Assembly: GCA_047967505.1 (NCBI GenBank) | Contig: CM106538.1 | Source of the DNA: Dipteris shenzhenensis | Lineage: Eukaryota | DNA length: 64,000 nt | Strand: one strand, 5' to 3' | Shown here: one piece after another, positions 1 through 64,000 of the stretch | Position numbering within the stretch: the stretch's first letter is position 1 | How the letters are laid out: each line of letters starts with the position of its first letter | Program-made: the position numbers and the translations under genes | The notes under the pieces: model-generated | Seen by the model: the letters and a program-made list of their open reading frames with translations, nothing else | What the model was told of the DNA's origin: nothing | The model's database searches: none

Positions 1-454
1 TTTTGTGCACCGGTTCTATCGTGTGGTCGGTGGCCTATTTCGAGACCGACCCCCAGTCGACCGTTTTGGGCAGACTGGGTCGGTCAATTGGGTCCAATCG
101 ACTATGACTGGTGGCAATATAAGAGCAAGCCCGTGAAGCCCATTTTATCACTGGCTACAGCAACCCTAATTCCTTAGCATCTAGCCTCCATCTTCTACTG
201 TTTCCAGCTTGCCATTGAAGCTTCTTTCACAGGAGCGCACGGTTGGGAGGCAGCGCCATCTATTGTATCAGTTCTATAGTAATCAAATTTTTGATTCTCC
301 ATACTATTTGGTTTTCTCTCTTGTGTACGAGATCCTGTTATCTGTTGAGCATAGACGTATTATTTTCTTACAGAAGAGACCCTGAACTACCCAATAGAGA
401 TCCTCAACCTTCCCCCACTCCCCCTTTCTTCCCTAGAATGAGTCTATGTGTGAG

Positions 455-2105
455 AAGTATATTGTTGTTTTAACTATCGAGCTACGTTAGGACAGTCACA
501 ATAACTCTAAGCTAGTTGATTGAAAGTAGCCCAGTGGGAAATTAGGAAATAAAATTATAAGAATTATAAGAACATTGTTTAAACTATATTAGGAAATCAA
601 CTTTTGGGCATACTAAGGCCATTAATTGAACTATAACAACACACAATACTTGTAAAACATATTGATGTTCCACCCACCAAGCTAGTTTGATACAGTCACA
701 TGAACTTCAAAAAGCCAGTCGAGTGGTTTACTAAAATTACAAAAGTAAACTTTTGGGAACACTAAGAATATTAATTAAACTATAAAAATCAAACTATATG
801 CAAAATATATTATTGCTTTAACCACTGGGATTAGTTAGGATATTGACAACCTTAAGCTAGCTCAACCTAGCGGTTGACTTGAACCATCCTACAATAGCAC
901 TATAATAAAATGCCATACATGTACAATATATTATTATTCTAACCACCTAATTGGTTTGTCCTTACAAGCCTAAACCAACTTGGATTGGTCGTTGACTTGA
1001 ACTAGCTTGCAATAACATTAATTAACACTGTAGTAAAACTTAGTACATACAAATATATTGATATTCCGACTATCGAGATGGTTTATGACAATTACAAGTC
1101 TAAACCAACCCATAGATTGGTGGTTGACTGTAATTAAAAAAGCCTATGAGATAGTTTAGGACCATCACAAGATGAAACCAATCCATCTTCTTGGTTGAAA
1201 TAAACCAACTTTTGCTTCAATAGGCAAAAGGTACGATCAACTCATTGAAGGACATTAAGGATCGCAGCTTGGTAAAGAGATGGATCGAGAACGTCATGCA
1301 AAATGGTCAATCAATCCAAGGAGAGAGCTACCAAAATTATAAAGGATTTGAGAGCGGAAAGTTTACTAGAAAAAAAAATCAGTATGGCTTTATTCACAAA
1401 GTTCGATGCAATAATGGGTTCCCTTTAGTCTCAGTTCGACGCAATAATGGGTTCCCTTCAATCTTAATACTTGATCTTCTCAAGCTTCCCCTTACAACTA
1501 GATGCACTCTCAGCTATTCAAAATGTCTTGACTATTTGATTTATCTCATGTGGATTTGTCTCAAATGGTCGATTGTGTGGAATTGGTTAAAATTTTAAAG
1601 TTTGATGATGTGTATTGGATGCATCTCTCCCACTAATCCAAGGTAGTTCTATGAATGTAATCCCATGGACCTGTTGCTTGTAGTCAGTCGTGGTTGAATT
1701 TTGAGGTATTATAGTGAATATAAGACTTGTGAATGTAAAATCATAAACATTTTGTAAACATTTTGAATATAAAATTATATAGTTGAAGAGTTTAAAATAG
1801 TACATGCAAAATCTATTGCTCTTCCAACTCCACCGGGGGCTTGTTTAGGACAATCACAAGCCTAAACCAACCCAACTCGATGTTGACTTGAACTAGCCTA
1901 TAATAACACTAATTAACACTATAATAAAGCATAGTACATGCAAAATATATTGATGTTCTAACGACTAGGCTAGTTTAGGATCCTGGATAATCACAAGCCT
2001 AAACCAGCCTAGTCTGGTGCTTGACCTCAACTAGCTTGTAATAACACTAATAAACACTAAAATAAAACATACTATATGTGAAATATATTACTAATTTACT
2101 ATTAA
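455..2105. repeat. Degenerate tandem repeat, unit about 125-135 bp, in two blocks (about 455-1185 and 1790-2105)
   Basis: Recurrent ctagtttaggacaatcacaagcctaaaccaacc...ttgacttgaactagc..taataacactaattaacactataataaa..atagtacatgcaaaatatattgatgttc, e.g. 1843-1972 versus 1973-2100 and 945-1075. Confidence 0.8.
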
Positions 2106-3049
2106 CACTGTATTAGTAATTTTGGAAAAATCCCAATGTTTGGAAAACTGAAACGGGGAGAGAGAAACCTTGTAATCTCCCATTTTAGGATCCCTTTCTC
2201 ATGTTCTTCTCATCTTTCTGGCCCATCTATCTTCACTCAACCATAAGGAATCTCTTGTTTCATTAATAGTGGATCTTTGTCTTTAATATTCTAGAGAATG
2301 TGTCCATTGTTTCATTAATTTTGGGAATCTCTTGTTTCATTAACAGTGGCTCCAAAACTAAGAGTTTGAAATTAAATTACTTTAAATTTGGTTTTTTTGT
2401 TGTAGAGAATGTATCCAATGTTTCATTAATTTTAGGAATTATGCATACATAAATTTTATTTTATTCAGAAAATATGTGAGTTGTTTCAATAATTTTGGGA
2501 ATGAACTATTTGTTGTGTAAACTCTAAAATCTAAATTTGTTCCATTGCAACACTATGCAAGCCATCTATAGTATACCTTTATAAAACATATTGCATCTAA
2601 GTATGGTGATTAGAGATTTTGTTGAATTCTCAACGTATTATAGATGGTATAAAAATACACTATTTATTTGGAACAGTACCCTTAGTCTAAGCTTGTCATT
2701 CATCAAAATAGTGTTGGACTCAAGTGTTATACATTCAACCACATTACTCCATTGCAAATCATGTAAGATGACAATCTTGCACACGTTACCTACTTTGAAT
2801 CTGCTTAATAGCCAAATATTAAAGACAACAACTGTTATAATTTAATGAACATTGAACTTTAGCTCAATCTAGACTCTTATCGATTAGTTCATTGACCCCT
2901 ACTATAGGCTTGCTTCTACTTTCTGACATATAGTAGGCGGAATTTTGGTCTTCTTAGGTGTCTTCTCTCCTTTCGATGTCCAACTCCATACTATTGAGTC
3001 TGCTTGCTCCCAATGACTAGGATCCTTGTCGTTGCACATCCAAAACTTC

Positions 3050-4530
3050 TCCCAACGATTTGTATACACTTCTTCCTCGATTGCATTTTTCTTATGTGAA
3101 CATTTTGCTTTTCACATTTTGCTGGTATCTTAGTTGCACCCAATTTGAACTTTATCGCACTATAAAGGCTACACTTTGAAAATGTGCTTGTACGAGAACT
3201 AAGACATGCCTAAAATTCATGTTTCAAATTCTATCATTTGGCACCTCCTTGTGTTTTCATGGTCAGATTGATCTCATGCAATATGTCCACTTATTTGTAC
3301 ATATTTGGAATGATGAGTTGGGTTTCTCTTTTCCCATCCATTATTGTTTGAGATTTATCAAGCATCCTTTCATCATTGTTATTCACAAAGTCATGTAATA
3401 TAGCTCTTGCCATCTCCACATGATCCCATCCTTTTCTAATGATTCCTTTGTTTCCATGCATGGCCTTTGTGCATCCAGCATTATGTTGTTCCTTATACCT
3501 ATAGTATGAAGTTTTAGAAATTTCGTGCAACTCATACCATGCCCTACAACACATTTCCCTCGCATCAAAGCTAAACAAGTGTCACACAACATCATTTGAA
3601 TCAATCCGTACAGCATTAGTGAAGGTATTGAAGATATGGATTATTCAATTCTCCAAGTTCATGTTCCAAAGCTCCAATGTCATTTACAAAACCAAACCTT
3701 GATATACAATCTGGCAATACTTCAACTTGTAACCATCTATAAGTGCCACTTGTTGAAACATCTTCGTATGTGCACTTCTTCTTCAAAGTGCATTCAATTT
3801 CCTCCCTAGCTTGCGATTGACCATATGATATTTTCTTTTTGTGTAAAATAGTTCAACATTCAACCAACTTACCAATACTCCCATCTTGTGCTTTGGAATT
3901 ACTAACAATCCATCCATGCATTCTTCATAGACCAAGGATTGTAACATTGAGCCATCCTTAAATGTGATCTAATCTATAGGCCATTCCTCTAGAGTTAGAA
4001 TAGAAATTTTAACCATGTTATTGTTCAAATTCTCCAAGTGAGGTATATTATCTTTGACTATCACTCCTATATCATTTTCACCTAACTCTTGAAAGTTTAC
4101 AACCTCATAAGGTTGTTCTAGAAACAATACCCTTGTTTTAGGTGTTTGTATCTTATCTTTTGCCCATAGCAAAACTTTTCTCTCTCTCCATCCCTCCCGT
4201 ATGTATGTCCATCTAATCTACTAAATTGTATACTAATATTTACAATGCTACCTATATCATAAACCTTTAAATCTTTCATTTCCCACCTAATAGTGCACTG
4301 CATCACCAAGTTTGTATGTATTTATTGTCAAAAATGGAAGTTCAATGTCTGCATTAAAATAAACATCAACTGACACGGATGCACATGAAGACGCAATTTG
4401 CACACCCTGACATAGATTGCCTGTGTCATGGTTGAATATCGTACCACATGCAATAACATTGTCATCAATACTAAGTTCTACCATGTTATCATTGTTGAGC
4501 ATATAGCCTATAAAATATTCATGTTTTCAA
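3050..4530 (-). pseudogene. Degenerate DNA-transposon protein remnant (Tnp1/En-Spm-like domain followed by a Sola-like transposase N-terminus)
   Basis: VIACGTIFNHD..CQGVQI...SVSVDVYFNADIELPF....YKLGDAV (4287-4502); FSFDAREMCCRAWYELHEISKTSYYRYK...HGNKG (3291-3578); STFSKCSLY near 3180. Many stops and frameshifts. Confidence 0.5.
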
Positions 4531-4553
4531 AATCATTCTCTTATATAATTCAA

Positions 4554-4555
<2 letters not shown>

Positions 4556-4610
<55 letters not shown>
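4556..4610. repeat. (CT)n microsatellite
   Basis: Perfect CT run. Confidence 0.99.
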
Positions 4611-4614
<4 letters not shown>

Positions 4615-5055
4615 GAGCTATTTGTCATGGATTTCCACCTTCTTGGAGTACAACCACTATTGTACCAACACACAAAGCCAGGGACCCTATGGAGGTGGGG
4701 AACTATCAAACCCTTATGATTGGCCACACTCTAGATAAGATATATGGATCGGCGGCTCTAGAGAGGGACCTCAGCAGTCATACAGAGGCTCGGGGGAAGC
4801 AGCGGGTACTAGGACAGGCAAGATTCCAGAGACAACACTCTACCCTAGATCACATCTTCACTTTGAGGGCTATCATTAAGGAGGCGAGGTCTACACACTA
4901 GAAAGTATACACATGTTTTGTAGACTTTTGACACTATCCCATGATCCCGCATGATCAGGAGGTTATAGGAGTTATAGATTCCAGAGACACTGATATGGCG
5001 GGTGATGAGCCCACATGAGTTAGTTAGAGGCCGAGTTCATGCCCCAGGTGGCCCT
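4615..5055 (+). mobile_element. RTEX-like LINE reverse transcriptase fragment
   Basis: HGFPPSWSTTTIVPTHK..DP....NYQTLMIGHTLDKIYGS...GQARF....STLDHIFTLRAII...KVYTCFVDF. Confidence 0.85.
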
Positions 5056-5064
5056 TTTCATCAT

Positions 5065-5487
5065 CCACCAAGCTTAGTTTTAAAACCTAGCTTGACTCGA
5101 GCTTGGAAGACAAGCTCGGTGGTTTTAAAACCGAGCTTCATGGATGAAGAAAAGACAAGCTCGATTTTAAAATCAAGCTTATCTTCTGAAGTTCCGTTCT
5201 AAAACCGAGCTTGGCTTCTTATGAAAAAAGTTGAGCTTATCTTCTGAAGTTCCGTTCTAAAACCAAGCTTGGCTTCTTATGAAAAAGTTGAGCTTGTCTT
5301 CTCATCCTCCACGAAGCTCCATTCTAAAATTGATCTTGGCTGCTCATGAAAAAGTTGAGCTTGTCTTTTCCTCATTCATGAAGCTCAATTTTAAAATCAA
5401 GCTCCGTGGAGGATGCAAAGACATGAGCTTGTCTTCATATGCTCAGTTTTTTCATGTGAAGCCAAGCTTGATTTTAAAATTGATCTT
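5065..5487. repeat. Tandem repeat, unit about 55-60 bp, about 7-8 degenerate copies
   Basis: tctaaaaccgagcttggcttcttatgaaaaaagttgagcttatcttctgaagttccgt repeated (best pair at about 5165-5300). Confidence 0.85.
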
Positions 5488-8400
5488 TGTTGGGGTAAAG
5501 GGCAGTGTGCCCACCCACTTGTATAGTGCCCATGTATACTCATATATATATGAAAGAGGAATAAGCTGGAGTAGCTTTTGCTCCACCACTTTTGGTGTCT
5601 CCTATCCCTTTGTGTGTGCTCTCCTCTCCCACAACTGGTATCAGAGCCCATGGCGTTCGATCTACGAGGAGCTCGGTGAGAGGAGAACGGGCACTGCTTC
5701 GAGAGATCTACCGGGAGCTTTGGAGAGCTTGATTCTCTCATTCATGGAGAGATTTTGGGTAGACATCATCCAAATCTGTTTGCTCTACAATGCAGCTGCA
5801 AGAATCACTTTGGGTTATCTTCCAGCGCTCCAGTGCTCTAGCAACCTAGCGTTGGAAGGAGACCGCTGTCCGTTGGTCTTGACGTTGTCTCGTGGGAGCC
5901 TATCGTTGGCTGTTGATGCATCCTTTGCAGCAAGTGGCTGGCCGTTGTGTGCTTGTTGGAGGCATTGGTTATCATGGGCAGCTAGTAGATAGGCGTCAAG
6001 AGCAATTGTTGCTGCTATTCTGTGAGCCAAGAGTCGGTTGGTGAGCAACTTCTTTGGCGTAAGAGACCGTGAAGGAGCCCTGGAGAGCTGCATATGCAAC
6101 TTGTGGTGGAGTTCGCACAGTCCTCCAATTGCGATTCCGTCGACACCAGTCTTCCTAAAAATTTGCAATTGTGCTACCTATAACCTCACATTGAGGTTTC
6201 CTCCCTGCAAATTTGGGTCTTATTTTGGCGCCATAGCCATTCTTGGCACTTGCAGGTTCCAGTCTTGGCATAGTTCTTTGCCATTGTCTCTAGCTCATCT
6301 GGGAGCTGTTGGGGATTGCATGTTTGATGCAGTTGTATGCCTGGGAGATAGCCGGTGTTGCATTTGAGGTCTTGGAGCTGAGCATTGGCTGATTTTGGTC
6401 TCTTTGCGGGACATTTTGCAGAAGTACGCCTTGTGGACATTGTGTGGGATATGTGCTTGTGCACTATGCAGCTTCTTTTGGTTGCAGTTGAGCTTTGTTA
6501 GCTCGTGTTTTCCCGTGCATTTGGGTCCTTGTACGGACATTCTCTGGTGCATCTTAGTCCTTGTGAACATTCCGTTACATTTAGTCAGTGGGTTGCATAT
6601 CTTTTTTGCAGATACATCACTTTGGCAGTGGCAGTGACACATGCTTTGACAGTGGTACATGCCTGGTTGAGATGCCTTGACAGTTTGTTGGATGCATGGT
6701 TATTTGCCTATGTTGGATACATACGGTGGTATGGTGATGTATAGAGATCCTATCAAATGAGCATTGTTTCGAGCTGTTTTCAGGGCTGATTTGATACCGT
6801 ATTCGGGACTGATTATATGGCATTGTGTTTGCCATTGGTCAGGACATTACAATTGCTGCTGTTGCTGTTTTTATGACAAAACAGTCATTTTCAGGACTGA
6901 ATATCTCTTTTCTGGTGCGGAATTGCACTTTGTGCCGAACTGGAAAGTTGTAGCTCGCAGAACATACTACAACTTTGCTTTTGGAAGCAAATTGATCCGG
7001 TATAAGCTGCAGGAGTTACAGCCTCTGCAAAACCACAAAAAGTTGCAGTCTACTGTCTATTTGTGACCAATGTGCAGGAAGCTATTTTTCAGGTGAGAAT
7101 ATCTGAGAATCCACAAGGATTTGGCTCCTGAGATCAACTGACAAGTTGTAGATCTTTCTACCAGCTACAACTTTGCTGTTTACAGCTTTGGCATCCGGTC
7201 TTTCAATGAAAAGATATCGCTGTTCAAAAACAGGGACAGCATGTTATTTTGCCCAAAGTGGCTGTGAGGTATTGTTGTAGGAATTTCTCTTGCACAACAG
7301 TGAATTGGGAACTCACAGTAAAATACAGAAAGTGATTGGGATCTCACTTCAGTCCAAGGGCATTATTGGCATTTAGGCAAGTCACTTTGGCACATTTGGC
7401 AAGTGGTGAATGCTTGATTTTGTTGCCAAAGGATTGCACACTCGAGGTGATGCATCAGTAAATGCCATTTCGATGCATTATGGATTTGCATTGGTGGATG
7501 CCGCACTAATGTTTATGGATAGTTGAGCTGGGCTTCTATTGCCATTGGTTGAGCAGGCATTGCTCATTTGGTTCAGTGCATTTCTGACTTCAATTGCCAA
7601 GCATTGGCAGGTTACTGGGCTACATATATTCTTGTTTATGCCTCTTTATGGCTGAGTGCTTTTGAGCATTGGATCAGCCAGTTTATTTGGAGACCTGATT
7701 GGTCTGGACAACACTATATTTTTGGTCATTTGGGTTGCCTATTGCACTATACTGCTCTTTGGTTGTGAGCTATTGTGCCATAGATATGGCATCTACAGCT
7801 GGTAGTGCCCTCTTTGATATTGAGAGGTTGGATGGATCAAACTTTCAGTATTGGAAAGAGCAGATTTTTGATGTGTTAGTGCAGAAGAGGCAACATAAGC
7901 CCATTCAATGCAAAGGTGTCAAGCCTAATAGCATTAAACAGAGTGATTGGGATGACATGGATGAGCAAGCATGCTCTATCATTCAGGCATCACTCTCGAA
8001 GTCAGTCTACTTGCAGATACAGGATGGTGTACAGGGTGTAGACTACCATGCATATGAGTTTTATACTCGTATATGCCGGATGTATGACCATGATAGTGTT
8101 ATGTTACAGCATGATGGGCTGAAATGTCCTGATGGGCTGAAATACAGCCTTGATATGCACTCCAAAGGTCAATCAATTGGTAGAAACAAATCATGTTCAA
8201 GGGGGAATTCCAAGAGCAAGTCTAGCTCTCGGACTTGTGTTAAATGTTTCTATTGTGGAAAGTATGGCCACATGAAAAAGTATTGCTGGAAATGGCTGAG
8301 AAAATACAAGAAGAAGAGCAAGGTTAAGAATGACAGGAAGAAGGAGAAGAAGCATGTTGAGCTTCAAGGCGTGAATGCCAGGGTTTCCACTGATAGTAGC

Positions 8401-10850
8401 AGTGATAAAGGCATTCTTTTGTCTATGTCTGACACCTCCTTCTTGGCCACTGATGTACCCATTCTCAGTGATTGGATGTTAGATCCATGTGCTTCATGTC
8501 ATATGACCCCTCATAGGTCATGGTTCAGTGCATATCAGGAATGCATTGTGGAGAGTGGTTTGATGGGCATTGATCATTCTATGGATGTCTATGGTTATGG
8601 GGATATCCACCTTGTTATGCCCAGTGGCTCTATCCTTGTTCTACAAAGGGTTAGACATATACCAGGACTTGCTACGAGCAAGATCAGTACTGGACAGTTG
8701 GTTGAGGCAGGTTATCATGTCTCTTTGGGTGATCATGCATGGAAGATTGCTAAAGGCAATCTGGTTATGGCTAGGGGATCACGGGTTGGATTCTCTTATG
8801 CATTGCATGTATCAAGTGTCCAAGATAAGATGCTTATGATTAGTAAGCAGCCATCAGCTAGTTTATGGTATGCCAGACTTGGACATATGTCTACTGCAGG
8901 TATGGAAGCCCTTACAACATTGAGATACATTCCTGTCATGGATGTCTCTCAAATTTTATGTCATGATTGTGATGATGGTCAGCAGTCAGGATCCTCCTTT
9001 GTGAGGAAGACAGTCAGTGAGAGGTATGTTGAGCCATTACAGTTGGTTCATGTTGGTTCATAGTGCAGTTTGTGGGCCTATGCCTACCATTTCACTGGGT
9101 GGCGCCTCTTACTTTGTGACATTTATTGATGCTGCTACAAAGTACATATGGGTATATCCGATTCGGCAGAAGCATGATGTATATGATACATTTCAGCGCT
9201 TCTTGGGTAATGCTGAAAATCAGTCAGGAAAGAAGCTATTGAGCTTGATGGTTGATGGTGATGCAGAGTTTACCTCTTCTAGATTTCAGCATCTATGTGA
9301 TACACTTGGTATCAGGAGGGTGTTGACCACTCCTCATCTTTCTACTCACGATGCCTTAGCAGAAGGCATAAATCGGATTCTATTGGACAGGATTGGTAGC
9401 ATGCTACGGTATGCAGGTCTTACCGAATGCTATTGGGCTAAGGCATGTAAGACAGCTGCATACTTGCTTAACAGGTCACCCAGGAGATCTCTGAATGGTA
9501 GAGTGCCATTTGACTTCTTGACAGGCAGGGCACCATGTTATGAGCATTTACGTGTGTTTCTCTGTGAGGCTTATGCTCATGGTTCCCGATCGAGGAGGTG
9601 TATCTTCCTTGAATACAGTGAGTCCAGTAGGGACTACAACTTATGGGATTCTTCAACTAGAGAGTTGATACACAGCCATAATGTCTATTTCAGAGAGGAT
9701 GCTATGTTTAGACAGCCCAGGACTGTGGATAGCAGGAAAGTGGTGTTCCAGGAGGGTGTAAGTGCACTGATACCTCCGAATTCTTTGCACGGGCAGCCCA
9801 TATCCCTTGGAGTGGGAGGCTTTTCCCATGGTGAGCAGATTATAAAGTTGGGACAGCCACGATTACTTCCTGATTTTGGTCAGAGTCTCGAGTATTCCAC
9901 AGGTTTATACTCCTATGGAGATTGTTGATGCATCTTCTATGGACAGTTACAATTTACTCCTAGGATGCGGAGTGCCTCTTGCAGATGAGGATGAGGCTAT
10001 GCATGGTGAGGAGGATACCTTGGCTAATGATGCCCGGTATGATCCATTGGCTAGTTATGCCAGGACAGATGTGATTTATGCAGTTATTGACTCGGGTCAT
10101 ATTGCACACGGGCAAGAATCATTGATATGTTTGCTTCGTAAGTGCCTTCATGGCCAAAAGCAATCCCCTCCAGCTTGGCTTCATAGGTTTGATACCGTTA
10201 TGAGAGCTCAGGATGTGATGCGCAGTGAGACAGGTTATGGTCTCAGTATTCAGGAGATTGCTATCCTTCTGAGGTTACTTGCCATATGGTTCCTTATGGA
10301 CAGGGATGCTTTCCAGTGGGAGCTACATGATCTTGATGATGTTTGTCAGATACTTGGTTATTTCAGTATGGACAGGGGGAAGTTACTGAGTACTCCATTG
10401 CCTGTATTGGCTCCATACTTGAAACACAGCAGGTTTGATGATCATAGATCAGTTGAGCAGCAAGTTATGGTTGATATGGTAGCCATAGTACTTCATGCAT
10501 CCATGACTGTGTTGAGACTTGGTTCTCACATGTTTGCCATTGGGGCTACACTTCCGGTTCTTGCTTCCGTTGCAGTGGGAGTTAGTAGCATGATTATGGT
10601 AGATTTTGGCAGTAGGGAAGCGGTTGTGGACATCAGGTCCTTATGCTTCCAGGAGCAACATGCAGGTGATGCAGGTTGGGTAGACCAGCAGAGGTCTATT
10701 GTAGGGCATGTGCTTATATGGTCACAGGTGGTACAGAGACATTTTCTTTACACAGTGACAGTTCAGGTGCTATGGACTTAGCACAGGAGCACGTGGTGGT
10801 GAGAGTTAGTGAGATCTGGCATGAGATCTTGGTTGACAGGCATCTATAGC
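5488..10850 (+). mobile_element. Ty1/Copia element A, degenerate, no 3' LTR found
   Basis: Short LTR TGTTGG...CCCACA 5488-5633; PBS TGGTATCAGAGCC 5636-5648; gag LDGSNFQYWK and CFYCGKYGHMKKYC; protease WMLDPCASCHMT; integrase LWYARLGH, YFVTFID, YWAKACKTAAYLLNRSP; collapsed RT. Confidence 0.9.
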
Positions 10851-10934
10851 TCGTCATTTTCTATCCTGCAAACCTGACGTCTGCTAGCAGCTTATCCTCT
10901 ATGCACTTTCCACATTGTAAAGTACCGATGGGCA

Positions 10935-11335
10935 TAGGAGAGAGAGTGGTGCAAAGGGAGATTGAGAGGGACACGAGGAGTAAGCAAGGAGGGCTAGCTC
11001 TAATATGCATCATTGTGAGAGGAAAGATAAAGGAGGAAATGAGAACTAAACAAGAGAGGAAAAGTGATTGCGACCGCATGAGGGAGGGAAGGGAAGAGGG
11101 GAGAGGAGGGGAGAGAAGGGAAGGGAGGGGAGAAGAAGAGAAGGGGGGATGGAAATGCCGGAGGTAATAGAAAAGGGGGGGAAGAGGAGAGGGACAATAG
11201 AGGAAAGGGAAGGGAGGGGAGGGGAATGGAAGGAGGGAGAGAAGGAAAGTGAGGGAAGGGGAGGGAAGAGGAGAGGGGAGGAAAGGGGAGGGGAGTGGAG
11301 GAAAGGAAAAGTAAAGGGGTAAGGGAAGGCAGAAG
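10935..11335. repeat. Purine-rich (G/A) low-complexity tract
   Basis: Nearly pure G/A from about 11080 to 11335 with many GGG(G) runs. Confidence 0.9.
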
Positions 11336-12254
11336 TAATTCTCTTTTTCTTCTCCTAAATCTCCATCACTCGTCCTATTTTCTCTCTTCTCGCGGTTTTA
11401 GATAGGTTTCAACCAATAAACCTATATATTCACTCACCCCTCCCATAACTCAATCATTCCATCACTATTTCGATACACTACAAAAGAAATAAGCTCAACA
11501 AGAGAGGGGTGTGAAGAAATATTGAGAGGATCGCAAAGAGGATAAGGATTCGCGGTTGCACGATTCTCTTTATTAAAAAAAACAAATCTACGCGACTACA
11601 CCTGCAAGAAGTAAGGAAAGGGAGGAAAGGAGGGTTTTCTTTTGTTTTTAAAAGAAATATAAATGGGCTTCCATTATAAGCCACGTTTTTTATTTAGTAA
11701 ATAAATAAAATATAAATTAAATTAAATTTAAAAATCGTGTGACCAGTGGCACAAATTATGTATAAAAATTTGCAAGTTTCCTTCATAGCCTAGTTTTCCC
11801 TTATTAATTAAAATCGTAGTGTCTCAAAATTACGCTTTCATTTGAGAAGGATTTTGAAGTTCTGCCTAAAAACAAAGAAAAGTCTAAAAGTAATGAAATA
11901 GGTGTTGTCTATAACATCTCATTGAGGATCAGTCTCCAAAGCATTATCTTAAGATTACAGAATCAACAAATATGTCGATAGTCGTCTCTGCCCCACCCCC
12001 CCCCCCACCAAAAAAAAAAGCTAGGGGTAGCCTCCATCCTTAGTGTGTGCTATTTCCACCAAAAATACTATTGATACAATCAATATATTTACATAGATTT
12101 AATGAAGCCAATAAAATGTTGGAATTGTAAACAAGCTTGAGTACAAGATGCCAAGAGGTGGGTGGGGCTAGAGGTGAGTTGGGCTATGCCATCTAAACGC
12201 TTCTACCACATTAGTGGCTGCTTCATTCCCTTGGGGGGCAATCTTCAAGTATCA

Positions 12255-12412
12255 TCAAGCCTCTCCACCTCTACCACCACCTCTACCACTTTCCACATCA
12301 CCAACTGGTCCATTCTCTTGGGGGTCAGCACTTGGATGTCGACGAGGAAAACAAGGGAACCCAACCAGCTTGAAATTGGTCCCAATTTGAAGATAGTTGT
12401 ATGGTGCCATAC
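12255..12412 (-). CDS. LPP: LPP coding exon 7 (terminal, stop TGA)
   Basis: tactgaag|(S)MAPYNYLQIGTNFKLVGFPCFPRRHPSADPQENGPVGDVESGRGGGRGGEA*. DVESGR resembles the C-terminus of plant LPPs. The acceptor is a weaker AAG, so that boundary is less certain. Confidence 0.85.
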
Positions 12413-12591
12413 CTTCAGTACATGCAGTGATATTAACAAGATAATCTGCTTTTTGAATTAAAAATGCAATCTACATGGAATAATCTGATCCTCATTTGCA
12501 AATAAAACGCAAATCAATTGCCAATAAAATGTGGATCAGAATAAAAGATAGGTAGCCATGCTTTGGAAAAGATGGATAACATTCAACTCAC

Positions 12592-12651
12592 TGGTGTCAA
12601 GAAATAGTGAGGGGAAAAATTGATGATAGCACAAAACTGCCATTGTTAGAC
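12592..12651 (-). CDS. LPP: LPP coding exon 6
   Basis: tttgcag|(G)LTMAVLCYHQFFPSLFLDT(S)|gtgagt. 60 nt, CYxQFFP motif, phase 1 to 1. Too short for the ORF track. Confidence 0.93.
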
Positions 12652-13769
12652 CTGCAAATGACATCTACAAAAGTCAGCCCTATCAAGAATGTGGCCCATT
12701 CATGGTAACCATAAAACTGCCATTTGTGAAACCTGCACTTGGCATGTAGTACAGTTTATCCATCAAGATTCTAGCTGTAACTTGTGTCTACATTTGTAAC
12801 CTAAAAATCTTCATCAAACAGGCACATAGTCCACATTCTAATGAGATGAAATCACAAGTTACAACTATATTTATAAACGGACAAACCGAATATATAAAAG
12901 CAAGCTACAAAATGAGAGGACAGTGCCTCAGGTGAAGTACAGCCACTATGGCAAGCAAATAAATCTTAGTACAGAAAAAAGTAAGTGTTAATAAACAACA
13001 GTAAGTATCATAAGCTCAATTCCCCATGGACTAAAAAATAGCAGATGCTGTTGCATGAAAACTAAATAATGAACTGCAGGGAGGAAAATTCATTCATTTC
13101 TTGATGGATAATGTACCACTAGTATCTCCTCAAACATGACACCCAGTAAATGTTAGAATCTTGGCCCCTGGTGCTTGAGCTCATATATCCATGCAGCATC
13201 CCTATGCGGTACAGCGTGCAACTATCCCTACATGAAAGAACAAATGCCCTCAGACATCACACAATGATGGTGGCTACTTAGAATTCAGACCTGTCATCCA
13301 AAACTACAGTGCCAGCTTTGAGATACACCCGTTGCATATCAGTCATACCAGAACAGCTGTAAAATATTCTCAAATGCCATGTTGCCTCATCCTCTAGTAA
13401 TCTTCATCATTTGATAAAATAACCGATACAGATCAATCTATGCATTACTGATTGTGTCCATCCCAGGAAAAGCTATGTGTCCCATACCACGCAGCCCCAT
13501 CTGCACACAGACGTCGTTAGGGAGACACAAGCCTGAACAACCTCTCAACCTAGCTGGGTTTTCTCGAGAGCCCCCACTCAGGAGAATGACCCAGTGAGCA
13601 ATTGCTCTCACTTATATAGATATAGGGTGTCCAGGTGTCTGAAGCCTAAGAGTCCTTTATTGTACCAAAGGTACCACATGTCCTAACTATCCCATGGTTA
13701 GGACACATGACCATAGGCTAACCTGGCCTCCATAACACTAGCCACGTTATGCCCATGCGTGGACATATG

Positions 13770-14560
13770 ATTACCACCCTTTCAATATAGCATTGAGGCC
13801 CCTTCTGTTCTGCTCACTTACCATGAGGTTAACCAGATTATCCAAGAGGAGCTCAACTTCTACAGGGATCCCTGCTTATGGTTATCAGAGGAGGGCTTCA
13901 TCAACCCGCCACGCTATACATAGATCCACTCCCCCATTCTTTAATCATATCAATCGGATAGTTTTGTGTCTCATCACACTGACTATACATTGAAAGTGGG
14001 CAGATTGAGGGCATACCTAGGTCACATCTGCACTCTTTGTGATCCGCAGGAGATTGAATTGGGGGATCACTTTGCTTTCAGATGCCCTGTGTACTACAAG
14101 ATTCGAGGCCGTTACCATTGTCTCTTCAAGGATGGGTTCAGACCCCTCTCCGGTCTTCTATCTTACCCGGACTAGAGATGCTTAGCAACTTTAATTCATG
14201 AGGCCGTCTGACACAGAGACCATATGTGCAAGGCACATAGACGAGATCAAGGTGCACAGCTAGATTCCACTCAGAGCATGATCACTGAGTTTTTCCAGCC
14301 AGATAGCATGGACGAGCATGCCTCTGGCAGACGGTGGAGCCGGAGCGAGAGAGACGATAGACTAGCCAATGGGCCGATGCACAAATCAGGCTCAGGAATC
14401 TTCCCTCCATGTTCACCAAACCAGAGACACAGCTGACGTGTGTGACAGTGGCACTTGTCCAACGTAGGCAACAGCTAGGAGTCCACAATGGACCACACAC
14501 AGATCGTCACTAGCACTCTATCATAGAGGACCATCATAGTGATGCCACATCGGAGCTTCC
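13770..14560 (+). mobile_element. RTEX-like LINE ORF2 3' fragment
   Basis: RLPPFQYS; ICTLCDPQEIELGDHFAFRCPVYYKIRGRY zinc finger; QSMITEFF. Confidence 0.85.
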
Positions 14561-14619
14561 ATCCTCTCCATGGGATGAGACAATTTACTAGTGCTTCTAT
14601 GTTTATGTTGCAAACATTT

Positions 14620-16137
14620 TACTCTAAACCAGAGAGGCTGCTAGCTCATGGGACAAGCAGCCCGCATAGACTGCATCGAGGGCATGGTCAAAGTATATGT
14701 GAACATGAATGCGAGGAGGAGGATTGGGGCCTATGTCTGGTGTAGCCGCCGAGATGACAAATGCTAGGTAGAAATGGTCAACACACCAGTGGGGAGGGGA
14801 GGGACTGCAAAATCATGTATTACTGCACTTTGCTTGCAAGTGCTCTCGCTTCACACAGGTCTTTTCTAATGAGTAGATCATTCTGTTGCACGTGCTTCAA
14901 TTCTAAGCTATGGCTCAATAATAGCTTCAATCTGCCAGCAAGTTTTTGTTGCAGGTATTCTCTACAATTGGTTGCAGAGGATTCTCTCGTTCACTGAGGC
15001 AGACAAAGTTTCCTCTCAAGGGGTTTCAATACCTATGCTCAGCAGTGTCTTCTCTTCTGCTAGAAGACTGCCCAAAGGTGGGATTCACAGGCCTAGCAGG
15101 ATGGCTCTGATACCATGAAAGAAAACAAGAAACGGAAGGCCTGTGAGTCTGTAGTCCCCTCCACACACAGGTAGGAATAGATGCACACATAAATTGCTGC
15201 AAACTGAAATGCTAACACTACCTAGAATGAAAGTTTACAACTAAAAATGCAGCAACTAAACTGCAAATGCGCAATGATCCCAAGAAGGTGTGAAGAGGGT
15301 GAAGCTTCCCACTGGCTTCTCACAGAAGCCAGACCTTCATCCCCATCCTATGTGGCACACTGACAAAATGTACCCAATCAAAATGCACCAAACACATGCA
15401 CTAAAAGCAATACTTGCATCTGATTGGCTGCCCTAGAGTGAGTGAGATGGTGAGTGCATTTAGCATGGAGTTTGAGGAAGGAAACACCCATCAGGCTGAG
15501 GTAATCAGGTAGAGGTAAGCACAGAGGTAATCAGGCCCCCTACAGCATAGTTTGCCGGTGAGATTTGTGTGGCACGTGGCAAGGCCACACTAGACATACC
15601 AATAGAATGGTGCCGTGTGCCAACCATCCCCTTCATCCACAATGGATGCATGTGGGGCCTGGTCACATCATGTGCCCCTTAAAAATCTCTAACCCCTGTC
15701 CATGACCTAACATCATGGATGTTCTATTCTAGGCTACCACTCTTTTTTACCTTTTATTAATCCTAACCTAAAATTACACCAAGGGTACTTTAGCAACTAA
15801 GTCCACAGCTCGTCACTTTTTCCAACACCTGAGAGATAAAACCTATGATGGAGCGTTGCTAGTAGCCAACTTGAGTTGCCCACCTCGTGGCAGCTCACCG
15901 CTAGACAAGTGCCACTATCGCCCTTGTTTGTTCCCCATGCAAGTGAACATCTCCAAGCGGATTTGTTGTGTTGGAGCTTGATATAGCTGCTCCAAGTAGA
16001 GGTCTCCTCATAGCAAGTGGAGATAGCTCCAGAGGACCTTTGGTTGCAAGTCCCTACGGTGGTTTCTTGAAAGAGAATGGATGATTGGAGGCAAGATTCA
16101 CCAATGCAAATATACATGAGGCCTTATAGATCTTGAC
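14620..16137 (-). mobile_element. LTR retrotransposon 5' remnant (LTR, PBS, leader)
   Basis: Reverse-complement PBS GCTCTGATACCA at 15104-15115 abutting TG at 15116 (LTR-terminal CA on the minus strand). Outer boundaries approximate. Confidence 0.55.
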
Positions 16138-16169
16138 AGGACAAAGAATCCCTAGAGAGGATGGACTCC

Positions 16170-19100
16170 CCCTTACTTCAAGAAATTCAAGGATCTAGTC
16201 TCCACCTCTCCTATCCTGCACCATTTGCAACTGTAATGGTACCTTATGGTCGGAACCAGGGAATTTCTTGAAATCTTATACAGGTCGTGACATAGTCTTC
16301 TAAACAGAGACACATCAAAGTCCAGAACATCCTCTACCAGTAGTCAACAGTTCTATACTTGGGAGGCGGCTTACAAAGATGAGATGAGGGACACTGGAGG
16401 AATAGAAGGGTCCGGTGGAGTAGCAGTTCTCTATAGGTCTTCTCTTTGGGGGCCATCTCAATAGAGAAGAGAGACTCAGACTCACACTATAGATTTCTCA
16501 GGATCTGGATTCAACACACGGATTTGTTCATAGCAGTATGCTACTTTCCCCACGAGACCTCAGACTTTGCCTGAGATGTCCAAGAGGAGACTGAGACATC
16601 ACCATATACAGCTCTTTATTAGGACATCGTTGATTTCTCGAGTCGTGGGGAAGTTCTCTTGGTTGGGGACTTTAACGCGAGGATAGGGGCATGTTTGGTA
16701 TCACTCCTCGTTTGAGATGATTCTATTATGTTACCAGATATTGCCCTAGAGGATGTGGGTTTGTTGCGCATCTTAGCTGATAGGCAAGCCCATATCACAT
16801 CTTATGGGCAGGCATTGTTAGATCTTGACAGGATGCATGATCTCATTTATTTATAAGGGTCTTAACAGATGGTCATCCTTGGGTGATTTTACTTGCTTCC
16901 CTCATGAAGGGGGCTTCGGCGTCGTCGATTACATCATGGGATCCCCTGCCTTTGCCTCCCGTATCACTGACTTTTCTGTCGCACCACTACCTCCTAAGGT
17001 TGACCACACTTATCTCTTCTTCCGTATCTCCATATCTCGCCTCACAGTACCCTTCACTCCCCTGATCATCATAGCACTTATCAATACATTTCGACCGTAG
17101 TCTCTCACCTAGGTACTCAGCACACCTTTATACGCTCCTCATATATTGACTTCATACCCCTACTAGAGGATCGTGCTGCCCTGATCACCCGCTCACTCCA
17201 TGAGGTTGCACTTCATGGCTTTCCTCACACTACACGCTCTACTCACCCACCACCACTTGGGACCGTCCCTTGCAACAATTGGTACGATGATGAGTTTAAG
17301 GCTTTGCGCCGCCAACTCACTCCCGACCAAACCTGACACGATATACAAGTATCATCGATTGGTTCGCAAGAAGAATTTATCCACTGAAACGAGGAGGAGT
17401 TGTTGAACACTTTGTTTAATAACAAGTCCAAAGACTTTTAGCAGAGATTTCTAGAGAGATGGTCCCCTTCACCTCTCATATACTAAGGTTTTGTATTATT
17501 ATGCATGCACATTATATGACATCCCAAATCAGCCCACTCCTGACCTTTCACACATACCTCGTCCTACTTCCTGTACACTCTTCACTAAGGGGGGTGTTAA
17601 TGGACAATGTGATGAAGCTTCAGAACAGCCGAACGAAAGATCATGAGGGTCTATGCACTGAATTAATTGCATATGGGATTAACATCCTTGCCTTGATCTT
17701 AGCAAAGCTCTTTAATGAAGCTGTTTGCCTTGGCTTCCCACACACTTGGACTCTTAATACTATCTCACCTATCCACAAGGCAGGGGATCCCATGAACCCG
17801 AGGAACTACGGGACCATTATGATTGGGCATGTCATGTCCAAGATTTATGCATCAGTGCTTGATTCTAAGGTCAATCGATTTGCGGACATGCACGGGCTAA
17901 GAGCATATGGACAAGCCGGGTTCCGACATGATCATGGGACCATGGATCACATTCTCACGCTCAGATGTATTATTGAGGAGGTGAGGGCACGAAGATAGAG
18001 GGTTTATTGCCTTGCAGGGCAATTCTCTCAGAGCTGAAAGCATGCATTTGTTCAAAGTCTTTGCCCTCCCCTTGGCTTTGCAAGAGCCTCGTCGATCTTT
18101 TTTTCGGAGTTTGAAGGGCATTCATTCGGTTGCTGATGTTATTTAGGATGATGGATCTCCTCTCTCTTTTTCTTTAGCTGCTGCAAAATTTGGACTTGGG
18201 ATGCATCATCGTCCTCTATGGCATACTATTACTTCTATGCTTTAGCCTCTTCATCCGATTCCTCCGTTGTGTTTACAGGATCGTCTTAAGGACTGGATAA
18301 TTTCTTCGGCACAGTCTTCATGCCGTCCTCTGAAGTTCTCGCACATTACTGTCTCTTCGCTTTATAAAAGATTGCTTCCTCCACCATATGTCTCTCACCG
18401 GGCCAATCATCTTTGGCATCTTGATCGTTTTGCACAGTGGTGGCGGAAGAGACTAAGACAGATTTGACATTCCAAAATTCCTCTCCGACAACAGATTTTC
18501 TTGTGGAGAACTTTAATGGGTGTTCTTCCTCATGGATATTTATTCCTAGAGCCCGCCTCATCAGGCATTTGCAGGACTTGGGTTATGGTCAGGAGATTAG
18601 CTGGCCTGCTATGGCATTTACGGGAGTCTTAGGCAGAGTTCGGACACGAGATGGATGGTGAGAATCTGAGTCAAACAAGGATGTCCTTTGTCACCCACCT
18701 TGTTTGGCCTCTACATCGATAAGCTTGAGGTAGTCATATAGACACTATAAGGAGCTGGATGCTCTCTCACTAGCACTCTGATTCAGATATTGCTTTATGC
18801 ATATGATGTGGTACTCCTATCATCCTCAAAAGAGGGGCTCCAGAGGCACTTAGATCCACTACAGTCTTTCTGTGCGTCGCATGATCTGAAGATCAACCTT
18901 GGTAAAACCAAGGTCATGTTCTTCAATACATCTCAGGTCACAATGCATCGAGAGCGGCTTACTTTTGATGGGTCACTGGTCGAGATTGTTTCATCATATA
19001 CCTACCTGGGTGTATCTTTTGCGGACCTATTTTCACCATGAGACCGGCGATGCAGGCTCGGTTGAGCAAAGGATATGCCTCAATGGCCAGATTGGAGAGG

Positions 19101-20530
19101 CAATGCTTCCATTCACATTTTCAAGACCCTCGGACCAAATGTCTACTCTTTGACTCCTTCGTTTGACCAGCAAGGATGTATGGCAGCCTTTGTTGGGGGC
19201 TGAACCTGTCAGATACTAAATGGGCTCGTATGGAGCGACTACACGTTCTTATGCTATCACAGATGATTCGCAGTAGGCCATCAGTTCCTTACCAGATCAT
19301 TCAGACTGAGTTTGGATCTTCGCCATTGCAACTCGATGCAACATTTCAAGTCATTACCTACTTATATCAAGTTAGGGCATACGAAGATCACATCTCTAGA
19401 CGCGGCAGATTACCGTGGCTAGCATTGTCCTCCTCCATGGCGCTATAAGAGGTAGGTGACCAAAGATGCTGGTTTGCGCACACAGTGAGATGGTTTGAGC
19501 GATTGGGGTTACATAAGGTCATACGTGAGGATCTTCTACAGCTACACACATCTGGACTGAATGAGCTTCCAGTGAAGCTCAGCTTCTACAGAGATCATTG
19601 CCTACATATCTCGGATAGGGGTTTATTAACCAACCAGGGTATACACGGATTCATTTACCCCATTCATTGAGATCTCCATTGGGCAGTTTCGGGTCTCCTC
19701 ACATAGACTCCACATTGAGAGTGGTCTGGCAAAGGGTCTGCCCAGGGAGAGAGGCATATGCACTTTGTGCGGCCTACAAAAGGTTAAGATGGAGGAACAT
19801 TTCATCTTTAGATGCCCAGTTTACTATGAGATCAAAGGACGATTTTATTGTCTATTCAGAGATAGCTCCAGGTTGTTATCTCGATTTCTCTCTTTCCCAG
19901 ATCTAAGGAGCTTGGCCGCGTTCATTCATGAGGCAGTTAGGCATCGTGAGCGCCTACTTGAATCTCGGGGACAAGAGGAATGTACCCTGGTGGACTCTTT
20001 TCAGAGCATGATCACGGAGTTCTTCCAGCCGAACCACATAGACTCACCCCCTATAGGTCCTAGGCATGATCGGAACTCAGAGCCAGTGACACGGCAGCAC
20101 ACGGAAAGGGTTGAGAATCACATATTACACTTGAGGACATTCCCTCCATGTTCAGAGTGGGAGCGTGACCAATAGGGGTGATTGTCGCCCTTGTTAGACG
20201 TAGAGCCGTGACTAGGAGACAGTGTAGGATTGCATCCATAGGGAGCCAGCAGCACTCTATATCTAATTTCATGCTATCGCTCCCTCACTCTTGACGAGGG
20301 AGGGACGAGCACATTTCACTTTGTATTATGATGACAATCGCTATGATGATGATGTTGATGCTGTAGATGACTACTATTTTGATATGACTATGTAGGATAT
20401 AGTTTTTTGCTTTTGTATGGGTGTCGATGCTTGATTAGTAGCTCCACCATTCTAGCTGGCTTGTATCATGTTTCTCATAGTCTCATAGACTCATCGGTCT
20501 TCCGAAGACTTTAATAAACTTTCTTTCTCT
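16170..20530 (+). mobile_element. RTEX-like LINE, near-complete but degenerate ORF2 (AP endonuclease, RT, zinc finger) with 3' tail
   Basis: EN motifs NCNG, ETH, GDFNAR, VVDYI, DH; RT motifs NYGTIMIGH, QGCPLSPTLFGLYID, LLYAYDVVL, YTYLGV; tail ...gactttaataaactttctttct at about 20530. Confidence 0.92.
18011..18541 (+). mobile_element. L1-like ORF2 fragment lodged inside the RTEX-like RT
   Basis: LKFSHITVSSLYKRL...ANHLWHL...WWRKRLRQI resembles the region preceding zf-RVT in plant L1. It interrupts the RT between VYC and IPRARL. Confidence 0.5.
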
Positions 20531-21689
20531 GCACAAGGCTTTTCAGGAGGTTTTTTATTCCAGTCTGTGCCTCATCTTTTTTGGCATTGCTCCCACACCC
20601 GTGATTTCTTGGGTCTCCTGACATGATGTCACAGCCTCTCATTATCCCCTTCTTGGATTTCAGGGAGTATGATAGAGTGGACTGGGCGTTCTTGGAGAGC
20701 ACTAGCAGACTTGTCTTCTCAGCATGTTATCTGAGGCATCATGCAGGCATCTCGAGCCAACTCTCAGATCACATTGTGACAGAGGAGTAGAGTTTCTCAC
20801 CTAGGGAAAGGCCCTTGATTTTAGGTGGATTCCCTGGGGCCAGAAAGCAGGTGGGGATTGATATTTCAATTTCAGCCAAGCAACAACTGGCGCCAGACCT
20901 GGAGAGTGTCTAGTATAAGCTTTTTTATTGAAGCTCAACCAAGCTCTTGCATGCAAGTAGAGCTTTGACACTAATCCAAGTCTTGTTGGCAACCATCCAG
21001 TAAGTTGTATCTTACTATATTTTCACTAGTATGTAACTGCTTATAGGAAGCCATGGCACGGACTTGAGTAGCTTAGTAAATTCTCATCTTTCCCCATGCT
21101 GAGGGGGACCAAGCATCATTAATTTACAATGTAGCACATAGCCGCACTGGAAAGTTTATTATTCGGGGCCTCATTTTAGGCTTTAAGCTCTAGAAACTTC
21201 TGCTACAATATGAACTCCTTGGGAAGACTTGGCAAACCTCCCATCCATGGGTCTTTCCTTACTGAGGAGAGTTTGCCAATGAACCAAGGACTTGATGAGG
21301 AGCTAGATACACCTTCAAACAAATCAGTCCCAGTCCGGCCCACAATGCAGAGGAAAAATAGTAGCAGCTGTTGATTTGGCATACCAGGGTCCAGGAATTG
21401 GAGGGAGATAAGTTGGCTGCCAGCAAATACATTCAGCTACGTCCTCCATGTCCTGGCACATGACCCCATAGTTGCCTGCTTTTGAGCAGGGGACACTCAG
21501 CCTCAGCAAAACAGGCTGTCACATCAGTTATGGGACATATCAGCAGCTTCTGTAGCACTCCACATCAGCATATAGGTGGCAAGGACACTATATATATACA
21601 GCTGGAGCTGCCTCAAGAGTCAAGACCACATTGCAGCTTGCTAATTCTCTCAAAATACCAGCAATTATGCCATAGCCACCCCACCAGAA

Positions 21690-21860
21690 TTAGCCCCACC
21701 ATTTATGGCATTGAACCATGACATACACAGGTTCTCAAAGCAAGGAGCTATTCTGCTACTGGGTGACATTAATGCCAGGATGATGGGCATAAAAGCAGAG
21801 ATACTCGTCTTTCAGGAGGGTTCCATCATGCTACCGCAAATAGACATTGGGATCACAGAG
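21690..21860 (+). mobile_element. LINE endonuclease fragment
   Basis: PFMALNHDIHRFSKQGAILLLGDINAR is homologous to the GDFNAR region of the other copies. Confidence 0.7.
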
Positions 21861-22644
21861 TTTAGTGTCACATTCAGTCGACAAAAACGGGCGGCAACCA
21901 GATGCCCACGAGCTTGCCATAGACAGAGGGTCACAAACTCCCAGCAAGAAATCACAGACATCCGCCAACGACAGAGAGGTGCCACTCAGTCTGGCCACTC
22001 TATATTCCATGACCTTGATTTACATAGGGAGATGCATCCACAGGCCAATCATATATATACATGTCTCATGAGGGAAAAAGCTCAGCCCACACAAGTTACA
22101 CTACGCCACACATCAGCATTACACAATGTTGTTTTTCCTGTAGTGAGCTGGAGAAACACTTCGGCTCTCCCTCTGGTATTTCATGCATCACACTTGATTT
22201 TGTCTCACAGGCCATTTTGGTCTTCTAAATACATTAATAGGTATACTTTTCTTCTTTGTTGCTCTCCTCTTCTATTGCCTTACTCTCTTCTCCAAATCTG
22301 CCCATTCACTCTTGTTCACATATCACTTCTAAAGGTATGTGGAGCTTCATAAAAACATGGAGACATGCACACATGCACACATGGATATACAAATGAATAG
22401 TAAGGCAAACAGTAAGAATGCAAATGGCAAGATGATGAGCTTATCACCCAGTCCCAAATTTCCAAGGAGACCTATTGCAATCAAACCCATAGATATCTTG
22501 GGAAAATAACCCTCACAAATGATGCCTTTTTAGGGTTGTTGTGAAGCTACATATTATGCTGTTTGTGATATCTAACTGTAAGGCACCCCCCTTGTAAAAT
22601 CTGAATCAGCCTGTTCTTTCGCACTGGAAGTGAGGCATGCAGTA

Positions 22645-23560
22645 ATATCACAGTGGAGGGTTTCATTGATCCACCAGGGTACACTCAAATCTTTTTACCC
22701 CGCTCACTGAGAATCTCTCTTGGGCAATTTCGCGTCTCCTCACATAGACTTCGTATCGAGAGCGGCAGAATAGAGCGACTATCCAAGGAGAGGTCCATAT
22801 GCACTTTGTGTGACATGCAGGAGGTTGAGACAGAGGAGCAATTCATCTTCAGATGTCCTCTTTACTATGAGATCCATGGGCGTTTCTACGGCCTCTTCAG
22901 AGATAGCTATGGGGTTTTGGCTCGACTCATCTCCTACATATACCAGCAATGTTTGGCAGGTTTTGTTCATGAGGCACTCAGACTCCGCAAGAGGATACTC
23001 CGAGCACAGCGACGGGAGGAGACTTCTTCCTTGGCTGATCCCTCTCAGAGTTCTATCACGGAGTTTTTCCAGCCAGATCACATGGACACCCACGGGACGA
23101 GGCCTCAACATGATCGTGACCTGGAGCCTGTGACCCAACAGCTCAGACAGAGGGTTGATACACAGATCACACTTGGGGACATCCCCAACATGTTTAGAGT
23201 CGGGTCTCGCCCGATGGGGGTCATAGTAGCCCTGGTTAGACGTAGAGCTATGACCAGGAGACATGCCAGGGCTGCACCTTTAAGTGGACGACAACATTCT
23301 ATTACCGATTTCATGCCCCCATTGCCACATCCACCCTCCTTGATGTCTTGATGGTGATGATGAGATAGTTGACTACCGACATGACATGACTATGTTGTAT
23401 CTAGGATTTCGTACTGACATTCTGCATATTTTGCATTTGCATCAGTGTGGATGCTCGTTTAGTAGCTCCACAACCACAGCTCGTTTGTACCAGGTTTTTC
23501 ACAGTCTCATAGACCCATCGGTCTTCCGAAGACTTTAATAAACTTTCTTTCTTTCTTTCT
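22645..23560 (+). mobile_element. 5'-truncated RTEX-like LINE with open C-terminal ORF and (TTTC)n tail, ending about 95 bp from the exon 5 donor
   Basis: ORF 22653-23351: LRISLGQFRVSSHRLRIESGR...CTLCD...E.EEQFIFRCPLYYE; AATAAA then (TTTC)n; closely similar to 52755-53660. Confidence 0.95.
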
Positions 23561-23654
23561 ACAATGAAGCAACATTGAACTCTAGAAGAAATACAAAAAT
23601 GATGTGAATACCAGTAGAATGGGATATCATATTATAACCTCAAGAGATCCGCAC

Positions 23655-23843
23655 CTAACAAAGCACCTGCAAATACATCTTGCCAATGATGCCAGTAGTC
23701 ATCAACTCGTGAAAGGCCTACTAATAAGGCCCCTAAAAGTGGAGTAAACATGATGACGAGCTTTGCAGTATGGCCTCGTCCGTCAAAAAGTTGCATTTTT
23801 CCTGCTAAATACAGGGATAAAAAGCCCAAACCAGCAAATGACC
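23655..23843 (-). CDS. LPP: LPP coding exon 5 (catalytic motif 3, SRX5HX3D)
   Basis: ttgcag|(W)[28 protein letters not shown]...[21 protein letters not shown](G)|gtgcgg. 189 nt. Confidence 0.97.
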
Positions 23844-24088
23844 CTGCAATGAAACCACAGAATTAAATATCATCCACCACGAACCCAAAAGATGGTAATA
23901 TAAGATCCATCCACTGCACAGATCCCAATGATGTGACATGTTGAGCGAAGCCTGACCTAAATGTCAACAAAATAATGAGGAAATTACATAGAACACAAGA
24001 TACATGATGCGTCAAACATACAACCATTAGCAGCATGGGCTCAACCTGGAAATTTTTAAAAAGAGGCAGAAAAGACAATAGAAAGTAC

Positions 24089-24182
24089 ATGAAGTGTGCC
24101 CACTCGGGAAACTTTTGTGACCTTCTTTTATCACTTTTGAATCACCATGACAGATAACTTTGAAAGTTGTATTATTATACAC
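24089..24182 (-). CDS. LPP: LPP coding exon 4 (catalytic motif 2, PSGH)
   Basis: ttgcag|[31 protein letters not shown](W)|gtactt. 94 nt. Confidence 0.97.
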
Positions 24183-24364
24183 CTGCAATGCAACTACAAA
24201 AGTCATAAACACATACAAGCAATTATATACCAACGTTTCAAAAATATACATGCATTCAACTTGATTTTGAAAATCCTCAAAATGAAAAACAGTAGTATTT
24301 TAAAAGTTGGGCATCCAATCAATGTAAATCAGTGTATGTATGAAGGAAAAATGTGCCTACTTAC

Positions 24365-24474
24365 AGCAATGCCATCCGGAAAGCAGCGCCAGAAAAAGTC
24401 TGGTCTTGGACGACCAACTGCATCTTTAATAGCATCTGTAAGGACTGCTGTGCTTAAGACTGCAAAAAATAGTC
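24365..24474 (-). CDS. LPP: LPP coding exon 3 (catalytic motif 1, KX6RP)
   Basis: ttttccag|(G)[36 protein letters not shown]|gtaagt. 110 nt. Confidence 0.97.
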
Positions 24475-24762
24475 CTGGAAAACAATATTTGGGCAACATG
24501 AATGATGCATACATGTGTACAAGACCCCTCTCCCCTCCCCCCCACCATCCCGCCCCCCAGGGCAAGAGAGGAAGGAAGGAAGGAAGGGGACATGTAATAT
24601 CTATGTACATGCATGTGCATGAGTGCAAGTGTGTGTTACACACGCACATGTGGTGAGATACTTTTACCCCCTTTTATCAAAGATGATCTATACATGCGTG
24701 TCTGTGTGTGGATGTGCGCATACTTGTGTGATGCATGGGTGTGCATGGTGAGAAATTTTTAC

Positions 24763-24850
24763 CAAGGATTGCATGGTGTAGATCTGTGATGTCCTTTTTA
24801 TAGAGAAAATACCCAACTATAAATACAAGTGGGATGATTAGGGCAATGAC
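24763..24850 (-). CDS. LPP: LPP coding exon 2
   Basis: tttgcag|VIALIIPLVFIVGYFLYKKDITDLHHAIL(G)|gtaaaa. 88 nt, DLHHAILG motif, phase 0 to 1. Confidence 0.95.
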
Positions 24851-26871
24851 CTGCAAACGGTAGTAAACACAAAGAGATTATAGAACAGTAATACACTCTC
24901 TTATAATCAGCAGGCTAAGAGCATGAAATTAAGTCCTTGATACATGCTAAGGCTTATTTCTGTAGCAACTCAGAAGCAGCTACAGAGTGAAACAAAGTTA
25001 CCACAGGAGTCAAAAGAAGTGGGATGAAATGGCATAAGAAGAAGAGACTATAACAGCATCCTTCCCAGATGAAGGGAAAAGCTTTTAGGCATGTTGATGC
25101 TGATAAAGGCAGTGACTCACACAGACATACCATACTAATGAAAGGATGCCTCATCAACTTTCTTAAAAGAAAAATCGGACGGCCCCCTTTAAAAAGGAGA
25201 TTCGACTTAGATTAACACATAGTGGTACCATGAAGCTGCTACTTTGGTGACTCCTGTCTTCATAAAGAATTATAATCGCAAGGATTACTCTACAATGCAA
25301 TTATACTTTTGATATATTGCATGGCAAGGTTTTCTTGAGTCTATTGATTCTTTTCTACTTAAAATTTGACCATGTATGACACCTAAAATAAAACAGCATC
25401 TCCATTAAGACACGTGATCCGGAACAGGCACACTGACCAAACAGCAATTTATTCAGAACATTCACATGAATTTCCATCCTTTTACCCCTGCATATCAAAT
25501 TTGTGGGAAAGATTGCCTGCGAGTTAGATTTGGAAGTACTGAGCTTCCTCATGCCTTGAAAAACTAGTCCTCAGACTAAGCCAAACAAGCAGAAAATCAT
25601 TATAAGAAGGCAATACATTGCAAGGATGCCTCTGCATATCAGGAGAAGCAGCGATTAATTGTTGATATGTGAAGGTTTTTGCCAATAATACATTTGTGCC
25701 TTTGTGTGCCTAGCTCTATGTTAGTTTGGTATCTGTGGTAATCTCCGAAATTGGTCCCCCTGGAAGGTGAGAAAGGCACATTTCACATCGCCTTAAGAAA
25801 TATGGCTGCAGCTTCCATTTGGAATCATGTTATGTCTTTTGTGCCTCTTAGCAGATAGATGATTCACTTGCAATGAGGTAACCTTGGCCTTTGCACAAGC
25901 CATAACTGCCCTCTTATAGTATAAGTTGGCATACTTGAAGACACTCCTTTGGGTTATTGCTGGTTCATAACAAACGTCCAAAACAAGCCCCATCTTCTTC
26001 AAAACAGGCTCCTACTTTGAAATGGATACTTTCATCTATTAGTCCTCTCCTGCTGCAAACTTGCAACTGTGTTGTTTGGATTAATTATCTGTTTTTTATA
26101 TTGACAAAATTAGAAGCATGCATCTCTAGAATCAATACCCGCCCTTGTCTCATAAGATGCCCTGTCCCACCTAGCTCAAATAAATGGCTGTAATATTTCA
26201 CTGCTTGTTTCATTTTTGCTAGAGCTAACAGCTGCTTTCGGCATGTCAGAACTAGAACATGAATTGCTAACAGCAGAACACCAGAATTGTTTGTCCCTTA
26301 AAAGTTCCTCAACATCGCTCCACCCTGTCAGCTGCTCTTTTTGCTCATTGTACACTTGGCACTATGCAGCTCACCACTTTCTTGCAGCTGTAGGTCAGTC
26401 AGTTCATTTTGTGTGAACGTCTCACAGTAAGATGCTATTTCAGTCTTCAGGTAATGAGCCCTTTTGATTAATGTTGTCCTTACGATGGAATTTATAGAAG
26501 GGGAAGGTGCCAACAAATATGTTTAGCCTATAGGAAGTTATCCTGATTACCTGTCTTAATTGTTTCAAGCATTTCTGCCCATACCAGATGTGTTTTCACA
26601 TGTTTCGACAGGTTGAATCCTCTTCTTGCTGTCCATAAGCATGACTCTTTGTTCGAGTGCACCAAAACTTAAACCAAACTCTTCTATAGTGAAGCTGAGG
26701 CTATACATGTCCAAGATGCCGATCATAGTGGTTATATAGACATCTACACCAACACGATGTCCATCCCAAGATGAAACATATCTGTGACTACTATAGAAAG
26801 TTTTCTTTGTGTGGACAATAAAGAATAATATGAAAAATTTCAACAATTGTGTGTAGGATCTTTCCAAGGGA

Positions 26872-27056
26872 CAAAGTAGAATGTCACTGGAAGTCACTGC
26901 TGGTATCTACTCCGATGTGTCAGTGCCACAGGGAGGTTTGACCATGACCCTTTTGAGAGGTCAAAGTAGAAAGTCACTGGAAGTCACTGCTGGTATCTAC
27001 TCCGATGTGTCAGTGCCACAGGGAGGTTTGACCATGACCCTTTTGAGAGGTCAAAG
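26872..27056. repeat. Near-perfect 90-bp tandem duplication
   Basis: caaagtagaa(t/a)gtcactggaagtcactgc...ttttgagaggt occurs twice with one mismatch, followed by a third caaag. Confidence 0.97.
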
Positions 27057-27259
27057 GTGGCTTCTCTCCTCAGCTTGCGCTATGTATGTGGATTCATTGT
27101 TGTACAGTTAAAGAAAGCTATAAGCAAAGGATATGATTCGAGGTATTGGCTAAGCTTCACAATGGGACTCTTTTCTATCACTGATCTAGTAGACAGAAAG
27201 AGAGATGAACTCATTGTTACTGAAGAACCTTCATCTAATGTTAGTGAAGAAGAACCTGA

Positions 27260-27810
27260 GTCCAATAATTTGCCTAAATGGTTGTATGAAAATTGGACAA
27301 ATCATGGATGAACCCTCCACTAGCAAGGATGGACTAGAAGTATAAAGCGGCAAAAAATAATCCAAGAAACCATGAAAGAGGAGTATGACATATACTTACG
27401 TAGACTTACCACTTGCAAGATTTCCATTGGCAATAAATAGGTTTACCAAATTGAAGCCAAGAGTGATGGTAGTACTAAAAAACACAAAACTAGATTTGTA
27501 GCAAAGGATTATGCCTAGAAAGAAGGCAAGGACTATGACATGACCTTTGCACCTATAGCCAAACATAGTACAATCAGATGATTGGGGCTCTCGCTATTCA
27601 TTATGGCTCACCTCTTTTATTAGATAAATGTTATGACCGCATTTTTGAACAGTGAACTGAAAGAGGAAAGTTTATATGGTCTTGCCATGTGGATTTGAGA
27701 TGAAAGGTAAAGGGAAGGAAGTCTGTGAGTTACAGAAGGCTTTCTATGGATTAAACTAAACACGATCATGCTTGCTGCTCAAAGATAGATGAACACTTCC
27801 ACCCAAAAAA
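27260..27810 (+). mobile_element. Degenerate Copia RT fragment
   Basis: IGNK*VYQI.AKSDGS.KKHKTRFVAKDYA*KEGKDYDMTFAPIAK...TAFLNSELKEE. Confidence 0.85.
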
Positions 27811-28040
27811 AGAAGATAAAAGTCCATCTAATATTTTTTTTTCGGGCAGAAAGGTGAAGTTCTATAAGTATAGCCAAAATACATAGAATCATGATAACAT
27901 CCTGTGAAAACCTCATACAAAGTCATGCAGAAAAGAAATGAGGTTGTCACAACCAATCTGGAGAATCAAAGTGCCATGAAGGCCTTGTGGATGTATATGT
28001 GTTGGAAAGGTCACCTCCCCATTTATAAGCCCCCATGAGG

Positions 28041-28160
28041 AGAAAGAAAGAAAGAAAGAAAGTTTATTAAAGTCTTTGGAAGACCGATGGGTCTATGAGA
28101 CTGTGAAAAACCTGATACAACCCAGCTGCAAGGCTGGAGCTACTAATTGAGCATCCACAC
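28041..28160 (-). mobile_element. Very short LINE 3' end (tail only)
   Basis: Reverse complement of ...ctcatagacccatcggtcttccaaagactttaataaactttctttctttc. Confidence 0.9.
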
Positions 28161-28842
28161 CGGGGAGGAGGACCTGGGAGTGTTGGTTGGCATGTGGCCA
28201 CTGATTGAGTATGCCACATGGTCCAAACCGACAGAGAAATCAGGCTGCCACATGGGCAGCACATTGGCTGTTATTTGGGCAACCAACACACAAAGAAAGT
28301 ACAGTAAAGGGGCTTCCACATGAGCAGCACATGGGCTGCCATGTGGGCAGCAAATCTAGGAGATTACCTTGCAAGGTGGATCCTCCCAGGTGGACTTAAC
28401 CTGTATGGAACTGCCACGTATCATCAGAGATCTGTACAGCACAATGTGGAGCAGGTGGGACAGCCTGGATCAAGCCGTCTGGATCACAGAACCCTGCAGA
28501 AAGTGTACGGAACAGAGGCACCCTTTGTACGAACTGTTTACAGGTGTTGTACGGGACTAGGACAGAGGTTGGAAAACGTCCAGGAAGAGGCGGAATGCCA
28601 GGAGCAGCATGGTGACTGGTTTGGCAGAGGTTTTGGCTAGGTTTGGGCCAGGAAAACATCCTGACTGGAGCTAAGAAGGGCCTGGGCCAGTGGCTGGTCA
28701 AAGCCAGCCAACCTCAGTCGGTTGAAGCAGACCAGGGTCTGCCCACTGGACTGAGGGGTAGACTGTTTGGGTTGGCTATGGGCCCTGGGGGCCTATAAAG
28801 GGAGCCACTTCAAGGCTCATTACTTATCCAGTTTTTGCAGCA

Positions 28843-30455
28843 GAAAGAAAGAAAGTCTATTAAAAGTCTTTGGAAGACCAAAAAGGGTCTTAAGACTAAA
28901 AGAAGCTGATACAATGAGCTAATGGGTGGAGCCACTAAACTGGCATCAACACTTGAGACAAATACAAAATCTACAATTCATAATCCTGCCCATAACGGCG
29001 TCAGTACACAAAAGAGAAAAAAACTCTCTAAGTAGAAGCCAGTGAGAGCATCAAGACCCCTTGGTGTGTGGGGTTGCGATGGTGGTAGAAACTCTATGAT
29101 AGGGCGCTGATGACTGTCGACATCATGTACAGCCCACTGAAGTCACCTAGCTGTAGCCCTGTGGTGAACATGTGCCACCGTCACTCCTATGGGTCATGCA
29201 TCTGGTCTAGTGAGCATGGAAGTGATGTTCCCTAGCGAGATCTGTGCCTCAGTGCGCTGCCGAGTTTGGCATGTCTCTGACTCTAGCTCAGGTCCCCGCA
29301 GCTGCCATCTCTGTGAGCCTGCTCCTCAGTACTGTCTAGCTGGAAAAACTCAGCAATCATGCTCTAAGTGGAGTTTTGGATGTCAGTCGAAATCTCCCCT
29401 GTGTGCGCTAAGCAACTGCCCCGTGTCGTACGGCCTCATGAATGAAGGTTGCCAAGCATCCCTGCTCTGGGAAGGATAGGAGACTGGGTAGAGAGTTGAA
29501 GCCACCTCTGAAATGGCGGTGGTATCGGCCCCTAATCTCGTAGTATACCGGGCACCTGAAAGCGAAATGCTCCTCTGACTCGATCTCCCAGGTGTCGCAC
29601 AAGGTACATATGCGGCCCTCTCTGGGCATTCCCTCCGATCAACCACTCTCTATACAGAGGCGGTGTGATTGTAGAATCGCTTAGGCGAGAGAGTCCACGT
29701 AGCAAAAGAGTCGATGATAAACGCCTTAGCCATCACGTCAAAGTTGGATAATCAAAAACAAAGGAGTACAAGGTACAAGTACCTAGACCTAGGACTAAGT
29801 GTCCTAGGTGTCACATAGGACTAAGTGTCCTATGTGGCCTAAAAGACACTAACACTATAAGTGTCTTTATTTATGCCTACAAGGCTCATACCATGGCCTA
29901 TAGGGCATCACTAGAACCACCAGAGGATGGCCTACAGTGATGAGACCCGGAACTACCCAATCAAAATCCTCATGGAGTGGGGGAGGTAGATCGGGTCGAT
30001 AAAGCCCTCCTCTGAAATCCCTAAGCAATGGTCTCTATAGAGGTTGAGCTTCACAGGGAGCTCCGGGGTGCCAACCAAGTCCCGCATGTGTGTAACTGTA
30101 GGAGATCCTCTCGGATGGCCTAGTTCACCTCGTGGTATATGAGCGGGATAGAGGGGGCCTCAACGTTGTACTGGAAGGGGGGTAGCCTGTCTATATTGAG
30201 CCCAAGGCTCTCAAACCATCTGCAAGTATGTGCATACCAACACCTCTGGTCCCCCTCTACTAACAGTGTCATGGAGGAGCATAAAGCCAACCAAGGAAGC
30301 CTATGTCGCACTGCGGTGCAAGATCCATACTGTCAAATGCAGGAAGAGATACGTGATGACTTGGAATGCTGCATGGAGCTGTAGTGGGGATAGCCTGAAC
30401 CCAGCCAGAAGTATCTGACGTGGAACAAAAGGCTTACTGCGGATCATCCATGAAA
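28843..30455 (-). mobile_element. 5'-truncated RTEX-like LINE interrupted by a solo LTR
   Basis: RLPWLALCSSM...WYAHTCRWFESLG...RLPPFQY; ICTLCD..EIESEEHFAFRCPVYYEIRGRY; (GAAA)n tail at 28843; GAAAG at both ends (possible TSD). Confidence 0.9.
29670..29936 (-). mobile_element. Solo LTR of Copia family B
   Basis: TG...CA, 267 bp, perfect 5-bp TSD GTGAT (29665-29669 and 29937-29941); homologous to the LTRs at 31663, 35445, 44410 and 50516. Confidence 0.95.
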
Positions 30456-31662
30456 GCTCAAGGGTCTTTACCAATTGGCTGCCCTTACAGCAGCAAGAAA
30501 GATAGGATCAAAGGGGTAGCTTGTGCCTCACCATTGGCTGCATTTCGGAGCAGCAAGGACGTCAAAGTTCGCAAATAGTGCCTTACATGTGGCTGAGTGT
30601 CTTCCGGGGTCCATATCTAGCCAACACGGTAGAGGGTGGCACACTGAATATATCTCTTTTGTGTTGTGTCCACATTGGACGGAAATATATATTTGCTGGT
30701 TCTACATCTCTATTGTGCATTGTCCATTTACTCGCTGCACACATATCTAAGTACACATTAACGAAAGAAGTTTGAGATTAAAAGACGAGTTCCTGGGTCT
30801 CTGACTCTATCAAGCGTTAGTCTTCCACAACGTACACCTTCTGTTGCCTTTTCTAACAATATGTGAAGAAAAAAACTTGATCTCACTCTCTCCTGGCCAC
30901 TATGACACATCAAGGGCTATGAATCCTGCCTTGAATGGCCATGAGGGTGTTTAAACTATCCTACCCAATCAATGAAGTAACTGAATTGCAAGTAACTGAA
31001 TTGCAAAGGTGTGAGTCCCATCTGAGGCCTTTGTACTTTTGGATCTCCTAATCTACCATGCAGTAAGTAGCAATGATCTCCCAAGCTTGAGTTCATAGGA
31101 GACTGAGATCCATGCGAAGAAATAAGTATTGTGTATAGGGTGAAGAGTTGAGGGACTCCTCTAAAGAATGAGAATGGCCCTCTCCCAAGCCACAGATCCC
31201 CAAAGTGATGTAATAGGTACCTCTCCTTATCCTGCCAAGCAAGCGTGCAATGCCCTAACAGACCTCTTCTCACCTCCAAATGCAACCTAAGTCTAAAAAG
31301 GGATGGGTGCCACATGCTGTCATATCATTTGCTCTCACTCATGTGCTTTGTTATGTGTCACATAAGCATGCACTCACCACTACGCATTCTAGGGCGGTCA
31401 ACAAGATTTGAAACTTGCATCCAGGAGTGCATGTTAATGCAATCTAATTAGACACACTGTGACAATGGCGCATGGGAGGTTTGGCCTAACCCTTCTCAAG
31501 TTCAAAGGGCATCTTCTCTCTCAGACCTCCTCGAGTAGCATGTGCTTTACATGTATGAGTCTTATTTCATCTGGAAAGCTAGTTAAAAGGCTGGTTATGC
31601 CTCTAACTTATGGAAAGGCAATCAAAGCCTTGGTGATGACAAACTGATGCCCTTGTTGTTGC

Positions 31663-34600
31663 TCTAGGATCGATAGGCAAAGAGAGAGTGCAGATTGCAA
31701 AAGGAGTCAATAGAGTCTACCGCCACATCAACTAGGATAATGAAAAAAAGGAGTACAAGCTACAAGTACCTAGACCTAGGACTAAGTATCCTAGGTGTCA
31801 CATAGGACTAAGTGTCCTATGTGGCCTAAAAGGCACTAACACTACAAGTGCCTATATTTATGCCTACAAGGCACATACCATGGCCTATAGGGCATCACCA
31901 GACCACTAGGAGATGGCCTACAAAACCCCCTCCATGGGATGGGCTGAAGTATTCTGGAAACGTCTCAGAATACCTATTATTTTCTGGTCATGGTGGCACA
32001 TGTTCATCCAAAAGGATATAGCCACCTATGAATCTACAAGGGATGTCAGATCGTGTAACAAAGGGAACCAAGTGTAAACCCTGTCGGAAGACTTCGAACT
32101 TGGGACGAGGAAGTGCCTTTGTAAACATATATGCTATGTTGTCCTCTGTGGGAAGATAGGACAACTCTATGCCTCTTGCTGACAAACGCTCCCGAACATA
32201 ATGATAGTGAACTTCAATATGCTTGGTACGTGCATGAAACACTGGGTTACGTGCAATGGCCAAAGCACTCTAGTTGTCAGTGTAGACAATACTGGAGGAT
32301 GTCTGGCGAATACCAAGATCTGTACGTACCTGTCGAAGCCAAACACACTCTACTATAGCGGTGAAAACTACCCTGTACTCAGCCTCACAGCTAGATGTGG
32401 CAATTATTGGTTGCTTCTTGTTGAGCCGAGAGATACATGAATTGCCAAGCAAAAAACAATTGCCAGTATGTGACACTCTGGTGTCGGAACATCCTGCCCA
32501 GTCACTATCCGTGTAAGCATGCATGGTAAGTGAACCCTGATCTCCATAGAAGAGGGCTAAATCCTGAGTGCCTCTGAGATATTTGAAGACTCTCTTCACT
32601 GCCTGCCAATGTTGTCAACTGGGCATGGGCATGAATCTACTGAGCTGAGATACTGCATACTATAAGTTACGTCTGGTGTGACATAAATAAATAAGGCATC
32701 CAACAGCCTGCTGATAAAGAGTGATATCACATGGTGGGCTCCCATCATGAGCTGAGAATTTAAAGCCAGGGTCCACTGGAGTAGAGATTGGCTTGCAATC
32801 CTCAAACTGAAAACGATCAAGGAGCTGTCCAATATACTTGGACTGAAACATCATGATACCCCCCTTAACATGAGCAAACTGAATGCCCAAATAATAATGG
32901 AGCTGTCCCATGTTTGACATGCCAAAAATCTGCTGCAAATAAGCCTTGAAAGCTGCAATTTGTGGAGTATCTGGGCCCGTGATCAGCATATCATCCACAT
33001 ATAAAATCAGCACTAAAAAATCAGATCCTCTCCCATGGACATAAAGAGTGGGTTCTGTGGGACTATTCTGAAAACCAAGGACAGTAAGTGTGCATGAATT
33101 TTGGCATACCATGCCCTAGGTGCCTGCTTCAAACCATAAAGGGCTTTTCTAAGCTGGCATACCTTATTTTCAGAATTAACAACCTCAAAGCCAGGAGGTT
33201 GTGTGACATATACTTCTTCCTGCAGATCCCCATGAAGAAAAGCAGTCTTGATGTCAAGTTGGTGCACTTGCCAATGATGATGGGCTGCAATGGCAATGAC
33301 ACATCTAATGGTAGTAATCCTAGATGTGGAAGCAAATGTCTCCTCAAAGTCAATGCCTTGTTGTTGGGCATACCCTTTTGCAACAAGACGGGCTTTGTAT
33401 CGATGCATGCTACCATCAGATTTCCTTTTTAATTTGTAGACCCACCGGGTACCAATGGCATGCTTGCCGGGAGGGAGATCTACTAATTCCCATGTGTCAT
33501 TTTTAGCAATGGAATGTAACTCAGCTCTCATTGCATCCATCCACTCTTTGCTATCAAAAGCATCTTTATGGCACAGAGGCTCTTCATTGCAAGCTGTAGC
33601 AAGGAGTGCAAATTCAAGAAAGTGACCGATCTTGTCCGGGCAGCAAAAGGCTGATCTTGTTTGCTATCCCTCAATGTATCAAGAAGCCATCTGGGAACTT
33701 GCCTTTGCTGTCTCTTGACAGCTCTTTCTTCAATGACTGCATCATGAATAGTGGGATCATTTTGTGCTGGAAGAGAAACCTGCAAATCAGCATGAGGTAG
33801 TGGCTGATTATTGCTTGGTGGAGAGCCTGCATGAGGCTTATTGCTGGTCAAAGTCCACTTCTGAGCATGGCAGAGGTAACCAAGATTCAAAGGCATCAAA
33901 CATGTCAACATCTGGCTTAGCTTTGCAGTCCACAAGAGGAGAAGCTGAATGTTCAGCAAAGATTACATCTCTACTGACAATAATCTTCCCAATATTTGGA
34001 TGGTATAACCCATACCCTCTGCTCTCCTGGCTGTAACCAATAAATATGCATTTGATTGCCTTGTCATCAAGCTTATGTCTCAGCTGAGATGGTTCATGAA
34101 CATATGCAAGAGACCCAAAATCTCTCATGTGTGAACGTGAAGGCTTCCTGCCTTTCCATGCTTCCATAAGGTGTAACAGTCTACAATGCCCGTGTAGGTG
34201 ATCTATTCAGCGCATAGTTGGCACATATCACTACATCAAGCCAAAATTTATTGGGCAAAGACTTGGCCTTAAGCATGCATCTGGCCATCTCCATTGTGGG
34301 CCTGTTTTTCCTTTCAGAAACAGCATTCTGCTGAGGAGTGTAAGGAGTAGTACATGAGTGAATAATGACGCGTGAACACAGAAATGCATCAAACTCCTTT
34401 GATATATACTCTCCCCCCCTATCTGTGTTGAGGGTGATAAGCTTGCATCCTGATTCATTCTCAACCACATTCAGCCATCTATGAAAGCATAAGAAAACTT
34501 CAGATTTGGCTTTTAAAGGATATATCCAGCAATATCTTGTGAAATCATCAATGAGAGTCATAAAATACTTGTACCCCCCAATGGCATTTGTCCTCATTGG

Positions 34601-35704
34601 GCCATAGACATCATTGTGCACTAGCTGCAATTTCCTTTGTGAGAGTTTTGGACAATTCTTTTGAAAAGGAAATCGATGCATCTTACCCAAAAGACAACCC
34701 TCACACACATGTTTGGAAACTATGTAAGTTTGAGGTACATCATTTGCCATGTGCTGTGCATGTAGCTTTGCAAGGGCTCTATAGACCAAATCCCAAAAGA
34801 CAGCCTCAAGGCTTGCAACTGCAAAATTAGGACTTGCTGTTCACAAATTGACCGCAAAGTGCAATTGTCCCGAAGTATAGACTTCAAGGGGTAGGCTTTC
34901 CAAACTGTTGAAATGGCTTGAGAAGATTTCAAATAGTAAAAGGAAGGTAGGGACAGCAAAAGCCCTCAAAAGCCCCAAATTTTGAGAATGTTCTGAATAT
35001 TACTTCGCACATGCAAAACCTGTACGGAGATCCCGAAACAAGTACAACTATATGGATGCAAGTACAATGTACGGATGTACAGAGCAGATCCAATGTACTA
35101 TGTACGTACACTCGTATGAAGCAAGTACGAAAGTGGTACAATGAACAGATGCAGGGTGTACGACTGTACGGAAGCAGGTACTAAGTTGTACGGTGTACAG
35201 AGCAGGTACTAAGAGCAGTATGGAGCGCAGTACGGAACGGGTACGGAGCCTTTCGTATTGTTGTATGACAGCGCAAGTACGAAGGCTCAGGTACGAAACG
35301 CTGCGGCGACTGTATAGAACGCATGCAGGATGTACGACGTAGGTACGTATGGACGTCCGTACAGTCATATGGATTGTACGGAAAGAAGGGGCAGAAAGCA
35401 ATGAAGGTCTAGGGTCACGGAGCAAGTCCTAGCTCTGATACCACTGCAGGATCGATAGGCAAAGAGAGAGTGCAGATTGCAAAAGGAGTTAATAGAGTCT
35501 GCCGTCACGTCAACTAGAATAATGAAAAAAAGGAGTACAAGGTACAAGTACCTAGACCTAGGACTAAGTGTCCTAGGTGTCACATAGAACTAAGTGTCCT
35601 ATGTGAACTAAAAGGCTCTAACACTACAAGCGCCTATATTTATGCCTACAAGGCACATACCATGGCCTATAGGGATCACTAGAGCCACGAGGAGATGGCC
35701 TACA
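31663..35704 (-). mobile_element. Ty1/Copia family B copy 1, gag and protease deleted
   Basis: LTRs 35445-35704 and 31663-31922 (260 bp each); TSD GTTGC on both sides; PBS 35432-35443; PPT at about 31926-31933; integrase, RT (LYVDDML) and RNase H (YTDSDWAG, RTKHIEVHYHYVRE) with frameshifts. Confidence 0.97.
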
Positions 35705-36229
35705 GTTGCATTTTAGCAAGTGTTGGCATTCTATTGGAAAAATTCATTGTACTTGCATTTTAGATTCTACTTGTACATATTTGAATAGCGGGCACTGGAA
35801 TCTAGCAAACCTCCCAGTTTTCTTTCACTACAACCTCCACTCAAGCTAGGCCCCTCTCCTATAAAGAAGATAAACTATTGTCAAATCAAGTCTATCACGT
35901 CTACCCTTTTGAGTGACATGTCTATGGGCTTTGACTTTTGGGTAACACATTGGGTGTTCCAAATGATTTTTGGCAATCGAGTAATGGTTGATCTTGAATC
36001 AAGCAAGCCTTTAATCAGCCTCCAAATCTAAGATTTTCTCCAAATTCTTTTTCTACCTCAAGGAACTCGAAGGTAGGATCAATAGTGGTATAGCATTAGC
36101 ATAAATCAATTTAACATTGTTAGGCATAATGATGGGGTGGACAGAATGTACACCTCTTTTTCTTTGCACGATCAAGATGTTCTTTTAACCTTGGAGTCAT
36201 GTTTACTACCTCATCTATTTGCACACTTG

Positions 36230-36880
36230 AGCCACCAAATGGTTCCACTTGCATAGCATGTCAATTAATCATCTACCTCTGTATCAATACTCACTGGACG
36301 TCCCCTTGTTGTGTCTAACCACAACAAGAGGTCCACCAAGTTATGGTTATCCAAGACGACCAAAGGCAGGTTTACATTAATAGGACTTGGGTCTTTTCCC
36401 ACCCGCTGTCACATGTGACCAAAATGGCCTTCTATAGGGACTATTTCCTCCACCTAAGTGAGGATAGCCTCATCCAAGCATGGGGGACCTACAGATCCAC
36501 CTCTCCCACATGGTATGGATCGCTCAAGACTCCGTTCCATAGGTTTGAAATCGAGGCAACACAAGATCACAACCACCTACACCTTAGGGACATGAGACTC
36601 TACTCTCTTTGTGACGCACAAGAGGTAATGACAAAGACACATGTTATTTAGCAATGCCCAAAATACTATGAGATCCAAGGAGATTTAATGTCTCTTTACT
36701 GACGCTTGCACAAAGATGAGTAGGACCATTGACTATATGACTCATACCCAAATTCATAAAGCACACTCCAAGAGATCATTGACTTCTATACAAGGAAGAA
36801 GGATTGTGACCCTCAATTCCAGACCAATAGAAGAATGGATATAGGAACTACGAGCACTTGCCCATTAGTGACATCATCAT
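36230..36880 (+). mobile_element. Old RTEX-like LINE 3' fragment
   Basis: HLP.YQYSLD, KMAFYRDYFL, HRFEIE, LCDAQEV.TKTHVI*QCPKYYEIQG. Confidence 0.75.
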
Positions 36881-37500
36881 TGTTGGAGATATCATAGCCA
36901 AAGAGTGTGGTGATGTGATGTGTTGGTGTGTAGTACTAGGAGTTCTAGTACTAGTTTATGTGTGTGAGTCATGTGTGAGTGCCCCGTGTCACATGGTACT
37001 TATCCCATATGCACTTGGTGCAAGTGTGTGGTGTGTAGCCTATAAGGCTTGTACTTCTCATGATTATGAATAAGATAGCCTTTCATTATGTCTTCATTTA
37101 TGTATCATTTCCTCACACCCTAACATTCTCTCTCCCTCTCTCTCCACCATGTTTCTAACATGGTATCAGAGCAGGTTCACCCTACCATAGTTGCCACGTC
37201 ATCTCAGACCTAACCCTAACCCAAAATCCTAATTCTGCTCAAGCCCTTATTCCTGCAGCCACCTCTCCTTACTCATTTCCGCCTCAAATTCTGCCCCATT
37301 TTCGTCTCCTTTCAGCTCCTTTCTACCCTTTTAGAGTTTTTGCACAGCCACCGTCCTTGTTGTCCTCATTTCATCTATGTTTTGTAGCCTTGGTTATGCT
37401 CCTTTTTGCCCACTTGGCCTCCCCATAACCTCGCCACATAGCCGCCTCTATTCAAAGCTCATGGAGCAGCATCTAGGCCTCTTGGAGCTGAAGTCGGTGC
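36881..37500 (+). mobile_element. LTR retrotransposon 5' remnant (280-bp LTR, PBS, leader)
   Basis: TGTTGG (36881)...CTAACA (37160), TATA-like cctataag, PBS TGGTATCAGAGC 37161-37172. Confidence 0.8.
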
Positions 37501-37559
37501 AATGTATCCTTCTCTATCGACTAGCTAGCACGTTTCCAAGACTGCTCTAGCAGAGTGTG

Positions 37560-37915
37560 AAGCAGACACATGGTATGCACAATCCATCCACTTCCACGAC
37601 CATGTCTGCATTGACCCATATCTACTTGAGATACGCAGACACAGGGAGACCCTACTACGACAGATTAGAGAGCAACAAGAGGCGATCAGACCACATGATA
37701 GAGAGGCTGATAGAGCACAATGACACATCACAAATTTCTATGCATTTGAGTTAGCTCCATGACACAATGGATGGAGGTGGAGGAGATAGCTGACATGCGG
37801 GCAGCTTGGATTACTGAGAGAGGGACACAAAGACCACCTGCAAGACGGAGAGTGACCCAAGCACACTCTATTGAGGCCCGGTCCTATCACAACTTTCCTC
37901 AAGGGAGACCGCCCG
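37560..37915 (+). mobile_element. LINE family-B 3' fragment
   Basis: Homologous to 40660-41020 (HFHDHVCI..YLLEIRRHRETLLRQIREQQE). Confidence 0.8.
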
Positions 37916-40070
37916 AGTCACGATAAAACTGGGTCTTGGTGGGGAGCTCCTGGTCCTCCCCCCAAGTCCGAGATGGTTGATCTCATCTCGTGGAATCAAT
38001 TGAAGAGGTGCATCCATGCTGTACTGAAAGGGGGAAAGCCTATCCATCTGGATACCGTGCCTAGCAAGCCATGTGGATATGCATGCATACCATGTGCTTG
38101 CCCACTCTCTGCGAGTTGTCTGGATGACTCTAGGGCCAAACTTGGAAGTCTCCAGTGGGATAAGTCCCACACTCTGTGGGATGATAGTCACTGTCTAAAA
38201 GATGGCATCAACCTGGAGAGGTATCATGGCGAACTCTGCCTGTACTATCTCATGTGGATCTGAGGGCTTACATCGGATCATCTTGGATCCCATTGTCACA
38301 TGTAGCCGCACCAATGGTGCTCTCAACCCAGTCCGATAGATTGCCTGGAGCACGGACCCTACCTCTGAATGACTCATATAAGCTCATCACACCCCAAATC
38401 AGCATCTCTGGGATCTGCATCTCCTGTAGTCTCATGATCATGCGGGATCATGGAACAGTGTCGAAGGCCTTTTAAAAGTCTACGAAGCATGTGTAGACTC
38501 TCTGACGCCTAAACCTCGCCTTCTCAATAATAGCCCTCAGAGTGAAAATGTGGTCTAGAGTAGAGTGCTGCCTCCTGAATCTTGCTTGCCCTAGTGCTCA
38601 CTACCCCGTGCCTCTGTATGACTACTGATCTCTCTCTAGTACTGATCCATAGATCTTGGCCAAAGTGTGGCCAATCACGAGGGTGCGATAGTTCCTGATG
38701 TCCATGAGGTCTCCTGCTTTGTGTACCGGTATGATAGTGATGGTGCTCCATGCTGGTGGGAAGCCATGACAAACTGAAAGGTTAAACATATGTGCAAGGA
38801 TCGGTGCTAGCACCTCCTGCCCATGTGCGAAGTGCTCTATCCGAAGGCCCTCATGATCCTGTGCTTTTCGGTTGTGGAGCCGGCGAAGTGTAACCCGCAC
38901 ATTCTGCGTAGTGAATAGATGACAAATAGTGGGCCTGGGCATAAAGGGCATGTCTAGCGATATATGCCTCGGGACATTATATAGGGACCATCCATAAGTG
39001 TGCCACACGCCCGGATCAGGGGGATGGGTGGCTTCCCCTCCGAAAGGAATCCGCATCCAACGGTCGGGTCTCCCCTGCGAAATGATCCGATGATCTCATC
39101 CATCCTGTGTCTAAGGAAGGCTCGTCTCTTGCGGCGCATCAACCGTTGAAAGATCCTATGTGCCTCATGTGATGTCAATTGACCCAAGGCTTGCTCTCGT
39201 GTGAGGTGGGCTCGCATCTCTCTGCATTCATCATCAAGCCAGGGGTTTTGAGGCATCTTCCCATCTTGTACCCGTGAAGATCGGGTCGTAGGAAAGGATC
39301 TGGTGGCAACATCCTGTATCACTGTGACAAGGGTGGCTAAGGCGTGGGCGAGGTCTCCAATAAGGCTGGAAGCTCTCTGGCTAAGTGACACACATACACT
39401 CGATCAAGGGCACGGTCAAAGTGGATCTGGGTATGGGTAGTGGTAGGAACTCTCCCTGTGACTGGTGTAGTAGCAAGAACATCGAAGGCCAGATATGAGT
39501 GGTCGACTCCAAGTGGGGAGGGGGGGTATAGTGAGGTCATGTATCTGTGAGACAAAAGCCAATGGACCCAATAGGTAGTCCACTGTGCTAGTCACGCCTC
39601 CATCTGGGAAGCATGTAAATCCCTCAGATGATGGCCATCTCTGAAGGCCATTATAGATGATGAGGTCGTGGACAACTCCCAACTCAAGCAGGTGTCGCAT
39701 GTATGCTGTCACATGTGAAGTATCTGCAAAAAGTCTCCAAATCCCAAGTTTTGTTGCATCTAACTCTCACATCATGTGGGAGTCTCTCTCATATGTGAAG
39801 TCAAGTAAGCCCACTTGCCTATCCCTCGTCCTTGCATTGAAATCCCCTACGAGGGTGTCTCCCTGTCTGGAGAACTCTATGATATCATCATGTATCGTCT
39901 CATAAGGACTGTGCCCCTCTGTAGTGACATCATGGGCATATGATGACGTTTGTGGAGGAAAATATCATACTGCAATGAAGTTCGGTCGGCGGGCATCTAG
40001 TAGATGTACTTGTAACCACATGTTCCTCTCCAGCTCTGATGCCATTTTTTAGACAGTGACTTTCCTCCAC
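37916..40070 (-). mobile_element. LINE family-B ORF2 (EN-RT, internally deleted)
   Basis: GDFNAR, STVDYLL, DHSYL, NPWLDDECRE, GFPPAWSTITIIPVHKAGD, CFVDF*KAFDTVP. Confidence 0.9.
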
Positions 40071-40074
40071 AGAG

Positions 40075-41397
40075 TTTGGGACCTACCTCGCGAGAGACTT
40101 CCGAGGCTAGCACTAGAATCCTCCATACGACTAGCAGAGAGTGGGGTAGGTACAGCATGGTTGCACGCATCACCGCATGGTTTGCTAGTCACGGCATTTA
40201 GATGGATCGGCTTCCCCGTTTCAGTATAGCATGGATGCACCACCCGAGTTGATCCCACGGGATGAGATTAACTGCATCATACGGTTAGATCTCCTCCAGT
40301 TCCACACATCTCGCACTTGGGGGGGGAGAGGAGTTCCCCACCAAGACCCAACTCTACTATGATCACTTTCTGAGAGTATCGGAGGATGGGCTCATCATCA
40401 GACCTAAGTATCTTGAGAATAGAGGAGTCTCACACGCACTGAGGATTGCCATTGGAAGGTCTCGTCCCATTAGCTAAGGATGGAGACAGAGAGACCTGCA
40501 CGCATACCCAGAGAGCAGCAGACTTGTAGGTTGTGCACGATGGGGGCGGTCGAGACAAAGGAGCACTTTCTATGTGTCTACCTAGCCTACCATGAGATCC
40601 GAGGGTGCCACCACTGCCTTTTTCAGGAGGGATACGGCTTTGTCCCACTCTCACGACTGATCCACTTCCAAAACCAGGTTTGTATTGGGCTCTACCTGAT
40701 GGAGATGCGACGACATAGAGAGACACTACTACGACATATCAGAGAGCAACAGGATGGGACCACCGCACCACGGGGTATTGAGGTAGACTGAGCGCAAAGA
40801 CAGGCCACGGATTTCTATGCATTTGACTCAGCCCCAGGGCACTCTAGGATAGAGGAGGAGAAGCTAGCTGATATGAGAAATATATGGATCGGTGGAGAGA
40901 GCCGACACAGCACTGCTAGACGAGGGACACAGAGACCGTACACAGCACGACGGGCGACCAGAGCACACAATCGAGGTTCGACCTATTTCAGCTCTCCTTA
41001 GGGGAGATCGACCGAGGTGAGGCATCACCCTTGACATAGCCCATCAGATCCAAAGATCGAGGAGACCATGCCCTCCACCACCACGGGAGACATCTCGACA
41101 GATGAAGATATGTGAGCTCTTTGCATCTCATCAGAGAGCCACCATGGAGCCTGGATACGTGGAGCCGGTTCATGCACTTGGGACTCTAGCTTTGAGCACT
41201 TGATATTTTCATGCCACCCTCATGCTATTTTGCTACTTTTTTGCTATTTTGTACTAGTAAAGCATTTTAGTACTCAACAAGGGCCTTAGTGAGCCCTTTG
41301 CCCTGGCCCACAATGGTCTGTATGAGTTACTTGATTCCGTACTTTGTCCCATAGGCCCACGAGGCCTCCTGCGGACGTTAATATATCTTTCTTTCTT
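40075..41397 (+). mobile_element. 5'-truncated LINE family-B copy with tail
   Basis: RLPRLAL, RLPPFQYSMDAP, CRLCTMGAVETKEHFLCV..AYHEIRG; tail gacgttaatatatctttctttctt. Confidence 0.9.
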
Positions 41398-42272
41398 CAG
41401 TTTGCCATCCCTGTAGGCCAGCCCGTTTCCCTGCTTCCCTTGCTGCCATGACCTGTGTCATGCCTCTCCCCTTCTATGTTCCTGCTGTAGAAGGGTGAGG
41501 TCATCATCCAAGTAGATCTTGGTCCCCTTCAAGGATGCTCGCATGCTCATAAGGTTGGACCTATCAGTTGCAGTCCGGAGTTTCAGCACTAACGGTCTTG
41601 TTTGTATCTCCGTCTTCCCGACCCTCCAAGCTGCCTCACATGTGAGGTTGACTCCCATCTTAGCAAATAGGGCTTGAGCATCTGCCATTGGGGTGTCTCC
41701 CACTGTGAAACCTCTAACTAGAACATCCATTGCTTTACTGGCCCGTCTCTTCTCTTCCTCAAGTGTCTCACAAATAAGTTCTTTTTTGGGAGCTGCTGAT
41801 CCCTTTTTAACAACTTCAGTCCATTCAAGCATCACTTCTTTCCCCTTAATGAGCTGTTGTGCAACCTCAGCATGCTTACCATTCATGGTAGTCTGCATGG
41901 CCTCCATCTCTTTCTTGAGAGCTGCATTTTCTGCTTTGAGCTCATCCATAACTTTGTAGCCACCATCTGATGTTATTTGTTTGCCCTTCATTTGTTGTAA
42001 CTCAGTCCCCAATGTGTGTACTTGGTCTTCTCATTTTCCCATTCTGCTCTCTCCTTCTCCCATTCTTCTTTCTTGGCCTTCTCCTTCCTCCACTCCTCTT
42101 GTACCTTCCCACCTTGTTTCCGAATCTCAGCCAGTGACACGAGGCAGATTTTGTTGAGGCATGTGAGTACCTCTGTAGTGCCTTTGTGAGCTGTCCCTGT
42201 AGAGAGGGCTGCCATGGCTGTCTCCAAAGCTAGTTTGCCCCATGTGTCTTCTACTCGCACTCTTGTAGGCAT
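41398..42272 (-). mobile_element. LINE ORF1 (coiled coil plus RRM/CTD-like), frameshifted
   Basis: Coiled-coil-like N-terminus; VLVRGF...AWRVGK...RPLVLKL...LKGTKIYLDDDLT; AREAGK...YRDGKL is homologous to the ORF1 ends at about 43920 and 59370. Confidence 0.8.
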
Positions 42273-42339
42273 AGTGCTTCAGCCAATTAGAAAATAGTGC
42301 TAATCTGTGTGTGGTTGATCTCCAAGCATGTTGGTAGTA

Positions 42340-42871
42340 GTCTTCTGCCCTTCACAAAACTCAGATATATTCTTCCACAATTGTGGGCTGACAAAAGCTC
42401 AGAGATGAGCTAAGAAGACAGCAAGGCTGCTGTCAACAAAAGCTGAGTGTCCTCCTCCCCTAGCACGCTAGCCGGTGCAAGGCTTGTCAGTGCAGGTGAT
42501 GAGGAATGAGGGGGGAGTGGGGGAACTTTTTATAGGAGAGCCTGGAGCCCTCAAACTGGCCGACTAAGGAGTCGGCTCCCTGTCAAGAAAACCGACCAGG
42601 TCAGGGGCCCTTTTGGGGCTGAATATGGCCAACCAGACCAGGCTGGTCTGGCCTATAAATAGGCCCCCTCTGTGGGCCTTTTGGGCTGCTGATGCCAGGC
42701 CCCAAGTGTACTCCATATGCTGCTCCAGCCCCTCCCGTGCCTGCTGGCACAATCCCACGCAGGGTGCTGCCTCCATAAAGCCAGGTACTCTCAGCCCAAT
42801 CCCCTATAGTCTCCTGCCCCCTTGTCCCCTCAAATCGGGGGCTCACAGGTGGGGCAGTGACATTTCTAACA
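42340..42871 (-). mobile_element. LTR-like fragment (U3, TATA, R)
   Basis: Begins TGTTAGAA on the minus strand, cctataaaaag followed by a pyrimidine tract; homologous to 57990-58561. Confidence 0.6.
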
Positions 42872-43457
42872 CCTCCTTCCATTCATCATCAAACCCTTGC
42901 GACAGCAAAGCCAGCCCAGAAGAGGGCAGTCTGCCACCTGGCCACAAAATAGGCCACTTGCATGAAGGGCTGACAGCCCTGTACAGACAAGGAGCAGAAG
43001 CATGCAGCAGTCCAAAAGGCCTTCATGAGTATGATATATGGTAGTGTGGTGAGCCATCATGCCAGCCACATAAGCAAAGCATGTTTTAGCAGTTGTATGA
43101 ACTTGGTTCAAACCCAAGTCAATAAATTCAGGATTCAAAGCAATCACGATATGTACTCTATGGAGCAGGGTGGATGCAACCCAATCATGTGTTCTCCTAT
43201 TCATGTTGATGCAATCTCTTTCAGTTATGCTACCATATGTGCTTCTTCCACTGCCACTAAAAGTAGATAAGACCTGGGCATTTGCCAGCCACATTGTCAA
43301 TAAGCCTAATTCAGTTACATGTCAGCCACCAAGCCTGTAATCGTTTGATATTACAAATAAATTTTTCTTTTAGATGAAATTACGAAACACCATAGTGATA
43401 AAAAGAGACTGTTTCCTGGAGAGATGGCCAAACAGACTCAAGGAGGAAAGGGAGTAC

Positions 43458-43682
43458 CGGTACAGCCTGAAAAGGAATCGTATTATTTTTGAACGGGTAC
43501 ATGTAATCCCCTATCATGGACTTCCCAACGAACTGATAAAAAGGCTGAATAAAGTTTAGGACTGCATCAAGGATGGCAAGGCCAAATAAAGCAACCCAGT
43601 CATGGACATGAAATGTCAGCAGCTTCCATACTGCTCCTCGTAAAGTGTTGATGACTTCAGTGCCGACAGCAGTTTCTGGCAT
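43458..43682 (-). CDS. LPP: Lipid phosphate phosphatase (PAP2/LPP), coding exon 1 (exon extends 5' to the acceptor at 43717)
   Basis: MPETAVGTEVINTLRGAVWKLLTFHVHDWVALFGLAILDAVLNFIQPFYQFVGKSMIGDYMYPFKNNTIPFQAVP matches the plant LPP N-terminus (HxHDW...PF..FVG..M...YP...NT.P..AVP). 225 nt, donor CCG|gtactc phase 0, upstream acceptor ttttgatttgcag|. Confidence 0.93.
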
Positions 43683-46374
43683 CGCTACAGGGAAGGCACT
43701 GTCTGAACCACGCGTACCTGCAAATCAAAACCAGAAAATGTCATTTATATGAAAAAATGGACATAAATTGTGTTCATATATTCCATGAATTTGTTAAGGA
43801 CAACTAGAGTAGGTCAGCCTTACGAGACCAGCCAGCGATCTCCATGGATGAGGACCTCACTCCACTACGAGTTGAGCAGAGGCGCTTCCTGTTGTAGCAG
43901 CGGGATCAGGCCCGCAAGGAGGGAAAGTGGGTGGGCAGTAGTACGAGATGGACGACTCCTTACAAGCCCCCATTGGACACCCACCTCCCCTCCCACATAG
44001 GGAGGCGGGGTCTATGAGACTCAGATATCCGAGACCCTATCCTGCGCCATCTGGAACTGTAATGGTACCTTATGGTTAGAACCAGGGAACTTTTTGGAAT
44101 CCTATACAGGTCACGACATAGTCTTTTATACAAAGACACATCAGATTCCAGAGCACCCACTACCAGTAGTCAACGGGTATACATGGGAGTCTACCTACAG
44201 AGATGAGACGAGGGATACAGGAGGGATTCGAGGGTCAAGAGGAGATGCAGTTCTTTACAGATCACACTTTTGGGAGCCATCTCAGTGGAGCAAAGAGATG
44301 CACATTCTAGGCTTTTCTTTGGATCCACATTCGACACATGGACAGCTGGATCTGTTTATTGCAGTTTGCTACTTCCCCCCTGAGACCTCTCACTTTGCCA
44401 AAGATATTTTGTAGGGCATCTCCTGGTGGTTCTAGTGATGCCCTATAGGCCATGGTATGTGCCTTGTAGGCATAAATATAGGCACTTGTAGTGTTAGTGC
44501 CTTTTAGGCCACATAGGACACTTAGTCCTATGTGACACCTAGGACACTTAGTCCTAGGTCTAGGTACAAGTACCTTGTACTCTCTATTTTCATTATCTTG
44601 GTTGACGTGATGGCAGACTCTATCAACTCTTTTGCGATCTGCACTCTCTCCTTGCCAATCAATCCTACAGTGGTATCAGAGCCCGAATCTGCTTCCTGTC
44701 CCTGTACAGTCCGTACCAACTGCCCGTACATCTGTTGTACTTGCAATCCGTACACTCGCCGTACATTGCTGTACATGCAATGTCGTACAACGTACATGTG
44801 TCGTACGTCCGTACCTGCATACAGTACTGTGTTATACTGTGCTCCATTGCGCTGCACTTTCTGTACGGAAGTACGCTACGTTTCGTACATGTCGCCGCAC
44901 AATGTACATGTTCCGTACAAGTATCTGCAAAGTATATGTCACGTACGTTGTACCCATGACGTACCTTGTACCTGATCCATACTCCATACTTGTGTCGTAC
45001 ATGTTTCGTACTTTCTTCACCGTACAACCCGTACCTGCATCCCCGTACATCGTACATTGGATACCATACTGTCGTGAAACCGTACACCGTATAATCCAAC
45101 TGTACTTTGGATATGTTCCGTCCATCCGTACAATGTACATGCTTCCGTATAGCTGTACTTGTTTCGAGATTTCCGAACAGGTTTGGCATGTGTGAAATTT
45201 GCAGGACACTCTCAAAATTTGGGGCTTTTGAGGGCTTTTGCTATCATTATCTCCCTTCTACTGTTTGAAATTTTCTCAAGCCATTTCAACAGTCTGGAAA
45301 GCCTATCTATACTTTGGGACAAGTGCATTTTTGCAGTCAATTTATGGACAGCAAGTCCTAATTTTTGGAAGTTGCAAAACTTGAGGCTATTTTTCGGGAT
45401 TTGGTCTACAATTTCTATTTTGATTGCACTACATTGAGTCACTTTTGCAGGACATTGAGTCAGATTCTCATACATTGGGTCACATTTGCAAAGATCTCAG
45501 CAAAATTTGGGGCTTTTCTGCATTTGACCTCTTTTTGGCCTATTTGCCCTCATTAAATTTGCGGCTTTAGCCAGATTTGCTGTTTTTGCAGTGAACATTG
45601 CCTGCCACAGTCACATTTGGGTCAGATCTGCATTTGCCCTTTGATTTGGGTCAGAAATTTGCAGATATTTGCTCTCATTTTTTGGACAGCCAGCTTTTGT
45701 AGTGATAGCATTGAGGCTTTTTTGTTTTCAGGTCTCTTTCAAGGTATCAGATTTGCTATGGCTGGAAACAATCAGGATCTATTTGGTGTTCTTCGTGAAG
45801 ATGATAAGTTGGATGGCACCAACTATCCGATGTGGTCTTATCTCACGAAACATATTCTTGTTGCAAAGCATTTGTGGAATATTGTTTCTGGGGTTGATCT
45901 GAGGCCAGCCAATGCTACAGTGGTTGCCTCTACTGCTGGTCCCTCTGCAGGGGGTACTCCTCCTGATGCCTCATCCTCTAGCACTCCTGTTGCTACTCTT
46001 CCAACTCAGGAACAGTCAAGATGGGATGCAAGAGATGCAAATGCACATTCATGTATTGCTTTATAATGCAAGAGAATCATTATTCCACACATCCGGTCTT
46101 GCAGGACAGCAAAGGATGCTTGGGATAAATTGGGTTCTCTCTATCAGATTCGCAATGAGGAACGTGTTGCATATTTGAGAAGGGAATTACAGGAAGTCAG
46201 TATGAATGAAGGTGACTCTATGGATGCATACCTGACAAAGGTCAAGGACCTCATGGAACAACCTGCCAACATTGATGAGGTGGTGCCACATTCACAGCTT
46301 GTCAGTACCACATTGAATGGACTGCCAAATACATATCAAGGGTTTGCTACAACCCTTCGATTAGTGGCCATGGG

Positions 46375-47229
46375 TATACCTAGATGAATCCAGGAACATT
46401 CCCAAACTCATCCTCTAAAAACACAACATAGTGCAGTTTCAATCTCATGATAGTCACTCACAAGGTTGAAAACCATAAACTCCATCATGCATAGTAAGGA
46501 ATAGCTACTATGACATCCCCACTGACGTCATCAGCACCCAACAGTGGGTGTAGACCATAGTATAAAAATATGCTCTCACACATACAAATCCACACACCCA
46601 CACATACTTGAGCATCCATTTATACAAAGTCTTCGTACTGAGTTTCTATCGGCACTCCGGAGGTGAAGGGTACACTCAGCCATGATGAACGCTAGCACTA
46701 AAGGAGAAGGCTAATCAAAAGGTAGTCCAAAATCTCTTCATTCAAGCTACAACTGCTTGTGAAGTCAAAACATTTTCATTTTAGTCTCTCCCCAACGAGC
46801 ATCTAAATCTAAATCTAGTTGATAGGGCAACGCACCATTTACGATAGAAAGAATTATCACAATACCAACAGGCCGCAACTTGGATGAAAACTTCACAAGG
46901 TGAAATTTGCATGTCCGCTAATACGGCAGAAGCATATACCTAGATGAATCCAGAAACATTCCCAAACTCATCCTCTAAAAACACAACATAGTGCAGTTTC
47001 AATCTCATGATAGTCACTCACAAGGTTGAAAACCATAAACTCCATCATGCATAGTAGGGACTAGCTACTATGACATCCCCACTGACGTCATCAACGCCCA
47101 ACAGTGGGTGTAGACCATAGTATAAAAATATGCTCTCACACATACAAATCCACACACCCACACATACTTGAGCATCCATTTATACAAAGTCTTCGTACTG
47201 AGTTTCTGTCGGCACTCCGGAGGTAAAGG
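46375..47229. mobile_element. Non-coding insertion with 295-bp terminal direct repeats (1.5 copies of a 560-bp unit) in Copia gag
   Basis: A 46375-46669, B 46670-46934, A 46935-47229; GGCCATGGGTA duplicated at 46366-46376 and 47228-47238; removing it restores gag LRLVAMGNLDHYSFDQL. Confidence 0.9.
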
Positions 47230-48128
47230 CCATGGGTAATCTAGACCACTATTCTTTTGATCAGCTAGTTACTTTGCTTTTGCAAAAAGAGCAAAGCAGA
47301 GCTAATAGACAAGCCATTATTCCTGATCATGCATTTGCTTACAACAGACAGGAAGAGGCAAGGCTTCCAAGCCTATGGGCAAGCCAAAATCTGCGCATAG
47401 CAGCTGCAATTCCTCCCATGCATCCAAAAATACAGCAGATAAGTCAAAGAAGAAAAGATGCAACTATTGTCGCAAGCCAAGACATGACATTTTAGAATGC
47501 AGGAAGTGCATTGCTTCAGAGAAAAAGAAAGCAGGATTAACAGTTAATGCCTCTCATGCTATTGAATCCAATGAGCCAGAAGATGCTTCACATGCACATG
47601 CTCTTTAGGATGATTGGGCATGGGCTGTCCATTGCTCATTTGATCATTTGGAGATGTGCAGCTCACATCCATTTCAAGCCATCCTGTCACTCTGACAAAT
47701 GTTCTTTTTGTGCCTGGAATTAATGTCAACTTGATTTCAATTTCAGCCATTGCCACTTCAAGTTTCAAAGTTATTTTTGATGGCTACAGATGCCTAGTTT
47801 ATGATCTTCATGATGACAATGCCATAGTTCTCACTGGCACTTTGCAAAAAGGGCCTTATCACCTTGATCATCACTCAGCTGGACTTTCTATTGAAGCACT
47901 GGCTATTTCAGATTCACACCTTGCTGAAACTCATCTTTGGCATGACAGAATGGACCATCTCAATTATAGAGCTCTTGCAAAGCTACATTCACAGCAGATG
48001 GCAAATGATGTACCTCAAACTCACACAGTTTCCAAACATTTCTCTCTTCACGCGGCATTATTCACTCATGTACTACTCCTTACACTCCTCAGCAGAACCC
48101 TGTTTCTGAAAGGAAAAACAGGTCCACA

Positions 48129-50450
48129 ATGGAGATGGCCAGATGCATGCTTAAGGCCAAGTCTTTGCCCAATAAATTTTGGCTTGATGCAGTGATGTGT
48201 GCCAACTATGTGCTGAAAAGATCACCTACACGGGCATTGAAGACTATTACACCTTATGAAGCATGGAAAGGCAGGAAGCCTTCACTTTCACACATGAGAG
48301 TTTTTGGGTCTCTTGCATATGTTCATGTACCATCTCAGTTGACACGTAAGCTTGATGACAAGGCAATCAAATGCATATTTATTGGTTATAGCCAGGAGAG
48401 GAGAGGGTATCGGTTATATCAACCAAATAGTGGGACGATTATTGTCAGTAGAGATGTAATCTTTGCTGAACATTCAGCTTCTCCTCTTGTGGACTGCAAA
48501 GCTAAGCCAGATTTTGACATGTTGCATGCCTTTGAATCTTGGTTACCTCTGCCATCCTCAGAAGAGGACTTTGACCAGCAACATGAGCCTCTTGCAGGCC
48601 CTCCACCAAGCAATAATCAGCCACTACCTCATGCTGATTTGCAGGTTTCTCTTCTGGCACAAAATGATCCCACTATTCATGATGCAGTCATTGAAGAAAG
48701 AGCTGTCAATAGACAGCAAAGGCAAGTTCCCAGATGGCTTCTTGATACATTGAGGGACAGCAAACAAGATCAGCCTTTTGCTGCCCGGACAAGATCAGGG
48801 AATAGACAGCATGGTCACTTTCTTGAGTTTGCACTCCTTGCTACAGCTTGCAATGAAGAGCCTCTGTGCCATAAAGATGCTTTTGACAGCAAAGAGTGGA
48901 TGGATGCAATGAGGGCTGAGTTACATTCCATTGCTAAAAATGACACATGGGAATTAGTAGATCTCCCTCCCGGCAAGCATGCCATTGGAACCCGCTGGGT
49001 CTACAAATTAAAAAGGAAATCTGATGGCAGCATAGATCGATACAAAGCCCGTCTTGTTGCAAAAGGGTATGCCCAACAACAAGGCATTGACTTTGAGGAG
49101 ACATTTGCTCCCACATCCAGGATTACTACCATTAGATGTGTCATAGCCATTGCCGCCCATCATCATTGGCAAGTGCACCAACTTGACATCAAGACTGCTT
49201 TTCTTCGTGGGGATCTGCAAGAAGTATATGTCACACAACCTCCTGGCTTTGAGGTTGTTAATTCTGAAAATAAGGTATGCCGGCTTATAAAAGCCCTTTA
49301 TGGTTTGAAGCACGCACCCAAGGCATGGTATGCCAAAATTCATGCACACTTACTATCCCTTGGTTTTCAGAATAGCCCCACAAAACCCACTCTTTATGTC
49401 CGCAGGAGTGGACCTGATTTTTTAGTGCTGATTTTATATGTGGATGATATGCTCATCACGGGCCCAGATACTCAACAAATTGCAACTTTCAAGGCTGATT
49501 TGCAGCAGATTTTTGACATGTCACACATGGGACAGCTCCATTTTTATTTGGGCATGCAGTTTGCTCATGTTGAGGGGGGTATCATGATGTCTCAGTCCAA
49601 GTATATTGGACAGCTCCTTGATCGTTTTCAGTTTGAGGATTGCAAGCCAATCTTTACACCAATGGACCCTCCCTTCAAATTCTCAGCTCATGATGGGAGC
49701 CCACCATGTGATATCACTCTTTATCAGCAGGCTGTTGGATGCCTTATTTATTTATGTCACACCAAACATGACTTACAATATGCAGCATCTCAGCTCAGCA
49801 CATTCATGCACATGCCCAATTCACAGCATTGGCAGGCAGTGAAGAGAGTCTTCAGATATCTCAAAGGCACTCAGGATTTAGCCCTCTTCTATGGTGATCA
49901 CGGTTCACTTACCATGCATGCTTACACGAATAGTGACTGGGCAGGATGTTCCGACACCAGAGTGTCACATACTGGCAATTGTTTTTTGCTTGGCAATTCA
50001 TGTATCTCTTGGCTCAGCAAGAAGCAACCAACAGTTGCCACATCTAGCTGTGAGGCTGAGTACAGGGCAGCTTTCACCGCTACAATAGAGTGTATTTGGC
50101 TTCGACGGTTACTTACAGATCTTGGTATTTGCCAGACATCCTCCACTATTGTCTACACTGACAGCCAGAGTGCTTTGGCCATTGCGCGTAACCTAGTGTT
50201 TCATGCGCGTACCAAGCATATTGAAGTTCACTATCATTATGTTCGGGAGCGGTTGTCAGCAGGAGACATAGAGTTGTCCTATGTTCCCACAGAGGACAAC
50301 ATAGCAGATATGCTTACAAAGGCACTTCCTCGTCCCAAGTTCAAAGTCTTCCGACAGGCTTTACACTTGGTTCCCTTTGTTACATGCTCTGACATCCCTT
50401 GTACATTCATAGGTGGCTATATCCTTTTGGATGAACATGTGCCGCCATGA
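48129..50450 (+). CDS. Copia pol remnant ORF (integrase C-terminal half, RT, RNase H), 773 aa uninterrupted
   Basis: RYKARLVAKGYAQQQGIDFEETFAP, QLDIKTAFL, LYVDDML, SSCEAEY, RTKHIEVHYHYVRE; RNase H DSD changed to NSD. Confidence 0.9.
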   Translation: MEMARCMLKAKSLPNKFWLDAVMCANYVLKRSPTRALKTITPYEAWKGRKPSLSHMRVFGSLAYVHVPSQLTRKLDDKAIKCIFIGYSQERRGYRLYQPNSGTIIVSRDVIFAEHSASPLVDCKAKPDFDMLHAFESWLPLPSSEEDFDQQHEPLAGPPPSNNQPLPHADLQVSLLAQNDPTIHDAVIEERAVNRQQRQVPRWLLDTLRDSKQDQPFAARTRSGNRQHGHFLEFALLATACNEEPLCHKDAFDSKEWMDAMRAELHSIAKNDTWELVDLPPGKHAIGTRWVYKLKRKSDGSIDRYKARLVAKGYAQQQGIDFEETFAPTSRITTIRCVIAIAAHHHWQVHQLDIKTAFLRGDLQEVYVTQPPGFEVVNSENKVCRLIKALYGLKHAPKAWYAKIHAHLLSLGFQNSPTKPTLYVRRSGPDFLVLILYVDDMLITGPDTQQIATFKADLQQIFDMSHMGQLHFYLGMQFAHVEGGIMMSQSKYIGQLLDRFQFEDCKPIFTPMDPPFKFSAHDGSPPCDITLYQQAVGCLIYLCHTKHDLQYAASQLSTFMHMPNSQHWQAVKRVFRYLKGTQDLALFYGDHGSLTMHAYTNSDWAGCSDTRVSHTGNCFLLGNSCISWLSKKQPTVATSSCEAEYRAAFTATIECIWLRRLLTDLGICQTSSTIVYTDSQSALAIARNLVFHARTKHIEVHYHYVRERLSAGDIELSYVPTEDNIADMLTKALPRPKFKVFRQALHLVPFVTCSDIPCTFIGGYILLDEHVPP

Positions 50451-53400
50451 CCAGAAAATACCAGGTATTTTGAGACGTTTCTAGAGTACTTCAGCCCATC
50501 CCATGGAGAGGGGTTTGTAGGCCATCTCCTCGTGGGTCTAGTGATGCCCTATAGGCCATGGTATGTGCCTTGTAGGCATAAATATAGGCACTTGTAGTGT
50601 TAGTGCCTTTTAGGCCACATAGGATACTTAGTCCTATGTGACACCTAGGACACTTAGTCCAAGTACCTTGTACTCTCTATTTTCATTATCTTAGTTGACG
50701 TGACGGCAGACTCTATCGACTCTTTTGCAATCTGCACTCTCTCTTTTTGCCTATCGATCCTACATATTCGAGATGAGGATGAGACATCTCCATTTGCTAC
50801 TCTTTATCAGTCCATTGTTGACTTCTCTAGCCGCAAAGAAGTCCTCCTAGTTAGGGACTTCAACGCGAGGACAAGTGCTCATCAGGCACCACTCCTCGAC
50901 TTTAGGGATGATTCCACTCTACTGCGGAAAGAAACTAGACTTTGTCCACTGGAACGAGGAGGAGCTACTGAACATTCTAATCAGTAACAACTCTAAGGTC
51001 TTTTGGCGGAGATTTCTAGAGGGACGGTCCCCCTCACCACTCACTGAGACTCAAGCGTGGTTTGATTATGCACGCACTCTATGATATCCCAAATCAGCCA
51101 ATCCCTAACCTCTCACATATGCCACGCCCCACATCTTGCACCCTCTTCACTAGGGGGGAGTAAAGGATGCCGTAATGAAACTTCATAATGGCCGAGCGAA
51201 GAATCACGAGGGACTATGCACTGAGTTCATTGCATATGAGATTAACCTCCTAGCCCCGATCTTAGTAAAGCTATTTAATGAAGTTGTTTGTTTGGGGTTT
51301 CCATGCACCTGGACAATTAACACTATCTCACCCATTCACAAGGCAGGGGATCCCATGAGCCTAGAGAACTACACGACCATTATGATTGGACATGTCATGT
51401 ACAAGATTTATGCATCAGTACTTGATTCCTAGGTCAGTAGATTTGCGGAGTGTCGAGGACTTAGAGCAACAGGACCGGCCAGATTCCGGCGTGATTATGG
51501 GACCATGGACCACATTCTCATGCTCAGATGTATCATCGAGGAGGCAAGGACACGGAAGCAGAGGATTTACTGTTGCTTTGTGGATTTTCGCAAGGGATTT
51601 GACACGGTTCTAAGAGCCCGCCTCATACGGCGCCTACAGGATTTGGGTTACGACCAAGAGATCATTTGGGCTGTCATGGCACTTTATGAGAGAGTTTCAG
51701 ATAGAATCAGGGCAAGATCTAGGTGGACAGACGAGATCATGAGCACTATGGGGGTCAAACAAGGGTGTCCATTATCACCTACCTTGTTTGGCCTCTACAT
51801 TGACGAACTTGAGACAGTGATGCAGACATACAGGGGGAAGGTTGCTCTCTTGCGGGCACGCTGATCCGGATATTGCTTTATGCAGATGACGTGGCTCTCT
51901 TGTCTTCCTCAACAAAGGGGCTCCAGATACACCTTGACGCACTATAATCCTTTTGTGAATCTCATGATTTGAAGGTCAACCTGGGTAAAACCAAGGTTGT
52001 GATCTTCAATACATCTCGAGCCGTCATGCGCCAAGAGCAATTCGCATTTGATGGGTCACCTATTGAGGTAGTTTCATCATACACTTATCTTGGGGTCGTC
52101 TTTTCCGGACCCATCTTCACTATGAGATCCGCGATGCAAGCACGCTTGAGCAGAGGATATGCTTCATTGGCTAGACTAGAGAGACAGTGCTTCTGCTCTC
52201 ACTTTCAAGATCCACGGACCAAAGGGTTGCTTTTAGACTCCTTGGTTCGTCCAGCGGGGATGTATGGCAGTCCATGCTGGGGGCCAGAGTTGTCGGATAC
52301 AAAGTGGGCCAAGGTGGAGCGGCTACCAGTTCTCATGTTATCACGGATGATCTGAGGTAAGCCATCTGTTCCTCACCACATCATTCAAGCGGAGTTTGGG
52401 TCACCCCCATTACAGCTAGATGTTGCATTTCAGGTCATCACGTATCTGTACCGAGTCAGGGAGTATGGGGATTACAACTCTGGGCGTAGCAGGCTACCAT
52501 GGCTAGCACTGTCCTCTTCTATGGCACTTGCAGTAGCACGACACCAGAGGCGTTGGTATGCATGCACAGAGAGATCCACATGGACAGACTACCTCCATTT
52601 CAGTATAGCATGGATGCTCCGTTTTCTCCCCTCCTATCGCACGAGGTCAACCAGGTTATCCGTGAGGATCTATTACAGCTACTCACATTCCGGACCTAGT
52701 TGGGCCCGAGTGATCTTCTAGTGAAGCTGGGCTTCTACAGAGATCACTTCTCATATATCACAGTGGAGGGTTTCATTGATCCACCAAGGTACACTCAGAT
52801 TTACTTCCCCTCTCATTGAGGATCTCTCTTGGGCAGTTCCGGGTCTTTTCACATAGACTTCGTATCGAGAGCGGCAGAGCAGAGCGACTACGCAGGGAGA
52901 GGCGCATATGCACTTTGTGTGACATGCAGAAGGTTGAGACAAAGGAACACTTCATCTTCACTTGTCCTGTTTACTATGAGATCCAAGGACATTTCGACTA
53001 CCTCTTCAGAGATAGCTATGGGGTTTTGGCCCGATTCATCTCCTACTCAAACCAGCGATGTTTGGCAGGTTTCGTTCATGAGGCACTCAGACTCCGCGAG
53101 AGGATACTCCGAGCATGGCGACTGGAGCAGACTTCTTCTTTGGCTGATCCCTCTCAAAGTTCTATCACGGAGTTTTTCCATCCAGATCACATGGTCACCC
53201 ACGGGACGAGGCCTCGACATGATCGTGACCCGGAGCCTGTGACCCGATAGCTCAGACAGAGGGTTGATACACAGATCACACTTGGGGACATCCCCTCCAT
53301 GTTTAGAGTCGGGTCTCGCCCGACGGGGGTCACAGTAGCCCTGGTTAGATGCAGAGCTATAACCAGGAGACATGCCAGGGCTGCACCTCTGAGTAGCCGA

Positions 53401-53658
53401 CACCACTCTATCGCCAATTTCATGCCCCCATTGCCTCATCCACCTTGATGTCTTGATGGTGATGATGATGATGATGATGAGATAGTCGACTACCGACATG
53501 ACATGACTATGTTGTACTTAGGATTTAGTACTGACATTTTGCATTTTTTGCATTTGCATTGGTGTGGATGCTTGTTTAGTAGCTCCACCACCATAGTTCA
53601 TTTGTACCAGGCTTTTCACAATCTCATAGACCCATCGATCTTCCAAAAACTTTAATAA

Positions 53659-53680
53659 TCTCTCTCTCTCTCTCTCTCTC
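53659..53680. repeat. (TC)n microsatellite forming the LINE tail
   Basis: Directly follows ...actttaataa. Confidence 0.95.
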
Positions 53681-54125
53681 CAACCCGCCGTACAGTCCCG
53701 TAGCCCGTCATACATTCTCCATACAATCTCGTACAGTGTCACGTAGCTTCTCCGTACAGTCCCGCAACCTCCCTGTACAGCCCGTCGTTCAGCTCTTACA
53801 GTCCATTGTACCCTTTCTGTACATCCCATACCAGTCTGTCGTACCAGCCCCGTACTTTCTCCGTACATCTTTCGTACTCCCCGTACTTTCTCATAGCAAG
53901 CTCCTACGGTCTCTAGCCCCGAGTTGGGCTAAACCCCCAGCCCAACTTTTGGGAGTTAGGTTCAGCTGGGGAGTTCTAAAGAAATAGCAATTATGGAATG
54001 GCCTACCCTCTCCTCCAAATCCCCCTCAACTCCATCAACCTCAACTATCAGGACTCGGTACTCTACAGTTGCAGCAATGACACCCTCTCCGTATGCACGC
54101 AATGACCAGCAAGAAGGGTCCAAAC

Positions 54126-55647
54126 TGTTAGAAAATGACCCAACAGAGGTATGCACAGCAGAAGACCGATAGAATTGCCCAAGAACTCACACAGTGTGGT
54201 GTGGGTTGTGGAATCGCAAACTTCTTAACTTATTGTACATAGAATAGATGTGCAAACTCATTAATAGACAGTGAACCAACCAGATAGAGAAACCACCAAA
54301 ATAATATATTTCCATCCAAAGCTATGGACACAATACAAAAGAGATAGATCCAGAGTCCCACCAATGGTGTGGTCCTCTGATCTTACCACAAGGTCCTTCT
54401 CCTATCTACCGGCTATCTCTAGACTCGAGCTTGCATGCCCCACCTCGAGCGTAAGTAGACTTTCCGCATCCAAAGATTTTCTCCACCTTGCTGTCTGGAA
54501 ACCAGACTAGGTGGGCTGCCAATCAAGCTCAGTCTGCAGCTCCTTCGGGGTCACCTTCACCTCCTGTTGACAGGCCCAAGGTTAGCCTTCTTGCTGCTCC
54601 TGTCTGCTGTCAGAGGGCTGCTCCAGATGATGATTAATGAGGGCCCTCCTTTTATAGGCCCCCTAGGGGCTGTCATAAAACCGACCAGCCAGCCTCATCC
54701 TGGCCGACCAGTCTGCTTGCTGGCGAACTTGGTTGGCTGGTCCAACCAGCCCTATATAAGGGCCTTTTCCAGGCCCTTTTGGGCTGCTGGCTTTGTCCCT
54801 GTCTGCGCCTATTGCAGGCCCATGTGCTTATGCTCCAGGTCTCCCATGCAGGTGCCTATTGGCCCTGCTCATGTGTCACCTGTATGCCTCTGCCAGCCCC
54901 ATGCGCTGCTCTTTGGAGGCGTCTTTTGCTGCGCTACATGCGGCCTCTGTCCCACCAACTGTGCGCAGTGCTTCTTGGGCTGAATACCTGAAGGCAAACA
55001 AGTTGTGTGGACCAAGGCAACACTGAAAGCACCCAAAAACACCACCCAGAACTAGGCTAAGGGCCAGACTCTTACTGGGAATGTGCACTGCCTAGCCTTC
55101 GAAAAATGAGCTCTGCAACCGGGCCTAGGAGAAAACCCCCGAAAAGCAGCCACTAGGGACACGCAACAAATCGCAGCAGATACTCCAAGCAATTCGTACA
55201 TATGAGCTCCAGAGAGGCGAAAAGAGGGAAAGCTGTGTTGCTTCACCTTCAACACCCAGAAACTCCAGAAACGAATGAACAATGGGGGGCTGACCAGTCG
55301 CAAAATGTGCCAACCCACAGCCAAGAATAAGGTCCGCCAACAAAAGGGGGGTTACGAGATGCCAGCAGCCCAATGTAAGCTCCTGGTTGTTCGAAACCAG
55401 CAAGAAGCTTGCATGAGCAGCGAATAAAGGACCTCGAATGCCCCTGCCTTCTAAACAATGATCAACTGGCAATCGTGCCAATGGGAGCTGCCAAAATGCC
55501 ACTCCAAAACCCGAGCTGCAAAGCAACCTGGAGCGACATTCCAGAGAGAATCACTAGTTTCAGGGACCATGTACTCAGGAACAAATCCTATGTGGAATAC
55601 AACATCAAATGGAGGGGCCTTTAGGAAGATGAATCCTCTTTGCAACA
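54126..55647 (-). mobile_element. LTR-like sequence (about 1.5 kb)
   Basis: TGTT...AACA termini; TATA-like cctataaaag on the minus strand near 54650; 54126-54283 is the reverse-complement homologue of about 57770-57927. No TSD found. Confidence 0.5.
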
Positions 55648-55719
55648 TTCATTAGTGAAGCAGTATCCATATCTACTCAAGTAATGCAAGATTTTTTTTT
55701 CCAAGAAAATTACTTCATT

Positions 55720-57470
55720 AAATATGACTGAAAACTGCGAGAGCAAGCTCAAATGCGGGAGTACCTCATGAAATGCATGAGGAAAAAACAGCTCAAAATG
55801 AGCTTATAAAAAACCAAGGCGGAGGCTGATAATGCCATCTCAACCTTGAGGGAGACTCAGAGAAGAAAGGAGATCCTCTCCAAACTCTGAAAAAAGTAAC
55901 TCTCTTAGCAGTGGCTGCTCTGGAGAATCCCTACATGCTTGCCCATATGGCCATCAGAGTGTGTACTGTGTCGGTCCAAATACTGGCCATAGCCTGGGAA
56001 GGGTGAACCTGGATACCCTCCATCGCCTCTGTACACCTGGCTCTCCAAATATGCCAAGCTACAATGCTAGCCAGAATCTCCCAAGACCTATCTACTAAGG
56101 CATGAGCAGCTCTGAAAGGAGTGAAGGGAACATCCTGAAGGGAACAAGACTCCATTGAGTGTCGCCGTACAATGAGAGTTGAATCTGGATCATGTCCCTC
56201 GAAAAACACCTGAGGGCCAATAAGAGATAACCAAGCCATTGAACCCCAGGTCATATAGAAAGGTGTTGTATGAAAGATACTGAAAATCCTAGCAACACCT
56301 TTCCAGATCGTCCTCGCCTGTCTGCACTCCCAAAGGCAATGCTGTATTGACTCAACTACAATGTGGCATCGATGACAAGTAAGGTCAGCCCTAAACTTGG
56401 ATCTCCACAGGTTCACTGTAATCCCTCCATGAATAGAAAGCCAAAAGAAAAGAGTGATCTTTCTATTCCGGAGGGATGTCCAGAGCCTACGCCAAAAGTT
56501 TTTCCACACAATTGCGAAAATTTGAAAACTATCCCAATGAGGGACTCTCAAGGGCCTCCAACCTCTACTGATGAGCTAAAATCTCCGAGCATTTCTAGCT
56601 GTATAACGAAAGAAGGGGATGCTCTTCTCTCGATGCCCCTCATCAATCAATTCCCACTCCCTTGGGTCCCACTGCAAGAACCTAATAGGGGAACCACCAT
56701 ATAGTCAGAGTCTCCAAGACCCCAGCGCAAGGAGAAGAAAATCAAGGTCAAGATACCACTGTGAGTCCGTGCCCCACTCCATGAAACCTGTAATCCTGCC
56801 AGGCTGAAAGGCAACTTCCAAAAGAATATCATCAAAAGATCCGGTAAGTCTGCCTCCCGACTGAACATCAAAGACTAGGGTATCCTCATGTGCATCCTGC
56901 ACGGCAATAATCTGTAAAGGAATGCCCATCCCTGAGAACGCTCCCCACCAAGTGGACTCTGTGATCGGCATGTCATCTGTGTCTATCCACTCTGCCGGAA
57001 TGGCTGCCTCTATTTGTTGTATCCTGCCTGCACTCCCTCTAAGGTGGCCAACTGCTAAAAGTCTCTGATCCTCTGAAAGTCTCCTAAAGGCCTGCCAAGC
57101 GCTTGCTGTAGAAGAAGGTCCCCTCTCCCATCTAGACCACTACATTTAGTGTGACATCCAAGTGGCTTGCCATGGTCATCCAATATCGAGTCATTCAACA
57201 TGACTAGCTACCTGTGAATTTCTTCACCAGAGGTGGGTGGAGCTCTGCGAATAGTGTTTCTGAAGCTACCCCAAGCTTTCAAAATAGCAGCCATGAGAGG
57301 GGAAGAGGAAATTAATGCAGGATTTGGAGAGCCTTTGAGCAGCAATATTGCTACATGGATATGATCCCATACTGTTGTAGACCTTGTGGAGAATGGAGTA
57401 GAAGAGGCCAAAATGGGGATGAAGTCGGAGAGTGCCATGTGGCAAAAAAGGAAGTTATCCCACATATGAT
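55720..57470 (-). mobile_element. L1-clade LINE ORF2 3' part (zf-RVT)
   Basis: WRRLWTSLRNRKITLFFWLSIHGGI...CHRCHIVVESIQHCLWECRQARTIW...WHIWRARC. Confidence 0.88.
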
Positions 57471-57489
57471 GGGTTGTGGAGACATCTTG

Positions 57490-57927
57490 TGGAACTAGCC
57501 ATACTTGTATTTGAAGGAGACTTGTGTTTTGGAAAAAGGGGAGAGATTCATTTGAGCCTTATCTTGTTTCATTAGTTGGTATACTTTTCTTTTAGTCATT
57601 CATGATTATAGGTTGCCTTACCCTAGGGCATAGGACAGTCTGGCAATCCTGTTGGGGAGGGGTAGTTGGAAAGTAGAGGATACAATCTCACACCTCTTGT
57701 TGGAAAGTCCTCCTCCCCCAGTTTTCTCTCATTCACTATCCCTAACTTTGGAGAGTCTGGGAAACTGGACTGGCTAATTCATTGTCTATTGATGAGTCTG
57801 CACATCTATTTTATGCACTTAAGTTAAGAAGTTTGTGATTCCACACCCCACACACACATTGTGGGAGCTCCTGGGCATTACTATAAGTCTTCCGCTGTGC
57901 GTACCCTCTATTGGGTCATTTCTAACA
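57490..57927 (+). mobile_element. LTR 3' (U5-like) fragment
   Basis: Ends ttctaaca; inverted homologue of 54126-54283. Confidence 0.55.
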
Positions 57928-57989
57928 CCTCTCACTCCGATCGCAGCTCATACAACACTCAGTAGATTATGTACATGATCACACTCATA

Positions 57990-58561
57990 CACAAAACCTT
58001 CCTCAAAAGAGATAGAGAGAGATAAGAGAGATATATTCTTCCACAAGATGTGGGCTGACAAAAGCTCAGAGATGAGCAGAGAAAACAGCAAGTGTTGCTG
58101 CTACCAAAAGGCTGAGCATTCTCCTCTCCTAGCACGCTTGCCTGGAGCAAGGCTTGTCAGTGTAGGTGATGGAGAATGAAGTGGGGGAAGGGGGATTATA
58201 TAGGTGGGCAGCAAGCCCACAGACTGGCCAACTTGGCCAGTCGGTTTCTTCATGCTGCACCAACCCCTGAAGAGGCCAAAATGGCCGACCCCTGGTCAGT
58301 TTTCTGGGCCAGCCTCTTGGCCTATATAAGGCCCCATATGCTGGGCCTTTGGGCTGCTGCTGGCTGGTACAAGTGATGCTGTATATGCCCCCGCATGGGC
58401 CCATGGTGCTGGCGCAATATTCCACACAGGGTGCTGCCTCAAATGTAGCACAGATCTGCCTCAAAACAGCCAGATACAACAGCCTCCATCCCCCTACTGT
58501 CTTCTGCCCCCTTGCCCCCTCAAATCGGGGGCTCACAGGTGGGGATAGTGACGTTCTAACA
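57990..58561 (-). mobile_element. LTR-like fragment
   Basis: Begins TGTTAGAA on the minus strand, cctatataat then a pyrimidine tract; homologous to 42340-42871. Confidence 0.6.
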
Positions 58562-58991
58562 AGGGTTGTGTTCTTACTCCCCCTCCCCAGTTCTCTTTCC
58601 TCTTCATGTCCCCTTGCCAGATGTTGTAGACCTCCTTGTGCATCTCTATCTTATCATGTGCTTTTCCGATTGCTCCACCTTATCCTTCTCTCGTTCTTCA
58701 CTAGAGCTCCCGCTTGGTTCTTATACTTCTTTCTCTGCTCTCCCTTTCTCTCTCTTCCGCATGCCCCTTACTCCTCCTTGAAACCTAGCTCTGTTCGCTA
58801 GCGTATTTGGTGATGCTGCAATGTAGTTCTTGGGAGATCTTGCGACGGCCCCCTCACCTGCTGACAAGATTTTATGCCCCACTCCTCGTCACATTCATGG
58901 TTGGGAGGCTCTTGTTGGTTCATCTTCACAGTGCAACAGCCACGGAGAAGGCCATCTATCATTACCTTCAACAGCATAGAGGGGAGCAAAA

Positions 58992-58993
<2 letters not shown>

Positions 58994-59033
<40 letters not shown>
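58994..59033. repeat. (CT)n microsatellite
   Basis: Perfect CT run. Confidence 0.99.
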
Positions 59034-59036
<3 letters not shown>

Positions 59037-59620
59037 ATGCATTGAAGATTAGAGTGGGGGGGCTCCCTAAAGGATGGTTCAAAGATGATGACTCTTTCAG
59101 TGAGACTTTAGCACATGTCAAAGCAGCCATGCCTAATATTGAATGGAAGGTTGATGATGATGATGATAATGATGATGATGATGATGATGGAGCAACTAAT
59201 ATCCGGCACTCCAAAGGATGTGCTATCCCTACACTTAAGTCGTGAGATTTACATATCAAACTCCTTCGACAATCTTACAAGTTGAAAGGGACCAAGGTAT
59301 GGATAGCTGAGGAACTTACACGAGCTCAATTGAAGAATAAGACAACGGAATTAGCTAAAGACAGGGTTGTTAGGAAGGATGGAAAATGGGCAGTTTACCG
59401 TGAAGGCATAGCACTAATCAAAGAGTTTTAATCCAAACCAAAAGACTCTCAGTCTTAAACTGATGTATGGTTGATTACTCTTTCAGACTATTATGTAGGT
59501 ACTCTAAATAATTGGGGTCGCTTTTGCACTCCCTGGGAGCTGCCATGTGCCCTCCCTAAAGCAAGATGTACTAGATGGTTTTTTTGATGTCCCATAGACC
59601 TATTGGCGTGGACATAAATA

Positions 59621-59671
<51 letters not shown>
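59034..59671 (+). mobile_element. LINE ORF1 C-terminal remnant followed by a LINE-type 3' end and (CT)n tail
   Basis: KIRVGGLP...KLKGTKVWIAEELT...RKDGKWAVYREG; (GAT)n expansion 59153-59188; gtcccatagacctattgg..cgtggacataaatagac then (CT)n 59623-59671. Confidence 0.7.
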
Positions 59672-59673
<2 letters not shown>

Positions 59674-59724
59674 AGGCTCTTCTTTGGCTCAGGTGGACAA
59701 GGGCTCTTCTTTGGCTCAAGTGGA

Positions 59725-60760
59725 GTGATTACACATCCTCTTGCTCTCGCGGATGATCCGAAGCAAGCCATCCGTGCCACAACACATCATTCGGGCCGAG
59801 TTTGGCGCATCCCCACTGCAGCTAGATGCGGCATTCCAAACCATTACCTATCTACACTGCATCAGATAGTATGGGTCCAATACAACGAAGCTACGCAGAT
59901 TGCCATGGCTAGCTCTATCTTCATCCATGGGCCTCGTAGATGGGGGGGATGAGAGAGGTTGGTATGCCCAGACACATAGGTGGTTTGAGAGATTGGGGCT
60001 TCACATAGACAAGCTGCCTCCCGTTCAATACAGCTTAGATGCTCCATCTGTCCCATTGGGATACCACCAGGTCAGCCAGGTCATTCGAGAAGATCTACTA
60101 CAGTTACACACATTCAGGACCTGGTTGGAGTCAAGGGAGCTTCCAGTGAAGCTCGGTTTCTACAAAGACCACTGTCTACACATCTCTAAGGAGGGTTTCA
60201 TTGTTCCACCAAAGTACACTCGGATCCACCTGCCACACTCATTGAGGATCTCTATCAGGCAATTTCGAGTTTCATCACACCGACTCCGTATTGAGAGCGA
60301 GCGAGCGAGCTGAGGGGATACCAAGGGAGAGACGCATATGCACGTTATGTGATCGACAGGAGGTGGAGCCAGAGGAGCACTTCACGTTCAAATGCCCCGT
60401 GTACTACAAGATCCGCGGTCGATACCATTGCCTTTTTAGGGATGGTCTTGGGCCATTATCCAAACTTCTCTCATACCCAGACCAGGGATGCCTTGCCGCC
60501 TTCAACCATGAGGCGGACCGCTATAGGGAGCACTTACTCAGGACGTCGAGACAGTCCTCAAACACAACACCCATTCCCTCTCAGAGTAGGATCACAGAGT
60601 TCTTCCAGTCAGACTGCACGCGCCCTACATTCATTGATAGCAGACGCAACAGAGACCTAGAGCCTGAGGCGCGCCGCACTCGACAGCGAACGGACATGCA
60701 AATCACACTGAGCGAACTTCCATCTGTTATAATTATTGATAAATTCTAGGCAGTGACCAA
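59725..60760 (+). mobile_element. RTEX-like LINE 3' fragment, cut by the Copia C LTR
   Basis: MIRSKPSVPQHIIRAEFG, WYAQTHRWFERLG, CTLCD..EVEPEEHFTFKCPVYY, QSRITEFF. Confidence 0.9.
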
Positions 60761-63700
60761 TGTAAATTCAATAAGTGGGTTAGGGGCACTTTTCTCTCAT
60801 TTAGACGTTTTTTCTCCTAACCACAGTTAGTTCACTAACTACGGTTAGTGAAGGATAAGGTTTGTCACTTAGACAAAACCTTATGCCCCTTTGTATTCTT
60901 CTTACTCTATTCTATTGCACATTCGACGTTCCTCTCACTCTCTCAGGCTTCCTGCTCTCCCTCTCTCATTTTCTATCATTTGGTATCAGAGCAGCTTTCC
61001 TTCCTGGACCTACTCCATGCTCCTTGCTCCTTGCTCACAGCTCCCACGCCATTCGTCCGTACAACTTCATCGTCAAGCTAGCAGCAAATCGTCCGTGCAA
61101 CATACGGACTGTCAGTCCGTACTCTTACGCCACACGTGCAAACTACAGTAGCACCAACCATACATCTCTCTGCTCATCATCCGTACAAGTGTGCCAATTT
61201 TGCATGCACACAATCTAACGGTTGCATTAGCCATTGACCTACAGATTTGTACCTGTCAGTTTGCATCAGTCGTACTACTCCGTACAACTGCGCAGTACTG
61301 CTCCGCACACCTGCGATGTATTCTCTACACTTGTAGTCAAAAATTCCGTAAAGCTCCTACACTGCATTCCGTACAGTAGGTCTGCAGCGCCTGCTGTCAG
61401 CCTCGTACATCTATACAAGTGTACGGATTTTGTCCGTATACTTCTATCTGTACAGTCGTACGACTGTTTCTGTCCAGCGCTTGTCAGTCCGTACAGATCA
61501 GTGCATTGTAGGCATTCTTGCAGGTTTTTTCTTTGGCCGGCATCAAGTAGCCATTGTTTGGCTTGTATTCTGGGGGCACAATTTGGGCATTTTATTCTCT
61601 TGCAGACTTTGAAGTTGGTTTGCAGATGTTCAAAAAATTTGGGGCTTTTGCAATTGGATTGCAATTTTGCAATGGAAGAGCAATTTGGGAGCTTTGCAAA
61701 CTTTTTGGACTCAGTTTGAGTCACATTTGAGCATTTGGGAATTTTTTGCAGCTATTTTACTCTGGTGCATTTTGAGCCATTGTTTGGTTGAGGATTCAAG
61801 CAGCTGCATTTTGAGATTGTGGGTGTGCTCATTTGGACACATTGGCAGTAGAATTTAGTTCTTTTGCATATAAATTGCAAATTGGGGCTTTCAGTCAATT
61901 TGCCCCTTTTTGAGTTGCAATTTCTTGCAAAAATGTGAGGCTTTTTACTTTACACTGCAATTTCTTGCATTTTTGGGGCTTCCAGGCAATTCGCCCTCTT
62001 TTGGATGCAATTTCCCTGAAGAAATTAGGGCTTTTAGCATCCTGATGCAATTTGGCAGTGTACAAGCATTTTGGGCCTGTTGTCGACAATTTTGAGAGCA
62101 TTTGCAGGATAATTGAAGTGCATTCTGAGCCTTTGATAGGCTGTGACAGTATTTGTCACTGTGGACAGATTTTTCTTTGCAGATTTTACTTGTGCATTTT
62201 ACATCCCAAGAAGGGATTTTACTTGGTCAGTTTGCTGTATTTTTTGAGATTATCTGGTGAAAATGGCTCAGAACAACCCCAAGGAGGTGTAGTTCTCACA
62301 CGGGAGGAAGTTGGATGGCACTAGCTACTCCTTGTGGAGTTTAATGGTTCGCAATATCTTGGTTGGCAGACATCTTTGGGATTATGTCAGTGGAGATGAA
62401 GCAAGACCAGATACAGCGACTACACTTGTCACTCCTACAACTGGAGGCAGGGGTAGAGGTGCAAATGCAACACAAGTAGTTGGAGCAGCCGCTCCAAGAG
62501 CTCCCATAACAGAGCAGAAAAGATGGGACTCTAGAGATGCACAAGCTCTTTCAGTAATTTCTCTTTCTGTTAAGAGGTTCATTATACCTCATATTCGGTC
62601 ATGCAAGACATCTATGGCAGCTTGGGAGATACTAGAGAGTATGTTTGCAGCAAGAAATGATGCCAGGGTTTCCTTTCTGAAGCGAGAACATTCACATACG
62701 CATATGGAGGAGGGAGATTACATGAATTCTCACCTCACAAAGCTTCAAGACTTGAGGGAACAATTGCTGAATATTGATGGAGTCATTCTAGATGCAGAGA
62801 TAGTCACCACCACTCTAAAAACTCTTCCTGAGTCCTATCTCAGTTTCCACACCTCGTTGAATTTGTCATTGAGGGGAGGCAGCAATCCTCTCTCTTTTCA
62901 CGAGTTGGTAGGACTTCTGTTGCAGGAGGATCAAGACTCGCAAAAATATGGCAACCGGGCTGGCGAGCATGCTATGCTCTCCAAGTTCAAGCCCAAGGGT
63001 AAAGGGCAGCAAAAGCCACAAGCCAATCAGCCCACACATCAGCATAAAGCTGATTCTAGACAGCCTTCTTATAAGGCAAAGGGTGATACAAAAAAACAGA
63101 AAAAGAAGGGCATCTATCATTATTGCAAGAAGCTAGGTCATTATATTGGAGAGTGTAAGAAGCGCATAGCCAAAGAGAAGAAAAGGGATTCCGGTATGGC
63201 TATGTCAGATGCATCAATTCCACATTCTCATGATGGGGTAGATGTTGCAGCCAACTTTGTGGAATAGCACTATGCCTTTCTATCTTGCACTTCAGATTTT
63301 TCAGTGGGTAGTTCAGATGCTACAACAACTAATGATGACCCATATGCTTTCTTGACTTGCAGTTATGATCCTTTAAAGGATGCATGCTCTCTTAGTGTCG
63401 ATGAGACACTTCATACTTGGTATTTTGACAGTGGTGCTTCAAAGAACATCACTTCCAAGAAGAGTCTGTTTGTATCTCTGCATCCTCCACCCACCAAAAA
63501 GAAGGTGACTTGTGCCAATAATTCTTCTTATTCAATGTGCGGAGTGAGAGACATTATTCTCCCATCCACTGATGGCACAGATTTCAGAATTTCACATGTT
63601 CTCTATGTGCCAGGGATAAAGAAGAATTTGCTTTCAGTGTCCTCACTTAATAGAGAAGGATTTCAGGTTGCTTTTTATGATGACAAGTGTGCAGTCAGAG

Positions 63701-64000
63701 ACAAAGAGAATCACTATGCTTTGATGTTGTCTAGCACTTTGTATCGGGGTCTTTTTCGGCTTGATCTATATGAAAAAAGATCCGATCTTGCATTATCAGT
63801 TAGCACTCCCACTGTTGCGATGCAAAATGCGGAGTTATGGCATGCCAAGTATGGGCACATGAGCTATGGCAGCTTAATGACACTTCAAAGGCATGATATG
63901 GTTGATGCATTGTCTCCTTTGGAGTCGCCTCCTCCTCATCCATGTGAAGGTTGCATCCTTGGCAAGATGTATAGACTTCCCTTCAAGAAGGACGGTGCAA
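60761..64000 (+). mobile_element. Ty1/Copia element C, 5' part (runs off the window)
   Basis: LTR TGTAAA...TATCA 60761-60978; PBS 60981-60992; gag from 62263 (CKKLGHYIGEC); protease WYFDSGAS at about 63418; LWHAKYGH...CEGCILGK. Confidence 0.93.

Follow-up and report, generated by a model that had tools for sequence, protein, structure and literature searches.

The stretch of DNA analysed here, called the window in the following, comprises 64,000 nucleotides of contig CM106538.1 of Dipteris shenzhenensis, and its relevant features are collected in Table 1. An exon of the LPP gene lies 983 bp from a dense array of GTAC words (array A), in agreement with the distance of about 1 kb given in the original prediction. 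This exon had been regarded as exon 1 of the gene, which does not hold. Contigs from three sequencing runs (X1, X2 and X6) span exactly positions 43,456-43,718, and those of X1 and X6 carry the next LPP exon on one side (as judged by eye from the translations) and 101 letters of an upstream exon on the other side. These 101 letters have no match in the 64-kb window at up to three mismatches. Since the upstream exon is present in the contigs and yet lies outside the window, the LPP exon must be internal, and array A is located inside an intron of more than 20 kb.

Table 1. Positions of the LPP exons, the GTAC arrays and the transposable elements in the window
Feature	Coordinates	Strand	Remarks
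LPP (PAP2, lipid phosphate phosphatase), internal coding exon	43456..43717	-	AG acceptor; further exon upstream
Further LPP exons	near 24,865-23,653 and 12,652-12,291	-	
LINE hosting the copy A insertion	43816..53680	+	endonuclease and RT frames, (TC)n tail; 5' end approximate
5' LTR of Copia copy A	44410..44669	+	260 bp, TG...CA ends
PBS of copy A	44671..44682	+	TGGTATCAGAGC
Array A	44704..45158	+	32 GTAC cores, consensus (C/T)CGTAC(A), heterogeneous spacers, CpG o/e 1.40
Copy A leader, second half	45160..45757	+	TGCA-rich, CpG-poor; GGGGCTTT at 45,221 and 45,509
Copy A gag-pol	45758..50450	+	DUF4219, Retrotran_gag_2, Pol_BBD, gag_pre-integrs, SH3_retrovirus, RVT_2
3' LTR of copy A	50516..50764	+	95.5% identity to 5' LTR, K2P 0.046
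Sister copy B	31,662-35,704	-	carries an internal deletion; located in the following LPP intron
Array B	35022..35385	-	leader of sister copy B; 23 GTAC in 35,040-35,385 (346 bp)
Array C	61058..61495	+	leader of a second Copia family; 13 GTAC (451 bp), 6 CCGTAC
Array D	53689..53887	+	11 GTAC (216 bp), about 11-bp phasing; directly behind the LINE tail
Mini-cluster E	28505..28553	-	three CGTAC with a spacing of exactly 22 bp, within an LTR-like element

The carrier of array A, designated copy A, is a full-length but broken Copia element, inserted antisense to LPP within the endonuclease frame of a LINE. Paired TG...CA LTRs, a PBS, which we take to be of the iMet-tRNA type, and the domain order Pol_BBD-gag_pre-integrs-SH3_retrovirus-RVT_2 place it in Ty1/Copia, and no match to the rve core was obtained in its open frames. 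The flanking 5-mers agree at four of five bases. Stop codons disrupt its gag-pol region, as does an insertion (about 46,375-47,229) that has direct repeats of 295 bp, and no extra or env-like ORF is found between pol and the 3' LTR. A TATA-like word, for which a promoter role may be supposed, was spotted by eye near 44,473 in the 5' LTR. Searches of viral contigs by RT or gag gave no relatives of the element.

Between 44,700 and 45,160 (461 bp) GTAC occurs exactly 32 times, the first at 44,704 and the last at 45,155. The hand count of about 32 against about two expected by chance was thus accurate; the background of the window outside the four arrays, 2.5 GTAC per kb, even lowers the expectation to 1.2 (Poisson p ~2e-34). 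GTAC appears, as had been stated, mainly in the context CGTAC (20) or CCGTAC (11), against four GTACG and one GTACGG, and CCGTAC and GTACGG together are seen 12 times where 0.06 would be expected from the same background. When the region was shuffled 1000 times with its dinucleotides preserved, GTAC reached a mean of 9.4 (maximum 19) and CCGTAC a mean of 1.0 (maximum 5). The position right behind the PBS is also confirmed, the array beginning 21 bp downstream of it. Other details of the original prediction needed revision. Of the two near-misses interpreted as deaminated copies, CATAC keeps some credit, because 13 of 19 ATAC near-misses follow a C, although the four CATAC in array A are within the range of the shuffles (mean 1.9, maximum 6); CGTAT is not enriched in array A (2 against 2.4 in shuffles) and drops out. 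A TTGCA-rich zone does follow the array, with 20 TGCA per kb compared with 11-15 per kb in gag and pol, but it is not linked to the array and was rejected as one of its components: the leader of the Copia element at 5.6 kb holds 15 TTGCA and no CCGTAC. That this leader has no array had been noticed correctly (0 GTAC in 5,648-6,400). The possibility that the arrays are coding sequences was also discarded; open frames run across A and D, and they gave no Pfam match up to E 1.

It is to be noted that array A is not alone. Our survey covers four arrays (A to D) in one 64-kb window, to which mini-cluster E is added. Copies A and B are 94.6% identical in pol, 88% in the zone behind the array and 84% in the last 95 bp of the array, compared with 46% in the array core (265 columns, with 184 gap columns). 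Thus, the motif persists while the sequence surrounding it turns over. Copia C, which has its PBS at 60,981, encodes a gag 47% identical to that of copy A; nevertheless, the leaders of A and C, 1.1-1.3 kb long, are laid out alike and share a 17-mer without mismatch; it includes GGGGCTTT, which within the window is confined to these two leaders. The stretch around array D is non-Copia, with neither a PBS nor gag and with no match elsewhere in the window or in 23 related Copia loci. A weak chromodomain match (E 0.19) was observed 1.5 kb downstream of array D. In three other PBS-bearing elements of the window, GTAC is absent from the part inspected downstream of the PBS.

How is the array distributed among related elements? 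The 23 related Copia loci were taken from metagenome contigs whose hosts are not named, near-duplicates included, and the richest 300 bp in any of them contains no more than five GTAC. None of the 12 PBS-bearing leaders among them, 320-392 bp long, carries an array (0-2 GTAC, 0 CCGTAC). In a gag tree of 32 rows, for which the careful search was unfinished, copy A groups with the array-less loci L005, L008 and L010 (support 88), and C with the array-less L001 and two proteins whose leaders were not seen (support 99). A single clade of A and C was rejected by the AU test (p-AU 1.05e-5) on a quick gag tree of 13 rows, from which short and near-identical rows had been dropped; this grouping was put to the test only after inspection of the first tree. 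As A and C are not sisters and their gag relatives are array-less, the array module thus seems to follow the host rather than the gag lineage, which may reflect leader exchange, convergence or loss elsewhere. Contigs of four of eight sequencing runs (X1, X2, X3 and X6) were also searched, with a best word share of 0.12. They do cover the LTR, the second half of the leader and gag of copy A; for 44,714-45,117 no contig reached 80% likeness, a gap which proves nothing on the absence of the array. One X3 contig flanks the array on both sides, with about 555 letters against about 624 in the window.

Several properties of the four arrays point to a site on double-stranded DNA, namely their polarity, CpG richness, spacing and behaviour in folding controls. 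In the pooled arrays, CGTAC outnumbers GTACG by 50 to 8 (p 2e-8), and GTAC is preceded by CC in 28 of 79 cases and by TC in 17, any C at position -1 amounting to 50 of 79. Inside the arrays the observed-to-expected ratio of CpG reaches 1.09-1.40, and the remainder of these elements has 0.08-0.28. Non-motif CpGs have survived reasonably well, too (0.71-1.01), which could mean low methylation rather than selection on the sites. The array had been described as non-periodic. This remains right for array A alone, which is not phased (p ~0.45), but in the four arrays pooled the commonest spacing is 11 bp, about one turn of the helix, with 14 of 75 spacings against a null mean of 4.8 (p 0.017 for any spacing being so common). 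The signal is driven mostly by D and B, and the global p value for the spacing of GTAC pairs is 0.063.

Two explanations that dispense with a DNA-binding reader have to be weighed against these properties. According to one of them, self-complementary GUAC would act at the RNA level, in dimerisation of genomic RNA, in packaging (an alternative that the original prediction itself had named) or in hairpins giving small RNAs. A site right behind the PBS, as in array A, suits a packaging signal, and raw folding z-scores are strong in A (-3.4), B (-4.4) and C (-5.2). With the GTAC cores held fixed, however, array A falls to a z of 0.08, 23 of 45 shuffles folding equally well; its folding is a by-product of the palindromic core, and the folding controls lend no support to the packaging alternative in array A. 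Under the same control little extra folding is left in B (z -0.87) and D does less well than its control (z +2.2), although array C keeps extra structure (z -3.1; 1 of 45) and includes a perfect palindrome of 16 nt. Palindromic six-mers are not in excess (14 of 79 against 17.9 by permutation), so that the palindrome is not extended beyond the core, the 50-to-8 polarity leaves the 5' C unpaired, and D and E are not leaders of Copia at all. There was no Rfam match in 43,000-64,000. The accessible part of a study on Sirevirus elements does describe palindromes that form hairpins and are siRNA hotspots (PMC4728375); even with this parallel, we consider a role of the array as an RNA signal improbable. 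The other explanation is a neutral, self-propagating degenerate minisatellite, in which reverse transcriptase slips at GTAC microhomologies and nothing reads the product. In its favour, local duplications are present in A (35 bp x2.2), B (28 bp x2) and C (23 bp x1.9), array D resembles a degenerate 11-bp repeat, and the low identity of the A and B array cores beside their well-conserved pol is what such turnover would leave. These short duplications make slippage the probable source of new units. A simple tandem repeat or minisatellite was nevertheless rejected, because TRF covers only 80 bp of A and the modal fraction of the flanks is 0.44. A decayed simple repeat, the case in which the original prediction was to be given up, fares no better in simulation. 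Homogeneous units of 7-13 bp decayed to about 30 GTAC in 461 bp (4 units x 7 rates x 200 runs) retain a flank modal fraction of 0.79-0.95, and the lowest single run, 0.65, is still above the observed 0.44. GTAC-anchored neutral duplication and deletion lost the array (at most 20 GTAC per kb) in all of 300 runs. In this slippage model, 238 of 720 states kept 50-95 GTAC per kb; in these, at least 28% of positions lie in repeated 12-mers, compared with 0.9% observed, and a perfect repeat of at least 25 nt is left, compared with 12 nt observed. Although only two families of neutral models were tried, both regimes are far from the data. Moreover, identical spacers of 5 nt or more are absent from all four arrays, and the same hexamer with the same polarity recurs in elements that are not sisters, both of which speak against the neutral explanation. 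We judge it quite unlikely.

As the neutral models fail and the folding is a by-product of the core, the core looks selected at the DNA level. Its bases are retained at 74-92% in leave-one-out comparison (not corrected for background), while the flanks reach 63% for C at -1, 52% for C at -2, 51% each for A at +4 and T at +5, and 29-43% at other positions. Of 56 CGTA in the four arrays (79 GTAC in total), 50 are completed by C. Where the A and B arrays can be aligned, at their 3' end, core identity (22 of 25) is modestly above that of the spacers (47 of 60). TGTAC, in which the core is kept, outnumbers CATAC, in which it is lost, by 23 to 13, which is as expected in direction yet falls short of significance (p 0.13). 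Probably, slippage seeds the units, yet something preserves the cores. What reads them? A core that is kept firm, with CC before it (GTACGG on the other strand), is the profile of a class-B SPL site. In the accessible part of an Arabidopsis DAP-seq study, SPL sites are divided into a GTAC class and a GTACGG class; class-B SPLs favour GTACGG, and for SPL9 and SPL15 the GG next to the core is less pronounced (bioRxiv 10.1101/2024.09.13.612952). Our best reading, held with moderate confidence, is that the array is a putative cis-regulatory docking module for SPL (SBP-box) proteins in the Copia leader. The evidence of constraint is blind to the identity of the protein, and a selected DNA array may have a different reader, either another host factor, of insulator or anti-methylation type, or a factor of another element. 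Other proteins, too, can recognise a short word centred on GTAC, and among known plant motifs a match is easily come by. VANC, an element-encoded anti-silencing factor, offers an analogy for a reader of the second kind. Copy A lacks an additional ORF that could specify its own binder, though elements beyond the window might supply one, and the recurrence of the motif in non-sister Copia elements and in non-Copia DNA favours a host protein over an element-encoded reader. NAC proteins, whose core is CGT(A/G), have no need of the final C, which is precisely the base that the arrays keep. The arrays form a CpG-rich island in a CpG-poor element, like the RM clusters of Sirevirus (PMC2829016), and the array in the gypsy 5'UTR binds an insulator protein, not an activator (PMC7168160, PMC3383448), as far as the accessible parts of these sources go; these parallels would favour another reader. 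On the other side, a firm GTAC with a weaker, one-sided CC is the profile reported, in the part of the DAP-seq study available, for SPL9 and SPL15, and we regard a reader other than SPL as rather unlikely. The original prediction had further supposed that the array donates an SPL-responsive enhancer to LPP. Co-option of this kind, as an enhancer or as an alternative promoter, would fit the closeness of the array to an LPP exon which contains an in-frame ATG, and three more arrays lie in or near the gene. The array is, however, located in an intron, on the strand opposite to LPP and within a LINE, its conservation is no better than expected for a decaying copy, and contigs of related organisms represent the ordinary spliced form, although the insertion may be missing there. 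We find this proposal unsupported and very improbable indeed.

Dense arrays of short sites have been described in other retrotransposons, and the comparisons below hold for the accessible parts of the cited sources. In Drosophila, the gypsy 5'UTR has 12 Su(Hw) sites in 340-350 bp and the untranslated leader of copia contains an enhancer (PMC7168160, PMC3383448), and host proteins act on the copia leader (PMC2443393). These cases resemble ours in that a degenerate array of short sites occupies 340-460 bp of a 5' untranslated leader; there, host DNA-binding proteins bind, and the strength of the effect depends on the number of sites (PMC7168160, PMC3383448). They differ in that hosts and readers are animal, the motif is another one, 12 sites stand against 32 here, and binding is demonstrated there and deduced here. 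Nearer in kingdom are the Sirevirus elements, plant Copia with 8-32 palindromic RM boxes that form fast-evolving CpG-island clusters in their LTRs (PMC2829016, PMC4728375). The number of copies of a short motif, the CpG islands, the fast turnover and a proposed regulatory role are alike in both. RM boxes, however, are symmetric CGG-CCG palindromes, usually more than 85% identical, and are found ahead of the TATA box in the LTR as well as before env, whereas the array of copy A is asymmetric and polarised, has unique spacers and sits behind the PBS of an element with a 260-bp LTR and no env. Membership in the RM family was rejected on symmetry (CGTAC 50 against GTACG 8) and on position, although the arrays do agree with it in being CpG islands. 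By analogy, the array would work like the 5'UTR arrays of gypsy and copia and the RM boxes of Sirevirus, with a different motif in a different position.

The class-B SPL site GTACGG is the same hexamer on the other strand and has in common with the array a firm core, a weaker GG/CC and a CpG through which methylation may gate binding. Tomato SPL-CNR, a repressor, binds unmethylated GTACGG and is blocked by CG methylation, according to the accessible part of the source (PMC13458263). Known SPL sites are single or few and lie in gene promoters in what could be consulted of these works (bioRxiv 10.1101/2024.09.13.612952, PMC13458263), whereas the array is dense and lies in a leader. Host-factor sites in plant transposons, gained recurrently across Copia families, are also represented by the heat-shock elements of ONSEN and the DRE of Rider, which differ in being few, located in LTRs and served by stress factors (PMC8725346, in its accessible part). 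The same part of this source reports an SBP-box motif enriched in Arabidopsis Pogo elements (PMC8725346); that case is a statistical enrichment in a DNA transposon and lacks a dense leader array. The passages searched in a wheat DAP-seq study (PMC9663577) contained no statement on SPL and transposons, and its supplements may bear on the point. No GTAC or SPL array in a retrotransposon leader was found in the literature searched, which left subscription papers and supplements largely outside.

If SPL is the reader, the following picture may be drawn. The leader module, a few hundred bases behind the LTR promoter, would offer a host SPL many double-stranded sites, mostly of the class preferring CCGTAC/GTACGG. 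Short slippage duplications during reverse transcription would seed new units, and selection on replicating copies would preserve their cores. A second Copia lineage may have acquired the module by leader exchange or convergence. SPL occupancy might then tune transcription of the element, by activation or by repression, only where the CpG of the sites is unmethylated. In copy A, which is dead, the array is probably methylated and decaying.

How silenced plant retrotransposons time their activity to cells that pass into the following generation has yet to be answered; in most of the known cases stress factors are employed. It is possible, though we doubt it as a whole, that several transposon lineages, two of them non-sister Copia families and two or more of other kinds, have each assembled, or passed among themselves, a dense, partly helically phased SPL module, tied to the miR156/SPL age clock or to an SPL7-type copper response and gated by CpG to demethylated cells of the reproductive lineage, with hundreds to thousands of copies reshaping the SPL landscape of the host. 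A dense SPL-type array in a leader makes a direct test possible with one 460-bp fragment. Should SPLs fail to bind it, a strongly selected array of hexamers needs another reader to explain it. If they do bind, the elements would take their timing from a developmental or nutrient clock, and long introns would receive many SPL sites from their copies.

Besides the dense CCGTAC/GTAC arrays themselves, which are read as putative docking sites for SPL (SBP-box) proteins, the array-bearing Copia leaders share another word, GGGGCTTT. In the 64-kb window it is confined to the second half of three such leaders, those of copy A, its sister copy B and the second Copia family, C, and the 17-mer containing it does not differ between families A and C. 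It was found in none of the 12 PBS-bearing leaders of related Copia from other sources. GGGGCTTT is a candidate for a second site or an RNA signal. In array C, unlike array A, inverted motif units form perfect hairpins locally, along with a 16-nt palindrome (61,100-61,125 and 61,450-61,470).

Positions of the shared word, the array D stretch and the host LPP gene
Feature	Position	Strand	Description
GGGGCTTT	45,221; 45,509; 61,641; 61,884	+	second half of array-bearing Copia leaders
GGGGCTTT	34,969	-	second half of array-bearing Copia leader
Stretch with array D and downstream features	53,680-55,700		short open frame, LTR-like start, chromodomain-like frame
LPP gene	12,291-43,717 and beyond 64,000	-	total span >50 kb

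The gag of copy A is interrupted at 46,375-47,229 by an insertion of ~850 bp with 295-bp direct repeats (98% identity), which is a small nested element of unassigned type. At 29,687-29,936 a LINE carries an inserted solo LTR belonging to the copy A/B family. Nested Copia, LINE and LTR fragments fill the introns of LPP, a lipid phosphate phosphatase gene; one of these introns holds a 90-bp tandem duplication (26,872-27,056, 98% identity); in related organisms LPP splicing is normal. Downstream of array D, a short open frame carries no assignment, position 54,126 looks like the start of an LTR, and the frame at 55,379-55,621 bears a weak resemblance to a chromodomain. The Copia at 5.6 kb in the window, which has no array, carries 58-67-bp tandem repeats in its LTR region (5,168-5,403) and a leader of ~2 kb rich in TTGCA.

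Sireviruses, plant Copia with repeated-motif (RM) boxes, include Inga, a Triticeae element. The RM box of Inga, AGCGGTASTACCGCT, is present in 32 copies (PMC2829016), and GTASTAC, the DAP-seq motif given for wheat TaSPL7/13 in a preprint (bioRxiv 10.1101/2024.09.13.612952), lies within this box. The Inga RM box may be a second link between Copia and SPL.
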